A stretch of 50,925 nt of DNA, taken from UHGV virus genome UHGV-1370083; one strand, 5' to 3'. This stretch comes from a virus. The position numbers and the translations under genes were made by a program. Of the stretch, positions 1 through 50,925 are shown one piece after another (positions within the stretch are counted from its first letter, which is position 1; the number at the start of each line of letters is the position of its first letter). The notes beneath the pieces were generated by a model. That model ran no database searches. It saw only the letters and a program-made list of their open reading frames with translations, and was not told the DNA's origin.

Positions 1-1164
1 AGTAGCCTGAGGAACAATTTCCGTATAGTCAGCAACTTCATCCCACGCATTTGCAACGCCTGCAGGAAGTCCGATATATACGTACGCGATGCCTCTCCAA
101 GTAGCAACGTTAATGTCGAATCTCTGACGACCATCATAGATGATACCTTTCGGTCTCTTCTGTTCGATTACGTCAAGAGTAAGAGCCAAACGTTCAGTGA
201 ATTCAAGACCGTGGTTTTCAGCGTTGTAGGACTTGTCTACAATGAAGAAGCCTCTGCCACCTTTCGTCTGAGCCAGCGTATTAAGATAAGGAGTCGTCTT
301 AAGAACTGCTTTCTTATACGCAGGATTCGGGTACATGGATTCGCCCTGCTTGAACATATCCATTGAAAGAGCCGTTTCAATAGCCGCCTTCAACAAAGGA
401 TCATTCGCAGCGACGATCGTCTTTTCACCCATAACGCCCGCATACTTGTTATTGTCATCTTTAAGGTTTTCCATATAAGTGATAACCTGATTGATAACGT
501 CTGCAAGTTTAGCGATACGAGCAGGGTCATCGCCCTTATAATCAATGTCCGCGTAGAAGTTATTGGACTGGTACGCAGCTGTAATCTCATCCGCACTCAT
601 ACCATCACGTTTTACAATAGTATGATGATTGTAGAACAGCGGATTCTTCGTGCCAGTAATATCACCGTCAGTCGTATCAGCGGAGTTAAGTTTCAGTCTA
701 GACTTACCATCTTTACCATCACCACCCCAAACAACTTCAACGCCATGACCTGCACCAAGAGCGGCCATAGCATATTCTACAATATCGCCGTGCCAACGTT
801 TTACAAATGCGTTCGCAGTATCTTTAGCCGTGCCATACTGTCTGTCTTCCAAGGTCTGCTGCGTAATGATGAACGAGCCCTGGAAAGTTCTCGTACGATA
901 CGTTGCAGAGAAACCTTCAGCAGTATTGAAGATAGGACCAATCGCATAGTCGTTCGTTTCTACAAATGCTTTGTCAAAGCCAATACTCGATACGTACGTT
1001 TCCTGGAACTTATCGATAGAGTTACGAGCATAAATCATGTCGATGGGGTTCTCACGTTCCCAAGCTTCTTGCTGATTTTTAATCATAGCGTTCAGAGGTT
1101 CACCCAGAACGTTATAATCGGTACGATTTTTCAATGCTTCATCAATGTTAATAATCACACCCAT
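1..1164 (-). CDS. Putative major capsid protein. Only the N-terminal 388 codons are in the window; the gene runs off the left edge.
   Basis: The start is ATG (complement of 1162-1164) preceded by AAGGAGGTG. The minus frame has no stop down to position 1, which is why it is absent from the ORF track. Its size and its position at the end of the morphogenesis block, after a scaffold-like gene, fit a capsid gene. The plus-strand ORF 622..1239 is its shadow. Confidence 0.5.
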   Translation of the reverse strand, partial: MGVIINIDEALKNRTDYNVLGEPLNAMIKNQQEAWERENPIDMIYARNSIDKFQETYVSSIGFDKAFVETNDYAIGPIFNTAEGFSATYRTRTFQGSFIITQQTLEDRQYGTAKDTANAFVKRWHGDIVEYAMAALGAGHGVEVVWGGDGKDGKSRLKLNSADTTDGDITGTKNPLFYNHHTIVKRDGMSADEITAAYQSNNFYADIDYKGDDPARIAKLADVINQVITYMENLKDDNNKYAGVMGEKTIVAANDPLLKAAIETALSMDMFKQGESMYPNPAYKKAVLKTTPYLNTLAQTKGGRGFFIVDKSYNAENHGLEFTERLALTLDVIEQKRPKGIIYDGRQRFDINVATWRGIAYVYIGLPAGVANAWDEVADYTEIVPQAT

Positions 1165-1178
1165 TTCTGTTCACCTCC

Positions 1179-1562
1179 TTACGAACGGTCACTGCCATCT
1201 GCGGCAGGAATAACGTCATCAAAGTTAATTACTTTGTAAAGCGCTACGTGTTTCCAAGGGTCAGTCTTTGCAGTCGGAGCCGTTGCTTTCGTCTGAGCCA
1301 CTTTCGGGTCATAACGATAATCACGGTTTTCAACCGGTACATGGCCATATGCAATGGTCTGGTCGGACTGAGCTACAATATACAATTTACCAGCGGCTGC
1401 GTTAGCAGCGGTTACGTCAGCTGCAGCAGCCTTTTTAATATACTGCTGAACAGTAGCAGTTTCTGCGGTAAACACTACAAAATCACCTACTTTGCAATCA
1501 CCTACAACAGCGGTATCGAGATAGACTTCACGCTGGAGGTATGCTGTTCTAAAACTTGCCAT
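1179..1562 (-). CDS. Small Ala-rich capsid-module protein (127 aa) of unknown function; possibly a decoration or auxiliary head protein.
   Basis: ATG at 1562 with GAGGT 8 nt upstream. It lies between the scaffold-like gene and the capsid gene. Confidence 0.4.
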   Translation of the reverse strand: MASFRTAYLQREVYLDTAVVGDCKVGDFVVFTAETATVQQYIKKAAAADVTAANAAAGKLYIVAQSDQTIAYGHVPVENRDYRYDPKVAQTKATAPTAKTDPWKHVALYKVINFDDVIPAADGSDRS

Positions 1563-1567
1563 TTCTT

Positions 1568-2293
1568 TTATACCTCTTTGTATTTATTATTGAGTTCTTC
1601 GTCAGTCATATTCGGATTGAAGAATTTCCAAAGTCGTTTCTCTTCGTCTGTAAGATGCCGCTTAGTTTTACCTTCAGGTGCTGCTCCACTCGGATTGTTC
1701 AAATGAGTAGTGCTACCTTTGGATGCTTCACTTCTTGCTTTGAGAATTAACTCTTCGCCATGCAGGTTGATATAAGACTTTTTTAAACTACCGGTTTTCT
1801 TCCAGTCCTCAATGACGTCCTTGGGAACTTCTTCAAGGGAAGCAAAATTCGTACCGGCAAGTTTGTTAACGTCTTCAAGCTCTTTCTTAGCAAATTCAGT
1901 AACCTGTCTCTGCTTAAGTTCTTCAAGCTCTTTCATTCTGGGGTCTTCTGCAAGACGTTTCTTAACAATCTCGTCTACAACCGGATTGACCAACTCTGGG
2001 TCAAGTCCTTTTTCTTCAAGCAACTTGTTTTGTTTGGACTTCTGCAGCTCATCATAAGAAGCATAACCTAACGACGTTGCAATTTCGTTCTGAGCTTCTA
2101 ATTTGGCTTTCTCCTTTTCTTCTTTAAGACGTTTCGCAAAAGATTTAGTCTTTGTAATATCGTCTTCTGTCGAAGTAGTAGGTGGAGTTTCCTGAGTAGT
2201 TTTACCTTCAGTCGCAGGTGGTGTTGCCTGCCCTTCATCTTTGAAGAGACTCTCTAACTCTTCCAAAGAGAAATCGTTTTCACCGTTAGGCAT
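1568..2293 (-). CDS. Putative scaffolding protein (241 aa).
   Basis: Highly charged, E/K-rich sequence with coiled-coil character, sitting immediately upstream of the capsid genes. Shine-Dalgarno AAGGAGA before the ATG at 2293. Confidence 0.4.
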   Translation of the reverse strand: MPNGENDFSLEELESLFKDEGQATPPATEGKTTQETPPTTSTEDDITKTKSFAKRLKEEKEKAKLEAQNEIATSLGYASYDELQKSKQNKLLEEKGLDPELVNPVVDEIVKKRLAEDPRMKELEELKQRQVTEFAKKELEDVNKLAGTNFASLEEVPKDVIEDWKKTGSLKKSYINLHGEELILKARSEASKGSTTHLNNPSGAAPEGKTKRHLTDEEKRLWKFFNPNMTDEELNNKYKEV

Positions 2294-2399
2294 ATTTAAA
2301 TGTCTCCTTTGGCTTATTTTTGTACGAGTGTCGGTGGCCTTCCGTTTTGCTGTACAATCATATTCTATATATGATTTCTCAAAATTGTTACACTACTTG

Positions 2400-3332
2400 T
2401 TAAGTTAGCTCAATAACCGGACCATCGTCTTTTACAATATCTTGTTTGGGCTCATCAAGCAGTGTAGGTTCAGGTTCTTTAGGTACTGCAACTTGGTGTT
2501 TTACAAAAGGCTCTTCAGAAGGTGGTACGTTTTTCCACTCTTCCAATAACTCGCATATCTCTTCACAAGTAGCAAGCTTCATACGAGCACCTGCTGCGCC
2601 AGACATTGCCCCAAAGAATAGTGACGAAAATAATACAGCGACCATCAGCAATAATGTAAATGCAGCTTCTTGCCAACCATCTTTAATAAATGATACAGCA
2701 ATTGATGCTGCAAATATCATAGACAAAACTGAACTAAATGCTTTCTTAAATTTACCAAATACATGGTAATGTTCAGCTTTATGAATACGCAACTTCATAC
2801 TATCACTTGCATTTACAGATAAAACATAAAGCATATCCTTAGGTGTTTTAATACCAGACTTAGGATATGCATGCTTTTTAATTTTACGAATTAAACGCTT
2901 GTGGTCGTGGTGTCTATATCCACCAGACTCAATGTCTGCGATACTGCGCCCAGTAATATCTTCGACGTCAGCCTTCCATTGTTCTACAAAGTTTCTGTTA
3001 TATTTGCGAATACAATTTTGCAGCTCATTATATTTCCAACCCTTACGAGCGTTATAGTATCTACGATGCACAGAATACTCTGGGTTATTGCGGTCCAACG
3101 TAATAGACTTTTCGTACATACTTGTATACCAAGAGTCCCAAACTATCCAGTTAAGTACTGCAGCTACTGCTGACAAAATACTTACATTCTTTAAACTCGG
3201 TTTTATTTTAAAGTCATCTACAAAAGATAAGTACGCCACAATGACAATGGAAATGAGGAACACAATTTGTGTTCCCCACTTCACTATGGTGGTCATAACT
3301 TTCTGTGTAGATAAGTCATTCACCTTTTTCAT
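2400..3332 (-). CDS. Membrane protein (310 aa, about four predicted transmembrane segments).
   Basis: Hydrophobic stretches VMTTIVKWGTQIVFLISIVIVAYL, SVLSMIFAASIAVSFI and LLLMVAVLFSSLFFGAM. Shine-Dalgarno GAAGGAGAAGG before the ATG at 3332. Confidence 0.45.
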   Translation of the reverse strand: MKKVNDLSTQKVMTTIVKWGTQIVFLISIVIVAYLSFVDDFKIKPSLKNVSILSAVAAVLNWIVWDSWYTSMYEKSITLDRNNPEYSVHRRYYNARKGWKYNELQNCIRKYNRNFVEQWKADVEDITGRSIADIESGGYRHHDHKRLIRKIKKHAYPKSGIKTPKDMLYVLSVNASDSMKLRIHKAEHYHVFGKFKKAFSSVLSMIFAASIAVSFIKDGWQEAAFTLLLMVAVLFSSLFFGAMSGAAGARMKLATCEEICELLEEWKNVPPSEEPFVKHQVAVPKEPEPTLLDEPKQDIVKDDGPVIELT

Positions 3333-3846
3333 CGCCTTCTCCTTCTGTGTCTTCTTCTATATCTTCTATGTCGATAAAGCAACACATTTTAAAAAGCATT
3401 CCTATAAGGACTAAGAGAAATATTAAAGTTATCGCGCCTTTAAATGCAACTAAACCATCTACAAGAGCTCTAACAAAAAGTACTGCTAAGCCAAGAGATA
3501 ATAAAACTTCGAGTGCATTTATAGCATATAAAATCATTTTACACTTTTTCCATCTTGCAATTATTAAATCATCGTTACCATTTGCAATAGAGTAGTCATG
3601 CTCAAGGTCGTAACATTCTTGCTCGTATCTTTTAAGTTTACTTGCGAATAAGTACTTACGAATAATAATTACTGTTATTAGTAACGAGCCTATTGAAGCA
3701 ATAGACCATTTAAATGGCGTGCTGTGAGACTCGAATAATTCTAAACAAGTTACAACTATCGGTCCCACAAACACGAGTGCCATATAAACAATATCTTGCC
3801 ACAAAGGCGTCTTCAATACTCTTGATGTTGCCTTTGCCTTTGCCAT
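3316..3846 (-). CDS. Membrane protein (176 aa, four predicted transmembrane segments).
   Basis: Four hydrophobic helices and an acidic C-terminus. ATG at 3846 with GTGAGGTG upstream. Confidence 0.45.
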   Translation of the reverse strand: MAKAKATSRVLKTPLWQDIVYMALVFVGPIVVTCLELFESHSTPFKWSIASIGSLLITVIIIRKYLFASKLKRYEQECYDLEHDYSIANGNDDLIIARWKKCKMILYAINALEVLLSLGLAVLFVRALVDGLVAFKGAITLIFLLVLIGMLFKMCCFIDIEDIEEDTEGEGDEKGE

Positions 3847-3854
3847 AAGTCACC

Positions 3855-4295
3855 TCACAACTTTACTTCTTCTACAACCATATCACCGGTTAACTCTTTT
3901 AACTCATCCTGCTCATCTTCTGTAAGCTTCTGAGTATGAGTAAACTTCGATAATATTTTAAGAATAAGTAACAATTCTTGTTTTACAATCTGGAGCTGTT
4001 CATTCTGAGTATCACCAATTTTTTCCAAACCTTCTTTAATAGGCTTTTCAATTTTCTCTGAAATATCAATCTTGATTTTCTGTGGTAATACTGCAGTTTT
4101 GAATGACTCTTCAATGTATTGCTTACTTACTGCAATCTGTTCTTGCATAGCCTTTTCGCTTACCTTTGCTTCGCGTTTTGCTTTTGCAATAGACTTAGTG
4201 CAATAAATTACGTTTGCAATAATAGTAACAAGAGATACTCCGCCGATACTCAGACTTAAAATCTGAGCAAAATACTGTGAAAACTGGTCTAACAT
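3855..4295 (-). CDS. Hypothetical protein with an N-terminal transmembrane segment and a coiled coil. Start revised to the internal ATG, giving 146 aa.
   Basis: GAAGGAGGTATAAA lies before the ATG at 4293-4295. The ORF-track start at 4334 lacks an RBS and would overlap the upstream gene. TAAAATG stop-start junction with the upstream gene. Confidence 0.4.
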   Translation of the reverse strand: MLDQFSQYFAQILSLSIGGVSLVTIIANVIYCTKSIAKAKREAKVSEKAMQEQIAVSKQYIEESFKTAVLPQKIKIDISEKIEKPIKEGLEKIGDTQNEQLQIVKQELLLILKILSKFTHTQKLTEDEQDELKELTGDMVVEEVKL

Positions 4296-4296
4296 T

Positions 4297-4500
4297 TTAT
4301 ACCTCCTTCTCGTCTTTGAGATTTGCAACTTCAACAGCTAAAGCTTTTAATTTGCCTTCAATATCTGTCTTCTGTTTAACTTCGTCAATAAGATTAAGCT
4401 GCACTGCAGTTAAGTTATTGAGTTCGTGTTTTACGTCTTGCAGCGCTTTTTCAATCGACCCAAGATGCTCGATAAGCGCATTATACACTCTCAGTTCCAT
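4297..4500 (-). CDS. Small coiled-coil protein (67 aa).
   Basis: ATG at 4500. It lies within an operon of tightly coupled small genes. Confidence 0.35.
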   Translation of the reverse strand: MELRVYNALIEHLGSIEKALQDVKHELNNLTAVQLNLIDEVKQKTDIEGKLKALAVEVANLKDEKEV

Positions 4501-4807
4501 TACCTTTCACCGCCTTGTTGTATTCATCAGGTGCTGCAGGTTTATAACCAGCTACAATAGCTGCAGCCTTCATAAATGAAGCAGCGTGATTGCCTTCGTC
4601 TTCTGTAACTGCATTGATGAGTTTAGAAAATACTTCTGCTTTTTCAGGCTCATCAGCATACAGTTTCTTGAGTGCATTACAAGCATATTGGTATTGTCCA
4701 ATAGTTTCCTGCTCAGATAATGCGAGTGCATTGAGGATGCAATTAGTTGCACCCTCTTTGCAGCCCGCAAGTAACGCTTCGTCTACAACCCATTTTAAAT
4801 CAGTCAT
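4481..4807 (-). CDS. Hypothetical protein. Start revised to the internal ATG (MTDLKWVV...), giving 108 aa.
   Basis: TGGAGG lies before the ATG at 4805-4807, and TAAAATG is the junction with the upstream gene. The ORF-track start at 4891 is embedded in the upstream gene. Confidence 0.35.
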   Translation of the reverse strand: MTDLKWVVDEALLAGCKEGATNCILNALALSEQETIGQYQYACNALKKLYADEPEKAEVFSKLINAVTEDEGNHAASFMKAAAIVAGYKPAAPDEYNKAVKGNGTESV

Positions 4808-4808
4808 T

Positions 4809-5150
4809 TTAGTTTGCCTCCAATTTGTTAATTTCTTGACGCCAACCTTTGCGCTGAAGAATAATTGAGTCATATTGCTTATGAAGCTCAACTAATTCTT
4901 CAGTATCAGAATTAAAATTTGCCTCAGCTATTTTAGCTGCAATATAATCGGTATCTGCAAGATACTTCTTATATTCTGCAATCTTCTGTGCTTTCTCGTA
5001 AGCAGCCTTCTCTTGTGCAGTAGGTTCTTTTGGCTTTGTCAGTTCTTCAAACTCTTCTTTTGTAATTTGAATATAATTCTTGTCAATAAGAGGTGATTTG
5101 AGATTAAGAAAACCTCTGTTATCTTTCTTCTTGTAATAAAATCTTTCCAT
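4809..5150 (-). CDS. Hypothetical protein (113 aa).
   Basis: ATG at 5150 with AAAGGAGAAACAACA upstream. Confidence 0.4.
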   Translation of the reverse strand: MERFYYKKKDNRGFLNLKSPLIDKNYIQITKEEFEELTKPKEPTAQEKAAYEKAQKIAEYKKYLADTDYIAAKIAEANFNSDTEELVELHKQYDSIILQRKGWRQEINKLEAN

Positions 5151-5163
5151 TGTTGTTTCTCCT

Positions 5164-5628
5164 TTAAAGTTCAGTTACAGTATCTGATGTTATTTCTGTA
5201 CCGTGTTTAGAATTATTACAGTTTGAACCATATCCCGCGATTTTGCTTGAGTACCACACTTCGATATAATTTCCCGGGCATTCAAGATATGCCACGAAAG
5301 GATAAGAGAATGCGTTGTTATTTTCTTTGAATCTAACTATCATTTTACTATTAGGAAAAGTTTTAATGTAGTTAACCAAATCAGAAAGAGTATAACCAGT
5401 AGGTCTATAAGATTTAAAAATAATTGCGCTATATCCATAGGCGGAATGATTCATTTCAACGAAATGCTGATACAACTTTCCACCACTTTCGATAGTACTA
5501 AATTCAAGACCACTTCCGTCATCTTTAACTTTAAGTACTTGCCCAGCCTGACCAATAGCATCAGGCATCAATCTGTCTTGAATATCGTAATCTGTATTTC
5601 CGACATTCATTCTATTTATTAAACTCAT
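5164..5628 (-). CDS. Hypothetical protein (154 aa).
   Basis: ATG at 5628 with AAAGGAGGTTAGAA upstream. Confidence 0.45.
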   Translation of the reverse strand: MSLINRMNVGNTDYDIQDRLMPDAIGQAGQVLKVKDDGSGLEFSTIESGGKLYQHFVEMNHSAYGYSAIIFKSYRPTGYTLSDLVNYIKTFPNSKMIVRFKENNNAFSYPFVAYLECPGNYIEVWYSSKIAGYGSNCNNSKHGTEITSDTVTEL

Positions 5629-5640
5629 TTCTAACCTCCT

Positions 5641-6126
5641 TTAGAAAACTATTGTTTTATTAACTACGGTAGCTCCACTTTTAACTACCAAAGTTTTGTC
5701 TACAACTGATGCATCAATACCTACAATTGTTCCAAGTGACGTCAGTTTAGTATTACTTGTTTTAACAGTATAAACACTACCTTTAACTTGTACAAAAGTA
5801 ATTCTAAAAATATCACCAGGTTTAAAATTAAGATACGCATCTGTTAGCATCACATAATCACCAATCTTAACCTGTTCAGTAGGTTTAATACTTCCTGAGT
5901 CAAGCTTCCAATTGAGACTACTAACGCCTTGCCCGCTACCTACAATTTTTCCAAGATACTGTGGTATGCCGCTTTTCTGAGTGGCACTGATATGACCATT
6001 CTCTCCGACTACAAAATCGTCAGGGTTGAATGATGCAATACCTGGGTTCTCAGTATCTGCGTATGGAATTTGAGGGTACTCATCGTTATCAATGACCTGT
6101 GTTTCAATTATATCTTGTTCACTCAT
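5641..6126 (-). CDS. Fibre/spike-like protein (161 aa) sharing an N-terminal domain with the downstream-upstream 883-aa collagen-like protein.
   Basis: Its N-terminal 110 aa or so align with the N-terminus of ORF 6152..8803: GIASFNxxDFxVxNG...GxPQYxGxIVG...VKIGxYxML...GxxFxIT. AAAAGGAGAAAAC before the ATG at 6126. Confidence 0.5.
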   Translation of the reverse strand: MSEQDIIETQVIDNDEYPQIPYADTENPGIASFNPDDFVVGENGHISATQKSGIPQYLGKIVGSGQGVSSLNWKLDSGSIKPTEQVKIGDYVMLTDAYLNFKPGDIFRITFVQVKGSVYTVKTSNTKLTSLGTIVGIDASVVDKTLVVKSGATVVNKTIVF

Positions 6127-6151
6127 TTTAGTTTTCTCCTTTTCATGATGA

Positions 6152-8803
6152 TTATATAGTTGTTACTGTGTCTGTAATAGTGTAGTCAGATAATGTTACC
6201 GAACCTAACCCATTTTCTGGGTGAATGTAGTATACTTCAAGCATCTCGGTATCTACTTTAAAAACAGGATAGTATAAACTACTGGCACCATCGTATACTA
6301 AACCAGATACATTCTCTGTAGCAGCATCACCTATAAGTGTCTTAAGGTCTGTGAGAGAGTTTACAACGAGTGATTTAGAGCTATATACTACCATATTAAA
6401 AAAGGCATCTCTGTCTGCGCCTGTAAAATTGATTACGTGCTTGTAGATATCGATATTACCTGTACCTAAAATAGAGTTTGTACCGAAGAGAATCTTGGTT
6501 GTGAGAGCACCAGTCTGGCCGTCTATTGATTTTACACCTTCGCTTGCACCGTTCAAGACAGCTTCATTACGAGTCCACTTACCATTTGGCGGGGATATTA
6601 GCATAGTAATCTCGTAAGCCTTATCAGACTTAAAGTATATGGCTCTATACCGTATAATCTTATCATCTGCGTTAGACGAATACTTTAAAATCATTTCCGA
6701 GGTAGTGTCATAAACATAATAATTATGCCCGTCTGGATTGCATAATTTTTCCTTTACGTCAGCAGCAAGTGTCCCAGTACTTGTACCATTAGGAATAGTA
6801 AAGGCTTTTACAAAATTTTCAGAAATATCAACTTTTTTCTCGTCCACGTATTGCTTATTTGTACAGTCCAGATTATCAATAGGAGTATTAGTTCTTATAT
6901 TACCTCCAGTTGTATATTGGGCTATATGTCCTTGCTCTGGAACATTTTCAGAAGTAGGAATTATATATTGCTCTCCTCCTGCTGAAATTCCATATACTCT
7001 AGTATTTTGAGTAGCTGTAATAACTTTTGCAATGAATCCTTCATCTACATATTTCCTGTTAGCTGCTTGATAAGGTTTTGTTGGAGTATTTGTAATTAGA
7101 ACACCACCGTCTCCCGCTATTGCATCACCAACCGCATAGCTTCTATAGGCTGGAATATCTCCTGTATCAGCTCTATCGTCGTCATCTACATATAGCAATA
7201 GATTTTCTGGCGGTAATAATGTTGCTTTTTTTGGAAGATAAGGAACGCGATTATAGTTACTAGAACTACCTGTAGATGCGTCTATAATATTAAATATTTT
7301 GCTATGGTCAACTTTAACATCAATCTTCTCACTATCGGCTGCTTTATCTATTACAATACCGTCTTTTCCTACAATAGGAATTGCTAAGTCCATCATAGCA
7401 TCATGATTAGTTCCTTCTGCTGTAAATCTTGCAGTGGAATTGATTTGAATACCTTCTGTAGTGTCGTATTGAACTGTTGTATCTCCCAGTGTCAGGTTAA
7501 CGTCTGTGAGAGAATTGATGCCGTCGTCTTTTCCACCGTCAATAAATTTTACATTTTTTTGTGAAGAATCTACTTCTACTTTAACTTTATGCCCGTTTGT
7601 GAAATTACTATAAGCATCTCTTGTTGCAATAGGTTGTAAGTCGCTTGCATTTACGTCTACATTTCCTTTGCTATCCAATTTGATGTCGCCAACATAAGCA
7701 GTTCCAGAATTATCGTAAACAAGTCCGCCGTCATTAGTCCCATCATATTTAGGCGTTATTAAACCTGCGGGAGAAGTCAATGCAGAGATATTATCTTTTG
7801 CTACGTAAATCAATTTGTCTGCGACTTTTAAAGTCGTTGACTCTATAACAGAAGTTTCTCCACTTACGCTTAAATTGCCTGAAACAATTAAGTTTCCTGT
7901 AATTGTTCCGCCGGTTCTATCAAGTTTCTTTAACAGTTCAGCATCTGTATAATTCAGCAAAGTCTTTTGCTGTTTGTAAGAAACTGCGTCCTCATCAGAT
8001 ACAGCGTCAGCGGTTTTTACTCGCCCTGCGCTATCACGTTTTACAATACTATTCGGCGTTTCCGTTACTTCTCCGTCAACTTTAACTTCAACCTGCATTT
8101 TATTATTGACTTTGTCAATTAAAATGCCGTCACCTGGAATTACCGGAATATCAAGAGTTGCAGGAATATCGTAAGCTTCACCATCATCTCTAGTAAATCT
8201 TACTATTGCAGACAACTGAATACCGTCGGTACTATCATACTGAACATTCTCAAACTCGCCATGCGGATAGTCAATATCAATAATATCTTTAATACCAGCG
8301 CCTTCTTTACCCTGCTCTCCTCGGTCGCCTTTATCACCTTTATCACCTTTATCGCCTTTATCACCTTTATCGCCTTTATCACCTTTATCACCTTTATCGC
8401 CTTTTGGTCCTACTTCACCTTGCAATGAAAATACGCTCTGATTATCAGTAATAACCAAAAAGTTTTCATCAGCTGAAATACCTGTAATTACAAAAACTTC
8501 GCCTCTGGTAAAACCAAAAGCGTCTTCTCGTAACATAATGTATTCACCAATTTTTACAGGTCTGTTATCTACAAGACTTGCGTCGTCTATAGTCCAAGTT
8601 AAATCGCCTTCTCCTTCTTCCTGTCCTACAATAGTACCTACATATTGTGGAACGCCTCTTTCCCAAATAGCTGAGACTTCACCATTATTAACAGTGAAGT
8701 CTTTAGCATTAAAAGAAGCTATACCTTTAGCAGAATTACTTGCAATAGGAATTGAAACAGCGCCAGGGCTATCTACGTTTTCTACTACGTCTTTCTCAGA
8801 CAT
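6152..8803 (-). CDS. Collagen-like repeat fibre protein, putative tail fibre or receptor-binding protein (883 aa).
   Basis: The conserved N-terminal anchor-like domain is followed by (GDK)x10 within a 13-triplet G-X-Y run, then a long Thr/Asn/Tyr-rich C-terminal region. TTAAGGAGGTAAAC before the ATG at 8801-8803. Confidence 0.6.
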   Translation of the reverse strand: MSEKDVVENVDSPGAVSIPIASNSAKGIASFNAKDFTVNNGEVSAIWERGVPQYVGTIVGQEEGEGDLTWTIDDASLVDNRPVKIGEYIMLREDAFGFTRGEVFVITGISADENFLVITDNQSVFSLQGEVGPKGDKGDKGDKGDKGDKGDKGDKGDKGDRGEQGKEGAGIKDIIDIDYPHGEFENVQYDSTDGIQLSAIVRFTRDDGEAYDIPATLDIPVIPGDGILIDKVNNKMQVEVKVDGEVTETPNSIVKRDSAGRVKTADAVSDEDAVSYKQQKTLLNYTDAELLKKLDRTGGTITGNLIVSGNLSVSGETSVIESTTLKVADKLIYVAKDNISALTSPAGLITPKYDGTNDGGLVYDNSGTAYVGDIKLDSKGNVDVNASDLQPIATRDAYSNFTNGHKVKVEVDSSQKNVKFIDGGKDDGINSLTDVNLTLGDTTVQYDTTEGIQINSTARFTAEGTNHDAMMDLAIPIVGKDGIVIDKAADSEKIDVKVDHSKIFNIIDASTGSSSNYNRVPYLPKKATLLPPENLLLYVDDDDRADTGDIPAYRSYAVGDAIAGDGGVLITNTPTKPYQAANRKYVDEGFIAKVITATQNTRVYGISAGGEQYIIPTSENVPEQGHIAQYTTGGNIRTNTPIDNLDCTNKQYVDEKKVDISENFVKAFTIPNGTSTGTLAADVKEKLCNPDGHNYYVYDTTSEMILKYSSNADDKIIRYRAIYFKSDKAYEITMLISPPNGKWTRNEAVLNGASEGVKSIDGQTGALTTKILFGTNSILGTGNIDIYKHVINFTGADRDAFFNMVVYSSKSLVVNSLTDLKTLIGDAATENVSGLVYDGASSLYYPVFKVDTEMLEVYYIHPENGLGSVTLSDYTITDTVTTI
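8327..8408. repeat. Tandem 9-nt repeat (CTTTATCAC/CGCCTTTAT units, about 9-10 copies) that encodes the GDKGDK... collagen-like tract.
   Basis: Read directly from the sequence. The plus-strand ORF 8203..8391 (MIKVIKAIKV...) is an artefact of this repeat. Confidence 0.85.
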
Positions 8804-8816
8804 AATGTTTACCTCC

Positions 8817-9470
8817 TTAAGATTGTTTTATAATAAGTTTTTCTGGTCTTTGCAAAATATCTTCGGTGGTATAATTTGCCAACGGCGCAGAAGGTCTTAT
8901 ATTACGTACCATATCAGGTCTGCATTTCTTAATCTCGTTATACAAGGTCAAATTATCAGTGGGCTTGAATGGTCTATAAGGATAGATTGAGTTATACATA
9001 CCTTTTAGCACGTCATTAGTTTTCTGACCACCAATAAGTTTAAAAGTATATTGATACTGACTTTCAACCCAATCACGAGTTTGATACTCAAGGAATTGTT
9101 TTGTAAATACAAATGAATAAGCGACATATTTATTATCGCTGCTATACATATAATAATTACTATCATACATATAAATATTACTTGTAGCTGTACAGCCAGC
9201 AGGTAATGTATTAGAATTAAACTGCTCTGCAGTTAACAATATAGGCGTAGAACTTTGAAACTTAGGGTACTTCTCAAGGTTCAGCCAATAATTACATTTG
9301 TAACGACCTTCAACATTGTACGCTGTTGAAGTCACTGAGATAACAAGATAGGGGTTAAGTATCGAAGTAGGTAAAACAAAAGGAGTTCTGCCATCATCTT
9401 TAAACACCTTGCGCGACAACACAAATGTCTCGCCACGTCTTACAATAATGTTCTTGCCTAATACCTTCAT
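8817..9470 (-). CDS. Hypothetical virion-module protein (217 aa, Tyr/Asn-rich).
   Basis: ATG at 9470. It lies between the portal and fibre genes. Confidence 0.45.
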   Translation of the reverse strand: MKVLGKNIIVRRGETFVLSRKVFKDDGRTPFVLPTSILNPYLVISVTSTAYNVEGRYKCNYWLNLEKYPKFQSSTPILLTAEQFNSNTLPAGCTATSNIYMYDSNYYMYSSDNKYVAYSFVFTKQFLEYQTRDWVESQYQYTFKLIGGQKTNDVLKGMYNSIYPYRPFKPTDNLTLYNEIKKCRPDMVRNIRPSAPLANYTTEDILQRPEKLIIKQS

Positions 9471-11614
9471 TCTATGTTACCTCCTGTAAGGGTGCCGCCC
9501 ACAGCATCAGTTGCTTCTTGACTATTGACTGCATTAGTTTCATTAGTCTTCTTAACCATACCACTATGAGATGCGCCTGTACCTTCCCTACCAGCATTCT
9601 GTCGTGCACCGCCACGACCATCGATAGGAGTAGGTAAACCAGCACTCTGTCCAGCAGAATTGCCACCCGCAAGCAGCTTACTGTTCTGGAACTCTTGAAT
9701 AACGCGTTGCAAAATATCAGGGTTTTGTAACAAGAGTTGCTCAATATTAGGCGGTAAGTGCTGAGCATTTTCTTTAATGCCTGCTAAAATAGTTTTAGCA
9801 AGAGGATATTGCTGTTGCTCCATCGCGTTCCAAAAGAGGACTCTCGTGTTCGGGTCCATCACATCACCCATCGTACCTTGCATATACTGACTCTGCAGTT
9901 CCTGCCACATAGCCACACGGTTATTAGCAAGAGATGCTGCAGCGTCACTTCCAAATTTGAAGTCGTCACGATAATAAATCTGACCGTACTTGTCTTTAGC
10001 AAGGAACATATACTTATTCCATTCCTCTTCCTCAACGCTACCATCAGGCAATGTCTTGACGAACTTCTGCGACTCATCGCTAAAGGCAAGAAGGTATTTA
10101 AGCACCAGCTCGTACACTGCTGAAAATGCTGCCGCCTTAATGACTCGCAATGACTCAATACGACCTGCGGTTTGCATCGCGCTGAATTCTTTCGCTTTAC
10201 CTGAAGTAGCAGAGGCATCATACTTACCTTGGAATGACTCAGTCACGCCAGACGTTGCTCTTGCAGACTCGTACATCATCTGAGCTGCTGCAATATCTTG
10301 ACTCGTGTCTGCTGCAATCTGTTTATTCTGAACCATCTGCGACTCTTCGTAACTGCGAACATCAATCATCTTGATGCCGTTACCGCTGTCGTTTATTTTA
10401 AGCCGTGCAGGTTTAGTGACTACCGCACCGCTATCCAACGTTTTATCAACCATCTTAGTATACATTTTATTGCATACGTCTTGCATTTCCAAAACCATCT
10501 TAGCTTCGGAGATGCCATACATACTTTCAATAGATGATACTGCAGGTCTCGGAATAAACGGGAGTTGTCTTACAACGTAAAAAGGAATTTCAGTTCCTTT
10601 AGTTAAAAACACTCTCGCTTTGTACTGGTCTTTGTTCTGCTCATCGTTAGACTCACCAGTTTCATACGGGTTATAGACTTCGTATAAGTCTTCTCCCAAT
10701 ATCTCAGTAGTTGCATTCTCGTACTTGAAATTACGTTTGCCACACACAGGACATTGTTTAGCCTGTGGTACAATGGTATGGCACGAGGTGCACTTTCTAA
10801 GCTTACGAATTTGCCAATTCTCTTCATTACAAATAACCTGTCTCGAATGCTGCGCCCACGAGAACTTACCAACGATACGGTCCTCATTAAGATAATAACA
10901 AGTTACCATTGTGATAGTGCTCAGGTCAGTCTCTTCATCAGGACTGGCAGGCTGACTCGTATTACTTGCAACAGGTGTAATACGTCTATGATATAAGTCC
11001 CATATACGCGCAAGAGAGATTTGCTGAAGCTCAAAGATATACTCCAACTGTCTCCAATCTGTGATGCCAGGCTGTGGCACAATTTGGTCAGCTAAGCACA
11101 AGTCAACTTTCACTGTACCAGAAGTGCTATGAGAATTATCCAACGAGTCCCACCATACTTTGTACCAAGAAGTACCATCGACGTATGTAGCTCGCTCATC
11201 TCTGTCGTTCAAATATTTACCGAAGATATTATCTATATTATAACGCAAAAAATCTTCCGTTGTTTCTATCAGCGGAAGGTCACTCTTATATTTAGGTGTC
11301 ATCTTCGGTGTAGGTATAGAGTTATCAATTTTACTCTCTACAAATTCGTACACCATCTTGCGAAGCTGACGAGAATCTGTCTCGCTATCCTCAGTACCAT
11401 CTTTCTTAAGCGCTTTAAGCGTACCGTAATATGCTTTGCGCCATCTCTGAAGGTTCTTAGTATTAGCAAGTTCGTTCTTCTCTTTAGCTGCTTTTGCGAT
11501 GGAGTACAGTGCACTAAACTTGTTTACAAGGTCCTGCTCTTCGTCAGTATTAACGTATGCTTCTACGTCCATACCCCATTGCAGATACCAGTCAATTCTA
11601 CTTATTTTAGCCAT
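9467..11614 (-). CDS. Putative portal protein (715 aa).
   Basis: A large gene immediately downstream of the large terminase, which is the usual portal position. Gly-rich C-terminal tail. GAGAGGTACATTAA before the ATG at 11612-11614. Confidence 0.5.
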   Translation of the reverse strand: MAKISRIDWYLQWGMDVEAYVNTDEEQDLVNKFSALYSIAKAAKEKNELANTKNLQRWRKAYYGTLKALKKDGTEDSETDSRQLRKMVYEFVESKIDNSIPTPKMTPKYKSDLPLIETTEDFLRYNIDNIFGKYLNDRDERATYVDGTSWYKVWWDSLDNSHSTSGTVKVDLCLADQIVPQPGITDWRQLEYIFELQQISLARIWDLYHRRITPVASNTSQPASPDEETDLSTITMVTCYYLNEDRIVGKFSWAQHSRQVICNEENWQIRKLRKCTSCHTIVPQAKQCPVCGKRNFKYENATTEILGEDLYEVYNPYETGESNDEQNKDQYKARVFLTKGTEIPFYVVRQLPFIPRPAVSSIESMYGISEAKMVLEMQDVCNKMYTKMVDKTLDSGAVVTKPARLKINDSGNGIKMIDVRSYEESQMVQNKQIAADTSQDIAAAQMMYESARATSGVTESFQGKYDASATSGKAKEFSAMQTAGRIESLRVIKAAAFSAVYELVLKYLLAFSDESQKFVKTLPDGSVEEEEWNKYMFLAKDKYGQIYYRDDFKFGSDAAASLANNRVAMWQELQSQYMQGTMGDVMDPNTRVLFWNAMEQQQYPLAKTILAGIKENAQHLPPNIEQLLLQNPDILQRVIQEFQNSKLLAGGNSAGQSAGLPTPIDGRGGARQNAGREGTGASHSGMVKKTNETNAVNSQEATDAVGGTLTGGNIE

Positions 11615-11668
11615 TTAATGTACCTCTCAGTTATAATCTATTTAAAAAATTGCAAAAATGTTACACAA

Positions 11669-13390
11669 TCAAGCAAGCGAGGCATGCAAATTATCGGGCA
11701 CGTCATAGTCTGCATCTTCCTCGTACCACTCTTCCGGATAGCCAAACGTTCTGCAATATGCCTCCTTCTGCGCCTCATCTTTAAGCTGGTTATAATCTTC
11801 CCACTGGTCAGGTCTCCAATGTACGTATCTAATCGCTGTGCGGTGTTTAGCAGGCTTAATCTCTCCGGTAATAATTTTAATGATGCGGCTCGTGCCTTGT
11901 GAGTTAGCGTCCACCATATCATCGTGCCTACCGAACGGGAAGGTACTGTGTTGCTTAATAAATTTATCTCGTGCTGTGAGCCCATCATCTCGAGAGTCCC
12001 ACTCAACGTCTGCCTGCTCTTGTGCACTGAAGTCCATTGGCACGTGAAATGCGCCCGTGCTTACAAAAGGTGATATAGCTTGTGCACGAGCGTACTTGCC
12101 GCCTTGAGGGTTAACTGCTACAATAGCAGGCATCGCAGTGTCGTAGCGAAGCACGTCAATAATAGCAGAGCCGTTAGCTTTATCTTCTATAACAAGCTCA
12201 TCAATGTCAGGGAACTCTTTCACAATAGAACGTATCTTTGCAACAGTCTCAGTAAACGCCATACGCTTGTTAATAAGTTTCCACAAATAAATATATTTGC
12301 CTTTGACGCCTAAGAGCTCTATAGCAACGTAGTCGCTTGTCTCAGTATTTTTGAATGTTGCGTCTATCGACAACTGCAGGTAGTCCAAGGAACGTCTTAG
12401 GTCGTCTGTGCGATAGCAAGGAGTCCACCATGATGCGTGGAACAAGTTGCCGATAGCTGCTGAAGGTCTGCCTTGGTAGAGTGCGTTCCACGTACGTGAA
12501 CCGTCTGCTGCAATAACAAGTCTCTTCTTAGCAGCGAGCCACACATTATTATTAAGTATCTTCTGGGGTATCTTGCTCTCGTCGTCACCAACCTGTGCTC
12601 CAACAAGCGCGTCTCCAATATGGCGGCCTAACGGGTCGGGACCTACGTCAGCAGCTTCTTGGTCGTACTCAGCAGGTAAGTTGATGTACTTCCAAATATA
12701 CTCAGCCCAGTTAGTCAATATCCAACCAATAACGTCGTTCTCAACCCAGCGCGTCTGTATGACAATAAGTTTGCCACCAGGGTGAATACGGGACTGAACT
12801 GACGGGCCCATTTCGTCGTGTATTTTAGCAATAACAGTCTCACTGTCAGCTTGCTCTTTGTTTTTGATAGGGTCATCAATTATGAACAGCTCTGCGCCGT
12901 GACCAGTGATACCGGCCTTTAGACCTGCGGCTCTGCACTTGCCTCCGAGGATGGTCTCCCACTGAGCAACGCCTTGCACTGACGGGTTAGGTCTGCAGTC
13001 GTGTATGTAGCTGCCATCTTTAGCTTGCTGCAAAAACACTTCTTGTGCAATGGTACTGAACTTATCTCTGTTGCGACGTGAGAAGCTCTCTGCAAAGGAG
13101 CTCTCGTAGCCTGCAATTATCACAGCATCTGTAGGATGCTTGCCAAGGAACCACGATGGCAATGTCTCTGTCACTGTGTAGCTCTTGCCATGCTGAGGAG
13201 GTACTGACAACAATAATATGTCCATAGCACCGTTGGTACAAGGCGCCTCAAGGAACGCCTGTATCTCGTCGCACAAATATCTGTGGAAGCGCGACATATA
13301 AAACCCTGGGTTAGCCAAGGCAACGTACGTGCCATAGTCTGACCTGGCCTTGCGGCGAAGTAACTCGCCCTCGAGTGTGTTAGGTATCAT
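11669..13390 (-). CDS. Terminase large subunit. Start revised to the internal ATG, giving about 573 aa.
   Basis: Walker A PQHGKS and Walker B LFIIDDP, with a C-terminal acidic nuclease-like region. AAAGGAGACTCACATC before the ATG at 13388-13390. The ORF-track start at 13414 is GTG with no RBS. Confidence 0.7.
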   Translation of the reverse strand: MIPNTLEGELLRRKARSDYGTYVALANPGFYMSRFHRYLCDEIQAFLEAPCTNGAMDILLLSVPPQHGKSYTVTETLPSWFLGKHPTDAVIIAGYESSFAESFSRRNRDKFSTIAQEVFLQQAKDGSYIHDCRPNPSVQGVAQWETILGGKCRAAGLKAGITGHGAELFIIDDPIKNKEQADSETVIAKIHDEMGPSVQSRIHPGGKLIVIQTRWVENDVIGWILTNWAEYIWKYINLPAEYDQEAADVGPDPLGRHIGDALVGAQVGDDESKIPQKILNNNVWLAAKKRLVIAADGSRTWNALYQGRPSAAIGNLFHASWWTPCYRTDDLRRSLDYLQLSIDATFKNTETSDYVAIELLGVKGKYIYLWKLINKRMAFTETVAKIRSIVKEFPDIDELVIEDKANGSAIIDVLRYDTAMPAIVAVNPQGGKYARAQAISPFVSTGAFHVPMDFSAQEQADVEWDSRDDGLTARDKFIKQHSTFPFGRHDDMVDANSQGTSRIIKIITGEIKPAKHRTAIRYVHWRPDQWEDYNQLKDEAQKEAYCRTFGYPEEWYEEDADYDVPDNLHASLA

Positions 13391-13404
13391 GATGTGAGTC
13401 TCCT

Positions 13405-13707
13405 TTATAGCCACTTAGCGCCATGCTTGCGCTGGTGACGCTTAATGAGTTTATGAACGGGCTTGCTCAACGCGAACGTGATGCCAAACTGTATAGGCAT
13501 CGCAGGTGTGAACGGGCCTGCCCAAAATAGCCAATAGGCTGTAGCAATAGCTGCGCCTCTGGCTCGGTGAGTGATGAGTGTGTAGGCGTAGCCAATGATG
13601 CAAGGACTGAAGAATGCAACCAGCACTAGTAAATATATCACAATATTGACCGGGTCCTTAAGCTGCGTTAGCACGTCCTTGACGAATGTGATGAACTTAT
13701 GTATCAT
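13405..13707 (-). CDS. Small membrane protein. Start revised to an ATG, giving about 100 aa.
   Basis: Two hydrophobic helices. GGAG before the ATG at 13705-13707. The ORF-track start is TTG. Confidence 0.35.
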   Translation of the reverse strand: MIHKFITFVKDVLTQLKDPVNIVIYLLVLVAFFSPCIIGYAYTLITHRARGAAIATAYWLFWAGPFTPAMPIQFGITFALSKPVHKLIKRHQRKHGAKWL

Positions 13708-13801
13708 GCGAGTCTCCAATGAGGTATAAATAAGAGCCCACAGCGGAGGGCTATGAGCTCTTAGAAGTTATGGCCCTGGACGGATGGCCCTGCGGGTAAT
13801 G

Positions 13802-14005
13802 CTAGTCCTCCCAGCAGTCGAGTCGTGCTGTGAGTATGTTATGGTATGCCACCATGTGCCTGTACTGTTTGCGCAACAACTTGCGTGCCCTGCGCGACAA
13901 GGTGGTGTAGCGTGAGCTGGTGGCTATGAACAAATTAAGCTTGTTAATATTATTGCGCAGTGCTTCTTGCTCCTCAATCACTCTCTGTTTAGCCGTTGTT
14001 ATCAT
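13802..14005 (-). CDS. Small basic protein. Start revised to an ATG, giving about 67 aa.
   Basis: GAGGAGG before the ATG at 14003-14005. The ORF-track start is TTG at 14026. Confidence 0.3.
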   Translation of the reverse strand: MITTAKQRVIEEQEALRNNINKLNLFIATSSRYTTLSRRARKLLRKQYRHMVAYHNILTARLDCWED

Positions 14006-14489
14006 GAGTAGTGTCCTCCTCTGCAATGTGATGTTCTGGCGTAGCCGACTGGGCCCCGGACTTAGATGCTCTAAATGCTGCTAATGCCTCAAGCTCCTCG
14101 TCGCTAAGCTCCTCATAAGGGTTGACGTTAGTGACCTCGGACTTGCTCTCGTCCACAGGCTTAGCTCCGACAGTGTCACGAATGAAGGTAGCTGACGCAG
14201 GGTTATGTCTTGCATGAATAGCTTGACACCGCAATATCATTTCCAGCTCGGTTGGCTCACGGTCTTCTTTCTGCAATGTGGCAATGTCTCTTGACAAAGA
14301 CGCATAACCATATGACTCAATCTGGGTGTCTACTGTCGGACAACCATCTTTGTCCAACGACTCGGTCTTAGAAGATGCTGGCGACTGCAAAATAGCCATA
14401 CCAACAGAGCGCCACGCGTCTCTTGCAAATTTAGGGTCACCAAACAGGTTTTTACCCTCTTTATACTCTCTTTCTTGCTTGTTACTCAT
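13989..14489 (-). CDS. Acidic protein (166 aa), first gene of the morphogenesis operon. Candidate small terminase by position only.
   Basis: AAGGAGGTTAT before the ATG at 14487-14489. No motif supports the functional guess. Confidence 0.4.
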   Translation of the reverse strand: MSNKQEREYKEGKNLFGDPKFARDAWRSVGMAILQSPASSKTESLDKDGCPTVDTQIESYGYASLSRDIATLQKEDREPTELEMILRCQAIHARHNPASATFIRDTVGAKPVDESKSEVTNVNPYEELSDEELEALAAFRASKSGAQSATPEHHIAEEDTTHDNNG

Positions 14490-15049
14490 ATAACCTCCTT
14501 AGTCCTCGAACTTATGATGATAGATGCTATCGTGTTTGGGTACTTCATGGTTCGGAGAAACCAAGCGATAGAACAAGGTAGCGGGGAACATAATAATTTT
14601 CTGGATAATTACAAAAATTTTCATACTAACCTCCGGGGAATTATTCCTATATTATAGTATATACAATATTTTTCAAAAAATTTTACAAAATTTTATTTAT
14701 TACAAGGAGGTGATATGACGCGGAGCACTGGAAAGTTAATATATTTCAAAAGGAATGAAAGTGCGAGATTTGCGTTTTAATGTGTAATTGATTTAGTCTT
14801 GAGAAATATAAGGGAGAAGGTATCGCGCGCACGTATTATATATTAGAATGCGCGTATGATAATTTTGAGTGGAGATGGGTGGAGGAGAAGGGTGAGGGAA
14901 TAGGAGGAGCTGAAAAGTATAAATTATTTACTATACCGCCTCTCGGGGACCGCGCCAATTCTTTATTTTTAATATATTTCAAAACCAATTTAATATGAAC
15001 AATCAAAACAAACAAAATCAAATCGGATTGTTCAAAAGGTAGGTATATC
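14490..15049. promoter_or_regulatory. 560-bp divergent control region between the leftward morphogenesis block and the rightward early block.
   Basis: No credible long ORF. It holds direct repeats of TTAATATATTTCAAAA (14736-14751 and 14969-14984). It holds a GC-clamped palindrome GCGCGCA-CGTATTATATATTAGAA-TGCGCG (14825-14855). A 21-codon micro-ORF with a perfect Shine-Dalgarno lies at 14715-14780. Confidence 0.5.
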
Positions 15050-15499
15050 ATGAAAGTTATTGTTAAAAAATCAAGCGATTTCAAGTCCGGCTATGCTATG
15101 TCCATTATAGACGACACCGGCAAAGCAAACACATGCGAGCTCAATTTTTGGTCGGCTGGCAAGACAAACCCGCGGTATAAGGATACACTCTTATTGCCGA
15201 AAAATCCGGCTAATAGAACATACTTCGATGTCAAGCAATTTGCAAAGAAGGGTGTAGACGAAATCGAACTCGAATACCGTGAAACCCGCATCCTTGGGCC
15301 CTACAATGTTGGTGTGCCAAAAAAGGACTGGACGGAATACATGACGGAAGAAGAAAAAGCTCAATATGATGCTATCCGGCATGCTTGCTTTGAAAGAAAG
15401 AAAGTTGCAGAAACACCGAAACCGCTCACGGAAGCTGAAAAACTGCAGCTCGAAATCGAAAAGCTCACGAAAAAGCTTGAGGCTCTGCAAAGCAAATAA
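15050..15499 (+). CDS. Early protein (149 aa), paralog-family member 1 (KNPANRTYF motif plus a C-terminal coiled coil).
   Basis: Aligns with ORFs 17590..18072 and 18087..18299. ATG at 15050. Confidence 0.5.
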   Translation: MKVIVKKSSDFKSGYAMSIIDDTGKANTCELNFWSAGKTNPRYKDTLLLPKNPANRTYFDVKQFAKKGVDEIELEYRETRILGPYNVGVPKKDWTEYMTEEEKAQYDAIRHACFERKKVAETPKPLTEAEKLQLEIEKLTKKLEALQSK

Positions 15500-15569
15500 G
15501 CAGAACAAGACAGATGGCTGGGTGATTATAAGCTCAGCCATCAAAAGCAAAATATAAGAAAGTATCAAT

Positions 15570-15821
15570 ATGTACGCAATAATTGTTATAAGTAAAGACC
15601 ATCTCGTGCTCAACGAAGAGCTTAAACCGGCAAAAACGTGGTTCGGGCGATGGAAGCAAAGACGTTTCTTGTCGAAAGTTATGAAATGTGACCACGGCTT
15701 GAGACGCTGTGACTTCGAGTTTCACAATTGCAAAGACGAAGCTCAATTCAACATTTGGCTTAAAATGCTCGAATTAGCCAATCTCAGATGGCTCACATCA
15801 ATCGAGGTGCCAACAAGATGA
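15570..15821 (+). CDS. Hypothetical protein (83 aa).
   Basis: ATG at 15570. The RBS is weak. Confidence 0.35.
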   Translation: MYAIIVISKDHLVLNEELKPAKTWFGRWKQRRFLSKVMKCDHGLRRCDFEFHNCKDEAQFNIWLKMLELANLRWLTSIEVPTR

Positions 15822-15955
15822 ACACACTTAAAAGTCGTATCAACACAATGACTTTAGACCAGGTTGAAATCTGGTTTAAAGTGCACTTGATGCTTGAACA
15901 TGCAGATTTGGCAATCAAAGCACACAGCTTTTGGAAAACTTATCATTTGAGGTGA
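15818..15955 (+). CDS. Possible small protein (45 aa, MNTLKSRINTMTLDQ...).
   Basis: ATGA stop-start overlap with the previous ORF. It fills a gap before 15962 and is below the ORF-track size cutoff. Confidence 0.2.
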   Translation: MNTLKSRINTMTLDQVEIWFKVHLMLEHADLAIKAHSFWKTYHLR

Positions 15956-15961
15956 ATAAAT

Positions 15962-16297
15962 ATGAAAATTGAAGGTTTCACAGTACAATTCAACACGTCG
16001 GCAACAAATTACAGAGGGCAGCTCATTGAGGCTGTACCTTATTGGAGACTCTATCTTGTCGACCGCTCAGACCGGCACAATCCAGTACGCACGGCTATCG
16101 GTGTCTACTCATTGCATGAGCTTCAACTTTATTTCCGTAGCATATATGACAATAAAGGTGTGCCAGCACCCGGACGCTCGTTTGAAGCATATGCTCGAGC
16201 TTCGCGACGTGTAAATCGCAAGCCCAATAGTATATCATCCAAAGAGCTTAAGGAAAAGATAAAGCAACTTGAAAGAAAGCTCAAAGGACTTATGTAA
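15962..16297 (+). CDS. Hypothetical protein (111 aa) with a coiled-coil C-terminus.
   Basis: GAGGTGAATAAAT before the ATG at 15962. Confidence 0.45.
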   Translation: MKIEGFTVQFNTSATNYRGQLIEAVPYWRLYLVDRSDRHNPVRTAIGVYSLHELQLYFRSIYDNKGVPAPGRSFEAYARASRRVNRKPNSISSKELKEKIKQLERKLKGLM

Positions 16298-16735
16298 CAG
16301 CTCAGCGTTTTGCAAGGTGTAGTGCGGCCGAAGGCTTCTCGATTATAATTTTTCGGAAGTCTTTTCGGGCATTACACAAAATTCAAAATTATTCTACTTT
16401 TTCGAAATTTTAATGACGAAAATTTTGTGAAAAGGGTTTTGAATTTGGGTTAAGGTTTACGGGTTTGGTTTTGCACCTGCAAATTTGAGAAAATTTTTCC
16501 GAAAAAATATAAGGGGGGGGGCCATTTTCCACATATTAAATAAAAATTATTATTCAGCCACTAACCCGGTAAAAATAATTATATATATACATACATTATA
16601 ATATAATAATCGGGGGGGGGCTATATATTTTTCGGAAAAAGATTTGAAAAATTTCAAGTGCAAAACCTAAACTCCAAACCCTTTTCGTCAACGTCTAAAA
16701 TAAATAAATAAACAATAAATCAAGGAGGCATTTTT
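16298..16735. promoter_or_regulatory. Structured non-coding region and candidate replication origin: inverted repeat, G9, AT-rich spacer, G9, inverted repeat, plus iterons.
   Basis: The left arm (about 16408-16512) and right arm (about 16621-16692) are imperfect reverse complements. G9 tracts lie at 16513-16521 and 16612-16620. A 90-bp spacer of more than 80% AT separates them. TTTTTCGGAA/TTCCGAAAAA occurs three times, at about 16348, 16494 and 16627. Confidence 0.4.
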
Positions 16736-17404
16736 ATGCACGACTATTGTAAAAACTCAGCTCACTCCAGCAACTTCAATCTTGCAGTCACTCTGACGAA
16801 AGATACTATCTTACAACAGCCAGACCACTCTTGCTTTGCTTTTCCGTCATACTGGACTCTCGACTGTTGCTTGAAACGGTTGACCCAGCTTATTGGCAAG
16901 CCGACCAGACAATACATTGCAGAGACTCATCGCAAAGAAAATGACTACGACAGTGAGGATGAGATTATTGCGGTGCCTTATAACACATACGACTTCATTG
17001 TCGCTACCGACAATATGTACTTCATTGTCAGAGATACACCGGATGACGCGTTCCATCACTCTTACAAGTTTGAGGTTCGGCACGGCGAGTATAAGCCGGA
17101 CCACTTGTATTGCTACACCTACAATCTTGTGCCGTTCACAACTAAAACCTTCAAGCTTACATATCGCAAGAATACTAAAATGTTCTACCTGTTCGAAGGT
17201 TCTACCGTTGTGTGTTGCAATAAGGACTACGACTGGATATGCGCCGTGGTTATTAACAAGCTTGTTGATAAGACTGACCCGCTCACTTACCGGCTCAAGC
17301 ATCGCATCAAGTTGTCAAAGGGTTATGTTGAGTGGTGCAAAGACAACGGCATGCCGCTCGTGACTGACGGTTATGAGCCTCGCGCGTACGTGACATTATT
17401 ATAA
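16736..17404 (+). CDS. Hypothetical protein (222 aa), Cys/Tyr-rich, of unknown function.
   Basis: CAAGGAGG before the ATG at 16736. Its GC content is visibly higher than the downstream modules. Confidence 0.5.
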   Translation: MHDYCKNSAHSSNFNLAVTLTKDTILQQPDHSCFAFPSYWTLDCCLKRLTQLIGKPTRQYIAETHRKENDYDSEDEIIAVPYNTYDFIVATDNMYFIVRDTPDDAFHHSYKFEVRHGEYKPDHLYCYTYNLVPFTTKTFKLTYRKNTKMFYLFEGSTVVCCNKDYDWICAVVINKLVDKTDPLTYRLKHRIKLSKGYVEWCKDNGMPLVTDGYEPRAYVTLL

Positions 17405-17502
17405 TATACGTGCGCACGGCGCGATAACACCACATTACAAAGATAGTTCATAATATTGCAGTACTGACATGCATAATCAGTCAGTGAATAATTTTTTAAA
17501 AA

Positions 17503-17525
17503 TCGTATATATTATATATGTACGA
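17503..17525. promoter_or_regulatory. 23-bp palindromic element TCGTATATATTATATATGTACGA, a candidate operator or phage-specific promoter.
   Basis: Arms TCGTATA and TGTACGA flank a TATTATATA centre. A near-identical copy sits at 26350-26372. It lies 65 nt upstream of the ATG at 17590. Confidence 0.45.
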
Positions 17526-17589
17526 CGAATTCGATATATCCCGTCGACTGACGGATATAAATAAATTTTAGCTCAGGAGGAACATAAAC

Positions 17590-18072
17590 ATGAGCGAACA
17601 GGAAGTTATGGTAGCTGGTGTCGATTACGACCCGAACAAAGTGTATGCGAAAATCATCCGCGACGATAACGGCGATTTTCACATTGAGGACGAAGATGGA
17701 ACGGTTGGCCCCGTGCTTAAGTTCTACGAAGAAAACGGCAAGACCATTGGTTTGACCAAGAACGCCGCTAACCGCAGATACTTCAGCAAGGCTAAAGCTA
17801 TTGCCATCATCAACGAGAAAGGTTATGTGCCTTTGTATTACAAGCCGGACAAACCCGCTGGTACGCTTGGCATTAAGCATTTCCCGTACGACAAGTGGCT
17901 CTGCTATCTTGAAGAGGATGAGCAGAACGAGGTTAAAGCACTGTACGCCAAAGCACTTGAAGCTAAGGCAGCAGACAAGAAAGCGCCTAAGAGTGACGTT
18001 GAGAAATTGCAGGACAAGATTGCAAAGGCTCAGGCAGCTCTTAACAAACTTCTTGCCGAAGGTAATAACTAA
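17590..18072 (+). CDS. Early protein (160 aa), paralog-family member 2 (KNAANRRYF motif plus an Ala/Lys-rich coiled-coil C-terminus).
   Basis: CAGGAGGAACATAAAC before the ATG. Aligns with ORF 15050..15499. Confidence 0.5.
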   Translation: MSEQEVMVAGVDYDPNKVYAKIIRDDNGDFHIEDEDGTVGPVLKFYEENGKTIGLTKNAANRRYFSKAKAIAIINEKGYVPLYYKPDKPAGTLGIKHFPYDKWLCYLEEDEQNEVKALYAKALEAKAADKKAPKSDVEKLQDKIAKAQAALNKLLAEGNN

Positions 18073-18086
18073 GGAGGTACACTACA

Positions 18087-18299
18087 ATGGCTAACAAGAC
18101 CGTATTTGATTACATGACTGATGAAGAGTATGCACGTTACACGGAGCTTCAGGACAAAGCTTTGGCAGCTAAGGCAGCGCAGCCTAAAGTGCGCAAAGAA
18201 CGTGCGCCGATGACGTCCGAGCAGAAAATTGCGCAGGCTCAGAAACGCATCGAGGCAGCGCAGAAGAAACTTGCAGAGCTTATGGCAATGCAGGCTTAA
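18087..18299 (+). CDS. Early protein (70 aa), paralog-family member 3 (C-terminal module only: DYMTDEEYARYTEL...).
   Basis: TAAGGAGGT before the ATG. Aligns with the C-terminal halves of ORFs 15050 and 17590. Confidence 0.45.
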   Translation: MANKTVFDYMTDEEYARYTELQDKALAAKAAQPKVRKERAPMTSEQKIAQAQKRIEAAQKKLAELMAMQA

Positions 18300-18309
18300 C
18301 TCCCTCCGG

Positions 18310-18340
18310 CAGGGCACTTATCATTGCGGTAGGTGCCCTG
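18310..18340. terminator. Stable hairpin (8-bp stem CAGGGCAC/GTGCCCTG, 15-nt loop) with no U-run; a possible terminator or processing site.
   Basis: Perfect stem read from the sequence. It lies between the transcription unit ending at 18299 and the gene at 18390. Confidence 0.25.
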
Positions 18341-18389
18341 ATATTAAAGGGCTTATATAAATATATTTGTATAGCGAGGTAAACATATT

Positions 18390-18635
18390 ATGACATATAC
18401 CACAGACCAGATAAACCAGATTGCAGGACCTCCCGCGTTACCGTCATGTTGCACTACTTATTGTGAGAAGTCACTTACTGGACGTATTTTGTTCGCAGTT
18501 GAGCGCATTGACGCAGACACTTGGAAGGACGTGACAATGCAGAAGCAGCTTGAGCAGCAGATACAAGAACAGCAGAGCATAATTAAGAGGGCTGCTAATA
18601 TTACAGACCTTGACAGAGGTACATTCGAATGGTAA
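18390..18635 (+). CDS. Hypothetical protein (81 aa).
   Basis: GCGAGGTAAACATATT before the ATG. Confidence 0.45.
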   Translation: MTYTTDQINQIAGPPALPSCCTTYCEKSLTGRILFAVERIDADTWKDVTMQKQLEQQIQEQQSIIKRAANITDLDRGTFEW

Positions 18636-18835
18636 AAGTCGTAGATGCAGATAAAATAAATTATCCGTATTGCAAAGCTTGGCCAACATTATTGGACCAC
18701 GTTCCAGTTAATGAAGCACTTGATGCAGGTTGGACAATTTGTAGCAATTGGATAAGTGAAGTACCTGAAGATGAGGTACGACATTTGGAAGATAACGAGG
18801 AAGAATACTATAAAATAATTAAGGAGTATAATTAA
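18629..18835 (+). CDS. Hypothetical protein (68 aa).
   Basis: AGAGGT before the ATG. It overlaps the previous gene by 7 nt. Confidence 0.4.
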   Translation: MVKVVDADKINYPYCKAWPTLLDHVPVNEALDAGWTICSNWISEVPEDEVRHLEDNEEEYYKIIKEYN

Positions 18836-18836
18836 A

Positions 18837-19106
18837 ATGAAATTTGATATTGTGAAATACATCAATAATGTATGCGAAGACTATTTGCAAGGTCGTCACA
18901 CAAAAGCATATACATTAAGCGCGATTGACTTGGCTCTTAACGAAGACTCTTGGCAACGTTTATGTGATGGCAAAGAAGTGGTTAGTGACCAAAGTGGTTA
19001 TTTTGATGACATTAAAGTAAACGGTGGTCTTGTTAAGGTTGGTAAGAAAACGTGGCGTGTGCACTCTGATTGGTGCATTGAAGATAAAACGGAGGATGAG
19101 GAATGA
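18837..19106 (+). CDS. Hypothetical protein (89 aa).
   Basis: TAAGGAGT before the ATG. Confidence 0.45.
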   Translation: MKFDIVKYINNVCEDYLQGRHTKAYTLSAIDLALNEDSWQRLCDGKEVVSDQSGYFDDIKVNGGLVKVGKKTWRVHSDWCIEDKTEDEE

Positions 19107-19414
19107 AACTTATATTGATTAACGATGATGGGACCGAGAGCATTAACAAAGAAGTTAAATTTGTTAGCTGCAGTTTTGTAACTGATGAAAACACAAGCAT
19201 AATCAATTCTTGGAATTGTAATGCTTATGACCAGCTCAAAGGTTATATGACGGTATGCGAACAATTTAAGAAATGTGAGAATGCTATTGGCCTTATCAAA
19301 GAGCTCAAAGCATTAGGCGAATGGGAAGAAGTTAAAAAAGAGCTTGAAGATGCATGTTATGAGCACTTAAACAACGACGGAAAAGTGATAAGCTTTCCGG
19401 GGAGGTTAAATTGA
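19103..19414 (+). CDS. Hypothetical Cys-containing protein (103 aa).
   Basis: ACGGAGGATGAGGA before the ATG. ATGA overlap with the previous gene. Confidence 0.45.
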   Translation: MKLILINDDGTESINKEVKFVSCSFVTDENTSIINSWNCNAYDQLKGYMTVCEQFKKCENAIGLIKELKALGEWEEVKKELEDACYEHLNNDGKVISFPGRLN

Positions 19415-19851
19415 GAGTAGTAGACGTAAGACTTCCTCGCGAATATTTGCAAATACTTGAAACTTATGGAACGTTATCAGATATTGCAAATAAAGCATTG
19501 GAAGAAATAAGTAAAGGTAATTTACCAGAAATTGCAGATATGCCGGCGCTTGGGTATAATGACTCACATTTTGCAAAGAAACTTGTAAGAGTTGAAAATG
19601 AAGACTATGAGACGCTCGTTGCAACTTATGGGACACACAGTTCACGTATTTCGTTGCGCAGATTATTTGTATATCTTGTAGAAAGTGAAACAATACAAAA
19701 TCTTGGGTTTATCCCTAAGCAAGCAACAAAAGAATATTGTAAAACCCACGAATATTGTATGCGAGTTATAAAAAGATTATATCAGCTTGCACCGGAAAAG
19801 TATATTGCACCTATTACAGAGATAATAGAAAAACTTAATACTTTATCATAA
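19411..19851 (+). CDS. Hypothetical protein (146 aa) with a probable TTG start.
   Basis: GGGGAGGTTAAA lies directly before the TTG at 19411. The next in-frame ATG is 43 codons downstream. Confidence 0.4.
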   Translation: MRVVDVRLPREYLQILETYGTLSDIANKALEEISKGNLPEIADMPALGYNDSHFAKKLVRVENEDYETLVATYGTHSSRISLRRLFVYLVESETIQNLGFIPKQATKEYCKTHEYCMRVIKRLYQLAPEKYIAPITEIIEKLNTLS

Positions 19852-19862
19852 GGAGAAAAGCA

Positions 19863-20684
19863 ATGAAGAACGTACTGTCAAAATTTAAAGTACGCATCAA
19901 TCGTAACCTAACAGGCGACCAAATATGCGAAGCCTTAGGGCAATCACTTGTGAACGTAGATAATGTATATAGTTACATATTATACGCAGACTACGATAAA
20001 CAAGGCTTAGTCGGGTTTCAAGTAGAGTTTCTTGTAAGCCAGACTGAAAGTTATAACACTATTTCACAGGAAGAAGTCATTGCTAATGCGGCAGCACAGA
20101 TGCTTAAGCAATTACGCAGTGAACAGCAAAGATATGTGATAGGTTATAAACAACCACCGCTCGATAAATTGTTAGAACTCTATGAACCATTAGTCCAGAA
20201 TCTTGCAATGAAGCAGCAACAATATTGGCAGCAGATGGAGTTCGAAGACTTATGTCAAATGTGCAGACTTTGTATTTGTACATTATATCAGGCTGGTTAT
20301 TATATTCACAAAGCTCTTATACAAAAAGCATTCTCAAATGAGGTGTTACTTAAGATACGTAAAGATAGGTATCACGAGCAACCACTATCATTAAATCGTC
20401 GTGTAAAGTATGATAATGAGAAAGTAGAGTTAATGGACTTAATACCTGACAACTCTATGGTTGAGGAAATACAGGAGCAGCAAGATAATGAGGATGCGCT
20501 TCGAATATTACAAGAGAAGCGAGACCTTATTATTGCAGAAGTTGGGCAACGACAATATGACCAGCTTGTTCGAGCTTATACATTTGGCAATACAGATGGT
20601 ATGAGTCGGCGATTAGTAAATAAACTTAAAAATAAGTTTGCACAACTTGGAATTACAGAGAACACATTTCAGAGGTATTTTTAA
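19863..20684 (+). CDS. Hypothetical protein (273 aa), Gln-rich, with a possible C-terminal helix-turn-helix. Candidate transcription regulator or sigma-like factor; very tentative.
   Basis: TAAGGAGAAAAGCA before the ATG. The C-terminal segment RQYDQLVRAYTFGNTDGMSRRLVNKLKNKF is HTH-like by eye only. Confidence 0.4.
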   Translation: MKNVLSKFKVRINRNLTGDQICEALGQSLVNVDNVYSYILYADYDKQGLVGFQVEFLVSQTESYNTISQEEVIANAAAQMLKQLRSEQQRYVIGYKQPPLDKLLELYEPLVQNLAMKQQQYWQQMEFEDLCQMCRLCICTLYQAGYYIHKALIQKAFSNEVLLKIRKDRYHEQPLSLNRRVKYDNEKVELMDLIPDNSMVEEIQEQQDNEDALRILQEKRDLIIAEVGQRQYDQLVRAYTFGNTDGMSRRLVNKLKNKFAQLGITENTFQRYF

Positions 20685-20927
20685 ATGAAAGAAAAGAAAC
20701 GCTTTTGGTTATATGATATTTACACACTGCAAGTAGATGGCCGCAAAGCTAAGCACCGCTTAGTATCTGACTATTGGATATTAAACGTCAATAAAAAGAA
20801 AGTTTTGACAGTTAAGTATGAGCAAGGTCCGGCCTATCGATATTGCATAGACACATTTGAAGACAAAAAGAAAGCAATAACTGAGATAAATCACTATATC
20901 AGAAACTTGCAATCGATGATATTTTAA
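20685..20927 (+). CDS. Hypothetical protein (80 aa).
   Basis: GAGGT before the ATG. Adjacent stop/start with the previous gene. Confidence 0.4.
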   Translation: MKEKKRFWLYDIYTLQVDGRKAKHRLVSDYWILNVNKKKVLTVKYEQGPAYRYCIDTFEDKKKAITEINHYIRNLQSMIF

Positions 20928-20937
20928 GGAGACAATT

Positions 20938-21330
20938 ATGGCTAAGTATAGAAAGAACACTGTTGTTATAAGATACAGAGGCGAAGAGTATGTATTTCAT
21001 TTCAGAACTATCGGTATGTCGTCACTTGATGTTGTATTGTATGAGCATGGTGACCCGTCTAAACAGCATCATATTGCATACTACAATTTTCGTGGTTGTC
21101 TTGTAGACGGTACATATCATATGTATTGGCAACTTGCAAAACATGTTGTAGATATGTATGTACGATATAAAGCAGGTTGTATATCTAAAGGTACGCTTGG
21201 TTCCGAAGAGCTTGATAAGATGCAGATTAAAGAGTTTGATTGTCAAGCTGTAGAAGATTATATTAAAACTATAAAAGGAGAAAATAAAGATGGAAGATTT
21301 GGTAACACGCAACAAAAGAGCAGAGCTTGA
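20938..21330 (+). CDS. Hypothetical protein (130 aa).
   Basis: TAAGGAGACAATT before the ATG. Confidence 0.45.
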   Translation: MAKYRKNTVVIRYRGEEYVFHFRTIGMSSLDVVLYEHGDPSKQHHIAYYNFRGCLVDGTYHMYWQLAKHVVDMYVRYKAGCISKGTLGSEELDKMQIKEFDCQAVEDYIKTIKGENKDGRFGNTQQKSRA

Positions 21331-21523
21331 GAAAGGATTGACACTTGCAGTTGACACACTCAACTTGGTGTGTAAAGGTTTTGCCACAATAAACAAAGAT
21401 GGTTCATACATATACACTGATGAATATTGTAGATATATTGCAGTGTTAAGTGAAGCACGCAAACAGTATCTTATTGCACAGCAAAAATTGGATAAGTTCG
21501 AGGAGGAGAACGACAATGACTGA
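21290..21523 (+). CDS. Hypothetical protein (77 aa).
   Basis: AAAAGGAGAAAATAAAG before the ATG. It overlaps the previous gene by 41 nt in another frame. Confidence 0.4.
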   Translation: MEDLVTRNKRAELEKGLTLAVDTLNLVCKGFATINKDGSYIYTDEYCRYIAVLSEARKQYLIAQQKLDKFEEENDND

Positions 21524-21824
21524 GATAGAAGAAGTTAAAACGCTACTTGCAGATATGAATAAGAAACTGGACAGAGTTATCTTGCAAAACAAAATTGCTA
21601 TGAATACAAAGTACGGTTCGCCCGTTAAACAAAACGAAGAACATGACAAAAATTGTATCAATATTATCAGATATAATGCAATAAGAGATTTCATTTACTT
21701 TGTGAAATGCAAAGAAGCTGGGGTGCATGCTCCAGTAATCAAAACTTTTGTAACGTCTTATGAACGTTTGTTAAAATCGTTGGAAGAGTTTGAATTCAAT
21801 GAAGCACACATGCAAGACTTGTAA
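21516..21824 (+). CDS. Hypothetical protein. Start revised to MTEIEEVK, giving about 102 aa.
   Basis: GAGGAGGAGAACGACA before the ATG at 21516. ATGACTGA overlap with the previous gene. Confidence 0.4.
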   Translation: MTEIEEVKTLLADMNKKLDRVILQNKIAMNTKYGSPVKQNEEHDKNCINIIRYNAIRDFIYFVKCKEAGVHAPVIKTFVTSYERLLKSLEEFEFNEAHMQDL

Positions 21825-21859
21825 ATAGCACATCAAATTAAACAAGGAGAATAATTAAA

Positions 21860-22099
21860 ATGTATAAATATTATGAATATGGCACTGTAGAATATTACGA
21901 CCAAGAACTTACAAAAGCAATGAATAACTTGCGCATGGCTGCCAAAGGTTTTGCGTCGCTGGTTAAAGATGATACACCGATTGGTAAAATTGACCAGTAT
22001 GCAGACGCTTTACATGATGCTGCATTAAGTTATGAAGCAGCACTTAGAAATTGGGATGAGTGTACAAGTCGTGAGGAGAGTAGCAATGATAACGCATAA
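21860..22099 (+). CDS. Hypothetical protein (79 aa).
   Basis: CAAGGAGAATAATTAAA before the ATG. Confidence 0.45.
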   Translation: MYKYYEYGTVEYYDQELTKAMNNLRMAAKGFASLVKDDTPIGKIDQYADALHDAALSYEAALRNWDECTSREESSNDNA

Positions 22100-22229
22100 A
22101 TGTTCAAACTGTAAATTTTGTAAACAGTGCACTGAGACTGAGAAACGTTTAAGTGGTAAAGGCGCATTTTGTTACGACTATGAAGAGAAGGAGACAAGCA
22201 ATGAAAATAAAGACAACGGACAATCTTAA
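22086..22229 (+). CDS. Small Cys-rich protein (about 47 aa; CSNCKFCKQC...C), a possible zinc finger.
   Basis: GTGAGGAGAGTAGCA before the ATG at 22086. The ORF-track ORF 22032..22229 is truncated to this RBS-supported start. Confidence 0.35.
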   Translation: MITHKCSNCKFCKQCTETEKRLSGKGAFCYDYEEKETSNENKDNGQS

Positions 22230-22413
22230 GCCTTGCCCATTTTGCGGTGGTCAAGCAGTAGTACAAGAGATGCGCTACAGTATGCTACAAAGCGAGAATT
22301 TTGTAAAATGCGTAAATTGTGGAGCAGAAAGTTCTCGATATTATGACGACGCGCACAGTGCTATAAACGCTTGGAATAGGAGGGTTGATAATGAAAGCAA
22401 CCATCAAAGATAA
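22201..22413 (+). CDS. Lar-like zinc-ribbon protein (about 70 aa), a candidate restriction-alleviation or anti-restriction protein.
   Basis: N-terminal LKPCPFCGG followed by CVNCG, the pattern of Lar-type restriction alleviation proteins. GAAGGAGACAAGCA before the ATG at 22201. Confidence 0.4.
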   Translation: MKIKTTDNLKPCPFCGGQAVVQEMRYSMLQSENFVKCVNCGAESSRYYDDAHSAINAWNRRVDNESNHQR

Positions 22414-22585
22414 AATGTGCGAAACAGTTATAACTCTTAAAAATGTTAAAAATGTTAAAAGTGTTAAGCATGAAGGCAATAGCATACATGTATTATACAC
22501 AGATATGGAAGTGATTTTGCCAGAAGAACGATACATTGTAAGGGAGGTAAAAGATGAAAACAATACTCAAAGTAGCAACCGTTAA
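22391..22585 (+). CDS. Hypothetical protein. Start revised to an ATG, giving about 64 aa.
   Basis: AATAGGAGGGTTGATA before the ATG at 22391. Confidence 0.35.
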   Translation: MKATIKDKMCETVITLKNVKNVKSVKHEGNSIHVLYTDMEVILPEERYIVREVKDENNTQSSNR

Positions 22586-22787
22586 AGTTTTTGATAAAGA
22601 CTTTGAAGAATGGGAAACGCATGGTAACGTGACAGCAGTTATTGAGCAGGCAGATACTGTTATATTTTTATATACTGATGGTATGTGGTCGATGCTTAGC
22701 AAAATGCGTTTTGATATAAATCAGCCAGTTTGGAAAAAATATACCGCAACATTGGAGGAAGTAAATAATGTCGCATTCAAACAGTAG
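22554..22787 (+). CDS. Hypothetical protein (77 aa).
   Basis: AAGGGAGGTAAAAG before the ATG. Confidence 0.4.
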   Translation: MKTILKVATVKVFDKDFEEWETHGNVTAVIEQADTVIFLYTDGMWSMLSKMRFDINQPVWKKYTATLEEVNNVAFKQ

Positions 22788-23796
22788 TCTTAATTGTTTT
22801 GCAAGTTGTATGCAAAAATATAACCAAAATTATATCTTGCATAATCAGCCTGCAACTATCAGTCCACATCTTACCTTTGGTACAATGGCTCATGAAGTAT
22901 TATACAACGCAGGTAAGTTACGAGATGATAGTGACGATGGAGTAATCAATCCAGATGATTATTACAGAGTCATTCCGAGTGAAGTATTATATCCTGAATT
23001 AAAGTCAGCATTTAATATTAACTCGTGGGACCTGTACTTTAAAGCAGCTATCAAACAAGTTGTGCAGTACGAGAAGGAATGTTGCAAAGAATTAAGTGAC
23101 TATGACAAAGCATCAGGTATAGGCGATGGTTCTTATGAGATTGAACGAGAACTTAAGTTGCAGTTAACTGTGGACCAGCTTAAACAGCTTGGTGAGTATG
23201 GTATTGACCAACCTTTTGTAGGTATCATCGACTTGCTTATTCATAGTAAAACATCTGCAATTATCTTGGACTACAAATTTAGTTCAGCTCGTAAGAGTCA
23301 AGAGGACTTTGATAACAATAGTCAGCTTCCATTGTATGCATTGTTTGTGCATATATTGTATGACATTCCGCTTCAGAATATTCAGTATGGTTACATTGAT
23401 ATTCCAAAACAAATGTTTGAGATGCCTGCACTATTAAAAAATGGCACATTGTCTCGGTCAAAAGCTCAGAACTGTTCAGCAGAAATGTATAAAGCAGCTG
23501 TTGAAGCAGTGCATGGTGCTGACCCGTATTATAATTGTAATGCAGGTGGCTATTACGAAGAAGCTTATAACTCATTTGCTTTGAATAAAGCTGCATATTT
23601 GTCGAAACAGTATCTTGACTTAGAAATTTATGAGCATATTATAAGAGAGTTGTTTGATACAGCAAAGACAATTGATATGTTCAAAGCAAAGAATTTACCT
23701 TTCTTGAGAAAATTTGATAGCTACTCTTGCAAAGGTTGTGAATACAAAAATACTTGCAAACCTTGGTTAGCTCAGGTTTGGAATGAGGAGGTATAA
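22768..23796 (+). CDS. PD-(D/E)xK nuclease of the RecB/Cas4 type with a four-Cys cluster (342 aa).
   Basis: IGIIDLLIH...AIILDYKFS matches the RecB nuclease motifs (ID ... hhDYK). One N-terminal Cys (CFASC) plus C-terminal CKGCEYKNTC fit a Cas4-like Fe-S arrangement. TTGGAGGAAGTAAATA before the ATG. Confidence 0.6.
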   Translation: MSHSNSSLNCFASCMQKYNQNYILHNQPATISPHLTFGTMAHEVLYNAGKLRDDSDDGVINPDDYYRVIPSEVLYPELKSAFNINSWDLYFKAAIKQVVQYEKECCKELSDYDKASGIGDGSYEIERELKLQLTVDQLKQLGEYGIDQPFVGIIDLLIHSKTSAIILDYKFSSARKSQEDFDNNSQLPLYALFVHILYDIPLQNIQYGYIDIPKQMFEMPALLKNGTLSRSKAQNCSAEMYKAAVEAVHGADPYYNCNAGGYYEEAYNSFALNKAAYLSKQYLDLEIYEHIIRELFDTAKTIDMFKAKNLPFLRKFDSYSCKGCEYKNTCKPWLAQVWNEEV

Positions 23797-24026
23797 TGAA
23801 ACAGTTATTTAATTTTTACTTAGAAGACAGCGATAAGAAAGCAGCAATGGAAAAGCTTAAACGTTTAAAAGGTGATAATAGTAAAGGTCAGCTCGCAGCA
23901 TATTTAAGAGTTATGATTAAATTGTTTATTGCTACACCCGACGAAAAAGTAAATAAAGATATACTTGACGCAGTGGATGCAGAGTATGTATATAACACAT
24001 ATAAAAATAAAAGGAGTTACTTATGA
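23796..24026 (+). CDS. Hypothetical protein (76 aa).
   Basis: GAGGAGGTATA before the ATG. ATGA coupling with the upstream gene. Confidence 0.4.
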   Translation: MKQLFNFYLEDSDKKAAMEKLKRLKGDNSKGQLAAYLRVMIKLFIATPDEKVNKDILDAVDAEYVYNTYKNKRSYL

Positions 24027-24283
24027 TTAACATTCTTGGTGTTACAAAAGATATTAAACCATGTTCACGTTGTAGTTGTTACACAATGGAGTATCGTGAA
24101 ATGGGTATACACATTGGAAAGTATTGTAAGAACTGTAATAAGTGGATAAAATGGGTAGCTCATAAAGAAGTTCCTGAAGAACTTGCTGCAAGAATTACTT
24201 CAAATAACGCAGCTGTTATTGAAGATATATGGGACAGCACAGACGAAGACGGCACAGATGAGGAGGATGCACCATGGTTTTAA
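24023..24283 (+). CDS. Zinc-ribbon protein (86 aa; CSRCSC...CKNCNKW).
   Basis: AAAAGGAGTTACTT before the ATG. Two CxxC pairs. Confidence 0.45.
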   Translation: MINILGVTKDIKPCSRCSCYTMEYREMGIHIGKYCKNCNKWIKWVAHKEVPEELAARITSNNAAVIEDIWDSTDEDGTDEEDAPWF

Positions 24284-25584
24284 CTCAACGATTAGATAAG
24301 CTTGATTATATTTGTAATAATTTATCAATAACGCCCTCGCTTAACGAAAAACGAGAAATTGTAGCGAGTATTCCTAATGAACTCAAAGATGATTTTAATT
24401 TTATTCTTGAGATACTTGCAGGCAAACACAAACTTGGTTATACATATACGTATGGACCAATTGATAATGTACAGCCTACAGAAGAGCAAATGAATATGAC
24501 GCTGCGTGAATATCTTGCGCCGTTGTGGGAGCCGCTTAAGCATAATGATTTAAGTAATGTTGTTACAAGTTATTACATGAGTAAATGTCGTGTGAAACAA
24601 TATTTTGTAAAGCAACTTGTTAACCGCGAATTGCGTTTAGGCATTGGTAATTCATTATTGTCTAAAGATGCTACCGCACCAATGCTTGCAAAGAAGTGGG
24701 ATGGCATCCTTGGAGCTTATGGTTCGCTATACGTAACTGAAAAGCTTGATGGTAATCGTTGCATTGCGTATCACGACGGACAACAGTGGATATACTTAAG
24801 CCGTAATGGTAAACAAAAACTTAATTACGATTTCGATATGAGTGGACTTCCTAAAGAATACGTTTATGATGGAGAAGTATTAAGTGCTGAACAGACACAA
24901 AACAGTGTTCAATTGTATAATTATATCAAAGGCGGTAGTAATATTAAACCTTTGTATACAAGTTTGTTTAGTAAAGCATCAGGTATTATGAATAGAAAAG
25001 GTATTCAGACCGGTTTAATTTACAATATTTTTGATGTGCAAATCGATGAGCCTTATTATAAGCGTAGAGCTTTGCTTGATACAATCGAAATGTATCTTAA
25101 GTCAAATACCGTACGCATTTTGCCTGTCCTCTGGGATGGTAACAATCCTAAAGCTATTGACCAACTTTGTGACTTGGTTACAAATTGTGGTGCTGAAGGA
25201 CTTATGATTAACAGACCGCAAGCAACTTATGAACATAAACGTACAAACGCATTGCTCAAATATAAGAAAAGTAAGACAATGGATATGCGAGTAAGCGACG
25301 TATTTGAAGGCACAGGCAAATATGAAGCTGCACTTGGTTCTATGTTATGTGTTGCGCAGTTACCAAATGGTGATTATATTAGCGCTAATGTAGGCACCGG
25401 CATAAGTGACGAACAGCGTTGTCAATGGTATATGCATCCAAACGATATTATTGGCAAAATTGTAGAAGTTGAGTACTTCGATATAAGCCAAAATAAGTCG
25501 GCTCTTGGAACTAATAGTTACTCATTAAGATTCCCGAGACTTAAGAAAGTAAGAACTGACAAAAACGATATAAGTATTTATTAA
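24274..25584 (+). CDS. ATP-dependent DNA ligase (436 aa).
   Basis: Nucleotidyltransferase motifs: I EKLDGNR (KxDGxR), IV AEGLMIN, V LLKYKKSK. GAGGAGGATGCACC before the ATG. Confidence 0.75.
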   Translation: MVLTQRLDKLDYICNNLSITPSLNEKREIVASIPNELKDDFNFILEILAGKHKLGYTYTYGPIDNVQPTEEQMNMTLREYLAPLWEPLKHNDLSNVVTSYYMSKCRVKQYFVKQLVNRELRLGIGNSLLSKDATAPMLAKKWDGILGAYGSLYVTEKLDGNRCIAYHDGQQWIYLSRNGKQKLNYDFDMSGLPKEYVYDGEVLSAEQTQNSVQLYNYIKGGSNIKPLYTSLFSKASGIMNRKGIQTGLIYNIFDVQIDEPYYKRRALLDTIEMYLKSNTVRILPVLWDGNNPKAIDQLCDLVTNCGAEGLMINRPQATYEHKRTNALLKYKKSKTMDMRVSDVFEGTGKYEAALGSMLCVAQLPNGDYISANVGTGISDEQRCQWYMHPNDIIGKIVEVEYFDISQNKSALGTNSYSLRFPRLKKVRTDKNDISIY

Positions 25585-25598
25585 AGGAGGTCCTAACT

Positions 25599-26207
25599 AT
25601 GGACGAAATTATTGTAAATGAAACCCCTATCTTTGACACAGATGCTGTTGAAATGCACTTTGCATCCTATGGTGTAAGTTTCAGCATCATCAAGAACGAG
25701 CATCTGCGAAACGCAGTGTTGAGGTATTTTGTAGATACTGTACCTCACTACTTCTGGCACGTACAAGCATCAAGCACAGGCAAGTATCATCCTGAGTACG
25801 CACTTGGTGAAGAAGGCTTGTTAAGACACACTTGTGCAGCAGTACGAATTGCAGCAGCAATCATTAACCTTGACCAGTATAATGGTATCTTTGATGACGT
25901 TGACAAAGACAATATAATTGTAGCACTTATGCTGCATGATACATTTAAGCATGGCGAAGAAAAAGATGGCAAATACAACCCGTACAGTATTCATGAGCAT
26001 CCGCTTCTTGCAGCTGATAAAGTTCGTGAGTGCTTAGATGATGAGCACAAATGTGTTATTGCAAATTGTATCGCATCTCACATGGGTGAATGGACTGAAA
26101 GCAACAGAAGTCATTATGTATTGCCTAAACCTAAAACGCTCGAAGAACAGATGGTTCATTTGTGTGACTATCTTGCATCGAGAAAGTTTTTGGAGTTTAA
26201 GTTTTAA
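25599..26207 (+). CDS. HD-domain phosphohydrolase (202 aa).
   Basis: H...HD signature (YHPEY...LRHTCAAV...LMLHDTFKHGEE). TAAAGGAGGTCCTAACT before the ATG. Confidence 0.55.
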   Translation: MDEIIVNETPIFDTDAVEMHFASYGVSFSIIKNEHLRNAVLRYFVDTVPHYFWHVQASSTGKYHPEYALGEEGLLRHTCAAVRIAAAIINLDQYNGIFDDVDKDNIIVALMLHDTFKHGEEKDGKYNPYSIHEHPLLAADKVRECLDDEHKCVIANCIASHMGEWTESNRSHYVLPKPKTLEEQMVHLCDYLASRKFLEFKF

Positions 26208-26218
26208 GTAACTATATC

Positions 26219-26314
26219 ATTGATTTTAATATATAATAATCATATCGATTATATTTATAAGATATTTTATCAGCCGATATTATAATTGATTGATATTATA
26301 TATTAAAAATCAAT
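26219..26314. repeat. Inverted pair of the 19-nt motif ATTGATTTTAATATATAAT (26219-26237) and its complement (26295-26314), with a 57-bp AT-rich spacer.
   Basis: Read directly. The same motif pair recurs at 45062-45142 and 50705-50786, and once at 35256-35274. Confidence 0.8.
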
Positions 26315-26349
26315 GAGAATAATTTCAGAGTGAAATAATTTTAAAAAAT

Positions 26350-26372
26350 TCGTATATATTATATATAGACGA
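26350..26372. promoter_or_regulatory. 23-bp palindromic element TCGTATATATTATATATAGACGA, the second copy of the element at 17503.
   Basis: 19 of 23 positions are identical to the 17503-17525 copy. It lies 20 nt upstream of the ATG at 26392 and directly upstream of the RBS. Confidence 0.45.
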
Positions 26373-26391
26373 AAAATTAAGGAGGTACTTT

Positions 26392-26646
26392 ATGGAGCAA
26401 GAAAGTATGGACAATAGACGCTTGATACTTGCCATTAGTTTTGATGAAAACAAGGGCACTTATGAAGTTAAGTTACCAGCAGGTAGTAATCTTGCAGAAG
26501 CCGCATTTGGTATTTCAGCATTTATCAAATGTTTGGTTCGAGACAAGGTTATTAAGACACCAACTGATTTCATCGAACAAATTCAGAAATACACGTTTGA
26601 TGTTCAGTACAAAGAATTGGAGGAAGAAAATGAAGACAAGTCTTAA
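26392..26646 (+). CDS. Hypothetical acidic protein (84 aa).
   Basis: TTAAGGAGGTACTTT before the ATG. Confidence 0.45.
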   Translation: MEQESMDNRRLILAISFDENKGTYEVKLPAGSNLAEAAFGISAFIKCLVRDKVIKTPTDFIEQIQKYTFDVQYKELEEENEDKS

Positions 26647-27019
26647 GAAAGGTTATATGGAAGACGCAGGTGCAGATATTATTTTGTCAGAACCAGTTAT
26701 TTTTAAATCTCACAAAATGACAATTGTAGACCTTGGTGCAATTTGTACACCTGCACCGGAATGTATGGGTTATCTTGTTGCAAGAACAAGTGCAGCAAAG
26801 AAAGGTTTGATGGTTCAATCTTGTCCGATTGACTCTTATTATGAAGGTCCGGTACATGCTATTGTATATAACGCTTCTGATGAAGATATTGTATACAAAG
26901 AAGATGAAGCATTTTGTCAGCTTGTAATTGTGCCGATTAAAACAATTCGCAATGTTCCTTGCAAAAGAGAAGGTCGCAGAAGTGATTCTTGTTTTGGAGG
27001 CACTGATGAAAAACATTAA
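26630..27019 (+). CDS. dut: dUTP diphosphatase (trimeric dUTPase). Start revised to MKTSLKKGY, giving about 129 aa.
   Basis: Motifs: DAGADI (I), ARTSAAKKG (II), PIDSYYEG (III), EAFCQLVIVP (IV), RSDSCFGGT (V). TTGGAGGAAGAAA before the ATG at 26630. Confidence 0.7.
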   Translation: MKTSLKKGYMEDAGADIILSEPVIFKSHKMTIVDLGAICTPAPECMGYLVARTSAAKKGLMVQSCPIDSYYEGPVHAIVYNASDEDIVYKEDEAFCQLVIVPIKTIRNVPCKREGRRSDSCFGGTDEKH

Positions 27020-27770
27020 AGTTGAAATACTTAACCCAAACATTATTGAAGATACAATCAAAATGATGGCAATTGGTGCAAGATTAACACAACATAGTCA
27101 CAACATTAAAGACTTAGAAGATTTCAATAACTTATATAACACGCCTGCGTCATCTAAATTGATTGCAAAACTTAATGAGTTACCTCATCCAACGCTTCTT
27201 CATTTCACAAAAATCAATGTTGTTGTGTTTGGTGCATCTCGTCGGTTCCTTGCACAAATCACCCGGCATCAAGAAAATGTAAAATTTATGTCAGGTAGTT
27301 TACAATATAGCGACTTCTCTGATAACAGTGACGTTGCAGTACCTTATGAAATTATGGACACTGAATTTGAAGAGCCCTATAAAGAACAGTGCAAAGAAGC
27401 AATGGATATGTATGCAAGTCTTCAGAAAGCTTGTGGCGTTGATAATGACTCAGCTGGTTATGTTGCCCCTCAAGGTTTACGCAATGTTCTTATAATCAGT
27501 GCCACTCCATTTCAATGGAAGCACATGATTGCGCAAAGAATTTGTAGACGTAACACAGCAGAAACGCGATATGTTATGCTTCTTATATGGAGCGAGTTAT
27601 ATAAGTTAGCACCTCAAATTTTTAATGAAGATACAACTGGTTGTTTTTGTATGACAAGTTTTTGTAAAGAAGGTTCAATGAGTTGTCACAATCCAATTAA
27701 CTTTAACGATACGCCGGATGATATACTTCATAAAGACTTTCCTAAATTATATAAGGAGAATAAATGTTAA
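27006..27770 (+). CDS. ThyX-like protein (flavin-dependent thymidylate synthase family) with a non-canonical signature. Start revised to MKNIKVEIL, giving about 254 aa.
   Basis: The region FGASRRFLAQITRHQENVKFMSGSLQYS aligns with the ThyX motif RHR-x7-S...SQRY, but the second Arg is Gln (RHQ). TTTTGGAGGCACTG before the ATG at 27006. It overlaps dut by 14 nt. Confidence 0.5.
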   Translation: MKNIKVEILNPNIIEDTIKMMAIGARLTQHSHNIKDLEDFNNLYNTPASSKLIAKLNELPHPTLLHFTKINVVVFGASRRFLAQITRHQENVKFMSGSLQYSDFSDNSDVAVPYEIMDTEFEEPYKEQCKEAMDMYASLQKACGVDNDSAGYVAPQGLRNVLIISATPFQWKHMIAQRICRRNTAETRYVMLLIWSELYKLAPQIFNEDTTGCFCMTSFCKEGSMSCHNPINFNDTPDDILHKDFPKLYKENKC

Positions 27771-28258
27771 TTCTTGTAGAGGGTGGCGACGGTTCTGGTA
27801 AATCAACTCTTGTAGAAACTCTTAGAAAGTTTAATTTCAAGATTGCAAAGCCTGCAGCATTACAAAACAAGCATCAGTTTGAGTATTATGAACGACTCGC
27901 TTTACAAAGTATTTATGCTGAGCAGAATATAGTTCTTGATAGAAGCTTTTTATCGGAACTTGTATATCGTATTTATGATAAGAAGAAGCCACGACTTGGA
28001 CTCGGTGAAATATTTTCTCTTCTTAAATATTGCAAAATTATTCTTTGCGAGACTGGTACACAGTTTCAAGATGCAATGGCAAGAGGTGAAGATAACATAA
28101 CTAAGGAAGAAGATAGTAGGCAAATTAAATTTTTGTATCGGCAATATATTGCACTGATTGAACAGTTCGAAAATGTTCCGGTGCTTAGATACAATTGGCA
28201 GAAAAACAAAATGATTGAAGTCATTTCGTTTATAAATCAGACTAATACAAGGAGGTAA
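27764..28258 (+). CDS. Thymidylate or deoxynucleoside-monophosphate kinase (164 aa).
   Basis: P-loop LVEGGDGSGKST and a DRS (DRY-like) motif VLDRSFLSELVY. TAAGGAGAATAA before the ATG. Confidence 0.65.
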   Translation: MLILVEGGDGSGKSTLVETLRKFNFKIAKPAALQNKHQFEYYERLALQSIYAEQNIVLDRSFLSELVYRIYDKKKPRLGLGEIFSLLKYCKIILCETGTQFQDAMARGEDNITKEEDSRQIKFLYRQYIALIEQFENVPVLRYNWQKNKMIEVISFINQTNTRR

Positions 28259-28262
28259 CAAA

Positions 28263-29108
28263 ATGCAGTATGACAGCTTTATTACCCATGATATAGATTT
28301 CTATATGGGTAACCCGAAGAGCGGCAAAACTTTAATTGCAGGCAGTTATCCAAAACCGATGCTTTATGTATCGATTGGCAATGACGGTGGCGGACGAGTT
28401 TTGATGATGCGTTATAGGCAGGACGTTGAGAAAGGCTTAATTAGAGTTAAGAATATCAATAACGACTTACCTATGGGCGGTATTATTAAAGAAACGTCTT
28501 GTGAAAAACTTGCAAAATTGTTAGCTGAGCTTCGAAAGCCGGATGCAGATAAGTTTAAAACAATTGTAGTTGATACCGTTGGTGCATTGCAAGATGATTA
28601 CAAAGCTTATCTCGAACTTAAGAAAAAGGGTGTTCCCCTTTCTCAGCAAGAGTGGGGTGACGTTGGCAGAATGGTTCTTAATTTAAAGGACAATATGAAA
28701 CGTTTCTCTGGCGAAACAGGTACCAAAATTGTGTGGATAACTCACACAAGAGAACAAGAGGTAACTGAAACAAGTGGTTTGAACAAAGAAATCAGAATCG
28801 TACCTGATTTAACTATTCAAACTGGCAAGAAGTTTATGAAAGATGCTTCGAATATTTTCTATTGTTGTCGTAAAACAATCATCAATGACAAAGGTGAACA
28901 TACAGTTAAGTTTCTTACTTACGTAGGACCTCATCCGTTGATTGATACAGGCACAAGAGATATGTATTTGGAGCAAGGTGAGTTTGTTGAAAACTTCACT
29001 TATGACAAATGGCAAGCTATGATTAGAGCGGGACATTTAATCGCAGCTAACGTATTAGTTCCCGAAGAAAATAAAGAAAATGAAAATGCCAAAGAGGCAG
29101 AGGAGTAA
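28263..29108 (+). CDS. RecA-fold ATPase (281 aa), a Sak4-like recombination ATPase.
   Basis: Walker A GNPKSGKT and Walker B IVVDTVG. ACAAGGAGGTAACAAA before the ATG. Confidence 0.55.
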   Translation: MQYDSFITHDIDFYMGNPKSGKTLIAGSYPKPMLYVSIGNDGGGRVLMMRYRQDVEKGLIRVKNINNDLPMGGIIKETSCEKLAKLLAELRKPDADKFKTIVVDTVGALQDDYKAYLELKKKGVPLSQQEWGDVGRMVLNLKDNMKRFSGETGTKIVWITHTREQEVTETSGLNKEIRIVPDLTIQTGKKFMKDASNIFYCCRKTIINDKGEHTVKFLTYVGPHPLIDTGTRDMYLEQGEFVENFTYDKWQAMIRAGHLIAANVLVPEENKENENAKEAEE

Positions 29109-29114
29109 ATTAAA

Positions 29115-29552
29115 ATGATTGAAAAGTTTAGTGATTATGAAGGTGGGTTTCTCAACCAGGCTGGTAAATTTGTATTTACCGTAGAAAATGCTGAAATTAA
29201 AGACAGCTCGAAAGGTGACCCGATGGTAGTACTTACCGTTAAAGCGCCTGAAGGTACGACGACTATTTATAAGTCTCTTATACCTAAAGCAAGATGGTCT
29301 TACAATAGCATTATCAAAGCATGTTTGCATTTGAATACGCCTGAGAAAATCAATAATTTCCAGTGCGATTATATGACTATTCATAACGACCTAATTGGAA
29401 CGAAGTTTATCGGTACGGTTGTTGAGGACGTGTATAACAAAGAAGTTAAGACGCCTCTTGATGATGGCACGTTCCAGACTGAAATTGTTCCGACTAAGTC
29501 GTACAAAATCACGAAGTATGAAGATACTGAAATTGAAGACGAATGCGACTAA
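29115..29552 (+). CDS. Putative single-stranded DNA-binding protein (145 aa) with an acidic C-terminal tail.
   Basis: Acidic tail TEIEDECD. It sits between recombination and nuclease genes. GCAGAGGAGTAAATTAAA before the ATG. The OB fold is not verifiable by eye. Confidence 0.35.
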   Translation: MIEKFSDYEGGFLNQAGKFVFTVENAEIKDSSKGDPMVVLTVKAPEGTTTIYKSLIPKARWSYNSIIKACLHLNTPEKINNFQCDYMTIHNDLIGTKFIGTVVEDVYNKEVKTPLDDGTFQTEIVPTKSYKITKYEDTEIEDECD

Positions 29553-29654
29553 GTTACTTCAAGGCGGTGAGAAATCACCGTCTATATGGAAGGCACAGTA
29601 ATTTAGTGGTGCAACTCCACTACCTTCCACCAAATTTATTGAAGGAGGTAACTT

Positions 29655-30020
29655 ATGCAAACAGAAAGAGAAAGTAAAGTGCAAAAGAAAACAATGGACA
29701 TACTCCGCAAATATGGTTGTTATGTTTATAAAAATGCACAAAGTGCTTTCACGGAAAAAGGTAGACCTGACTTAACTGCTTGTGTTCCTGTAAAGCTTGG
29801 AACTCTTGAAGAGATTTACGGCAAAGACGCAACACTCGGTATCTTTCTTGGAGTAGAAATGAAACGTGACGGTCATCTTGGTGAGGTGAGCGACGCACAA
29901 CAAATTGTAGGTCGAAAGATTATGAGGTCTAAAGGGTTGTGGTTTGCAATTGATGACCCACTCGTAATCGAAGCACTTATGCTAAAATTTAAGGTGGTAA
30001 AGCAAGATGAATTACAATGA
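29655..30020 (+). CDS. VRR-NUC domain nuclease (121 aa).
   Basis: GRPDL ... LGVEMKRDG ... SDAQQ matches the VRR-NUC PD-(D/E)xK-plus-Q pattern. TTGAAGGAGGTAACTT before the ATG. Confidence 0.6.
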   Translation: MQTERESKVQKKTMDILRKYGCYVYKNAQSAFTEKGRPDLTACVPVKLGTLEEIYGKDATLGIFLGVEMKRDGHLGEVSDAQQIVGRKIMRSKGLWFAIDDPLVIEALMLKFKVVKQDELQ

Positions 30021-31299
30021 GTATTTAAAAAACGAACGGCCGTATCAAGAGTACGGCTGTAACTTTTTATTAGAGCGTAAACATGCATGCTTGTTTTATA
30101 AACCCGGTAAAGGCAAAACTTATCCAGTAATTAAAGCGGTTAGAGAAATAGAAGCAGCAAAAAAGCGTGATATTAAAGTTCTTGTTTTATCGACCGCAGC
30201 AGCAATTAAAATGATGTGGCTTGTTGATATTGACCCTCAGAAAATTATGCCGAAACAAACTGATTATATGTCTTTCACAAAAGCAGTGCAAGATAAAGTC
30301 AAACCTGTACTTTTAAAAACTTTGTGGGACGTAATTATTATAGATGAGTGTCATCACATTAAAGCTCATAATACAAAAATCTCTAAACTTGTATATCAGC
30401 TTACAAAGAAGTGTGAATATGTATTTGGTTTGACAGGTACGCCTCGTGGTAATAGTGACGTTGATATTTATTGTCAGTTCCACAATATGAATGTTTCAGG
30501 TTGGGGTGATATTTCATATACGTTATTTGTAAATACTTGTTGTGACGTTGATACAAAATTTGTAAGAGGTATTGCAATTAAAACTCCTACTGCAATCAAT
30601 GAAAAGTACAGAGGCGGTTTTGAAAAGAATGTTGCAATGTATTCACAGCGCAAAGATTATGATGAGTCTGATAATATGCCTGAACTTAATATTAGTATTG
30701 TGAAAATTCCTTTTACGCCAAGTAAAGAATATTTACAAGTTGAGCAAGGTGTATTGCAAATGAGTGATTATGAAACCACTTTGAATAAGTTAACTGCTAT
30801 TTGTAAATTGCAGCAACTTGCAAATGGGTTTGTATATATCACCGATGAATATGATGAAGAAAAGAGAACTTTTAAACTTGATGGCAAGAACTTAAAGCAC
30901 GATTGGTTACAAGATAACTTGAAAGATAATTCTGTTATTGTATATCGGTATGCTGAAGATTATAACCAACTCTGTAGTCTTATGAATAAAATAAATAAAA
31001 CTTATACAAACAATGTTGGTGAGTTCAAAGCAGGTAAAGCTAGTATATTGTTATTACAATGTTCTCAGTCAGAGTCTTTTAACTTGCAGCAATGTGCAAA
31101 TCTTATTTTTTATACAATGGACTATTCGTTTATCAATTTTGACCAGATGCTTCACAGAGTATATCGTATGGGTCAAAAAGAACAAGTAAATATTACAGTT
31201 CTTATAAGCGATGGTAGTATTGAGAATAAGATTTGGAATGCAGTAGATAGAAAACAAACTTTATCACAGTTATTTTATGCGATTAAAGGAGAAGTATAA
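30007..31299 (+). CDS. SNF2-family (DExH) helicase (430 aa).
   Basis: Motif I KPGKGKTY, II IIIDECHH, III GLTGTP, VI HRVYRMGQ. AAGGTGGTAAAGCAAG before the ATG. Confidence 0.7.
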   Translation: MNYNEYLKNERPYQEYGCNFLLERKHACLFYKPGKGKTYPVIKAVREIEAAKKRDIKVLVLSTAAAIKMMWLVDIDPQKIMPKQTDYMSFTKAVQDKVKPVLLKTLWDVIIIDECHHIKAHNTKISKLVYQLTKKCEYVFGLTGTPRGNSDVDIYCQFHNMNVSGWGDISYTLFVNTCCDVDTKFVRGIAIKTPTAINEKYRGGFEKNVAMYSQRKDYDESDNMPELNISIVKIPFTPSKEYLQVEQGVLQMSDYETTLNKLTAICKLQQLANGFVYITDEYDEEKRTFKLDGKNLKHDWLQDNLKDNSVIVYRYAEDYNQLCSLMNKINKTYTNNVGEFKAGKASILLLQCSQSESFNLQQCANLIFYTMDYSFINFDQMLHRVYRMGQKEQVNITVLISDGSIENKIWNAVDRKQTLSQLFYAIKGEV

Positions 31300-33320
31300 T
31301 GGACGAAAATCTTGCAAGACTTAATAGAATTTATCCAGACAGTAAGTATGTACTTATTCCTAAGTATAATGCAGAACAATGGGCCGGCATACCTTATGAT
31401 AGTGGAAAAGATAATAAAGCTGCACTTAATAAATGGAAATCTAATCCACTTAGTTATGAGCAAGCTGAACAAAAAGCAGAGGAAGGCTATCGTATCGGCT
31501 GGGTTATTCCTAAAGGTTATGTCGTAGTTGACGTAGATAACGAAGATGACCCTATGTCTGCTGAAAAATTAGAGCAGCTTCTTAATAAATTTGAAGTTAA
31601 TTACTCTTACAATTATACAAGTCGTGGCACTCATTTTTTATTAAAAGATGAAAGTGAAACAATTAAAACAGATAGCCATTCTAAATGCGCACTTAATATT
31701 GTTATTGATACACGTGCAAATGAGAGTGGCTACATTATATTACCTTGTAACGACCCTCACAGAGCTTGGGGGCATTGGGGCGACAGTGTTGAAGATATAC
31801 CTTACTTTCTTAAACCATTGCTCAAAGATACTACACCAAGCTTTATTGGTATGGTCGATGGTGATGGCCGTAATGATGCACTTTGGAAATGGCGCAGCAG
31901 ATTGGAACAAGTACATAAGCTTACGCCACAAGAAATTGAAAAGAGTATTCGTATTATTAACGAAAACTTATTTCAAATTGCAATTCCAAATAATGAGTTG
32001 TTTAAGACAGTTCTTCGTACCAAAGAAAAGAAAGAAGATAAAGTTGAAAAGCAAAATATATTAAACAAATATGCAGATGACCTAATTAGTCAGTTTGATA
32101 TTATATCAAGAGGTTCTAACTTTTATAAATTCACTGGTATTTATTATGAGCCAATTTCCGATATTGAGCTTGAACAGCTTATTCATCAAACAATAAGTAC
32201 AAACTTAAGTCACGGACAACGAATTGAAATTCTTGAATTTGTTAAAGTTAAGACACAACAACCTGCAGAATTATTTGACAAAGAGTGGTACAAAATTGCT
32301 TGTAAAAATGGTATACTTAACTTTATAAGTGGTGAGCTCGAGACACCAAACAAAACGGAACTTAATACAATTTTTATTCCGTTTGAGTATGATAATGACC
32401 CACCTTATTCACCTCGCATTGACCAGTTTATGAAGGAAATCACTAATGGTGATATTACAAAGATAAACTTCTTGTATCAGGTTGCAGGTTATTGCTTACT
32501 TAAGAAAAATATGTTTGCAAAGTTTTTTATTTTCTTAGGTGAAGGCGGTACAGGTAAATCAACTTATATGAATCTACTTTGCAAAATGGTTGGTGAAAAG
32601 AACTGTGCACGAGTTGCATTATCCGACTTCGATAAAGATTATTATTTATCAGGTTTAATGTCTAAACTTGTAAATGTAGATGATGACGTTATGGACAACA
32701 AAGCGCTTGAAGGTGTAGGTAAGTTTAAGTCAATGATTTCAGGTGACCCTATTTCTGCAAGACAGATTTACAAAGACGTTGTAACATTCACACCATATTG
32801 TACTTGTATCTTTTCTTGTAATAAACTTCCAAAGATTATGGATAAAACGACTGGCCTGTATCGTCGTCTTGTTATTGTAGAACTTAATAACAAGGTTAAA
32901 ACACCAGACCCTTTATTTATGGCAAAGGTTACAGATGAAGACATGCAGTACTTTTTATTTAAAGCAGTTGAAGGTATCAAGCAAGCAATCGAAGAAGGTC
33001 ATTTTGCAATCAATGAAACAGAAGCCGAATTACTTAGACGTTTCAAACGTAGACAAAGTGCATTGAGTGAATGGCTTTATGAAAACAATATTTGTCTTTG
33101 TGACTTAATCGGTAATAAAGTACTTCCTTTATATTCTCAGTTTAGAGATTGGTGCAACACAAGCGGGTATACAAAAATACCTGCGGCTTATTCATTTAAG
33201 GAAGATATTTGTGCAATGTATGGTATCGAACTTGATTTAGTAAAGTTAAATAATGGTGGTTTAGGTGGTCAATGTTTCTCAAAGCGTGGTGAATATGACC
33301 CGAACTATAAACCGTTCTAA
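31299..33320 (+). CDS. Primase-helicase (673 aa): N-terminal AEP/PrimPol-like domain fused to a D5/SF3-type helicase.
   Basis: VVVDVDNEDD (AEP hhDhD motif), a central D5_N-like region, and Walker A FLGEGGTGKST. AAAGGAGAAGTATA before the ATG. ATGG overlap with the upstream stop. Confidence 0.65.
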   Translation: MDENLARLNRIYPDSKYVLIPKYNAEQWAGIPYDSGKDNKAALNKWKSNPLSYEQAEQKAEEGYRIGWVIPKGYVVVDVDNEDDPMSAEKLEQLLNKFEVNYSYNYTSRGTHFLLKDESETIKTDSHSKCALNIVIDTRANESGYIILPCNDPHRAWGHWGDSVEDIPYFLKPLLKDTTPSFIGMVDGDGRNDALWKWRSRLEQVHKLTPQEIEKSIRIINENLFQIAIPNNELFKTVLRTKEKKEDKVEKQNILNKYADDLISQFDIISRGSNFYKFTGIYYEPISDIELEQLIHQTISTNLSHGQRIEILEFVKVKTQQPAELFDKEWYKIACKNGILNFISGELETPNKTELNTIFIPFEYDNDPPYSPRIDQFMKEITNGDITKINFLYQVAGYCLLKKNMFAKFFIFLGEGGTGKSTYMNLLCKMVGEKNCARVALSDFDKDYYLSGLMSKLVNVDDDVMDNKALEGVGKFKSMISGDPISARQIYKDVVTFTPYCTCIFSCNKLPKIMDKTTGLYRRLVIVELNNKVKTPDPLFMAKVTDEDMQYFLFKAVEGIKQAIEEGHFAINETEAELLRRFKRRQSALSEWLYENNICLCDLIGNKVLPLYSQFRDWCNTSGYTKIPAAYSFKEDICAMYGIELDLVKLNNGGLGGQCFSKRGEYDPNYKPF

Positions 33321-33332
33321 GGAGAGTATAAT

Positions 33333-35240
33333 ATGTTAATGAGATTTTTCGACTTTGAAGTTTTTCCACATTGGTGGTGCTGCACATTTGGTGATTTGCA
33401 TAATGAAAAAGATGACGTCGATGAGAGTATTAAAGATACTTTTATTGTAGTTACTTCTGATATGCCTGACGCAAGAGAACGCTTGCTGAGCTTAATGAAA
33501 GAGAATGACGTTTGCGTTGTAGGTTACAATATTAAGTATTATGACTTAATGATTGCAAATGCAATATATCAAGGTTTTACACCAGAACAGGTTAAGATTA
33601 TCAATGACATAATCATTAGACCAGACTTAGCATGGAGCACTAAAGAGCATTTAAGATTACAGTCTTTTGCAAAGAAAAGATTATCAGGTTGTGTATATCA
33701 AGATTTGATGGACGATAACGATGGCTCACTTAAAGAAAAAGAAGCTATTCTTGGTCTTGATATTATGGAAAGTGAAGTTCCATTTGATAAAGAAGATTTA
33801 ACTGATTATGATAAAGTTGATGTTATTAAATATAACAAGCACGACGTTTATGCTTCAATGATTTTTTATCAAAAAGTTTGTTACAATTATACACAAACAA
33901 AGTTAATGCTTGGGCATAAGTTTAATATTCCAGAAGCTACTTGTCATATGGCAACTAATGCAAACCTTGTAGCTAAAGCGCTTAAAGCAGTTAGATGCAC
34001 TTTTGCAGATGCAGATAAAGTTGATATTAACTTACCTAAAAAGATTGACACTTATTGCAAAATAAATATTCCTGCAGAAGTACTTAATTATGTATTAACA
34101 AATCAAAGTGGGCTTCACGTAAAGTTATTTGGTAATGAAGTTGATTTTGGTAACGGTGGTATTCACTCTACTTTAGCAAGTAACTTATATGTAGAGTCTG
34201 ATAATGAATGGATATTAGTAAATGTCGATGCTCGTTCGTATTATCCTTCAATGCTTATACAATTTGCATTGCTTAGTCGAGCAGTTCATCAGCCCCAAAT
34301 CTTTGTAGATATTTATGATGAACGTGTTACAATTAAAAGTAAACCATCAAACGAGAAAACAGATTGGGACAAACTTCTTGAAGCTGCGCTTAAGTTAATT
34401 CTTAATACAACATACGGTGCAAGTGGTAACAAGTGGCTTGATTTATATGACCCTTATATGTGCACTTCGACATGTCGAGTAGGTCAGTTATTCTTAGCGG
34501 CGCTAGCTTGTAAAATTTATAGAGAAATTCCTGGTACAAAAATTATTCAAACTAACACTGATGGTATTCTTGCTTATGTACGCCGTAAAGATTTAGATAA
34601 GCTTAAAGCCTTACAAGCAGAATGGACTAAAGTTTCTGGTATCAATATGGACACCGATTATGTGAGTAAAATATGGCAAAGAGACGTTAACAATTATTTG
34701 CTTGTTAAAGAAGACGGTAGTATTAAAAAGAAAGGTGGTTGGCTTAATGATACGTATGTTAATAAAGGTACAGTTAAGCTTAGTCCTCTTACTGCATATA
34801 TTTGTGCAAAAGCTGCAACTAAGTTTTTGTTAGATGGAACTGATATTGTAGAGACAATTTATGCAGGAAGTAAGTTATCTGACTTTGTTATGACTTGTAA
34901 GAAAGGTCCTACTTATAGAGGTGTTATTCAAAAGTTTGAGGATGGTAGTGAGTTAGAACTCTTTAAATGTAACAGAGTTATTGCAACGACTGATACAAGT
35001 TGCGGTATGCTTTATAAATACAAAATGTTTAAAGGCAATTTGCAATATACTAAGATGCCGAATATTCCAGAACACTGCCGTACAATGAATGAAGATTTAA
35101 CCTCCTATGATTTTAGGGAGATTAGAAAGAAATTAGACTATATATTTTATATTATGAGGGCTCAAGACTTATTAGACATAGAATGGCAAAAATTGAGCGG
35201 TTTATCAATAACTCGCACAAAATCTTTCGATTATGTTTAA
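33333..35240 (+). CDS. Compact family-B DNA polymerase (635 aa).
   Basis: Exo I FDFEV, Exo II YNIKYYD, Exo III YNKHD. Motif A DARSYYPSML, motif B KLILNTTYGASG, and the DTD motif INMDTDY. CTAAGGAGAGTATAAT before the ATG. Confidence 0.65.
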   Translation: MLMRFFDFEVFPHWWCCTFGDLHNEKDDVDESIKDTFIVVTSDMPDARERLLSLMKENDVCVVGYNIKYYDLMIANAIYQGFTPEQVKIINDIIIRPDLAWSTKEHLRLQSFAKKRLSGCVYQDLMDDNDGSLKEKEAILGLDIMESEVPFDKEDLTDYDKVDVIKYNKHDVYASMIFYQKVCYNYTQTKLMLGHKFNIPEATCHMATNANLVAKALKAVRCTFADADKVDINLPKKIDTYCKINIPAEVLNYVLTNQSGLHVKLFGNEVDFGNGGIHSTLASNLYVESDNEWILVNVDARSYYPSMLIQFALLSRAVHQPQIFVDIYDERVTIKSKPSNEKTDWDKLLEAALKLILNTTYGASGNKWLDLYDPYMCTSTCRVGQLFLAALACKIYREIPGTKIIQTNTDGILAYVRRKDLDKLKALQAEWTKVSGINMDTDYVSKIWQRDVNNYLLVKEDGSIKKKGGWLNDTYVNKGTVKLSPLTAYICAKAATKFLLDGTDIVETIYAGSKLSDFVMTCKKGPTYRGVIQKFEDGSELELFKCNRVIATTDTSCGMLYKYKMFKGNLQYTKMPNIPEHCRTMNEDLTSYDFREIRKKLDYIFYIMRAQDLLDIEWQKLSGLSITRTKSFDYV

Positions 35241-35246
35241 TATTGA

Positions 35247-35279
35247 CGAATATTGATTGATTTTAATATATAATATTCG
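35247..35279. repeat. Hairpin CGAATATT-(17 nt)-AATATTCG whose loop carries a single copy of ATTGATTTTAATATATAAT (35256-35274).
   Basis: Read directly. It lies 7 nt after the polB stop and may act as a weak terminator and/or a binding site. Confidence 0.5.
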
Positions 35280-35296
35280 CAAATCTTAATCTTCCT

Positions 35297-35305
35297 TGAT
35301 ATAAT
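35297..35305 (+). promoter_or_regulatory. Extended -10 promoter element TGATATAAT (TGnTATAAT) within TTGATATAATATATAG.
   Basis: A perfect extended -10, 50 nt upstream of the ATG at 35356. The same 16-mer occurs at 45099-45114. Confidence 0.4.
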
Positions 35306-35355
35306 ATATAGGCCCAAAAGATTACACATTAAAAATTTTAGGAGGTAAAAACAAA

Positions 35356-35595
35356 ATGACAGTATTTACTGAAACATATATTCCGTATGAATTTAATAAT
35401 AAGATGGACTGTTATAAATATGTTGTTAATCGCGCACTTAACATACAAAAATCATTACGGTTTATAGAAAAAGATACAGAGCACCTTACTGTTAGATGCC
35501 CTGTATCAGCTGACTATTTAGATATTATTGGTGAACCAGAAGAAATAGAGTGGTTACATATGATGCTTAAAAATCGTCATTGGTATAAACCTTAA
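35356..35595 (+). CDS. Hypothetical protein (79 aa).
   Basis: TAGGAGGTAAAAACAAA before the ATG. Its stop overlaps the stop of the convergent giant gene. Confidence 0.45.
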   Translation: MTVFTETYIPYEFNNKMDCYKYVVNRALNIQKSLRFIEKDTEHLTVRCPVSADYLDIIGEPEEIEWLHMMLKNRHWYKP

Positions 35596-38500
35596 TAGAA
35601 ACCTTTCTTACTCTTTGTTCCGATATACACATTTTTAATACCTAATTTTTTAAGAACTTTATATTCTTCCTCAGTTGTATAATATTTATAACCATTGGAA
35701 GTATATACATAAATCTTAGCATATGAAGCGTTATCTGACATTAAACGTTGGATAGCGCTTTTCTTTTGCTTTTGCGTCATTTTGTTATAAACAAGTTCTA
35801 CATAAGTTCCATCCTCCTTCTTTACTTTATATTTCTTTTTACTTGCAAACAATTCTGCAAGAGAGTCTTTGTTTAATTCGCCGTACTTCTTATTAAGTTT
35901 AGCAGTATCTTTTGAGTCAAGCTTCTTGTCTTCGTAATTACCAGTCAAGTAGCTCTTATTAACGTCCTGCGCTAAAGCTTCTTTCTCAATATCGGTCACT
36001 TTGTAAGGGTTAATATCAATAGGACTATTAGCATTGATAAGTTTCACAAGATGAGGTAAATAGTATTTGCTCTGTACTTTACCCGTATAAATATCAATCT
36101 TCTTAGGCAGTGCATACGCGAAGCCCGGAATAGCTTGAACCATAGCACGTTGCATAAAGTTCAATGCTCCGTTCTTACTATATTGCGGTGCGAATGAATA
36201 CAAGTTTCTAGTGAATGCTTTCCAGAAATTAGGTATGAATGACAACATTGCATTCTCAGTAGTATTAACAAGATAATCTGCAAAGCTGGTAGAATAAGTA
36301 ATATTGCTATACAAATCATTAAATACAAAATCATCAAACAAACCGCTTGTAGTAGCTTTCATAACTTCCCAGAATGATTTGTTATCATCACCAAAGATAC
36401 TTGACATTGTAATACCCATCAAAATACCTTGCGTACCAAAGATGCCGCTTATATCAACATAGAAGTTAGTACCAATACGAAGCTTAGGCTTATCATCTTC
36501 GTCGTCAATAGCTGCAAGGCCAATTGCACCAAGCAAAAGACCAATCAATAAACCAGCACTTCCTATAATACCCTTACCAATTTGTTGTTTAGCAAAGTAT
36601 TCTGCGAACCGAGGACTAACAGAGCTTTGACCTTTACTGCTTGCTTCAGTCCGTTTTCTTTCCCATCTTTCAATCGTATTTTCAAGTTTGGCATAATTGA
36701 TTATTCCAAGTGCAAGTCCAGCAGGAGTATAGTTGAGACCTTCGAGGAACCAGTTAACACCAGCCGAGCCAAAAGGAAGTATTTGTTTGAAAGCAAAATA
36801 ACCAGCCGCGCCGAGTCTATTTCGAATAGCATTTTCAATACTGTTCACGAAATTACGTCTGTGCATATACTTGTAAGCAGCAGCAGCATAAGCTTCAGCA
36901 AGAGTATCAAGAACTTGACTACTATAACCTTTACTTAAATCTACTTTATCTTCTACAAGCATTTTACCAAATAAACGTTTTGTCTCTTTCTTTATCCAAG
37001 GGTCATCTGACAACCAACGGAACGTGAAGTCAGAGACTTTGTTCATTGTTTCCATTACAGCTTTAGCAGCTTTATTATTAACATTCTTTGTATCAAACAT
37101 TTGGTCGCCGAACATTTTAATAATGATTGCTTTAGCCATAGTGTTAGCAGCACTCTGTATACCTTGGTCTTTTTTAACGGTAGCTTTATCTTCAAAATAC
37201 TTAGACAGGCCATCAGACAAAGTATCATAGAAAGAATACTTCTCAATAACTTTACCATTAGCATCGGTTTTTGTATACAAAGTTTCGTTGAACATTTTAT
37301 CAACAAAAGCTGCGGTAGTATCATCAACTTGCGTACCACTGATTTTATATTGTTTGTATTCAAGCTGTTTAATACCAGGTAATTTACCTTTGAATTCTTT
37401 AGGAATTTCAGTTGCATTAGGGTTAGCTTTACGCCAGCTTTCGAACTTAGCAAGTATAGCTTCTTTCTTTGTACGAGACTTAGAAATTGCAAGGTCACCA
37501 AGCTTCTCAGTAATCTTACCAAACTTATCTACAACAATATTAGAAGTTGCATTTCGTATCGCAGTACCAGGTGCAGATAACATTGCCCAGCGCTCAATCT
37601 TCCAAAGGGTATCCCAAACTTTATCACCTTTCTTGTGTTCAACTTGTTTCTCTTTAACTTCATTCTGTATTTTAGCAAGAGCTTCTTCAATAGCAGTAAT
37701 CTTTTCTTTGTTAAGTTGTTCAGTAGTCTTACCTTCAACACCACTTGTAGGTTTCTTAAGTGCAGTAACAAGTTCAGCTACACTCTTTTCATCTACGTCA
37801 ATACCGTAATATTGCTGTAATGCAGAAGTAATTCGCTTGGCAGGGTTAACAAGACCAATCACTTTACTCCAGACAGACATTATAGTGGCGGCAGTACTTA
37901 CAGGTGTATTCATTAAGGCATTAAGCTGTTCTACAGTATCAGAATCAAATTGATAAATGCCATTGTTCATTAAGTCTGTAAAATTAGCAAGAACCATAAG
38001 TCTGACAGACTCATAAACACGAATATCATTACGAGTTACGTCACCCTCGAGCGCAAGACTGTGGCTATAGAAATCAATAATCTCTGCTGCTTCTTCTTGA
38101 GTTATTGTATCAAGTTTACCCGAATTTTTATCAAAGAATTCTTTAACACTTACCTCAATATTCGGGTCATTGACATCAGCAATGTATTTTACAGTAGACT
38201 CGCTTGTATCGCTGAATTGCGTTTTGAGAAGCTCTTCAAGTTTAGCAGGCATATTCTTATTACTATAAATATCAAAGTGAGTACCATTAGGTAAATTTAT
38301 TTCTGCAAGTTGTTTATACTTAGCAACTTCACCTTTCAAGTTTTTCACCTTTTCTTGTAACCGAGCTTTGTCACCCTTCAACTTTTCATTCTGAGCTTTT
38401 CTACGGTCAGCAGTATCAAAGATTGCTTTAGCAGTAGCATTATTCCAATAGCCTAATCTTGCTTTACGGCTAATCTCTTTAAGAGTTTCTTCAGCTTTAT

Positions 38501-41500
38501 AGTATTCAGAAATATCTTTACCTTGCCACCACTTATTGATTTGACCATCTTTAAAATATTCAGGATAGTCCATTTCAGCTTTTGCTTTTGCTTTAGGCGA
38601 TAAATAACTCATAATTTTATTACCAATACGGTTAATATTATCACTTACTGTCTTTTTAGGGCGCTTAGGAAATAATCTTTCATCCTTCTTGCTTGCTTCG
38701 ACTACTGCTCTAAGCATCTTATTACTGCCTGTTACATTTTCATATTGAGCAGCAAAATAACGTTCTTCAAGCTCGTCTCTGCTAAGTGCGTTTACAAGAC
38801 TAGGTATCTCAGCAATTTTAGCTTCAGCATCTTCTTGACTTATTACACCTTGCTCGATTTGGTTGTAAACTTGTCTCGCAAGAAAGAGTTTAAGTTTACT
38901 ATTCATTGTTTCTACAGGAACGTCACCGATAATATCATTGAAAGCATCAGTTGAATTAGGGTCGCTGATTAAATCAATTAACTCACGACTTGTATCATCA
39001 CCTTTACTACCACCAACTTGACGGTTAAGACTACTTTCTTTTCTGATTTCATCAGGAGCTTTATAACCACTGAGTATCAACCAATAAGCACGACCAGCAG
39101 CACGACCGCCAGACTCGATACTACCATCAAAGTCATTAGCCCATACGATACGAGCCGCACCGGTTTTAGCTTCAGTAAGTTCTTCCATCGCTTTGCTATA
39201 TGCAAGAGCATGCTTAAGATAAGCTTTGCCAAGAGGCGAGCTAGCACCTTTCTCAGTTTTAAGCTCTTCAATAATAGAGTCGAACTTTTCTTGGCTGATT
39301 TTCTTTTCAGTCATTTCAGTACGGCCTGTATCTCTGAGTGCACACCACAATGCGTAATATTGCATAGACTTTATAGTAGCCAGGTCATTAAGCTGCTTAA
39401 AAGATTTAATCACTGGATTATGGAAGTATATCTTATTAAACAATTTCCAGGTATAATCATTTACTTTATTTGCATCAATAGTACGCAACCATCGCATATT
39501 TTTTTGGTAAGTAAGAGTACCTTGTTGACTACCTCCAATATATTTCCACAAAGACTTATTCAAGAATGCAGGATTTGCAGCTTTAACAAAATTTTGTGTT
39601 TCAGGGTCCATTTGGATAGGCCTATATTTTCTAATAAAGTATTCAAGGTTTGTACCTCTGGCCTCTTTATTAGAAACAGTGCGAGGTGCAACTGGCTGGA
39701 CTTCTGCATCAGTTACGACATTCTTTTTATGTTTTGTAATATATGCTTCTTTCTTAAGACGTTTTTGTTCCGCCCTCAGTTCTTTAAGATAAGCTTCTTT
39801 TTCTTCTTTGCTCATTCCTTCAAGCTGAGCTCTTTCATCGGCGTTAAGACCATCGTCGGTTTCACTAAGAGACAAAATATGAGAATTACCATTTTGGTCA
39901 AAATTATATTTATCAAGCAGACTACCCATTTTAGATTCAAATGTTGTAATAAGTTTATCACTATCTTTTAAACTAAATAAGGTATCACCATTAGCATCGT
40001 TAATTATAACAGTACCAATAATATTTTTTTCAAATAATTTTATGGTAGTGATATATAAATTAACTAATGTTGAACGATTAGTAGCAGCATTTACATTTAT
40101 TGTTAAAGTATTATTAGAAATATCACCAACTAAAGTATTATCAAATAATTGTACTTGCTGAGATTTAGTAAGATTATTAGCTGTGCTATATAATTTACTA
40201 AAATTATATAGAGCAGCTTCTGGTATTGCATATTTACTAAAGTAAGTATCACCATTTGGAAATATACATACTGATGTAGCAGACTTGCTCGGCTGCTGTA
40301 CAAGACTAAGATACTTCTTATTGTTACGAAGAATTTGGTTAGTAAAATCATTTGTAATTTTACTATCAATGAACTTATAATTATCGTTAGTCATATTATT
40401 GTACGTATATTCACTAGGGTCTAATAAAATATTATTATCTTTATCAAAACCTAATATTTTAACAGTTTTAGATTTTGAAGCAATATCAGTAGGTACTAAA
40501 ATTTCCGCCATAACGTCAGCTACATAACCAACTAAATCTTTAGGCTTAACAATACCTATTGTTAAATACATATTTTCAAGTAACGTTTCTTTTCCAGTAA
40601 TACCTTTATTTAAAAATGCATGCGTTGCTCTAGTATACTGCTCTCTTGTATTATACATAGTTGAGCCATAAGAACGCAACTTAGTATCACCAAATTGAGC
40701 AGATACAAAATCATCAGGATAGTAGACAGAATTTGTTTGTACTCTAAAAAATGGAATATCAGTATTTAAAAATTCATCATAAGGAATATTATTTCCAGCA
40801 TCTTGCCATAATTGTTTCAACATAATATCTCTAATTTCAGGGTCTTGAGCAAATTTAACTAACTCTTTTTTACCTTCGGGTGTACCAGCCTCTACCCATT
40901 CTCGAACTACTGAATTATCTTGTACTTTATTATCAAACTCTTCTGCAATCGCACGTCTTTCTTCTGTTGTAGCTTTGTTGTTTGGTCCATAAATTATATC
41001 TTTATATAAATAAGTTTCATAGTTAGTATCATCAAGAAGGTCGTGAACAAGCTTAATTCTACCAAACTTTTCGTATACAGGATAAGCGTATGACAATAAT
41101 GCATCATCAGTTTTAGTGCCTTTGGTACCATTGGTTTTATTCCGCAACGGTTCTGCGCCAGTAACTTCGAAGGTACCAAACGGAGTATCGAGATAAGTTT
41201 TATTACCGACGTCTCTTCTAAACATAGGTACGCGCAAAGGTGCAGCATAGTAGCTTTGAGGTCCTTGCCAACCACGTGCATCTATTTCACCAGTAACACA
41301 AGTATAAATTAACCGACTAAGCATATCAAAAGCAGCCGCATCAGTTAAACCTTTAACGTTAAGTTCAGGAAAATATTCGCGCGCTGCCTCAAGTATTTTA
41401 TAGCTAGAAGCAAATGGCAAAGTTGTAAAATCTATGTATGCAAAACCGGCACTAAAATTATTTTGATGTTGTATAGCATGTTCAAATTCATGTAATACTT

Positions 41501-44500
41501 CATAGCGTAATTCATTATCCGTTTTATCAATAACTTTTCCGTTAGTAAGCTCACGCTTAGTAACTAAATATATAGTATTTGTAGAATAATCATAATTAGA
41601 AGGACCAAGCTTATCAACCAACTTGATTTTAGTATCTTTTAAATTACCGTACACATATTTAGCCTGAATAATATCGCTAATTTTAGTATCTTTAGTAATT
41701 ACAAAGTTTTCATCTTTTGCAATACTATAGAAAGGTTTTAAATCTGCTAATCCATATTCACCGTTGTTATATTTTACAATAGATACGGTGCCTGTGTCAG
41801 CTAAAATACTATCACGCAAATAGGCAAAAGTAGTACTCTCAGTAACTACGCCGTAAGTATTTCTGATTTCTCTTTGAGTGTCACTTGATAAAAGTTGAGG
41901 GTCGCGAATATAGTCTGTGATACTATAATAATTCTTTGCAACGGCACTAATATCTTTAGAAATATACTTTTCATAATATTCGTGCGTATTAAATAATTTA
42001 TTAGTAATAATATTTTCTGCAAAGTCAGGTGCGAATTCAGAGAAACGCATAGACTTTAAATGAGCTTGGTATTGCGTATCTTCAGTAATATTCTCAACAA
42101 TAGTGTACGTACCATTTTTAGCAATATTAAGAGTATACGCATTGCCACTTACAGCAAGCAACTGTTCTCTATAATATTCTTTACGAAATTCTTGGCGCTC
42201 AGATGCAGTACCGCTTTCACCTGGAACTTCTGTAGCCATCCAAGTTTGTAACGTAACATTATTATTAAGAAGTATTTTAGCTAACTGCCAGTTGGCATTA
42301 GAGCTAAGTTCGGGATAGACTACACCATTGAAATTACTTCTATATTGTCCAACATAATAATCGTTAAGTTTATTAAGGGCTTGAGTTCTAGTAGTTTCAC
42401 TACCACTAGTAAGCTGATAAAAAGTAATCTTCTTATTAGCATCAGGAATAGGCATAACGTCGATACGCTTTTTAAGTATTTCAAGGTCAGCATCTGTAGT
42501 TTTGCCAGTTTTAATTCTCTTACCAACTTCAAGATTGTAACGATGAGAATCAACATAACTTCTCTGAGCAGGAGTTAAAAGTGATACAAAATCGGTAGTA
42601 ACATTATCTTGTACAAGCAAATATTCGATAATTGATTTCTGCCATTCTTTCTTCGTATTCTCAAGCTGAAGTTTATACATATCATCAGTAATAGTATCAC
42701 CAGTCGCAGCTTCAGTAATAGTATCTAACTGCAATAACAATTTTCTTGCAACTTGCGAGGTTTGATATAAGCACTGTTTATAGAATTCACTATCATTAAG
42801 CAATGTAGCAACTGCTTCTTCTGCCGTGGCATCAGCTCTATGATAGTTCGTTTTATACAGATTATGAATTTCAGTGATGGCATATTTAAGGTCGGGCACT
42901 TTAATAAGATTATCGATGAGTACATTACTTGCATCATTCTTACGTACATCAAGTAATATATCAGAAGAAGAGTCAATCATATTCTGAGGTATAATACGAT
43001 GACCGTCGACATTAACACTGTTAGTGCCATCTTCGGAAATAGATACACTCTTAGTATTAGGCATTAATAGCAACTCATCAATCTTAGCTTTAGCATCTTT
43101 TTGTGCTTTACTGCGAGGTTTAACCTCTTGCTCAGGTTTAGTAGCTTCTTCTTTAATATGCGTTTCTTTAATTTTAGTAATATTAGCATCTTGCATTTTC
43201 TTAGCAAGTAATTCTTTTTCAGCTGCTGTGAAAGCTTCATATCTACTCGCCACATACGACGATGCTAAATTCATAACTTCAGTATTAAGTTTATCTACTA
43301 CCACATTCAAATCGGCTTCAACATAGGTTTGATTGGTTTGAGTAGTATATTGAGCAGCAAATTCTTGCATGAAAGAAATAACTCTCTCGGTTGCTTCTTG
43401 ACCAATATTGCCATAAAAAGATGCAAGTAACTGGAATGACTGAACTGCCTGACCAAGCATAGCTTCACGATATTCAATAGGCTGAGAAGTATCATTACAG
43501 AATTCTTGAATTTCATGCATAAGAGATTTGGTGTTTGCAATAATGTTCCAACTCTTCCACTTGCTGAACTTCTTCATTACAGGCTTGCCTTCTTCATCTG
43601 TAACAATATCACCTTTTTTATTACGAAGTACTTCATCAGTTTCAATGCGCTTAGTAGTAAGAACTTTAACTGCAGAAGTAAGGCCAGAGACTAAAGCACC
43701 TGCTGCAAAAGCACGAGCCATATCGGCAAAACTAAAACCTGCATAGTTTTGTAAAGGTGAAGGTCTGGTTCCAAATTTGCTGTGAATAACATAAGTTGCA
43801 GTATTGATAAACTGACCAGAATATTCCTGCAATGCTTCTTCAATACCGTCTTTAAGCATATCGTTAATAAGACGCTTTCTACCAGAAATAATACCAGATT
43901 TAGGACTGTAATTAAACATAATCTGTTTCTCAGTAGTAGCGCCAAATGTATTAGCCATTACTTTTGTAACAGTATATTCAGCAGCAGCACGCAATGCAGC
44001 ATTTGTTGCAAGATAAATCGTCGGGACACTTGCAAGACTTTCATCTTGACAAAGTTCTCGATAATTGTTAGTACCCATGCTACCCCAATATAATATCTGT
44101 CCAGTCTTCTGAAGAGTATGTCCAGCATTTACAAATACTTTTGCGGTAGTCGTACCTTGCCCGGCTTTAGCAATAGCGTTGCCTCCATAATTAAATGCAG
44201 CCATTGTAAGTACTTGTCCAAGAGTATCGCCCAAAAGATTAGTAATATTATAACCAGCCGTAGGTTTACCTTCAACAGTTACAAGGTCGGTATTCAAACG
44301 CTCCCATTCGTATAATGACCTACGCAAGTCATCAGTAGGCATAAAATTGATTTCACCAGCTTCTCTCCAGGCTCTATCAAATGCTGCCCATTTACCGCCT
44401 TCTGTTTCGTCACTAATCAAAGCATCAATACTTTTGAACAAACCAGTGCCAACAGTAGCAACGCCTTCAATTATATTTTCAGCTGTATTAAGAACGGATA

Positions 44501-44987
44501 ATGTAATATTACCAAGAGCCCCAGCAGCGGTATTAGTTGCTTTTTCAAGTGCTCCCATATTTTCTTTAGCAATACGCTCTTGATTTTGCTTAATAATATT
44601 ACGCTGTGCTGTAGCATATTCATCAAGTTGTTTTTGATGATACTCTTTTTCAGTCATCAGTACATTATGTTTTTGCGGATTACCTTGTTCATCATAAACA
44701 GTTTCTTCATAATCTTTCTTCTTCTCGTCATCCAAGAATAAAGAAACGGCGAGCTGTTGCATTTTGTGCTCGGTATCATACACGTCCCAATTAGGTAAGT
44801 TTCTAATAGCGCTAATAGACATTTTTTCATTAGCGGCATTGATAGTACCTAATAACGTATCAAGAGACCCAGTCTTTGAATACTGGGTCCACGTGTCATT
44901 ACCACCAAGCTCTTTGTACAGCTCGTCGTTTTGCAGTTTAGCTTTCGCTACACCATACGGGTTCTCATATTGTGTGTAAGTTAACAT
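35592..44987 (-). CDS. Giant virion-module protein (3131 aa) with a zincin-like HExxH motif and a C-terminal glycine-zipper transmembrane segment. Candidate internal/ejection protein or fused tape-measure-like protein.
   Basis: A single uninterrupted frame of 9396 nt. GTAAAGGAGTATATGT before the ATG at 44985-44987. HEFEHAIQH is encoded at about 41464-41493. The Gly-rich hydrophobic segment IGKGIIGSAGLLIGLLLGAIGLAAI lies near the C-terminus. It is followed on the same strand by the tail-like genes. Confidence 0.6.
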   Translation of the reverse strand: MLTYTQYENPYGVAKAKLQNDELYKELGGNDTWTQYSKTGSLDTLLGTINAANEKMSISAIRNLPNWDVYDTEHKMQQLAVSLFLDDEKKKDYEETVYDEQGNPQKHNVLMTEKEYHQKQLDEYATAQRNIIKQNQERIAKENMGALEKATNTAAGALGNITLSVLNTAENIIEGVATVGTGLFKSIDALISDETEGGKWAAFDRAWREAGEINFMPTDDLRRSLYEWERLNTDLVTVEGKPTAGYNITNLLGDTLGQVLTMAAFNYGGNAIAKAGQGTTTAKVFVNAGHTLQKTGQILYWGSMGTNNYRELCQDESLASVPTIYLATNAALRAAAEYTVTKVMANTFGATTEKQIMFNYSPKSGIISGRKRLINDMLKDGIEEALQEYSGQFINTATYVIHSKFGTRPSPLQNYAGFSFADMARAFAAGALVSGLTSAVKVLTTKRIETDEVLRNKKGDIVTDEEGKPVMKKFSKWKSWNIIANTKSLMHEIQEFCNDTSQPIEYREAMLGQAVQSFQLLASFYGNIGQEATERVISFMQEFAAQYTTQTNQTYVEADLNVVVDKLNTEVMNLASSYVASRYEAFTAAEKELLAKKMQDANITKIKETHIKEEATKPEQEVKPRSKAQKDAKAKIDELLLMPNTKSVSISEDGTNSVNVDGHRIIPQNMIDSSSDILLDVRKNDASNVLIDNLIKVPDLKYAITEIHNLYKTNYHRADATAEEAVATLLNDSEFYKQCLYQTSQVARKLLLQLDTITEAATGDTITDDMYKLQLENTKKEWQKSIIEYLLVQDNVTTDFVSLLTPAQRSYVDSHRYNLEVGKRIKTGKTTDADLEILKKRIDVMPIPDANKKITFYQLTSGSETTRTQALNKLNDYYVGQYRSNFNGVVYPELSSNANWQLAKILLNNNVTLQTWMATEVPGESGTASERQEFRKEYYREQLLAVSGNAYTLNIAKNGTYTIVENITEDTQYQAHLKSMRFSEFAPDFAENIITNKLFNTHEYYEKYISKDISAVAKNYYSITDYIRDPQLLSSDTQREIRNTYGVVTESTTFAYLRDSILADTGTVSIVKYNNGEYGLADLKPFYSIAKDENFVITKDTKISDIIQAKYVYGNLKDTKIKLVDKLGPSNYDYSTNTIYLVTKRELTNGKVIDKTDNELRYEVLHEFEHAIQHQNNFSAGFAYIDFTTLPFASSYKILEAAREYFPELNVKGLTDAAAFDMLSRLIYTCVTGEIDARGWQGPQSYYAAPLRVPMFRRDVGNKTYLDTPFGTFEVTGAEPLRNKTNGTKGTKTDDALLSYAYPVYEKFGRIKLVHDLLDDTNYETYLYKDIIYGPNNKATTEERRAIAEEFDNKVQDNSVVREWVEAGTPEGKKELVKFAQDPEIRDIMLKQLWQDAGNNIPYDEFLNTDIPFFRVQTNSVYYPDDFVSAQFGDTKLRSYGSTMYNTREQYTRATHAFLNKGITGKETLLENMYLTIGIVKPKDLVGYVADVMAEILVPTDIASKSKTVKILGFDKDNNILLDPSEYTYNNMTNDNYKFIDSKITNDFTNQILRNNKKYLSLVQQPSKSATSVCIFPNGDTYFSKYAIPEAALYNFSKLYSTANNLTKSQQVQLFDNTLVGDISNNTLTINVNAATNRSTLVNLYITTIKLFEKNIIGTVIINDANGDTLFSLKDSDKLITTFESKMGSLLDKYNFDQNGNSHILSLSETDDGLNADERAQLEGMSKEEKEAYLKELRAEQKRLKKEAYITKHKKNVVTDAEVQPVAPRTVSNKEARGTNLEYFIRKYRPIQMDPETQNFVKAANPAFLNKSLWKYIGGSQQGTLTYQKNMRWLRTIDANKVNDYTWKLFNKIYFHNPVIKSFKQLNDLATIKSMQYYALWCALRDTGRTEMTEKKISQEKFDSIIEELKTEKGASSPLGKAYLKHALAYSKAMEELTEAKTGAARIVWANDFDGSIESGGRAAGRAYWLILSGYKAPDEIRKESSLNRQVGGSKGDDTSRELIDLISDPNSTDAFNDIIGDVPVETMNSKLKLFLARQVYNQIEQGVISQEDAEAKIAEIPSLVNALSRDELEERYFAAQYENVTGSNKMLRAVVEASKKDERLFPKRPKKTVSDNINRIGNKIMSYLSPKAKAKAEMDYPEYFKDGQINKWWQGKDISEYYKAEETLKEISRKARLGYWNNATAKAIFDTADRRKAQNEKLKGDKARLQEKVKNLKGEVAKYKQLAEINLPNGTHFDIYSNKNMPAKLEELLKTQFSDTSESTVKYIADVNDPNIEVSVKEFFDKNSGKLDTITQEEAAEIIDFYSHSLALEGDVTRNDIRVYESVRLMVLANFTDLMNNGIYQFDSDTVEQLNALMNTPVSTAATIMSVWSKVIGLVNPAKRITSALQQYYGIDVDEKSVAELVTALKKPTSGVEGKTTEQLNKEKITAIEEALAKIQNEVKEKQVEHKKGDKVWDTLWKIERWAMLSAPGTAIRNATSNIVVDKFGKITEKLGDLAISKSRTKKEAILAKFESWRKANPNATEIPKEFKGKLPGIKQLEYKQYKISGTQVDDTTAAFVDKMFNETLYTKTDANGKVIEKYSFYDTLSDGLSKYFEDKATVKKDQGIQSAANTMAKAIIIKMFGDQMFDTKNVNNKAAKAVMETMNKVSDFTFRWLSDDPWIKKETKRLFGKMLVEDKVDLSKGYSSQVLDTLAEAYAAAAYKYMHRRNFVNSIENAIRNRLGAAGYFAFKQILPFGSAGVNWFLEGLNYTPAGLALGIINYAKLENTIERWERKRTEASSKGQSSVSPRFAEYFAKQQIGKGIIGSAGLLIGLLLGAIGLAAIDDEDDKPKLRIGTNFYVDISGIFGTQGILMGITMSSIFGDDNKSFWEVMKATTSGLFDDFVFNDLYSNITYSTSFADYLVNTTENAMLSFIPNFWKAFTRNLYSFAPQYSKNGALNFMQRAMVQAIPGFAYALPKKIDIYTGKVQSKYYLPHLVKLINANSPIDINPYKVTDIEKEALAQDVNKSYLTGNYEDKKLDSKDTAKLNKKYGELNKDSLAELFASKKKYKVKKEDGTYVELVYNKMTQKQKKSAIQRLMSDNASYAKIYVYTSNGYKYYTTEEEYKVLKKLGIKNVYIGTKSKKGFY

Positions 44988-45061
44988 ACATATACTCCTT
45001 TACTGCTCTTCGCAGTTATTTGAAATATCATTATTATATATTTTACAAACCTGCTTTATTA

Positions 45062-45142
45062 GATTTTAATATATAATAGGAATGCAATTTATATTCAATT
45101 GATATAATATATAGACTAAATTGATTATATATTAAAATCAAT
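45062..45142. repeat. Inverted pair of GATTTTAATATATAAT (45062-45077) and ATTATATATTAAAATCAAT (45124-45142), enclosing a copy of TTGATATAATATATAG (45099-45114).
   Basis: Read directly. The right arm overlaps the stop codon of the 498-aa gene. Confidence 0.8.
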
Positions 45143-46634
45143 ATAATCTACTTTTAGATTTAATAGCGCTGGTTTGTTTCTGATTTTCAGCATACTTTGT
45201 CATTGCTATTAAAACGTTATTGAATGCATCAGTGGCCTGTCTATTAAATTCACGGTTCTGAGCATCTTGTCTTTCGCCTTCTCTAACACCACTGTAAATA
45301 CCATTTGCAAACATAAGCGCTGCTCCGATAGCCGCTATAATAGCTCCGACCGGCGCGCCTACACCAGTTGCAGTAAGTCCAGCCGCACCACCTAATAACG
45401 TACTTCCAACAGTTGCAGCACCAGCAAGACTACCAGCGGCCGCAGTACCGGCAGCACCAGCAGCAAAATTACCGGCAGTAGTGTTCATAATTTTCCAGAA
45501 CTTGTCACTCTCACTTGCTGATAAACTTTCAATATCTGTTAAGCCAGTTACAAGAGTATCAAGACTCATACCAAGTTCTTGTTCTAGACCTTTATCAATA
45601 CCCATATCCTTAGCTACTTTTGTAAAGTTAGTAGCAAGGTCTTTAATCTTAGTGGTTTGCTCTTTAGACTTGTCATCAGTACTATTGAGAATATTGTCCA
45701 AATCATTTTTAAAGCTTTCATATTGCTTGTTGATTTGAGCAGCCTTGATACCAGTAACACGTTCAGCATAACTCCAATCTCTGTCAGTTGATTCTCTACC
45801 TGTTAATGTACGGAAACTACCTGCAACAGTACCTTCCTTAGTATAATTATAAGGGTCGCCAGCAAACATATAGTCAGCAAGGTCAGGGTTAGTACCTCTA
45901 ATATAATCTTCCCAGCTCATTATGTTATCAAGGCCTTCAGGAATTTCACCTTGCCCAATATAGTTTTCTACAAAATCTAAGTAATCAGTTAAGTCTTCAT
46001 TAGATTCATAACGACCTAATTCTTCATTATAGGTATAGAAATCTTTATAAAGTTCATCAACTGTTTTTAATCGAGCATCACCATATCTTATATTGCCTTC
46101 TTCATCTCTTTCCCAATCGCCTTTACCTTCATTAGCGGTCTCATCCCAAATAGCATCTTGAGTAAAGTAGTTAGAGAATCGAGGGTCAGCAGCAAGTTGT
46201 GGTGCTTTCTCAAACAAATATTTTGTATAATCATAAGCCGCATTTTCATATGCCGCAAAGTTTTCAGCTCTCTCAGTTAATGCTTCATCAATAGCACTTG
46301 CACCTTCTTGATAACTCTTCTGAACTGCCTGTTCGTTTTGCGCAAGATTTTGTCTATAAGTATTATAAGCTTCTTCAAGATTAAGTTGATTTTCAGAAAG
46401 CATCTTCTGCTTACTTTCTCCAAATAATGCACTACTTTCAATATTTGCACGGTTCTGCAAATAGGAAGTATACGCAGCTGTAGAAGCCTGCGTATAGTCC
46501 TTTACTAATTGATTTTCTGCTGCAATAGCAGACTGCTGATTTTGAGACAATAAATTTTCCCAAGTTTTACGGTTGTAATAATCTCTATTACTTTCCTGCA
46601 ATACTGTTTTATATTGACCTGTAGTTAATGGCAT
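45138..46634 (-). CDS. Virion protein (498 aa): N-terminal coiled coil and C-terminal Gly/Ala-rich hydrophobic segment. Candidate membrane-inserting ejection or tape-measure-like protein.
   Basis: GAGAGGTTAAGATA before the ATG at 46632-46634. TAATG coupling with the upstream gene. The C-terminus reads AGNFAAGAAGTAAAGSLAGAATVGSTLLGGAAGLTATGVGAPVGAIIAAIGAALMF. Confidence 0.5.
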   Translation of the reverse strand: MPLTTGQYKTVLQESNRDYYNRKTWENLLSQNQQSAIAAENQLVKDYTQASTAAYTSYLQNRANIESSALFGESKQKMLSENQLNLEEAYNTYRQNLAQNEQAVQKSYQEGASAIDEALTERAENFAAYENAAYDYTKYLFEKAPQLAADPRFSNYFTQDAIWDETANEGKGDWERDEEGNIRYGDARLKTVDELYKDFYTYNEELGRYESNEDLTDYLDFVENYIGQGEIPEGLDNIMSWEDYIRGTNPDLADYMFAGDPYNYTKEGTVAGSFRTLTGRESTDRDWSYAERVTGIKAAQINKQYESFKNDLDNILNSTDDKSKEQTTKIKDLATNFTKVAKDMGIDKGLEQELGMSLDTLVTGLTDIESLSASESDKFWKIMNTTAGNFAAGAAGTAAAGSLAGAATVGSTLLGGAAGLTATGVGAPVGAIIAAIGAALMFANGIYSGVREGERQDAQNREFNRQATDAFNNVLIAMTKYAENQKQTSAIKSKSRLY

Positions 46635-49600
46635 TATCTTAACCTCTCTGTAATTCTATACTTAATTGCAATGTTAGGAGTAACAAAAGCTTGAGGATAT
46701 TTGTCAGTCTTGTCATTGCTAACTTGCAACTGAAATGCATTGGTCTTAATGAAATTGACCCGCTTAATCATTGTAGTAAGTTGGTCAATATCATATTCGA
46801 CGGTGTCACTATCAGACAAATTGTTTAAGTTACGATAGTTCGTAAACTTAAGCTTAAATCTTAAAGGCCTTCCGCTTTGTTCAGTTACAATAGAAACGCT
46901 ACGGATATGCTTATAATTATTGGGAGCACCAAAATGCATCTTTTGCGTGGTGAAAGACCAATCGAAGGGAATGAGTTCATTGTCATATACTGATACCTCA
47001 TCAAAGTTAAATTTATAAATATCACCTCGCCCAGTAACAAGAACTAAGTCTTCAGTGAACGTATTATCGTTTATATACACAAGTTGCTTAGGAATCTGCG
47101 GCAATCTCCATATCCACCAAGACGAAGTTCTTAAATCATAAACAAGTATTTTTGGAGAAGTCGACTTGTATAAGAATAACCAATTCTTGTACTGACAAAG
47201 TTTAATCGGTCGTGTAGCATATTCTTGATATACGTCCATAATCGCTTCAGTTAAGTAACGATAAATTTGTTCAGTGGACTGTACAAAGTCTTGATAGTTC
47301 AAAGTGGACAAACCTTTGAGAGTTGTGATATAAATATTATTGCCATCATATGACAATAACATATCGGAACCATCACGATTACCAAGGGCAAGTTTTGTCT
47401 TGCTTAAATAATAAACATTATTGCTACTATCATAAGTGAGTTGATATGCTGTAGTTTCCAAAAAGATGCCTAAAGCTGTTTGCGAAAAGTTTACAAGAGC
47501 TGTAATCTTATCAGTAAAGATATTATCGTTTTTAGTATTTTTTGGAATATAAAACAAATTCTTGCCCTCAGAAATATCAGTATCAATAAGTGTTTTACTT
47601 GACTGATAAAAGACATTTCCTTGAGATAAGCAAGTTGTAATAAAATCTACAGAATGTTCCGGCATTATATAATCTATGCTGCCTTTTACTAAATTGTCTA
47701 CAGAAATGGTTTCTGTGTACTGATTAGAATAAATTACACCATTACTGCTATCCATCCAAATTGCAACGCCTGCATCATCTATGTATAATGGTCTTGATGC
47801 AAACAATAAAGGTATTGTCTCATTGCCATCAACAAAATTAGTGGACATTAGCATGTTGTTCTTACTTAATTTTACTTGCGGACTTATAGTAGTAGTTGAG
47901 GTATACTGGTCATTAGTAATAGTTACAGTACATGTGAAAGGTCGTTCACTTCTTGTAGTTACAATATTTGCTGTTATATTTTCATAATAATATGTGTAAT
48001 AAGATTCTTCGTGCTGCCGTGATAAATTATTAAGTGTTACATTATAACGGCTAACTGTAATATTAGTACCATTTAAAGCATCAAGTGTAGCATATTTATA
48101 ACCATTGTCGAATACTACCATATCTTCAACTTGATGACTTAATTCATTCCAAACAAGTCCGTTTGGTAAAAACCCAAATAATTTATACTTAACAGCACTA
48201 CTAATAGTTCCTTTAGAAGAACCAGTAGCTTGCACAGCATTTGGAGTATAATACAAATCAGACCGATAAGCAATTGTACCTTCAATATTAAAACCTTCTG
48301 TTAAATTAGTGCAAAATACGTAATATTTTGTAGCATCACCAGTAATAAGTCTAATAGTTCCACCTAAATAAACTACTAATAAACCAGTATCACCTGTTTT
48401 AATTATGCGTATCTTGTTATCAAGATTTTCAAACATATCATTCCAAATTGATAAATCTGGTTTAGTTTCTTGAGTATTAAGAGTACAGAATTTTGTGCTG
48501 CCTTTTGTACTATCACCTACTGCAAGTACACAACCGCTATAGTAACAAGCAATAGATTCTAAATCACCAGTTTCAGTTTGAGTAAACATTCGAGACGTAA
48601 ACATTATTCCGTACGCAAAAGTATAATCATCAGCATCACCAAATGCAATAGGAATAGAATAAGTTTCTCCATTATACGTTTCTTTTACTGCAATATTACC
48701 GCTTTGCGGTTTAGCCCATAAACTACGAACCATGCCAGGTAACAAATACTGACTAATTACTTTTGTAGTAGCATCCATACCATTTATTGATATGTATAAA
48801 TCGCTATCTGTGATTTTACAAGTTTGAAATAACGTCCAATCAGAACTAGAAAATGCATTCACATTAGCAGCATCTATCTTTTTTCTATAAATTTCAATGC
48901 CTTCATTTGCACTGCCTTGATTATAATTACAATAATATACATACCCTCCTTGCCTTGATAATACTGGTATTTGTACAGGAGTAAAATGCCAGTACTCATA
49001 ACGCTTACCATCATTTACTATTTCATATTTTGGTAAAGTAAATTCATACCAAGTATAGCCATCTGCACTGATATAATTTTTACCGTTATTATGGGTAGTA
49101 TCAATATTTGCAATATCAGTATATAAATATACAAAAGTATTACTTGTTAATTTAGCAACTTGATACTGACCTTGTCCTGCAGTAGTTATAAATTGTCCTA
49201 CAGTAGTATAAAATGCTTTATTATTATTTTTTGCCCATGTAATTTTGTATACATTTGTACCAATTCTAACAGTAACTTCTTTACCTTCCAAATCGACAGT
49301 ATTAGGAACTTTAACAGCAGGGTCAAATAAATATCTTTGTATATGGCCAGAAGTTAAAACATTTGGTTGCTGCAATACAAGCTGGCCAGTAGAGTCAGGC
49401 CTATCAATTGTGAATACACCAGTTCCAGTATAAATTTCAGTTAAAGGAAAATATACGGTATCATTGTTTGCATAAAAATCAATTTTATTTTGGCCATATA
49501 CAATAGCTGTGATTTTATCAGTTTCAAACAAACAATACGCAAAATTCAGCCAGCACAAATAAATCTGTTGAGTCGTTTCATATAACTGAAAACCACTACT

Positions 49601-49933
49601 ATTCCAAGAAGCTGGGCATGCAAGATAGTATGTGCCCGGGTCTAATGACGTCGCATCATCTCTGGCTTGAATATGATAAAAAGTTTTGTCGTTAATCTTC
49701 CATACTTTAACAACTTTCCACTCACTATTGATTACAAATATCTGTTCAGGTGGACGCGTAGAGAGCTGATTCTCTTGGTTTACGTACATATTATTTACTT
49801 CAGTAAAAGTTTCTTGGTCAATACTAACATAGTTCTTATTAGTATTAAGACCTTTGTATTCCAAAAAGTTCATGTACTTTTCATTAAGAGAATTAGTACC
49901 TGCTGACATAGGGTTACGTCTAATAGTTGCCAT
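46634..49933 (-). CDS. Large tail-like structural protein (about 1099 aa, Tyr/Asn/Thr-rich). Start revised to an ATG.
   Basis: TGGAGGCGATTGGTA before the ATG at 49931-49933. The ORF-track start at 49939 is TTG. TAATG coupling with the upstream gene. Confidence 0.5.
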   Translation of the reverse strand: MATIRRNPMSAGTNSLNEKYMNFLEYKGLNTNKNYVSIDQETFTEVNNMYVNQENQLSTRPPEQIFVINSEWKVVKVWKINDKTFYHIQARDDATSLDPGTYYLACPASWNSSGFQLYETTQQIYLCWLNFAYCLFETDKITAIVYGQNKIDFYANNDTVYFPLTEIYTGTGVFTIDRPDSTGQLVLQQPNVLTSGHIQRYLFDPAVKVPNTVDLEGKEVTVRIGTNVYKITWAKNNNKAFYTTVGQFITTAGQGQYQVAKLTSNTFVYLYTDIANIDTTHNNGKNYISADGYTWYEFTLPKYEIVNDGKRYEYWHFTPVQIPVLSRQGGYVYYCNYNQGSANEGIEIYRKKIDAANVNAFSSSDWTLFQTCKITDSDLYISINGMDATTKVISQYLLPGMVRSLWAKPQSGNIAVKETYNGETYSIPIAFGDADDYTFAYGIMFTSRMFTQTETGDLESIACYYSGCVLAVGDSTKGSTKFCTLNTQETKPDLSIWNDMFENLDNKIRIIKTGDTGLLVVYLGGTIRLITGDATKYYVFCTNLTEGFNIEGTIAYRSDLYYTPNAVQATGSSKGTISSAVKYKLFGFLPNGLVWNELSHQVEDMVVFDNGYKYATLDALNGTNITVSRYNVTLNNLSRQHEESYYTYYYENITANIVTTRSERPFTCTVTITNDQYTSTTTISPQVKLSKNNMLMSTNFVDGNETIPLLFASRPLYIDDAGVAIWMDSSNGVIYSNQYTETISVDNLVKGSIDYIMPEHSVDFITTCLSQGNVFYQSSKTLIDTDISEGKNLFYIPKNTKNDNIFTDKITALVNFSQTALGIFLETTAYQLTYDSSNNVYYLSKTKLALGNRDGSDMLLSYDGNNIYITTLKGLSTLNYQDFVQSTEQIYRYLTEAIMDVYQEYATRPIKLCQYKNWLFLYKSTSPKILVYDLRTSSWWIWRLPQIPKQLVYINDNTFTEDLVLVTGRGDIYKFNFDEVSVYDNELIPFDWSFTTQKMHFGAPNNYKHIRSVSIVTEQSGRPLRFKLKFTNYRNLNNLSDSDTVEYDIDQLTTMIKRVNFIKTNAFQLQVSNDKTDKYPQAFVTPNIAIKYRITERLR

Positions 49934-50652
49934 TACCAATCGCCTCCATTGTTAATAACTTTATTCGTAGCATAATCGTTTTCGTTAATTCTTGCCAGCG
50001 CCATCTCATACTCATTACGATAAATCGACGACTTCTGCTCGTCATCAATTTTAAATAACTGACTTGCAATATATGAAGGCAAACATACAAGAATGTCATC
50101 AGGTATATCTAACTCAACGTCATCCTGAGTTGTAGGCGTAAAGAAAAACCATTTTGCAAAATATGCAATTTTACAAATACAAGGTTTCATAAAAATGAGT
50201 TTGTTTCCGCGCTGTGCAAACTCTGTATCTTTAAGTGGCTCAAGCATGTCTTGACCCTTACAATCTTCTACTACTTTCCAATTAGTATCGTCTGACCAAG
50301 CTACAAAATCGTCAGGCATTTTAACAGTGTCCCCAACGTATACGTAATGTTCGTATACTTTGAGTGCATTGAGCTGGTCTTCAGTAGCTGTACTCAAATC
50401 ACAAGAATGGTTAAGTACAAAATACATTGCATCCTGCCCATACGTCTGCGCAATACAATTAAGTACTGCATCTCTATCTGCTACTTTAAAATCTGCATAA
50501 GCTCTTTTAGCTTTAATTGCAGAAGTAATCTCAGTTAATGCCTCATTAGCATAGAAAGGCATCTTTTCAATCAGTCCCTGGTCTACTGCTGCATCAACGG
50601 ACAAGTCCATTTTTGCAAGTGTTGCTTGTTTAATATAACCCCAAGTAATCAT
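49933..50652 (-). CDS. Hypothetical virion-module protein (239 aa), first gene of the leftward tail/ejection operon.
   Basis: AAATGGAGGTGCCAA before the ATG at 50650-50652. Confidence 0.45.
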   Translation of the reverse strand: MITWGYIKQATLAKMDLSVDAAVDQGLIEKMPFYANEALTEITSAIKAKRAYADFKVADRDAVLNCIAQTYGQDAMYFVLNHSCDLSTATEDQLNALKVYEHYVYVGDTVKMPDDFVAWSDDTNWKVVEDCKGQDMLEPLKDTEFAQRGNKLIFMKPCICKIAYFAKWFFFTPTTQDDVELDIPDDILVCLPSYIASQLFKIDDEQKSSIYRNEYEMALARINENDYATNKVINNGGDW

Positions 50653-50704
50653 TTGGCACCTCCATTTGGTTTTGGATATTATTTTCCATATAATTTTATT
50701 ATAT

Positions 50705-50786
50705 GATTTTTAATATATAATATTTGAATATCTTGTTATTCCTTAATAAAATATAAAGGCCATATATAATTATATATTAAAAATCA
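50705..50786. repeat. Inverted pair of GATTTTTAATATATAAT (50705-50721) and ATTATATATTAAAAATCA (50769-50786), upstream of the leftward tail operon.
   Basis: Read directly. The arm centres are about 64 bp apart, as in the 45062-45142 copy. Confidence 0.8.
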
Positions 50787-50811
50787 TATAATCAACTGAT
50801 ATAAAAAGAAA

Positions 50812-50850
50812 GACCGGCCGACTGTTATGCCGGGCCGGCCTCTCTTTTTT
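50812..50850. terminator. Intrinsic terminator that is probably bidirectional: a GC-rich hairpin (CCGGCC ... GGCCGG) flanked by a T7 run on the plus strand and a T-rich run on the minus strand.
   Basis: AAAAAGAAAGACCGGCCGACTGTTATGCCGGGCCGGCCTCTCTTTTTTT. It lies just downstream of a minus-strand ORF 3-prime end at 50872. Confidence 0.65.
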
Positions 50851-50871
50851 TGCGAAGTACTGTGAGCTAAG

Positions 50872-50925
50872 TTATGCCTGAGCTTTCGTCGTAACCGTAC
50901 CAACAACAGATACAGGTTTAACAAC
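50872..50925 (-). CDS. 3-prime end (last 17 codons, ...VVKPVSVVGTVTTKAQA) of a minus-strand gene that enters from beyond the right edge.
   Basis: The frame is open to the window end. The TAA at 50872-50874 is followed by the terminator. The fragment is too short to evaluate. Confidence 0.2.
   Translation of the reverse strand, partial: VVKPVSVVGTVTTKAQA

What the first reader, a model, noticed from the sequence alone, without database searches (positions are those of the whole stretch)
16298..16735. Origin-like structured non-coding island: inverted repeat, G9, AT-rich spacer, G9, inverted repeat, with iterons
This is a 438-bp gene-free region in an otherwise tightly packed plus-strand operon. 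The arms at about 16408-16512 and 16621-16692 are recognisably reverse-complementary; shared blocks include TGACGAAA, AGGGTTT, GGTTTTGCAC and TTTTTCCGAAAAA. Each arm ends inward at a G9 homopolymer. The two G-runs lie on the same strand, so the G-tracts themselves are not inverted. They bracket a 90-bp spacer that is more than 80% AT. TTTTTCGGAA/TTCCGAAAAA occurs three times. This architecture is typical of replication origins: iterons, an AT-rich DNA-unwinding element, and flanking inverted repeats. The phage encodes its own primase-helicase and PolB. Alternative readings are a structured non-coding RNA or a packaging or resolution site. G9 tracts in a roughly 33% GC genome are also prone to slippage, or could be sequencing or assembly artefacts (poly-G).
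Basis: partly seen in the sequence, partly recalled or inferred. Interest (0 to 1): 0.7.

Follow-up and report, generated by a model that had tools for sequence, protein, structure and literature searches.

The report
Candidate phage replication origin with G/C clamps
A conserved 440-bp non-coding island in an uncultivated gut phage looks like the phage's DNA replication origin, built like the origins of staphylococcal pathogenicity islands but with an unusual run of about ten G:C pairs on each side of its easily melted centre.

Summary
Window 16298-16735 has no credible ORF. An imperfect inverted repeat (16414-16512 / 16622-16690) encloses two G9 runs, the only homopolymers of 8 nt or more in 50.9 kb. 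These bracket a 90-nt, 80% AT spacer whose right half is the least stable 40-bp duplex in the window. It is not a poly-G artefact: five other assemblies carry the same island, at 95% mean identity while flanking genes drop to 65-90%.

About 20 more distant relatives (50-55 kb phages, two binned with Clostridia MAGs) have an analogous island in the same syntenic slot. Each has mirrored arms with lineage-specific short repeats and an AT/TATA-rich centre, usually bounded by 8-13 bp blocks of the form 5'-GnCm-3'. The G/C orientation of these blocks varies between lineages, which argues for a DNA-level rather than an RNA-level role.

The phage primase-helicase is homologous to SaPI5 PriRep5, including its origin-binding C-terminal domain. 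SaPI origins are opposed short iterons around a central AT-rich region.

Best reading (about 0.5): a PriRep-type replication origin. This is inferred, not demonstrated. GC skew is uninformative. A promoter/operator region, RNA processing and packaging functions remain as rivals.

The parts
16317..16377 (+). Stem-loop just downstream of the 111-aa gene. Probably an RNA-level 3' stabiliser, terminator or processing hairpin, separate from the origin-like core.
   Evidence: Predicted in the MFE and consensus folds. Several substitutions among six relatives keep pairing through G-U wobble on the + strand only (GC->UG, UA->UG, GU->AU, CG->UG). Three cells are broken.
16414..16512 (.). Left arm of the inverted repeat.
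   Evidence: Compensatory changes with the right arm occur in L053 (C:G->T:A) and probably L056 (A:T->G:C in a manual register).
16434..16472 (+). Cluster of short iteron-like repeats: GGGTTT, GGGTTA, GGTTTA, GGGTTT, GGTTTT.
   Evidence: GGGTTW matches at 16434, 16447 and 16461 on the + strand. Five of the 37 matches in the window fall inside the island. The mirrored copies lie in the right arm.
16494..16506 (.). TTTTTCCGAAAAA: a T-run/A-run near-palindrome 6 nt outside the left G/C block.
   Evidence: Several relatives have an equivalent T(4-7)-N(1-3)-A(4-7) element 3-27 nt outside a block.
16513..16523 (.). Left G:C block (G9C2).
   Evidence: G9 is invariant in six close relatives.
16524..16610 (.). 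AT-rich spacer. It is polar: CATTTTCC... on the left, CAGCCACTAACCCGG in the centre, and a TATA-rich right half.
   Evidence: Only 2 substitutions within 16524-16610 across six relatives. The spacer is 86-89 nt in six diverged lineages.
16570..16609 (.). Candidate DNA unwinding element.
   Evidence: The least stable 40-bp duplex of the whole 50.9-kb window by nearest-neighbour free energy (-34.8 kcal/mol).
16611..16621 (.). Right G:C block (CG9C). It is G10C or G11C in close relatives.
16622..16690 (.). Right arm of the inverted repeat. It contains TTTTTCGGAAAAA (16628-16640) and mirrored repeats AAAACC / TAAAC / AAACCC (16662-16681).
16691..16735 (+). Invariant A-rich leader with the Shine-Dalgarno of the 222-aa gene (AAGGAGG, 16722-16728).
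   Evidence: Nearly invariant in all six sequences of alignment A1. L056 in A3 has (TAAA)4 instead of (TAAA)3 and AAGGAGA at the Shine-Dalgarno.
31299..33320 (+). Primase-helicase (Prim-Pol + D5_N + SF3 helicase + C-terminal domain). Candidate trans-acting initiator for the island.
   Evidence: Pfam and PHROG hits. Best PDB relative is 7OLA, SaPI5 PriRep5, at E 4.9e-24, with residues 330-631 aligned to 434-737, reaching into the ori-binding CTD. The C-terminal ~78 aa are 29-58% identical between lineages with different arms, against 64-74% for the core.
33333..35240 (+). Family B DNA polymerase.
   Evidence: phrog_1252 at E 3.5e-109. Weak PDB hit to 1s5j, deposited as 'DNA polymerase I'; its identity as a family B enzyme is from memory.

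Best explanation
The island is most likely the phage's origin of replication, of the type used by self-loading SF3 initiator-helicases (SaPI/PICI Rep and PriRep).

Proposed mechanism:
1. The phage primase-helicase (31299-33320) binds short lineage-specific repeats in the two arms through its C-terminal domain. In this phage the repeats are GGGTTW/GGTTT, three to five copies on the left and three mirrored copies on the right.
2. One hexamer assembles on each arm, facing the centre.
3. The AT/TATA-rich spacer melts. Its 40 bp at 16570-16609 are the least stable duplex in the genome.
4. The fused Prim-Pol domain primes and the family B polymerase extends.
5. The ~10-bp G:C homopolymer blocks at the inner ends of the arms act as duplex clamps. 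They would confine the bubble to the spacer and keep the repeat arrays double-stranded. Alternatively, they provide C-run templates for G-started primers.

Shown: the anatomy, its conservation, the strand-independence of the blocks, and the homology of the initiator.

Inferred: binding, melting, priming, and the role of the G:C blocks.
For: (1) Conservation above background. The island is 97-100% identical between the window and L002, while the flanking coding sequence is 67-90%. Mean identity is 95% across six assemblies, with 2 substitutions in the spacer.

(2) Family-wide architecture in a fixed syntenic slot. The island always lies between the g149 and g160 paralogues, 3-8 kb upstream of the exonuclease, in about 20 diverged relatives. 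For 15 relatives with correctly placed blocks, arm IR scores are 22-51 against shuffled scores of 9-14.

(3) The arm sequences differ between lineages, but each carries tandem short repeats in mirrored orientation. Examples are TGATAACT x2 per arm in L067, AATAAGAA x2 in L077/L080, CTGATAA in L103 and CACAAAAT x2 in L104. In the window, GGGTTW is clustered: 5 of 37 hits fall in 0.5% of the sequence.

(4) Block orientation varies: G..G, C..G, G..C, and G10C versus GC10 at homologous positions in L083 and L073. This fits a duplex-level role and not an RNA-level one.

(5) The candidate DUE is the global minimum of 40-bp duplex stability.

(6) The primase-helicase is homologous to SaPI5 PriRep5 (7OLA), through the ATPase domain and into the CTD. 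PMC9371898 states that SaPI origins consist of 6-12 penta- or hexanucleotide iterons, half on each side of a central AT-rich region and pointing in opposite directions. They are bound by the Rep CTD winged helix, and the helicase loads itself.

(7) The C-terminal ~78 aa of the phage protein are markedly more diverged than the core between lineages with different arms. They are 99-100% identical where the arms are the same.

(8) The island sits 1.3 kb from the divergence point of the two gene blocks. Forks leaving it would therefore be co-oriented with almost all transcription.
Against: - There is no direct replication evidence: no coverage, marker-frequency or plasmid assay.
- The cumulative GC-skew minimum is at about 12-13 kb, 3.5-4.5 kb from the island.
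- In SaPIs the ori lies immediately downstream of rep. Here it is 15 kb upstream of the primase-helicase gene, which is followed directly by PolB.
- C-termini often evolve faster anyway. L060, whose right arm carries similar GGGTTA repeats, does not have a CTD closer to the window's (47%).
- The spacer is polar, with TAnAAT-like hexamers next to the right block. A promoter would also explain that.
- G:C blocks are absent from two islands (L063, L104), so they are not essential to whatever the island does. The two literature searches run here found no described origin with such blocks.
- Mirrored lineage-specific repeats are equally what repressor operators look like.
Confidence: 0.5

Rival explanations
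1. Transcription control region. A strong promoter in the TATA-rich right half of the spacer fires rightward into the downstream (middle/replication) genes. The mirrored arms would be operators for a lineage-specific regulator, and the upstream hairpin would end the first early operon. The G:C block just downstream of the -10-like hexamer would act as an extreme GC discriminator or as a slippage-prone start site.
For: - The spacer has the same polarity in all lineages, with the TATA-rich part and TAnAAT-like hexamers 0-5 nt from the gene-proximal block.
- The genes next to the island (111 aa, 222 aa) are lineage-specific, like the arms.
- A conserved RNA-type hairpin ends the upstream gene.
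- The island lies between the first early genes and the rest of the + strand block.
Against: - No convincing sigma-70 -35/-10 pair. The best candidates score 9 of 12, the region as a whole is only modestly enriched over shuffles (16 found vs 9.9 +/- 2.1), and the island's own candidates are weak. The candidate in the right arm is not conserved among close relatives.
- A start site inside 9-12 G:C pairs would be very hard to melt.
- The phage's recurrent promoter-like motif (TGATTTTAATATATAAT / TTGATATAATATATAG) is absent from the island.
- This reading does not explain why the left block and left arm mirror the right ones.
- It is compatible with an origin that contains a promoter, so the two readings are not strictly exclusive.
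Confidence: 0.2
2. RNA-level element. In the polycistronic + strand transcript the two arms pair into a long imperfect duplex, either an RNase III-type processing site or a structured non-coding RNA, with the spacer as its loop.
For: - The + strand folds to -114 kcal/mol (z -6.2), better than the - strand at -96 (z -4.1).
- Some arm pairs change by G-U or compensatory substitutions.
- The adjacent hairpin 16317-16377 does show wobble-type covariation.
Against: - The 'loop' (spacer) is the most conserved part.
- G versus C orientation of the blocks flips between lineages.
- The arms contain tandem internal repeats and self-palindromes, which base pairing does not require.
- Mismatches between the arms show no bias toward + strand wobble.
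- No Rfam family matches: 0 hits at gathering threshold, only noise at E<10.
Confidence: 0.1
3. Packaging or terminus element: a pac site, a cos site whose cohesive end is the G:C block, or the boundaries of a short direct terminal repeat equal to the spacer.
For: - Contig ends are enriched at the island. L001 starts 17 nt after the right block, L051 and L052 start 3 nt after it, L060 starts 7 nt before it, L062 ends 38 nt before it, and L069 ends inside the spacer.
- GC-rich 9-13 nt blocks resemble cohesive ends (general knowledge).
- The putative small terminase gene is only 2.6 kb away.
Against: - At least six close-relative contigs (counting the window) and 15 or more distant ones read straight through the island. 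The ~50-kb contigs are differently permuted.
- The break points scatter over about 60 nt rather than sitting at one base. One break is at a triplicated arm repeat. AT-rich sequence next to a G-homopolymer is a known Illumina weak spot (general knowledge).
- The nearest cultured TerL relatives (35% identity; Bacillus phage Page group) are described as headful packagers with circularly permuted genomes.
Confidence: 0.08
4. Recombination-related element: an invertible promoter switch, a MITE-like insertion, or another site-specific recombination target bounded by the inverted repeat.
For: - The layout is an inverted repeat around a short segment.
- An in-place G10C / GC10 flip separates L083 from L073.
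- Assemblies break there.
Against: - The spacer has the same orientation in all six close relatives and the same polarity in all the distant lineages examined.
- No integrase, invertase or transposase domain was found in about 40 ORFs scanned.
- It is single-copy, sits at a fixed syntenic position, and has no target-site duplication.
Confidence: 0.04
5. Sequencing or assembly artefact: two-colour-chemistry poly-G, or a chimeric join.
For: G-homopolymers are a known artefact of two-colour Illumina chemistry. Some contigs end nearby.
Against: - The same runs lie inside contigs with unique flanks in assemblies from different projects and assemblers: IMG/VR, ENA ULWQ01 and ERZ1026880 (SPAdes), Logan SRR24925840 and SRR13434599.
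- Relatives carry C-runs and mixed GnCm blocks at the equivalent position.
- The flanking sequence co-varies.
Confidence: 0.01

Closest known systems
SaPI / PICI replication origins bound by Rep or PriRep self-loading helicases (PMC9371898 and the Ubeda et al. 2007 and 2012 papers cited there)
   Same: - Short (5-8 bp) repeats on both sides of a central AT-rich region, pointing in opposite directions.
- The initiator is an SF3 helicase, here fused to a primase as in PriRep5, with sequence homology reaching into the ori-binding CTD.
- Arm repeats and the initiator CTD are both lineage-specific.
   Different: - The island is 15 kb from the initiator gene, not immediately downstream of it.
- It belongs to a ~51-kb phage with no detected integrase rather than a satellite island.
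- 8-13 bp 5'-GnCm-3' homopolymer blocks and T-run/A-run palindromes lie between the repeats and the AT-rich centre. The summary read does not mention such blocks for SaPI origins.
- Binding and melting are untested.
Core origins of papillomavirus (E1) and polyomavirus (large T antigen), also SF3 helicase initiators (general knowledge)
   Same: Inverted pairs of short initiator-binding sites next to an AT-rich, easily melted element. A double hexamer assembles head-to-head.
   Different: - Those origins are much more compact (about 60-80 bp).
- The binding sites are central, with the AT tract to one side.
- There is no sequence relationship and there are no homopolymer G:C blocks.
Phage P4 ori/crr with the alpha primase-helicase (general knowledge)
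   Same: A single primase-helicase-ori-binding protein recognises short repeated octamers in direct and inverted orientation. The origin is distant from the gene.
   Different: - The P4 alpha primase is of a different class.
- There are two separated cis sites (ori and crr).
- There is no bracketed AT spacer with G:C blocks.
G-run elements at transcription-primed origins: mitochondrial CSB II and the ColE1 RNA II G-stretch (general knowledge)
   Same: A G homopolymer of variable length next to an initiation zone. rG:dC hybrids stabilise an R-loop primer.
   Different: - Those act on one defined strand.
- Here the G/C orientation varies between lineages and two islands lack the blocks altogether.
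- No promoter has been demonstrated.
Invertible promoter switches (invertons)
   Same: An inverted repeat flanking a 100-200 bp AT-rich segment upstream of genes.
   Different: - The arms are 70-100 bp and imperfect.
- No recombinase was found.
- Only one orientation was ever seen.

Membership tests
SaPI/PICI-type Rep (PriRep) origin | The element encodes a Rep/PriRep-family SF3 initiator-helicase with a C-terminal ori-binding domain. | tested here: met
   Prim-Pol + D5_N + DUF5906/SF3 domains. phmmer hit to 7OLA (PriRep5) at E 4.9e-24, with residues 330-631 aligned to 434-737, into the CTD that starts at 676.
SaPI/PICI-type Rep (PriRep) origin | At least two short penta- to octanucleotide iterons on each side, pointing in opposite directions. 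| tested here: met
   Window: GGGTTW x3 plus GGTTT x2 on the left (+ strand), and AAACCC / TAAAC / AAAACC on the right. The right-arm copies are degenerate. Clear 2+2 mirrored repeats occur in L067, L077, L080, L103 and L104.
SaPI/PICI-type Rep (PriRep) origin | A central AT-rich region between the two iteron sets. | tested here: met
   The spacer is 90 nt and 80% AT. 16570-16609 is the least stable 40-bp duplex in the window. Spacers in 15 relatives with correctly placed blocks are 72-88% AT.
SaPI/PICI-type Rep (PriRep) origin | The ori lies immediately downstream of the rep gene. | tested here: not met
   The primase-helicase ends at 33320 and PolB starts at 33333. The island is at 16298-16735.
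SaPI/PICI-type Rep (PriRep) origin | The initiator binds and melts the ori, and the ori supports replication. | not testable with these tools
   Requires EMSA or footprinting, plasmid replication assays or marker-frequency data.
Classical iteron origin (lambda O, plasmid Rep, DnaA-dependent) | Tandem direct repeats of about 17-22 bp in helical phase, usually within or beside the initiator gene. | tested here: not met
   No direct-repeat family of that size was found in 16200-16800. Tandem Repeats Finder was not run. No lambda-O or plasmid Rep-type initiator domain was found.
Invertible promoter switch | Both orientations of the bracketed segment exist, and a site-specific recombinase is present. 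| tested here: not met
   A single orientation in six close relatives and a constant polarity in the distant lineages examined. No recombinase domain. Raw reads were not examined.
Genome terminus (cos or short DTR) | Fixed physical ends at the site, so that contigs do not read through, or end at one exact base. | tested here: not met
   More than 20 contigs read through. The ~50-kb contigs are differently permuted. The break points scatter. The nearest cultured TerL relatives are headful packagers. Virion read ends are not available.
Known structured RNA family (Rfam 15) | A match at or above a family's gathering score. | tested here: not met
   No hits at gathering threshold over the whole window. 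Only sub-threshold noise in 16200-16800. No tRNA or tmRNA.

The most novel reading that the evidence does not exclude
The paired 5'-GnCm-3' homopolymer blocks are a functional and previously undescribed origin module. They are about one helical turn of pure G:C, always with G-to-C polarity on both strands, variable in n:m and in length (G9/G10/G11), and placed exactly between the initiator-binding repeats and an ~88-bp unwinding zone. They could be bubble-delimiting clamps. Alternatively, they could be built-in priming sites that offer a 3' C-run template for G-started primers on either strand. This would define a new sub-class of self-loading-helicase origin in a large, uncultivated family of gut phages associated with Clostridia.
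Probability: 0.3. Interest if true: 0.65.

Novelty: new variant of a known kind. Interest (0 to 1): 0.55.

Why it matters
Replication origins are unknown for almost all uncultivated phages. Here a specific 440-bp element and a specific initiator can be paired on sequence evidence across a whole family of ~50-55 kb gut phages, which gives a directly testable origin. If confirmed, it extends the SaPI-type self-loading-helicase origin from satellites to a phage family with no detected integrase. It would also add a new structural feature, G:C homopolymer clamps around the unwinding element. There are two practical points as well. These islands are a hotspot for assembly breaks in this family. The homopolymer length varies between otherwise near-identical genomes.

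Tried and rejected
- GC skew: the minimum is at 12-13 kb and follows gene orientation, so it does not bear on the origin question.
- tRNA and Rfam searches: nothing.
- Megablast and tblastn against GenBank phages: no close relative. TerL reaches only 35% identity.
- 16-mer scan of viral contigs: mostly chance hits.
- Sigma-70 promoter and intrinsic-terminator scan: only 9-of-12 matches inside the island. Promoter-like sites in the region are modestly above shuffles and terminators are not. None of the island candidates is conserved.
- Test for + strand wobble bias in the main inverted repeat: no clear bias, whereas the upstream hairpin does show one.
- Test whether L060, which has similar GGGTTA repeats, has a CTD closer to the window's: it does not (47%).
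- AlphaFold model of the lineage-specific 222-aa neighbour: mean pLDDT 54, too poor for fold search, so abandoned.
- PDB, Pfam and PHROG searches of the 3131-aa protein: no hit, so a virion RNA polymerase with hairpin promoters could be neither supported nor excluded.
- Literature searches for G/C homopolymers at phage origins: nothing specific. The two primary SaPI ori papers are not held.
- Considered and rejected: poly-G artefact, MITE, inverton, cos/DTR, hairpin-telomere junction (the spacer is not a palindrome), and a protein-primed linear genome with ITRs (the spacer is real and contigs read through).
Full report
OBSERVATION

Window 16298-16735 lies between two + strand genes, 15962-16297 (111 aa) and 16736-17404 (222 aa, AAGGAGG at 16722). 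It contains only 31-40 aa chance ORFs.

The inverted repeat is real. The repeat finder reports a 53-nt arm pair at 75% complementarity and a 23-nt pair at 87%. A gapped alignment of the left arm against the reverse complement of the right arm shows TGACGAAAA, AAAAGGGTTT, GGTTTTGCAC and TTTTTCCGAAAAA in the same order. The local IR score is 34, against 12.4 +/- 2.6 for shuffles.

G9 runs sit at 16513-16521 and 16612-16620 on the + strand. They are the only homopolymers of 8 nt or more of any base in the 50,925-nt window, where 0.027 G9/C9 runs are expected.

The 90-nt spacer is exactly 80% AT. Its right part, 16570-16609, is the least stable 40-bp duplex of the whole window by nearest-neighbour energies.

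TTTTTCSGAAAAA occurs twice (0.22 expected), with a third, partial copy at 16349.

NOT AN ARTEFACT, AND UNDER CONSTRAINT

The 222-aa neighbour has homologues only in close relatives. Five further assemblies from different sources contain the complete island: L002 (IMG/VR), L055 (ENA ULWQ01), L056 (a SPAdes contig, ERZ1026880), and L054 and L053 (Logan).

Against L002 the island is 97-100% identical, while the adjacent coding sequence falls to 67-90%. Across the six sequences mean identity is 95%, and the spacer has two substitutions.

The first run is G9 in all six. The second is CG9, G10 or G11, so its length does vary.

Compensatory changes keep the arms complementary. In L053, TTTTTCCG/CGGAAAAA becomes TTTTTTCG/CGAAAAAA. 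In L056, an A:T pair appears to become G:C in a manually chosen register.

Three other contigs (L001, L051, L052) begin just to the right of the second run.

A SEPARATE RNA HAIRPIN

The stem-loop at 16317-16377, directly after the 111-aa gene, changes among relatives mostly by substitutions that preserve pairing only through G-U wobble on the + strand (GC->UG, UA->UG, GU->AU, CG->UG). I read this as an RNA-level 3' hairpin of the upstream transcript. It is not part of the core element.

FAMILY-WIDE ARCHITECTURE

The PD-(D/E)XK exonuclease (22768-23796) has hundreds of 55-70% identical homologues on 50-55 kb contigs. An alignment-based scan returned 28 related loci with 10-kb flanks, plus two contigs binned with Clostridia MAGs from sheep and rabbit gut.

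In these loci the gene order is conserved: TerS-like, g166 (- strand), g149..., g160, g70, g146, g273, exonuclease. An analogous non-coding island always lies between the paralogues g149 and g160.

Each island has three features:
- Two arms form an inverted repeat, scoring 22-51 against shuffled 9-14 in the 15 relatives with correctly placed blocks. Their sequence differs between lineages, and they contain tandem short repeats in mirrored orientation. Examples are TGATAACT x2 per arm (L067), AATAAGAA x2 (L077, L080), CTGATAA (L103) and CACAAAAT x2 (L104).
- Several carry a T-run/A-run palindrome 3-27 nt outside the inner end of an arm.
- The centre is AT- and TATA-rich, and is 86-89 nt long in six diverged lineages and 125-221 nt in the others.

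In about 18 lineages the centre is bounded on each side by a block of 8-13 pure G:C pairs of the form 5'-GnCm-3'. The opposite polarity does not occur at 8 nt or longer, apart from the single C before the window's second run.

Which strand carries the G-run varies. It is G..G in the window and L079, C..G in L070, L066, L061, L064 and L103, and G..C in L077, L076 and L080. At homologous positions L083 has G10C where L073 has GC10. Two islands (L063, L104) lack the blocks altogether.

The conserved feature is therefore a duplex property, roughly one turn of homopolymeric G:C, and not a G-run on a particular strand. This, together with the tandem repeats inside the arms and the fact that the 'loop' is the best-conserved part, argues against an RNA-level explanation for the main element.

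THE CANDIDATE INITIATOR

ORF 31299-33320 combines Prim-Pol, D5_N and an SF3 helicase. Its best relative among solved structures is 7OLA, E 4.9e-24, with residues 330-631 aligned to 434-737. 7OLA is PriRep5 of SaPI5.

In that paper (PMC9371898):
- Rep and PriRep are self-loading initiator-helicases.
- Their C-terminal domain (PriRep5 residues 676-790) carries the winged helix that recognises the origin.
- SaPI origins consist of 6-12 penta- or hexanucleotide iterons, half on each side of a central AT-rich region, with at least two on each side pointing in opposite directions.

The alignment here runs into that CTD (LYsqFrdWCntsGY aligned with VYafYkeYCdenGY).

Among 12 family members, the last ~78 residues are 29-58% identical between lineages with different arms, against 64-74% for the rest of the protein. 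They are 99-100% identical between lineages with the same arms. This is the pattern expected of a specificity domain, although fast-evolving C-termini are common. One pair with similar repeats (window and L060) is not closer (47%).

In the window, GGGTTW is clustered in the island: three copies on the left on the + strand, one in the centre and one on the right on the - strand, together 5 of 37 hits.

BEST EXPLANATION

The island is a PriRep-type replication origin (confidence about 0.5).
- Shown: the anatomy, its conservation and syntenic position, the strand-independence of the G:C blocks, the stability minimum, and the homology of the initiator including its ori-binding domain.
- Inferred: that this protein binds the arm repeats, that two hexamers load head-to-head and melt the spacer, that the Prim-Pol domain primes and PolB extends, and that the G:C blocks confine the bubble or serve as priming sites.

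Points against:
- There are no replication data.
- The GC-skew minimum is at 12-13 kb and simply follows gene orientation.
- The island is 15 kb from the initiator gene, whereas SaPI origins abut rep.
- The polarity of the spacer and the TAnAAT-like hexamers beside the right block could equally indicate a promoter.

RIVALS

- Promoter/operator region controlling the downstream genes (0.2). This fits the spacer polarity, the lineage-specific neighbouring genes and the upstream terminator-like hairpin. However, no conserved -35/-10 pair was found, and it does not explain the mirrored left half. An origin containing a promoter would reconcile the two readings.
- RNA processing hairpin or ncRNA (0.1). 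The + strand fold has z -6.2, but see the arguments above, and there is no Rfam match.
- Packaging site or terminus (0.08). Contig ends are enriched here. But more than 20 contigs read through, the ~50-kb contigs are differently permuted, and the breaks scatter over about 60 nt. The nearest cultured TerL relatives are headful packagers with permuted genomes.
- Inverton or mobile element (0.04). Only one orientation is ever seen, no recombinase was found, and the element is single-copy at a fixed position.
- Artefact (0.01).

COMPARISON AND NOVELTY

The element works like a SaPI/PICI origin and meets three of that family's four sequence-testable features. It fails the positional one. More loosely, it resembles the origins of other SF3-helicase initiators (papillomavirus E1, polyomavirus T antigen, P4 alpha).

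The summary read does not mention, for those origins, the pair of 5'-GnCm-3' homopolymer blocks with the ~88-bp spacing, and two literature searches found nothing comparable. I rate it a new variant of a known kind, in an uncultivated phage family with no close relative in GenBank phages.

The decisive tests are read-depth profiles, virion read ends, CTD-arm binding and a plasmid replication assay.

Noticed in passing
window 26222-26312, 45062-45140, 50703-50787, 35259-35340: A second kind of structured intergenic element. TGATTTT(T)AATATATAAT and its reverse complement bracket AT-rich spacers of about 45-60 nt that contain TTGATATAATATATAG (an extended -10-like TGnTATAAT). The motif also occurs in relatives (L063, L082). 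It is probably a phage promoter or terminator family.
   Followed up: partly
window 17487-17531 and 26334-26378: A 45-nt repeat (84% identical), AATAATTTT..AAAAAT(T)CGTATATATTATATAT(G/A)..ACGA, lying upstream of + strand gene starts. It is a hairpin-like regulatory motif.
   Followed up: no
window 16738-16757; relatives 70-180 nt right of the right G:C block: The motif CA(Y)(C)TTGTA(A/G)A(A/C), for example CACATCTTGTAAAAC, occurs on the + strand downstream of the island in 14 of 16 lineages (22 hits against 5.6 expected). In the window it overlaps the first codons of the 222-aa ORF (MHDYCK; M1, H2, Y4, C5 and K6 are invariant). Its function is unknown.
   Followed up: partly
window 15050-15499 and 17590-18072: The two genes that bracket the island region across the whole family (149 aa and 160 aa) are paralogues with no Pfam or PHROG annotation. 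The genes immediately next to the island (111 aa, 222 aa) are lineage-specific.
   Followed up: partly
window 35592-44987 (- strand): A giant 3131-aa ORF with no Pfam, PHROG or PDB sequence match. It is followed by 498-aa and 1101-aa ORFs that are also unannotated.
   Followed up: partly
window 8299-8424: A 9-nt tandem repeat array (collagen-like Gly-X-Y coding) inside the 883-aa tail-fibre-like ORF 6152-8803 (- strand).
   Followed up: no
L001, L051, L052, L060, L062, L069 (contig ends): Assemblies of this phage family break preferentially at the island, within about 40 nt of the gene-proximal G:C block or at a triplicated arm repeat. This is probably a coverage or error effect of TATA-rich sequence next to a G-homopolymer.
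   Followed up: partly
window 16700-16716; L056: A (TAAA)3 microsatellite in the invariant leader of the 222-aa gene is (TAAA)4 in L056.
   Followed up: no
window 12000-14000: A patch of 48-50% GC (TerL and the putative small terminase) in a ~37% GC genome. The cumulative GC-skew minimum lies here.
   Followed up: no
L073, L080, L070 upstream of the left arm: By eye, CAAAAT-type A-tracts recur at roughly 10-11 bp intervals (for example GGCAAAATGGCCAAAATAGGCTCAAAAGTCCCCAAAATAG) just outside the left arm in several relatives, suggesting intrinsically bent DNA. The spacing was not measured.
   Followed up: no

What the first reader, a model, noticed from the sequence alone, without database searches (positions are those of the whole stretch)
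26219..26314. A 17-19-nt AT-rich motif (ATTGATTTTAATATATAAT) present as inverted pairs at three transcription-unit boundaries and as a single copy at a fourth
Three loci carry the motif as a pair in inverted orientation: 26219-26237 with 26295-26314, 45062-45077 with 45124-45142, and 50705-50721 with 50769-50786. Arm centres are about 76, 64 and 64 bp apart, which is 6-7 helical turns and puts both sites on the same DNA face. A fourth locus (35256-35274) has a single copy inside a CGAATATT/AATATTCG hairpin. The spacers between arms are not conserved, so this is not a MITE-like element. That pattern fits paired binding sites for a dimeric or looping DNA-binding protein. All copies sit at operon boundaries in both transcription orientations: before the nucleotide-metabolism/replication operon, after polB, between the 498-aa and giant genes, and upstream of the tail operon. 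A motif 19 nt long repeated at four loci is far beyond chance in a 51-kb window. It suggests a phage-specific regulatory system, such as a transcription factor, an anti-terminator, or promoters for a phage-encoded factor.
Basis: seen in the sequence. Interest (0 to 1): 0.7.

Follow-up and report, generated by a model that had tools for sequence, protein, structure and literature searches.

The report
Phased twin-box regulatory cassette of a gut phage
The AT-rich motif is real: it is the arm of a 74-85 bp mirror-symmetric DNA cassette that an uncultured family of gut phages keeps almost letter-perfect in front of every non-early gene block, most likely as paired docking sites for a phage-specific transcription protein.

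Summary
The conserved unit is a 14-16 nt box, (A)TTTTAATATATAAT(A). It always occurs as an inverted pair, including at the "single-copy" locus, where a degenerate partner sits at 35321-35334. A fifth, degenerate pair lies at 14775-14848.

In relatives whose PolB is only 54-62% identical, the boxes stay 96-98% identical. Spacers are about 50% identical and flanks are at random level. Across 82 distinct family cassettes the inner spacing is 36, 46-47 or 56-58 nt and never in between, so it changes in steps of one helical turn. None of the 13 box substitutions is compensated in the partner box. This points to recognition as DNA by a protein, not to an RNA hairpin.

Every cassette lies between the stop codon of one gene and the start of a non-early unit: the replication block, the small gene after polB, the giant gene, and both structural blocks.

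Best reading, with moderate confidence: these are phased paired operator/promoter boxes of a phage-specific transcription switch. Which protein binds them, and in which direction they act, remains unproven.

The parts
26224..26237 (+). Cassette M1, left box TTTTAATATATAAT. The whole cassette spans 26219-26314 with a 57-nt spacer. It lies between the stop of the HD-domain gene (26207) and the first gene of the nucleotide-metabolism/replication block (ATG 26392).
26295..26308 (-). Cassette M1, right box (reads TTTTAATATATAAT on the minus strand).
35261..35274 (+). Cassette M4, left box. It lies 20 nt after the polB stop (35240).
35321..35334 (-). Cassette M4, degenerate right box TTTTAATGTGTAAT at the canonical 46-nt spacing. 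It lies 21 nt from the ATG of the 79-aa gene (35356).
   Evidence: (D16)
45064..45077 (+). Cassette M2, box proximal to the giant gene (ATG 44987, minus strand).
45124..45137 (-). Cassette M2, distal box. The TGA stop of the 498-aa gene (45138-45140) abuts it. The spacer is 46 nt.
50708..50721 (+). Cassette M3, box proximal to the 239-aa gene (ATG 50652, minus strand).
50769..50782 (-). Cassette M3, distal box. The spacer is 47 nt.
14775..14788 (+). Cassette M5 (degenerate), box TTTTAATGTGTAAT. It lies in the divergent region between the structural block (minus strand, first ATG about 14626) and the early block (plus strand).
14835..14848 (-). Cassette M5, box TTCTAATATATAAT at 46-nt spacing. 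It lies in the loop of a GC-clamped hairpin.
35296..35299 (+). Central TTGA of M4, 21 nt from each box. The same element is at 45099-45102 in M2. In this window it forms part of TTGATATAATATATAG, which resembles an extended -10 element.
14967..14983 (+). Single half-box TTTTAATATATTTCAAA upstream of the first early gene (ATG 15050). It is also conserved in L139 and L085.
45033..45041 (-). Proximal -10-like element ATATATAAT between M2 and the giant gene. It is followed by a conserved leader hairpin CTGCGAAGAGCAG (45003-45015) and a Shine-Dalgarno sequence. It is conserved in all relatives, at a variable distance (3-30 nt) from the cassette.
26350..26372 (+). Proximal AT-alternating element TCGTATATATTATATATAGACGA between M1 and ATG 26392. 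A second copy is at 17487-17531. Counterparts sit at the same place in relatives.
   Evidence: (D15)
19863..20684 (+). Early gene for a 273-aa divergent sigma-factor-like protein. It has sigma2 and sigma4 domains plus an extra N-terminal alpha/beta domain. It is the candidate trans-acting partner.
23796..24026 (+). 76-aa basic protein with a ribbon-helix-helix-like pattern. It is conserved in all box-bearing lineages examined and was not detected in outgroup L135. It is an unverified candidate box binder.
50803..50852 (.). G+C-rich hairpin flanked by an A-run and a T-run, resembling a bidirectional intrinsic terminator. It ends the structural block that wraps round the contig ends, about 25 nt before M3.

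Best explanation
The motif is the arm of a dyad-symmetric DNA cassette: box (A)TTTTAATATATAAT(A), a 46-nt (or 36- or 57-nt) AT-rich spacer whose centre in 46-nt cassettes is usually a kinkable TTGA/TCAA or TCGA, then the inverted box. The cassette is a clade-specific transcription-control element placed at the head of every non-early transcription unit of a roughly 51-kb lytic-looking podophage of gut Clostridia.

Proposed mechanism: the two boxes are read as double-stranded DNA by a symmetric, oligomeric phage-specific protein. That protein occupies both boxes cooperatively on one face of the helix and bends the short spacer. The complex acts as a gate between units. It insulates the downstream unit from read-through, and it controls the -10-like promoter elements that lie in and just downstream of the boxes. 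Those promoters are probably served by host RNA polymerase carrying the phage's own sigma factor (ORF 19863-20684).

Shown: the anatomy, the conservation, the helical quantisation, the lack of compensatory change, the positions relative to genes, and the sigma-like fold.

Inferred: that a protein bridges the boxes, which protein it is, and whether the effect is repression, insulation or activation.
For: 1. Selection acts on sequence. In orthologous cassettes from lineages whose PolB is 54-62% identical, the boxes are 96-98% identical, the spacers 45-54% and the flanks 34-38%; the random expectation is 35%.
2. Spacing is quantised. The 82 distinct family cassettes have spacers of 36 (1), 46 (50), 47 (15), 56 (4), 57 (10) or 58 (2) nt. 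None has 37-45 or 48-55 nt. One further pair, with a 45-nt spacer, is an unrelated giant-virus contig. Orthologous sites switch between the 46 and 56/57 classes. This is the signature of two sites that must keep one rotational register.
3. Box changes are not compensated. Of 882 box pair positions in 63 cassettes, 13 are mismatched and 0 are compensated. Complementarity stops sharply at the box edges.
4. The dyad centre of 46-nt cassettes is TCAA/TTGA or TCGA in 35 of 50 cases.
5. Each cassette has a gene start on exactly one side, 10-95 nt away, and the 3' end of a gene or a terminator on the other side. The five cassettes together precede all non-early units.
6. Outgroups with the same gene order have these genes abutting, with no cassette and no box.
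7. Exact pairs occur almost only in this 50-55 kb family: 84 stretches in viral contigs, plus phage-like contigs binned with Clostridia MAGs.
9. One lineage (L141) carries a compact perfect palindrome, TTTTAATATATTAAAA, made of two overlapping half-boxes. This is what an operator for a symmetric dimer looks like.
Against: - No DNA-binding regulator could be identified. Pfam and PHROGs find no HTH or RHH domain in any early protein.
- The 76-aa RHH-like candidate failed every formal test: AF2 pLDDT 57, hhalign probability below 1% against Arc and Mnt, and no PDB hit.
- A contiguous, asymmetric, invariant box of 16 bp is long for a single regulator subunit.
- The distance from the cassette to the proximal -10-like element varies from 3 to 30 nt. 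This argues against a fixed-geometry activator or an occluding repressor of that promoter.
- A 46-bp loop is very tight.
- There are no transcript or binding data.
Confidence: 0.4

Rival explanations
1. Each box is itself a single-element (-10-type) promoter for RNA polymerase carrying the phage sigma factor, analogous to the tAATGTAtA promoters of phiEco32 gp36. A cassette would then be a pair of face-to-face promoters, or a bidirectional unit. One promoter drives the downstream unit. The other gives antisense or interfering transcription into the preceding unit.
For: - The phage encodes a divergent sigma factor in its early block.
- phiEco32 gp36 promoters are a single 9-nt element, tAATGTAtA, 6-8 nt upstream of the start site, and they sit before middle and late genes (PMC8948821).
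- The box core TAATATATA and the variant TAATGTGTA each differ from that element by 1 nt.
- The boxes end in a perfect TATAAT.
- A shortened box, ATATATAATA, oriented toward the giant gene is conserved together with its leader in all relatives.
- The number and placement of the cassettes match the non-early units.
- No -35 element is conserved upstream of the boxes.
Against: - It does not explain the obligatory inverted partner or the helical-turn quantisation of the spacing.
- Half of the boxes point away from any gene.
- In the L141 lineage the boxes read TATCAT, TATCAA or TATCTA. The box that faces the gene there has lost the T at -7.
- This sigma has a sigma4 domain, so a bipartite promoter would be expected. 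No consistent -35/-10 pair could be found that also holds in the 56-57-nt cassettes.
Confidence: 0.3
2. The cassette acts as RNA. Read-through transcripts fold the two boxes into a 14-20 bp A-U stem that serves as an RNase III processing site, a 3' stabiliser or a factor-dependent terminator between units.
For: - Most cassettes fold better than shuffled controls (-14 to -24 kcal/mol, z from -2.8 to -5.1).
- The position, after a stop codon and before the next unit's promoter-like element, is where T7-type RNase III sites and terminators sit (established knowledge).
Against: - There are 0 compensated changes among 13 box substitutions.
- Window cassette M4 does not fold (z = 0), yet it is kept in three genomes.
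- The boxes are conserved as sequence, not merely as complementarity.
- The 10-11-nt quantisation of the loop length has no RNA rationale.
- The stem has no G+C and there is no U-tract.
- M3 already has a classical terminator beside it.
- There is no Rfam match.
Confidence: 0.1
3. The cassettes are loading sites or origins for the phage's PrimPol-D5/SF3 primase-helicase (31299-33320). They would be AT-rich dyad-symmetric elements that position two helicase rings head to head.
For: - The architecture is dyad-symmetric and AT-rich, with invariant inverted sites, which recalls the core origins of SF3-helicase viruses (established knowledge).
- One cassette lies directly after the primase-polB genes.
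Against: - Four to six copies per 51-kb genome.
- Each copy is tied to a gene start.
- The outgroups have the same primase-helicase but no boxes.
- A separate 438-nt non-coding region with a 53-nt inverted repeat (16454-16680) is a better origin candidate.
Confidence: 0.05
4. The cassettes are miniature inverted-repeat mobile elements (Correia- or MITE-like) that spread through the genome and are otherwise neutral.
For: - They are short elements (74-85 bp) with terminal inverted repeats and partly related interiors (D3).
- In outgroups the same gene junctions lack them, so they look like insertions.
Against: - The same four or five syntenic junctions are occupied throughout a family that has diverged to 54-62% PolB identity.
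- The boxes remain near-invariant while the flanks are randomised.
- There is no consistent target-site duplication: 9 of 63 share a 4-nt flank against 2.5 expected, and 54 of 63 do not.
- No transposase gene was found.
- The boxes are never found inside genes.
Confidence: 0.05

Closest known systems
Cooperative or looping operator pairs separated by integral helical turns (lambda CI on operators 5-6 turns apart; LacI, GalR and AraC loops)
   Same: - Identical sites occur in pairs.
- Spacing is allowed only in steps of about 10.5 bp (36, 46-47 or 56-58 nt).
- The DNA between the sites is flexible and AT-rich with a kinkable centre.
- The sites lie at promoters.
   Different: - No cognate repressor has been identified.
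- The boxes are 16-bp asymmetric sequences in inverted orientation, not palindromic operators.
- There are five such pairs per genome, one at the head of each non-early unit.
- The phage shows no lysogeny genes.
Single-element promoters of phage-encoded sigma factors (phiEco32 gp36: tAATGTAtA; T4 gp55: TATAAATA)
   Same: - The phage encodes its own divergent sigma factor.
- A short, highly conserved AT-rich element with no -35 lies before middle and late units.
- The core differs from the gp36 element by one base.
   Different: - Here the element is always an inverted pair with a fixed phase.
- Half of the copies face away from genes.
- This sigma has a sigma4 domain and an extra N-terminal domain.
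- No start sites are known.
Stoperators of Cluster A mycobacteriophages (L5, Bxb1)
   Same: - A 13-14 bp asymmetric site is repeated in short intergenic gaps across the genome, between transcription units.
- It acts, or is proposed to act, on transcription passing through.
   Different: - Stoperators are single sites in one orientation relative to transcription, number 24-36 per genome, and are bound by the immunity repressor of a temperate phage.
- Here there are 5 inverted, phased pairs in a phage without recognisable repressor or integrase.
phi29 p4 binding sites at the A2c/A2b/A3 early-late switch
   Same: - The host is a Firmicute and the phage is a PolB podophage.
- There are inverted-repeat, A/T-tract-containing sites.
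- DNA bending by a small phage protein switches early transcription to late.
   Different: - p4 half-sites are 6 bp, separated by 15 bp, and clustered at one locus.
- No p4 or p6 homologue was detected here.
- The cassettes are dispersed.
T7-type RNase III processing hairpins; Correia/MITE elements
   Same: - They are intergenic inverted repeats between genes.
- They are repeated within one genome.
   Different: - There is no compensatory evolution.
- The sequence is invariant.
- The loop length shows helical quantisation.
- The positions are fixed and syntenic.

Membership tests
Looping/cooperative operator pair | Two or more copies of the same recognition sequence at one control region | tested here: met
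   There are five inverted pairs in the window and 82 distinct pairs in the family.
Looping/cooperative operator pair | Function or occurrence restricted to spacings that differ by whole helical turns | tested here: met
   Spacers are 36, 46-47 or 56-58 nt only. None is 37-45 or 48-55 nt.
Looping/cooperative operator pair | A cognate oligomeric DNA-binding protein | tested here: inconclusive
   No HTH or RHH domain was found by Pfam or PHROGs. The 76-aa RHH-like candidate is unsupported.
Looping/cooperative operator pair | Binding and loop formation demonstrated | not testable with these tools
   This needs EMSA, footprinting or spacer-insertion experiments.
Phage-sigma single-element promoter (phiEco32 gp36 type) | The phage encodes a sigma-family protein | tested here: met
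Phage-sigma single-element promoter (phiEco32 gp36 type) | A conserved element lies 6-8 nt upstream of mapped transcription starts | not testable with these tools
   No transcript data are available. The consensus comes from PMC8948821.
Phage-sigma single-element promoter (phiEco32 gp36 type) | Elements are single and oriented toward the middle or late genes they serve | tested here: not met
   The elements are always inverted pairs. 6 of 12 core copies face away from any gene.
Canonical sigma-70/sigma-A promoter | A -35 TTGACA-like hexamer 16-18 nt upstream of the -10 hexamer | tested here: not met
   Nothing is conserved 17 nt upstream of the box TATAAT. The central TTGA-18-TATTAT geometry exists only in 46-nt cassettes and often points away from the gene.
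RNase III site / structured RNA element | Pairing is maintained by compensatory substitutions | tested here: not met
   0 compensated changes among 13 substitutions in 63 cassettes.
RNase III site / structured RNA element | A stable fold in the transcribed strand at every copy | tested here: not met
   z is -2.8 to -5.1 for five of the six cassettes folded, but 0.0 for window M4. There is no Rfam hit.
Intrinsic terminator | A G+C-rich stem followed by a U-tract | tested here: not met
   The boxes contain no G or C. A true terminator lies next to M3.
MITE / Correia-like element | Terminal inverted repeats with a target-site duplication | tested here: not met
   Inverted repeats are present, but there is no consistent target duplication.
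MITE / Correia-like element | Variable insertion sites and decay of copies | tested here: not met
   The cassettes occupy the same syntenic junctions across the family. The boxes are 96-98% identical while the flanks are at random level.
Stoperator system | Single asymmetric sites in one orientation relative to transcription, bound by an immunity repressor | tested here: not met
   The sites are inverted pairs. No repressor or integrase was detected.

The most novel reading that the evidence does not exclude
The cassette is a new promoter architecture. Under this reading, two identical boxes held face to face in a fixed helical register are both read by RNA polymerase carrying the phage's unusual sigma factor (sigma2 plus sigma4 plus an extra N-terminal alpha/beta domain that could dimerise or bind DNA). 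Each boundary would then be a symmetric twin promoter that starts the next unit and fires antisense into the previous one, switching the temporal class in a single step.
Probability: 0.15. Interest if true: 0.75.

Novelty: new variant of a known kind. Interest (0 to 1): 0.55.

Why it matters
This gives a concrete, testable handle on gene regulation in an uncultured family of gut Clostridia podophages. Nearly all of their proteins are unannotated.

- There is a defined 16-bp box.
- There is a strict spacing rule that predicts the outcome of +5 versus +10 bp insertions.
- There is a candidate sigma factor that can be expressed and tested in vitro.

If the sigma-box pairing is confirmed, it would be a compact orthogonal transcription module for low-G+C Gram-positive hosts. 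It would also be a second example, after phiEco32, of a phage sigma that reads a single AT-rich element. If a separate bridging protein is found instead, the family would show dispersed, phase-locked operator pairs used to partition a lytic phage genome into temporal units.

Tried and rejected
- Megablast of 20 kb against 50,697 phage records gave no hit. The closest cultured PolB relatives are Bacillus and Enterococcus phages at about 30% identity.
- A full-text search for the motif found nothing relevant.
- An Rfam scan of the whole window found nothing.
- The giant 3131-aa protein was checked as a possible virion RNA polymerase. It has no Pfam, PHROG or PDB-sequence hit. Across distant homologues only an HExxH motif and a glycine-rich hydrophobic C-terminus are invariant, with no polymerase-like acidic motif. 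I did not pursue it.
- I tried to read the central TTGA as a -35 element (TTGAnn-18-TATTAT) or as an ECF-type -10 element. The geometry fails in the 56-57-nt cassettes, and the direction is inconsistent between cassette types.
- I tried to use box orientation to infer promoter direction. It is uninformative, because every cassette has one box facing each way.
- The small genes just downstream of cassettes (84 aa and 79 aa) were considered as autoregulators. They are unrelated to each other and acidic, and they are also present in outgroups that lack the box.
- The RHH candidate (76 aa) gave a low-confidence structure and insignificant hhalign scores against Arc and Mnt.
- Homologues of the Spo0A_C and HTH_38 proteins seen in relative L140 are absent from the window.
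- I looked for transcript-like contig ends. Two metagenomic contigs break inside or next to M1, but they are DNA assemblies, so they say nothing about RNA ends.
- A search for an alternative repeated motif in the outgroups found nothing convincing.

Full report
**Observation**

- The 19-mer with up to 3 mismatches has 6 hits in the window against 0.19 expected.
- A seventh copy at 26295-26311 differs by one inserted T.
- The 12-mer TTAATATATAAT has 7 exact copies.
- The 9-mer core TAATATATA has 12 copies against 1.9 expected, and all 12 lie in the few kilobases of non-coding DNA.

**What the unit really is**

Repeat finding and alignment show that the copies are the arms of a longer cassette. 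Comparison with relatives refines this. The cassette consists of a box (A)TTTTAATATATAAT(A), a spacer, and the same box inverted.

The "single" copy after polB has a degenerate partner, ATTACACATTAAAA, at 35321-35334, exactly 46 nt away. A fifth, degenerate cassette lies at 14775-14848, between the divergent structural and early blocks. Both degenerate boxes carry the same variant, TTTTAATGTGTAAT.

Inner spacings in the window are 57 nt (M1), 46 (M2), 47 (M3), 46 (M4) and 46 (M5). The spacers are not unrelated. They share 63-83% identity over 54 nt (D3). In M2 and M4 a TTGA sits exactly 21 nt from each box.

**Genome context**

The window is a complete, circularly permuted genome of about 51 kb. 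A 407-aa ORF runs across the junction of the contig ends.

Identified genes include:
- terminase, a portal-sized gene and a collagen-repeat protein;
- dUTPase, ThyX, a kinase, an AAA_24 ATPase and an SNF2 helicase;
- a PrimPol-D5 primase-helicase, PolB, a PD-(D/E)XK nuclease and an ATP-dependent ligase;
- a 3131-aa protein with no database match.

There is no nucleotide match to any deposited phage. The nearest cultured PolB relatives are Bacillus and Enterococcus phages at about 30% identity. Strong AGGAGG ribosome sites, and binning of related contigs into Clostridia MAGs, point to a Firmicute host.

**Comparative evidence**

PolB-based retrieval gave 14 loci from 50-55 kb contigs of uncultured viruses. 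In relatives whose PolB is only 54-62% identical, the 14-nt box is letter-perfect at the same gene junctions.

A logo built from 81 boxes shows 16 consecutive near-invariant positions and nothing conserved where a -35 hexamer would lie. In orthologous cassettes from divergent lineages the identities are:
- boxes: 96-98%;
- spacers: 45-54%;
- flanks: 34-38%, against a random expectation of 35%.

A pattern scan for exact pairs found 84 stretches in viral contigs. Nearly all belong to this family, with 4-6 cassettes per genome. In prokaryotic genomes the only hits were phage-like contigs binned into MAGs.

More distant relatives that share the giant protein at 21-27% identity have the same gene order, but the genes abut and there is no box at all. 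The cassette is therefore an innovation of one clade that has been held under strong constraint since it arose.

**Spacing rule**

Among the 83 distinct exact-box pairs in all sequences held, 82 belong to the family. Their spacer lengths are 36 (1), 46 (50), 47 (15), 56 (4), 57 (10) and 58 (2) nt. The remaining pair has a 45-nt spacer and is an unrelated giant-virus contig. No family cassette has 37-45 or 48-55 nt.

The same orthologous junction can carry 46 nt in one lineage and 56/57 nt in another. The spacing therefore changes only in steps of one helical turn.

With these spacings the inner TATAAT halves lie about 4, 5 or 6 turns apart. Keeping one rotational register is the classical signature of two DNA sites contacted together by protein, as in the lambda repressor and lac/gal/ara looping work (established knowledge). 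It has no rationale for an RNA loop.

In the 46-nt class the dyad centre is TCAA/TTGA or TCGA in 35 of 50 cases. This places a flexible pyrimidine-purine step at the apex.

**DNA or RNA**

Transcripts across most cassettes would fold into long A-U hairpins (z from -2.8 to -5.1). Window M4 would not (z = 0).

Across 63 cassettes of the 46-nt class, 13 box positions are substituted and none is compensated in the partner. Complementarity falls to background one base outside the boxes. Rfam finds nothing. Selection therefore acts on the sequence of each box and not on pairing.

**Relation to genes**

Every cassette has a gene start on exactly one side, 10-95 nt from the outer edge of a box. On the other side is the stop codon of the upstream gene or, for M3, a classical terminator. 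The five cassettes precede:
- the structural block that starts at about 14626;
- the nucleotide-metabolism/replication block (26392);
- the small gene after polB (35356);
- the giant gene (44987);
- the second structural block (50652).

These are all the non-early units.

In three cassette types a further, separately conserved -10-like element lies between the cassette and the start codon. Before the giant gene it is ATATATAAT, followed by a conserved leader hairpin and a Shine-Dalgarno sequence. Its distance from the cassette varies from 3 to 30 nt. In the fourth type the box abuts the Shine-Dalgarno sequence.

The asymmetric part of the spacer (TTGAnTAAT...) points toward the gene only in that fourth type. 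I could not derive a consistent -35/-10 promoter from the cassette.

One lineage (L141) has boxes ending in TATCAT, TATCAA or TATCTA, so the truly shared core is TTTTAATATAT. That lineage also has a compact perfect palindrome, TTTTAATATATTAAAA, next to a ribosome site. A single half-box, TTTTAATATATTTCAAA, is conserved upstream of the first early gene.

**Candidate trans factors**

By eye it shows sigma region 2 and region 4 patterns.

The protein has an extra N-terminal alpha/beta domain. It is conserved in all box-bearing lineages. A 25%-identical homologue sits at the same position in an outgroup that lacks the box.

Published work shows that the phiEco32 sigma gp36 reads a single element, tAATGTAtA, 6-8 nt upstream of the start site, and that this element lies before middle and late genes (PMC8948821). 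The box core TAATATATA differs from it by one base.

A 76-aa basic protein (23796-24026) has a ribbon-helix-helix-like pattern. It is conserved in box-bearing lineages and was not detected in the outgroup. Its model has low confidence, and comparisons with Arc and Mnt are insignificant. It is only a lead.

**Interpretation**

What is shown: a clade-specific, dyad-symmetric cassette whose 16-bp boxes are selected as sequence, kept in one helical register, and placed at the head of each non-early unit, in a phage that encodes its own sigma factor.

What I infer (confidence about 0.4): the boxes are paired docking sites for a symmetric phage-specific protein complex that bridges them and bends the spacer. 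The complex gates transcription at unit boundaries, and sigma-dependent promoters lie in or beside the boxes.

The main rival (about 0.3) is that each box is itself a gp36-type promoter for the phage sigma. That would explain the TATAAT, the lack of a -35 element and the placement. It would not explain the obligatory inverted partner, the phase rule, or the boxes that face away from genes.

The RNA-hairpin reading (about 0.1), the origin reading (about 0.05) and the MITE reading (about 0.05) each fail at least one direct test.

**Comparison and novelty**

The cassette works most like looping or cooperative operator pairs, and it resembles single-element phage-sigma promoters in sequence. It also shares the idea of dispersed intergenic sites with mycobacteriophage stoperators. 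It meets the defining features of none of these completely (see the membership table).

I rate it a new variant of a known kind: a phage-specific cis-regulatory signal with an unusual, phase-locked twin-box architecture.

**Limits**

There are no transcript or binding data, and the host is uncultured. The sigma assignment rests on a predicted structure. The counts of distinct cassettes include orthologues, so they are not independent events, although the 46-to-56/57 switch has occurred at the same junction in several lineages.

Noticed in passing
window 16298-16735 (inverted-repeat arms 16454-16506 / 16628-16680): A 438-nt non-coding region holds a 53-nt inverted repeat (75% complementary, arms 121 nt apart). 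The arms flank two G9 runs and an alternating AT core. L085 (5130-6400) and L139/L141 have analogous long non-coding regions with poly-G or poly-C runs. This could be the replication origin or an early control region.
   Followed up: partly
window 14826-14860 and 17380-17423: G+C-clamped hairpins (GCGCGCA...TGCGCG and GCGTACGT...ACGTGCGC) whose loops are box-like AT sequence. One of them encloses the right box of cassette M5. Function unknown.
   Followed up: no
window 17487-17531 and 26334-26378: A second repeated element, AATAATTTTwAAAAAT(T)CGTATATATTATATATrkACGA (84% identical copies), lies upstream of two plus-strand genes. Relatives have counterparts (GAATATATTATAAT) at the same place, and outgroup L135 has one too. 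It is probably another promoter class.
   Followed up: partly
window 44988-45060, minus strand: The giant gene has a leader conserved in relatives whose giant proteins are only about 37% identical. It consists of ATATATAAT, about 20 nt, the hairpin CTGCGAAGAGCAG, then AAGGAGTAT and the ATG.
   Followed up: partly
window 35592-44987, minus strand (3131 aa): The giant protein has no database match. Across homologues down to 21% identity it keeps an HExxH motif (residues 1166-1170) and a glycine-rich hydrophobic C-terminal region (about 2790-2870, weakly similar to V-ATPase c subunits). This suggests an injected multidomain protein with a zincin-like domain rather than an RNA polymerase.
   Followed up: partly
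window 8299-8424 (inside the 883-aa gene 6152-8803, minus strand): A tandem repeat with a 9-nt period encodes collagen-like G-X-Y triplets (Pfam Collagen hit). This is likely a fibre or decoration protein.
   Followed up: no
window ends (1-1170 and 50875-50925): A 407-aa minus-strand ORF is continuous across the junction of the window ends. The contig is therefore a complete circular or circularly permuted genome.
   Followed up: yes
window 19411-19851: The 146-aa gene directly upstream of the sigma-like gene is conserved next to it in L139, L140, L141 and L085. It may be a sigma partner, such as an anti-sigma or co-factor.
   Followed up: no
window 14900-14985; L085 about 3230-3300; L141 about 5620-5690: A conserved early-region element: ACTATA(TA)TACCG, then about 28 nt of G+C-rich sequence, then TTTTAATATATTTCAAA. 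It lies upstream of the first early gene in several divergent lineages.
   Followed up: partly
L228 and L229 (metagenomic contigs of near-identical strains): Two independent assemblies break inside or immediately after cassette M1. This is consistent with the AT-rich inverted repeat causing coverage or assembly drop-outs.
   Followed up: partly
window 22153-22413: An 86-aa zinc-ribbon protein matches Lar restriction-alleviation proteins (Pfam PF14354, E = 7e-17). It is an anti-restriction gene in the early block.
   Followed up: no

Follow-up and report, generated by a model that had tools for sequence, protein, structure and literature searches.

A giant protein of phage genome UHGV-1370083 with a predicted zincin-like domain and a C-terminal module homologous to cyanophage internal virion proteins

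INTRODUCTION

Phage polyvalent proteins, as defined by Iyer, Burroughs, Anand, de Souza, and Aravind in 2017 (PMC5512222), often exceed 2,000 aa, are encoded among late or virion genes, combine several unrelated enzymatic or effector domains, enter the host together with the DNA, and have a zincin-like MPTase as their hub, the core of which consists of a β-sheet followed by an HExxH helix and then by a second helix supplying a Glu; domains such as MuF-C, ART, and nuclease are characteristic of effectors that are injected (PMC5512222). Another group is formed by the internal virion proteins of the IVP-D class. These are extensively α-helical proteins of the capsid core that are ejected at infection, and their genes close a block of internal-core genes in the late operon, beside the tail fibre gene. 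Lysozymes, the virion RNA polymerase (vRNAP) of coliphage N4, and a methylase have been found within homologs of these proteins, and the muralytic domain is variable among them (PMC4819975). N4 gp50 (the vRNAP of Schitoviridae, 3,500 aa) is viewed as an IVP-D homolog with an embedded cargo, and in gp60 of Pseudomonas phage H66 an IVP-D homolog is joined to a SAM-dependent methylase (PMC4819975). Finally, virion proteomics detected gp47 of the Stx phage phi24B (vb_24B_48, 2,807–2,811 aa), a polyvalent protein with metallopeptidase for which a role as encapsidated ejection protein was proposed.

Here, a giant gene of the phage genome UHGV-1370083 was compared with these systems. The window, to which all positions refer, is the whole analyzed stretch of DNA (50,925 nt). 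The encoded protein shares with the polyvalent proteins its size above 2,000 aa, the late gene position, and the zincin-like hub, and among its relatives a DNA methylase or additional MPTases occur. The explicit homology tests join three literatures, those on T7-type internal core proteins, on Aravind's polyvalent proteins, and on the N4 virion polymerase, and provide a working annotation for a very large gut-metagenome phage protein family, which is unnamed in the libraries and each member of which takes up about one-fifth of its genome. No new principle is claimed, as giant encapsidated ejection or polyvalent proteins are known already.

RESULTS AND DISCUSSION

The giant ORF and its protein family

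The 9.4-kb ORF of the original prediction was confirmed together with its strong Shine–Dalgarno sequence, and it takes up 18.5% of the approximately 50.9-kb genome.

35,592–44,987, minus strand: giant ORF (9,396 nt, 3,131 aa, ATG start, 353.9 kDa)
44,995–45,000, minus strand: Shine–Dalgarno sequence AAGGAG, read from the sequence, 7 nt 5′ of the ATG
35,473–35,507, minus strand: terminator-like hairpin (14-bp stem and T-run) about 85 nt past the stop of the giant gene, found by consensus scan only

Two assemblies, a JGI contig of 50,980 bp and an independent ENA contig of 50,895 bp with a different permutation, encode the protein in identical form, so the ORF is intact with respect to the assembly error that had been considered originally. 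Dozens of full-length homologs (3,100–3,500 aa, 21%–88% identity) were found on contigs of approximately 50–55 kb, full-length conservation reached down to about 20% identity, and hundreds of full-length homologs showed a collinear architecture. On this strand, which has 0.068 stops per random codon, ln P for 3,131 codons without a stop is −221. The view that the ORF is an artefact, that is, a chimeric assembly or a fusion of several genes through sequencing errors, has only the unusual size in its favor and was ruled out with practical certainty by the independent JGI and ENA assemblies, the collinear homologs, and the e^−221 chance of such an open frame.

Residue conservation was counted among 48 diverse family members and 41 relatives were scanned with Pfam. 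The family scaffold consists of four parts, namely an N-part, a zincin-like domain, a length-variable middle, and a C-terminal module with a glycine-zipper helix. The standard deviation of length across the family was 90 aa for the N-part and 41 aa for the C-part, while the middle spans 871–1,988 aa.

41,988–44,987, minus strand: conserved N-part, residues 1–1000, mostly α-helical in the model
41,268–41,645, minus strand: zincin-like (MPTase-type) domain, approximately residues 1115–1240, based on invariant residues, the model, and Pfam matches of relatives
39,738–41,117, minus strand: hypervariable middle, residues 1291–1750, the least conserved stretch of the protein
37,668–39,737, minus strand: moderately conserved middle, residues 1751–2440, with coiled-coil-like stretches and no recognizable domain
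35,595–37,667, minus strand: IVP-D-like/polyvalent-protein C-terminal module, residues 2441–3131, based on models, HMMER, Foldseek, and hhalign

The giant protein itself gave no significant match in Pfam, PHROGs, NCBIfam, the PDB sequences, or by Foldseek against PDB, and the expectation that it contains several novel domains was therefore a fair one. Pfam LPD, MuF, ART, helicase, and methylase domains were not found in it, LPD and MuF were absent also from the 41 relatives scanned, and no muralytic (transglycosylase or lysozyme) domain of the kind present in T7 gp16 was detected with Pfam or PHROGs. Unlike the polyvalent proteins, it thus has a single recognizable catalytic domain, the zincin, and lacks Pfam LPD, MuF, and ART. 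None of the libraries searched has a named domain for the approximately 1,170-aa N-part or for the C-terminal module, and neither tblastn nor megablast found a cultured relative among 50,697 deposited phages. We concluded that the giant protein belongs to an uncultured new family absent from Pfam, PHROGs, and NCBIfam. Since this is a large unnamed family of giant proteins that are probably carried in the capsid and injected, it is a new family of an already known kind.

The C-terminal module is homologous to internal virion proteins

The C-terminal module (approximately 620–690 aa) is the best conserved part of the protein. Its AlphaFold2 model had a pLDDT of 78.6 and a pTM of 0.69, and both AlphaFold2 models made of the giant protein were predominantly helical. 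HMMER searches with the module retrieved 2,640 cluster representatives (50% identity), 431 of them at E ≤ 1e−30, and nearly all of the top 150 matches were proteins of 2,000–3,800 aa carrying the module at the extreme C-terminus. A different arrangement was seen in the 565-aa relative P0047, where a phage lysozyme is fused to the module.

When the model was compared with BFVD by Foldseek, 36 matches were obtained. They included, at E = 7e−14 to 6e−4 with probability 1.0 over about 700 columns, the C-terminal parts of proteins bearing the names PolyVal ADP-ribosyltransferase, MuF-C, LPD3, Nuclease, and ART-PolyVal, as well as entries named “internal virion protein” from the Synechococcus phages S-RIP1, S-CBP2, and S-CBP3 and from Pelagibacter phage Eyrgjafa. 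The predicted fold of the module is the same as that of the C-terminal parts of PolyVal-ART, MuF-C, and LPD3 proteins. In hhalign, the module matched a profile of seven cyanopodovirus proteins, termed IVP-D on the basis of synteny and annotation, with 97.7% and E = 1.7e−12 over 497 columns; all invariant motifs, the hydrophobic helix among them, were aligned collinearly, and the wrong-region controls were non-significant. The cyanopodovirus proteins include S-RIP1 YP_007676442 and those of S-CBP4, S-CBP1, S-TIP37, 9515-10a, and Syn5 (gp45), and they are the largest internal virion or core proteins of these T7-like marine phages, occupying the position of T7 gp16 (IVP-D). The homologous part comprises the C-terminal ~560 aa (Foldseek E = 1e−9 to 3e−7), where the Gly-rich hydrophobic helix and a P-x-x-x-D-x-Y-T-G motif are common to both sides. 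Both are mostly α-helical and encoded by late-operon genes. The cyanopodovirus proteins are shorter (1,070–1,600 aa) and their N-terminal parts had no detected match in the giant protein, which in turn has about 2,400 extra N-terminal residues including the zincin domain. T7 gp16 itself showed no detectable similarity either to the module (P ≥ 0.07) or to the cyanophage profile, and the comparison of the module with the N4 C2 domain was not significant (P = 0.04–0.07).

The Gly-rich hydrophobic helix described in the original prediction is present, although it lies approximately 300 aa before the C-terminus and not at the end.

36,507–36,581, minus strand: glycine-zipper hydrophobic helix IGKGIIGSAGLLIGLLLGAIGLAAI, residues 2803–2827, based on Kyte–Doolittle analysis, the model, and conservation

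This is the only segment above the Kyte–Doolittle threshold of 1.5 (19-residue mean 2.28), and G2809 and G2816 of the zipper were identical in all 48 members. The helix is followed by an acidic loop (DDEDD) and by a second, milder hydrophobic segment at residues 2847–2866 (36,390–36,449 in the window), with which it would form a putative membrane hairpin.

These results establish homology of the C-terminal module with two sets of sequences, the internal virion proteins that T7-like cyanophages have at the gp16 position and the C-terminal regions of polyvalent proteins. The homology points to classes that the original prediction, without assigning a function, had listed, namely internal core or ejection proteins and polyvalent proteins injected with the DNA, and we consider it probable that the giant gene encodes an internal virion (ejection) protein of the polyvalent/IVP-D class.

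Gene neighborhood and the question of packaging

The giant gene is the last of four co-conserved genes (239, 1,101, 498, and 3,131 aa) at the end of the late strand.

45,138–46,634, minus strand: upstream 498-aa protein with a Gly/Ala-rich hydrophobic segment at residues 416–450, co-conserved with the giant gene
46,634–49,939, minus strand: upstream 1,101-aa protein without known domains
49,933–50,652, minus strand: upstream 239-aa protein with weak PHROG matches to a “virion structural protein” family

The hydrophobic segment of the 498-aa protein bears out the Gly/Ala zipper noticed earlier; the protein is a candidate partner ejection protein. Likewise, the 1,101-aa protein is a candidate partner ejection or core protein; a syntenic 912-aa gene takes its place in a distant relative. 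The PHROG matches of the 239-aa protein were phrog_2125 (E = 1.1e−3) and phrog_13046 (E = 1.8e−4). The gene order was kept in a relative of 21% identity, where a small gene and genes for ~900–1,100 aa, for ~470–500 aa, and for the giant protein are followed by convergent genes of DNA polymerase, primase, and helicase. In the circularly permuted genome, the terminase, portal, and tail fibre genes share the strand of the giant gene, with the fibre gene (6,152–8,803) located away from it. On the basis of this strand and operon context, placing the ORF in the virion module was reasonable. Capsid and tail genes were mostly unrecognizable in the genome, sheath, tube, or chaperone genes were not recognized, and a podovirus morphology was assumed.

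It is rather unlikely that the giant protein is a non-packaged, membrane-anchored late factor, for example a superinfection-exclusion, lysis-timing, or replication-compartment scaffold protein with a protease domain, which would resemble the internal virion proteins by a shared membrane module only. The lone strongly hydrophobic hairpin could indeed be a plain membrane anchor, and most of the protein had no function assignable by Pfam, PHROGs, or Foldseek against PDB. However, in cultured phages the module belongs to proteins annotated as internal virion or core proteins, whose genes belong to the virion gene block and in six of the seven cases immediately precede the tail fibre gene, that of S-RIP1 being located two genes upstream of it. 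The polyvalent proteins with this C-terminal module carry MuF-C, ART, and nuclease domains, and terminase, portal, and fibre are encoded on the same late strand as the giant protein. Furthermore, phi24B gp47, the analogue detected in virions, resembles the giant protein in its size, its position at the end of a podovirus late region, and its metallopeptidase domain(s). This protein is an analogue and not a relative, as no homology between the two was detectable: only the HExxH strand-helix aligned weakly (P = 0.036), there was no match to the C-terminal module, and, unlike the giant protein, gp47 has no strongly hydrophobic segment.

Even less likely is a role in the tail of a long-tailed phage, as a tape measure or another structural protein to which a peptidase is fused. 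The great length, the helicity, and the Gly-rich hydrophobic segment are features of many tape measures, some of the structural relatives in BFVD bear the automated names “Myoviridae sp.” or “Siphoviridae sp.”, and a single entry named “tail tape measure” came up at E = 0.66. Against this, the tape measure option of the original prediction found no family match in either Pfam or PHROGs, the late module is short and without recognized sheath, tube, and chaperone genes, and the significant homologs were podovirus internal virion proteins and polyvalent proteins. The length of a tape measure corresponds to 1.5 Å of tail per residue. By this general rule, 3,131 aa would specify a tail of approximately 470 nm. 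Moreover, the giant gene ends its operon and is not located among tail genes, and in this it differs also from the cyanopodovirus genes, which have the tail fibre gene within one or two genes.

The zincin-like domain and the N-part

The HEFEHAIQH string, placed originally at about residue 1165, was confirmed within a few bases at residues 1166–1174 (41,466–41,492 in the window; HEFEH, residues 1166–1170, at 41,478–41,492). Its H1166, E1167, and H1170, together with E1234 (codon at 41,286–41,288), were identical in 48 of 48 members, while 0.016 HExxH motifs would be expected from composition. In the AlphaFold2 model, β-strands are followed by the helix 1157–1175 bearing HEFEH (pLDDT ~85 over this helix) and then by further helices, one of which carries E1234 at a pLDDT of only ~56–65. 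The HExxH…E signature is thus predicted to lie in a helix after a β-sheet, as in the zincin-like MPTase of polyvalent proteins. Pfam DUF6782 matched 10 of the 41 relatives scanned (best E = 4.9e−7) and SprT-like matched one. Foldseek against PDB gave no significant match for either model (BepA only at E = 1.1), so the zincin fold was not confirmed by structure comparison.

The length of the N-part up to HExxH is constant in the family (1,171 ± 90 aa). Its EGxEExxQ motif contains three further residues, E383, E384, and Q387, that were identical in 48/48 members.

43,827–43,850, minus strand: N-terminal signature D-G-I-E-E-A-L-Q, residues 380–387, based on conservation and profile alignment

This signature aligned with the E-x-x-(E/T)-E-x-x-Q motif that the N-terminal domains of schitovirus vRNAPs carry near residue 385 (P = 3e−4 to 5e−4, probability 32%–40%). 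Similarly, hhalign of the zincin region of the family with the C1 region of eight vRNAPs (C1 of N4 gp50) gave 83% and E = 8.7e−6, with cross-controls at P = 0.46–0.73. As judged from these profile alignments, which are weaker than that of the C-terminal module, the N-terminal motif and the zincin domain appear to be collinear with N4 gp50; similarity at the HMMER level was not found between the two proteins.

The middle region lacks the hallmarks of a virion RNA polymerase

Residues 1291–1750 are the site of the length variation in the family and of the additional domains of the relatives. C5 DNA methylase was found in the middle of two of the 41 relatives scanned (P0109 and P0121), and extra HExxH motifs occurred in 12 of the 48 members. 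The better conserved half of the middle contains the NDFDGS string (residues 1951–1956).

39,111–39,131, minus strand: [YF]-D-G-[TS]-x-x-S motif, residues 1953–1959, overlapping NDFDGS

G1955 was identical in 48/48 members and D1954 in 40/48, while D1952 is not conserved.

These data bear on the possibility that the giant protein is an N4-like virion RNA polymerase with a too diverged RNAP domain, transcribing early genes after injection. The two proteins are alike in several respects: they share the size class, both genes are the last on the late strand and converge on a replication module (Sak4-like, primase, exonuclease, DNA polymerase), both proteins have E-x-x-E-E-x-x-Q at about residue 385 and an HExxH…E (MPTase, C1) domain in collinear positions, and both contain a single strongly hydrophobic segment approximately 270–330 aa from the C-terminus. 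In addition, none of the other large ORFs in the window was visible as a candidate RNA polymerase. However, HMMER and profile searches against PDB, Pfam, and PHROGs detected no mini-vRNAP or RNAP match. Residues 1291–2440, the only space big enough for such a domain, contain no conserved acidic pair and only one invariant residue, G1955; D1952 is replaced by Tyr in 18 of 48 members, which proves right the earlier doubt about NDFDGS as an RNAP motif. This region is also the most variable in length and sequence, the opposite of what a catalytic core would be, and the domain order is different, since the HExxH domain directly follows the N-part, whereas N4 has the RNAP between its N-terminal domain and the zincin. 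The giant protein thus differs from N4 gp50 in having neither the T7-like single-subunit RNA polymerase domain nor the conserved catalytic acidic residues. The polymerase reading was rejected at the level of the conserved catalytic residues, and we regard it as extremely improbable. Residues 1291–2440 may contain unrecognized domains.

Proposed mode of action

For an internal virion protein of the polyvalent/IVP-D class we infer packaging, ejection, and membrane insertion in the following way. A few copies would be packaged in the capsid with the DNA, and at infection they would leave through the tail, either before the genome or together with it. The C-terminal ~690-aa module may then refold at the cell envelope, bringing the glycine-zipper hairpin into the cytoplasmic membrane, and probably works with the 498-aa (also Gly/Ala-zipper) and 1,101-aa neighbors on a DNA conduit, by which the N-terminal ~2,400 aa would be delivered to the cell. 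The zincin-like domain, whose metal and catalytic signature is intact, presumably acts as a protease. Its most likely substrate is the giant polypeptide itself, either in the head or once delivered, with an envelope or host target as the alternative. The length-variable middle would serve as a lineage-specific payload slot, which in some relatives is occupied by a DNA methylase or a second zincin; in UHGV-1370083 no enzyme is recognizable there. There is a weak hint at Gram-positive Clostridia as hosts, and if these are the hosts, the periplasm-spanning picture of T7 and N4 would need adapting.

A farther-reading and only tentative possibility is that the family is an RNAP-less sister of the N4 virion RNA polymerase, the two having a common delivery chassis with swapped cargo. 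The ancient chassis would consist of the injection N-domain (ExxEExxQ), the zincin, and the IVP-D-like membrane module, and the regions 1291–1750 and 1751–2440 would be undescribed effector or anti-defence domains released by the zincin after injection, possibly into a Gram-positive gut host.

The invariant E383, E384, and Q387, the zincin residues H1166, E1167, H1170, and E1234, and the glycine zipper are directly open to mutation. The fixed chassis with its variable middle is a natural place to search for new injected anti-defence enzymes. The giant protein, itself without a methylase, differs from H66 gp60; P0109 and P0121, likened to gp60 by description only, repeat its theme of an internal-virion-protein chassis with a cytoplasm-bound DNA methylase.

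The giant ORF and its authenticity

The giant ORF (35592-44987, minus strand) is uninterrupted over 3131 codons, starts with ATG and is preceded by an AAGGAG Shine-Dalgarno sequence 7 nt 5′ of the start, in agreement with the original prediction. The other features predicted by eye were also recovered: the HEFEHAIQH string occupies residues 1166-1174 of the giant protein (window 41466-41492), the Gly-rich hydrophobic string IGKGIIGSAGLLIGLLLGAIGLAAI at residues 2803-2827 (window 36507-36581) is the sole segment of the protein above the Kyte-Doolittle threshold of 1.5, and the 498-aa upstream neighbour, to which a Gly/Ala zipper had been ascribed, has a Gly/Ala-rich hydrophobic segment at residues 416-450. 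The chance of an open frame this long on the minus strand corresponds to ln P = -221, and 0.016 HExxH motifs are expected from composition. Two independent contigs with different permutation, one from JGI (50,980 bp) and one from ENA (50,895 bp), encode the identical protein. This indicates a circularly permuted genome of about 50.9 kb; the giant gene makes up 18.5% of it. Full-length homologs of 3100-3500 aa with 21-88% identity were found on many contigs of about 50-55 kb. Since the same protein is present in both assemblies and has such homologs, a frameshift or assembly error, which the original prediction had named as a refuting outcome of long-read data, is excluded, and the probability that the ORF is an artefact is negligible.

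Genome context and neighbouring genes

The plus strand at 22-35 kb carries the replication module (exonuclease, ATP-dependent ligase, thymidylate synthase-like, Sak4-like, helicase, primase and DNA polymerase genes), while the following features were assigned to the minus strand:

6152-8803, minus strand: tail fibre gene (883-aa, tail-fibre-like product with a collagen triple-helix repeat at residues 129-168)
9467-11614, minus strand: portal gene
11669-13414, minus strand: large terminase gene
35473-35507, minus strand: strong terminator-like hairpin (14-bp stem with 6 G-C pairs, T-run) about 85 nt past the giant-ORF stop, where the giant and DNA polymerase genes converge

Given this permutation, the minus-strand block that extends from 14 kb to position 1 most likely resumes at 50.9 kb and goes on to 35.6 kb, which would make the genes of the 239-, 1101-, 498- and 3131-aa proteins the final four on the late strand, with the DNA polymerase gene converging on them. 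This gene order is kept in a relative with a 21%-identical giant protein (212, 912, 467 and 3496 aa, then convergent polymerase, primase and helicase), encoded on a 51.6-kb contig where at least 11 genes in the same direction precede them. The 498-aa protein is co-conserved with the giant protein, having 74 homologs of 460-520 aa on contigs shared with it. Pfam, PHROGs and NCBIfam gave zero matches for the giant and the 1101-aa proteins and only sub-threshold ones for the 239-aa and the 498-aa proteins (for the latter, Pfam RTX with 17.5 bits against a cut-off of 26.8). The profile of the 498-aa neighbour did not match N4 gp51 and gp52, T7 gp13-15 or the S-RIP1 core genes significantly.

Nearly all presumed virion genes at 1-9470 and 13405-14489 (minus strand, 104-310 aa) lack a PHROG or Pfam match, and the major capsid protein was not found among them with these databases, thus the tail morphology is presumed. 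A Pfam search for lysis and capsid functions in ten further window genes returned only the tail-fibre collagen repeats, and no tRNAs were found. The 150 nt that separate the giant ORF from the 498-aa gene (44988-45137) are very AT-rich with repeated TATATA-like strings and could act as an internal promoter or regulatory region; they hold only weak sigma-70-like sites, and promoter-like sites around the giant gene were not enriched compared with shuffled sequence. In the gap between the giant ORF and the DNA polymerase gene, a gene caller placed a 79-aa ORF on the opposite strand, overlapping the giant-ORF stop.

A large family with a conserved frame and a variable middle

Exhaustive HMMER searching with a profile of residues 2440-3131, i.e. 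the C-terminal module holding the glycine-zipper helix, retrieved 2640 cluster representatives (50% identity, E ≤ 1e-3), 431 of them at E ≤ 1e-30. Among the 150 top-scoring representatives, nearly all were 2000-3800 aa long with the module at the extreme C-terminus; a second homolog search with the module profile gave mainly fragments. Alignment of 48 members (16-59% identity to the window protein) revealed four parts: N-part, zincin, middle and C-part. The N-part, measured from the start to HExxH, is 1171 ± 90 aa long and contains the invariant residues E383, E384 and Q387 within the motif [DE]-G-x-E-E-x-L-Q. The zincin signature (H1166, E1167, H1170 and E1234) is identical in 48/48 members, and G1181 and Y1228 are also invariant. 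The length of the middle varies between 871 and 1988 aa (s.d. 283); residues 1291-1750 are the least conserved stretch of the family, and G1955 is the only invariant residue between 1291 and 2440. The C-part (618 ± 41 aa) is the best conserved and includes the motifs MLSSPGTxxRN, YxxMH, PFxxxxxNW...YTPxG, the glycine zipper G2809/G2816/G2823 and PKKxDxYTG.

An extra HExxH is present in the middle of 12 of the 48 members, and a bona fide C-5 cytosine DNA methylase was detected there in two of the 41 relatives scanned with Pfam, both of them metagenomic: P0109 (E = 5e-34, about residues 1850-2360), whose motif order suggests a permuted or split arrangement, and P0121 (100 bits with a cut-off of 22, residues 1878-2118). 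The only strongly conserved feature of the middle is the family-wide [YF]-D-G-[TS]-x-x-S (residues 1953-1959, window 39111-39131; G1955 in 48/48 and D1954 in 40/48), which overlaps the NDFDGS string. A further relative, P0047 (L022:5285-6982), is a complete 565-aa ORF in which the final ~480 aa of the C-terminal module are fused with a phage lysozyme (PF00959, truncated), a layout that recalls the muralytic domain of T7 gp16; it was found on a single 7.2-kb contig, downstream of an SMC_N/AAA_21 gene, and a chimera is possible.

The putative zincin domain

Pfam gave no match for the window protein itself; of the 41 relatives scanned, 10 matched DUF6782 (‘putative metallopeptidase’; best E = 4.9e-7) and one matched SprT-like. 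In the AlphaFold2 model of residues 196-1300 (mean pLDDT 70.2), HEFEH lies in a helix predicted with confidence (1157-1175, pLDDT ~85) that immediately follows a small beta-sheet, and E1234 lies in a later, less confident helix. In the zincin-like MPTase core of polyvalent proteins, two His and a distal Glu bind Zn and the Glu of HExxH is the general base (Iyer et al., PMC5512222); the core so defined matches the predicted sheet, HExxH helix and Glu helix of the giant protein. Foldseek comparison of this model with the PDB gave no significant match (best E = 0.22; BepA E = 1.1) and did not confirm the zincin fold; it is thus the invariant signature, together with the predicted topology and the similarity of profiles, that supports the assignment as a probable zincin.

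Relation of the C-terminal module to internal virion proteins

The AlphaFold2 model of residues 2440-3131 (pLDDT 78.6, pTM 0.69) is mostly helical, with the glycine-zipper helix followed by a beta-hairpin region and a small terminal alpha/beta domain. The module has no solved structural relative according to Foldseek against the PDB (best E = 1.0), and over both AlphaFold2 models the sub-threshold matches to PhiM1/E1004 core proteins and BepA (E = 0.5-1.1) were not used as evidence; phmmer and the family profile against PDB sequences returned only a V-ATPase c subunit hairpin (E = 0.5, compositional) and coiled-coil noise. Foldseek search of predicted viral structures (BFVD) gave 36 significant matches, the own family included. 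One group consisted of the C-terminal portions of large proteins annotated as PolyVal ADP-ribosyltransferase, MuF C-terminal domain-containing, LPD3, Nuclease, EF-hand or ART-PolyVal-like, and the other of the ‘internal virion protein’ of Synechococcus phages S-RIP1, S-CBP2 and S-CBP3 and Pelagibacter phage Eyrgjafa, together with a protein of cyanophage NATL2A-133 (both groups: E 7e-14 to 6e-4, probability 1.0, ~700 aligned columns, TM 0.35-0.5).

In the autographivirus S-RIP1, the matching 1067-aa gene is the last of the internal-core block, and the annotated tail fibre follows two genes later; in S-CBP4, S-CBP1, S-TIP37, S-CBP42, 9515-10a and Syn5 (gp45) the related gene immediately precedes the tail fibre, at the position of T7 gp16 (IVP-D). 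In an independent check on sequence, a seven-member profile of these cyanophage proteins aligned with the C-terminal module by hhalign (97.7%, E = 1.7e-12, 497 columns), collinearly through every invariant motif including the hydrophobic helix, and did not match the N, zincin and middle regions of the family (P = 0.03-0.3). T7 gp16 and gp15 showed no significant similarity to the module, the cyanophage IVP-D profile or the merged profile, which for gp16 is in line with the remark that IVP-C/IVP-D homologs are ‘notoriously difficult to identify’, those of P-SSP7 having been assigned by size and synteny (Hardies et al., PMC4819975).

Relation to N4 gp50

The 3500-aa virion RNA polymerase (vRNAP) of coliphage N4, gp50, is an IVP-D homolog in which a polymerase is embedded (PMC4819975). 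Injection is the role of its N-terminal region and encapsidation that of its C-terminal 1400 aa, and it carries a zincin-like MPTase (PMC5512222), the C1 subdomain (PMC13434306). Its gene is placed like the giant ORF: it closes the late strand and meets the replication genes in convergent orientation. In schitoviruses, the module that converges with the vRNAP gene (loci L004-L010) resembles window 22768-35240 (plus strand) in gene content (Sak4-like, primase, exonuclease, DNA polymerase), but its gene order differs and the window adds a helicase and a ligase.

The family HMMs found no match in N4 gp50, gp51 or gp52 with HMMER. Profile-profile comparison with eight schitovirus vRNAPs gave two collinear matches, which fall on invariant motifs of both families. 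Family positions 341-440 aligned with N4 354-438 (P = 3e-4, probability 40%), EGLEExLQ being matched with E-x-x-(E/T)-E-x-x-Q, present in 8/8 vRNAPs, and the HExxH domains aligned after realignment with 83% probability (E = 8.7e-6); wrong-pair controls gave P values of 0.12-0.8. Neither the C-terminal module compared with the N4 C2 domain (P = 0.04-0.07) nor C2 compared with cyanophage IVP-D was significant. These alignments make the link to N4 probable for the zincin and suggestive for the N-domain; at the C-terminus the link is unproven. The only strongly hydrophobic segment of N4 gp50 (3210-3231; L003:9524-20026) lies ~270-290 aa from the C-terminus, near the position of the glycine-zipper helix (~305-330 aa), despite the lack of significant C-terminal sequence similarity.

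Proposed role of the giant protein

Homology and analogy suggest that the giant protein is probably an encapsidated ejection protein of the IVP-D/polyvalent class. It would be packaged in the head and expelled through the tail at infection, and its C-terminal module would insert the glycine-zipper hairpin into the cytoplasmic membrane and help to form a DNA conduit, probably with the co-conserved 498-aa and 1101-aa proteins as partners; we infer these steps from homologs and analogues. The zincin, which retains its catalytic signature in all members, may process the giant chain or cleave a host or envelope target, and the variable middle may be a payload slot. A podovirus-virion precedent, as an analogue only, is phi24B gp47, a 2811-aa polyvalent protein with a metallopeptidase, which virion proteomics detected and for which a role as an ejection protein was proposed (preprint 10.64898/2026.04.10.717836); it showed no homology to any of the family regions.

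That the protein is a late membrane protein that is not packaged is improbable in our judgement. An ordinary tape measure, which the original prediction had considered as a possible outcome of profile searches, is less probable still: neither tape measure profile matches nor tail tube, sheath or chaperone genes were found, the gene position is wrong, and the homologs are podoviral core proteins. An N4-like vRNAP is refuted as far as conserved catalytic residues are concerned and has hardly any likelihood left. RNAP similarity was absent by every method tried, consistent with the earlier failure to see a catalytic motif by eye; D1952 of NDFDGS (residues 1951-1956) is Tyr in 18 of 48 members, and the conserved [YF]-D-G-[TS]-x-x-S holds a single acidic residue. 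Conservation thus rules out NDFDGS as a T7 motif-A-like or NADFDGD-like RNAP motif.

Proteins of this kind are already known (polyvalent proteins, cargo-carrying IVP-D homologs, N4 gp50 and phi24B gp47). What is new is this very large uncultured family with its fixed chassis and variable middle, its N-part and C-terminal module, which Pfam, PHROGs and NCBIfam lack, and the homology links made explicit by these comparisons. More tentatively, the family could be an RNAP-less sister of N4 gp50 whose middle region holds undescribed injected effectors, a possibility to which we give rather less than even weight.

Lineage and host

The phage lineage is uncultured: megablast with the DNA and tblastn with all protein parts gave no match among 50,697 deposited phages. 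Portal relatives among deposited phages were only unannotated human-faecal fragments, and the DNA polymerase is ~30% identical to Bacillus and Enterococcus phage polymerases. The sole match in 185,579 species genomes was a phage-genome-sized contig (L019, CANQDR010000012.1, 52,241 bp) encoding a 36%-identical C-terminal module, which binning had placed in a rabbit-gut MAG of uncultured Clostridia; the binning is either an artefact or a host hint. As host pointers, the portal, DNA polymerase and Clostridia-MAG results are weak. The GC content is 0.49 around the terminase gene (12001-14000) and 0.44 at the window start (1-2000), compared with 0.32-0.38 elsewhere, which may reflect mosaic acquisition or a peculiarity of the packaging region.
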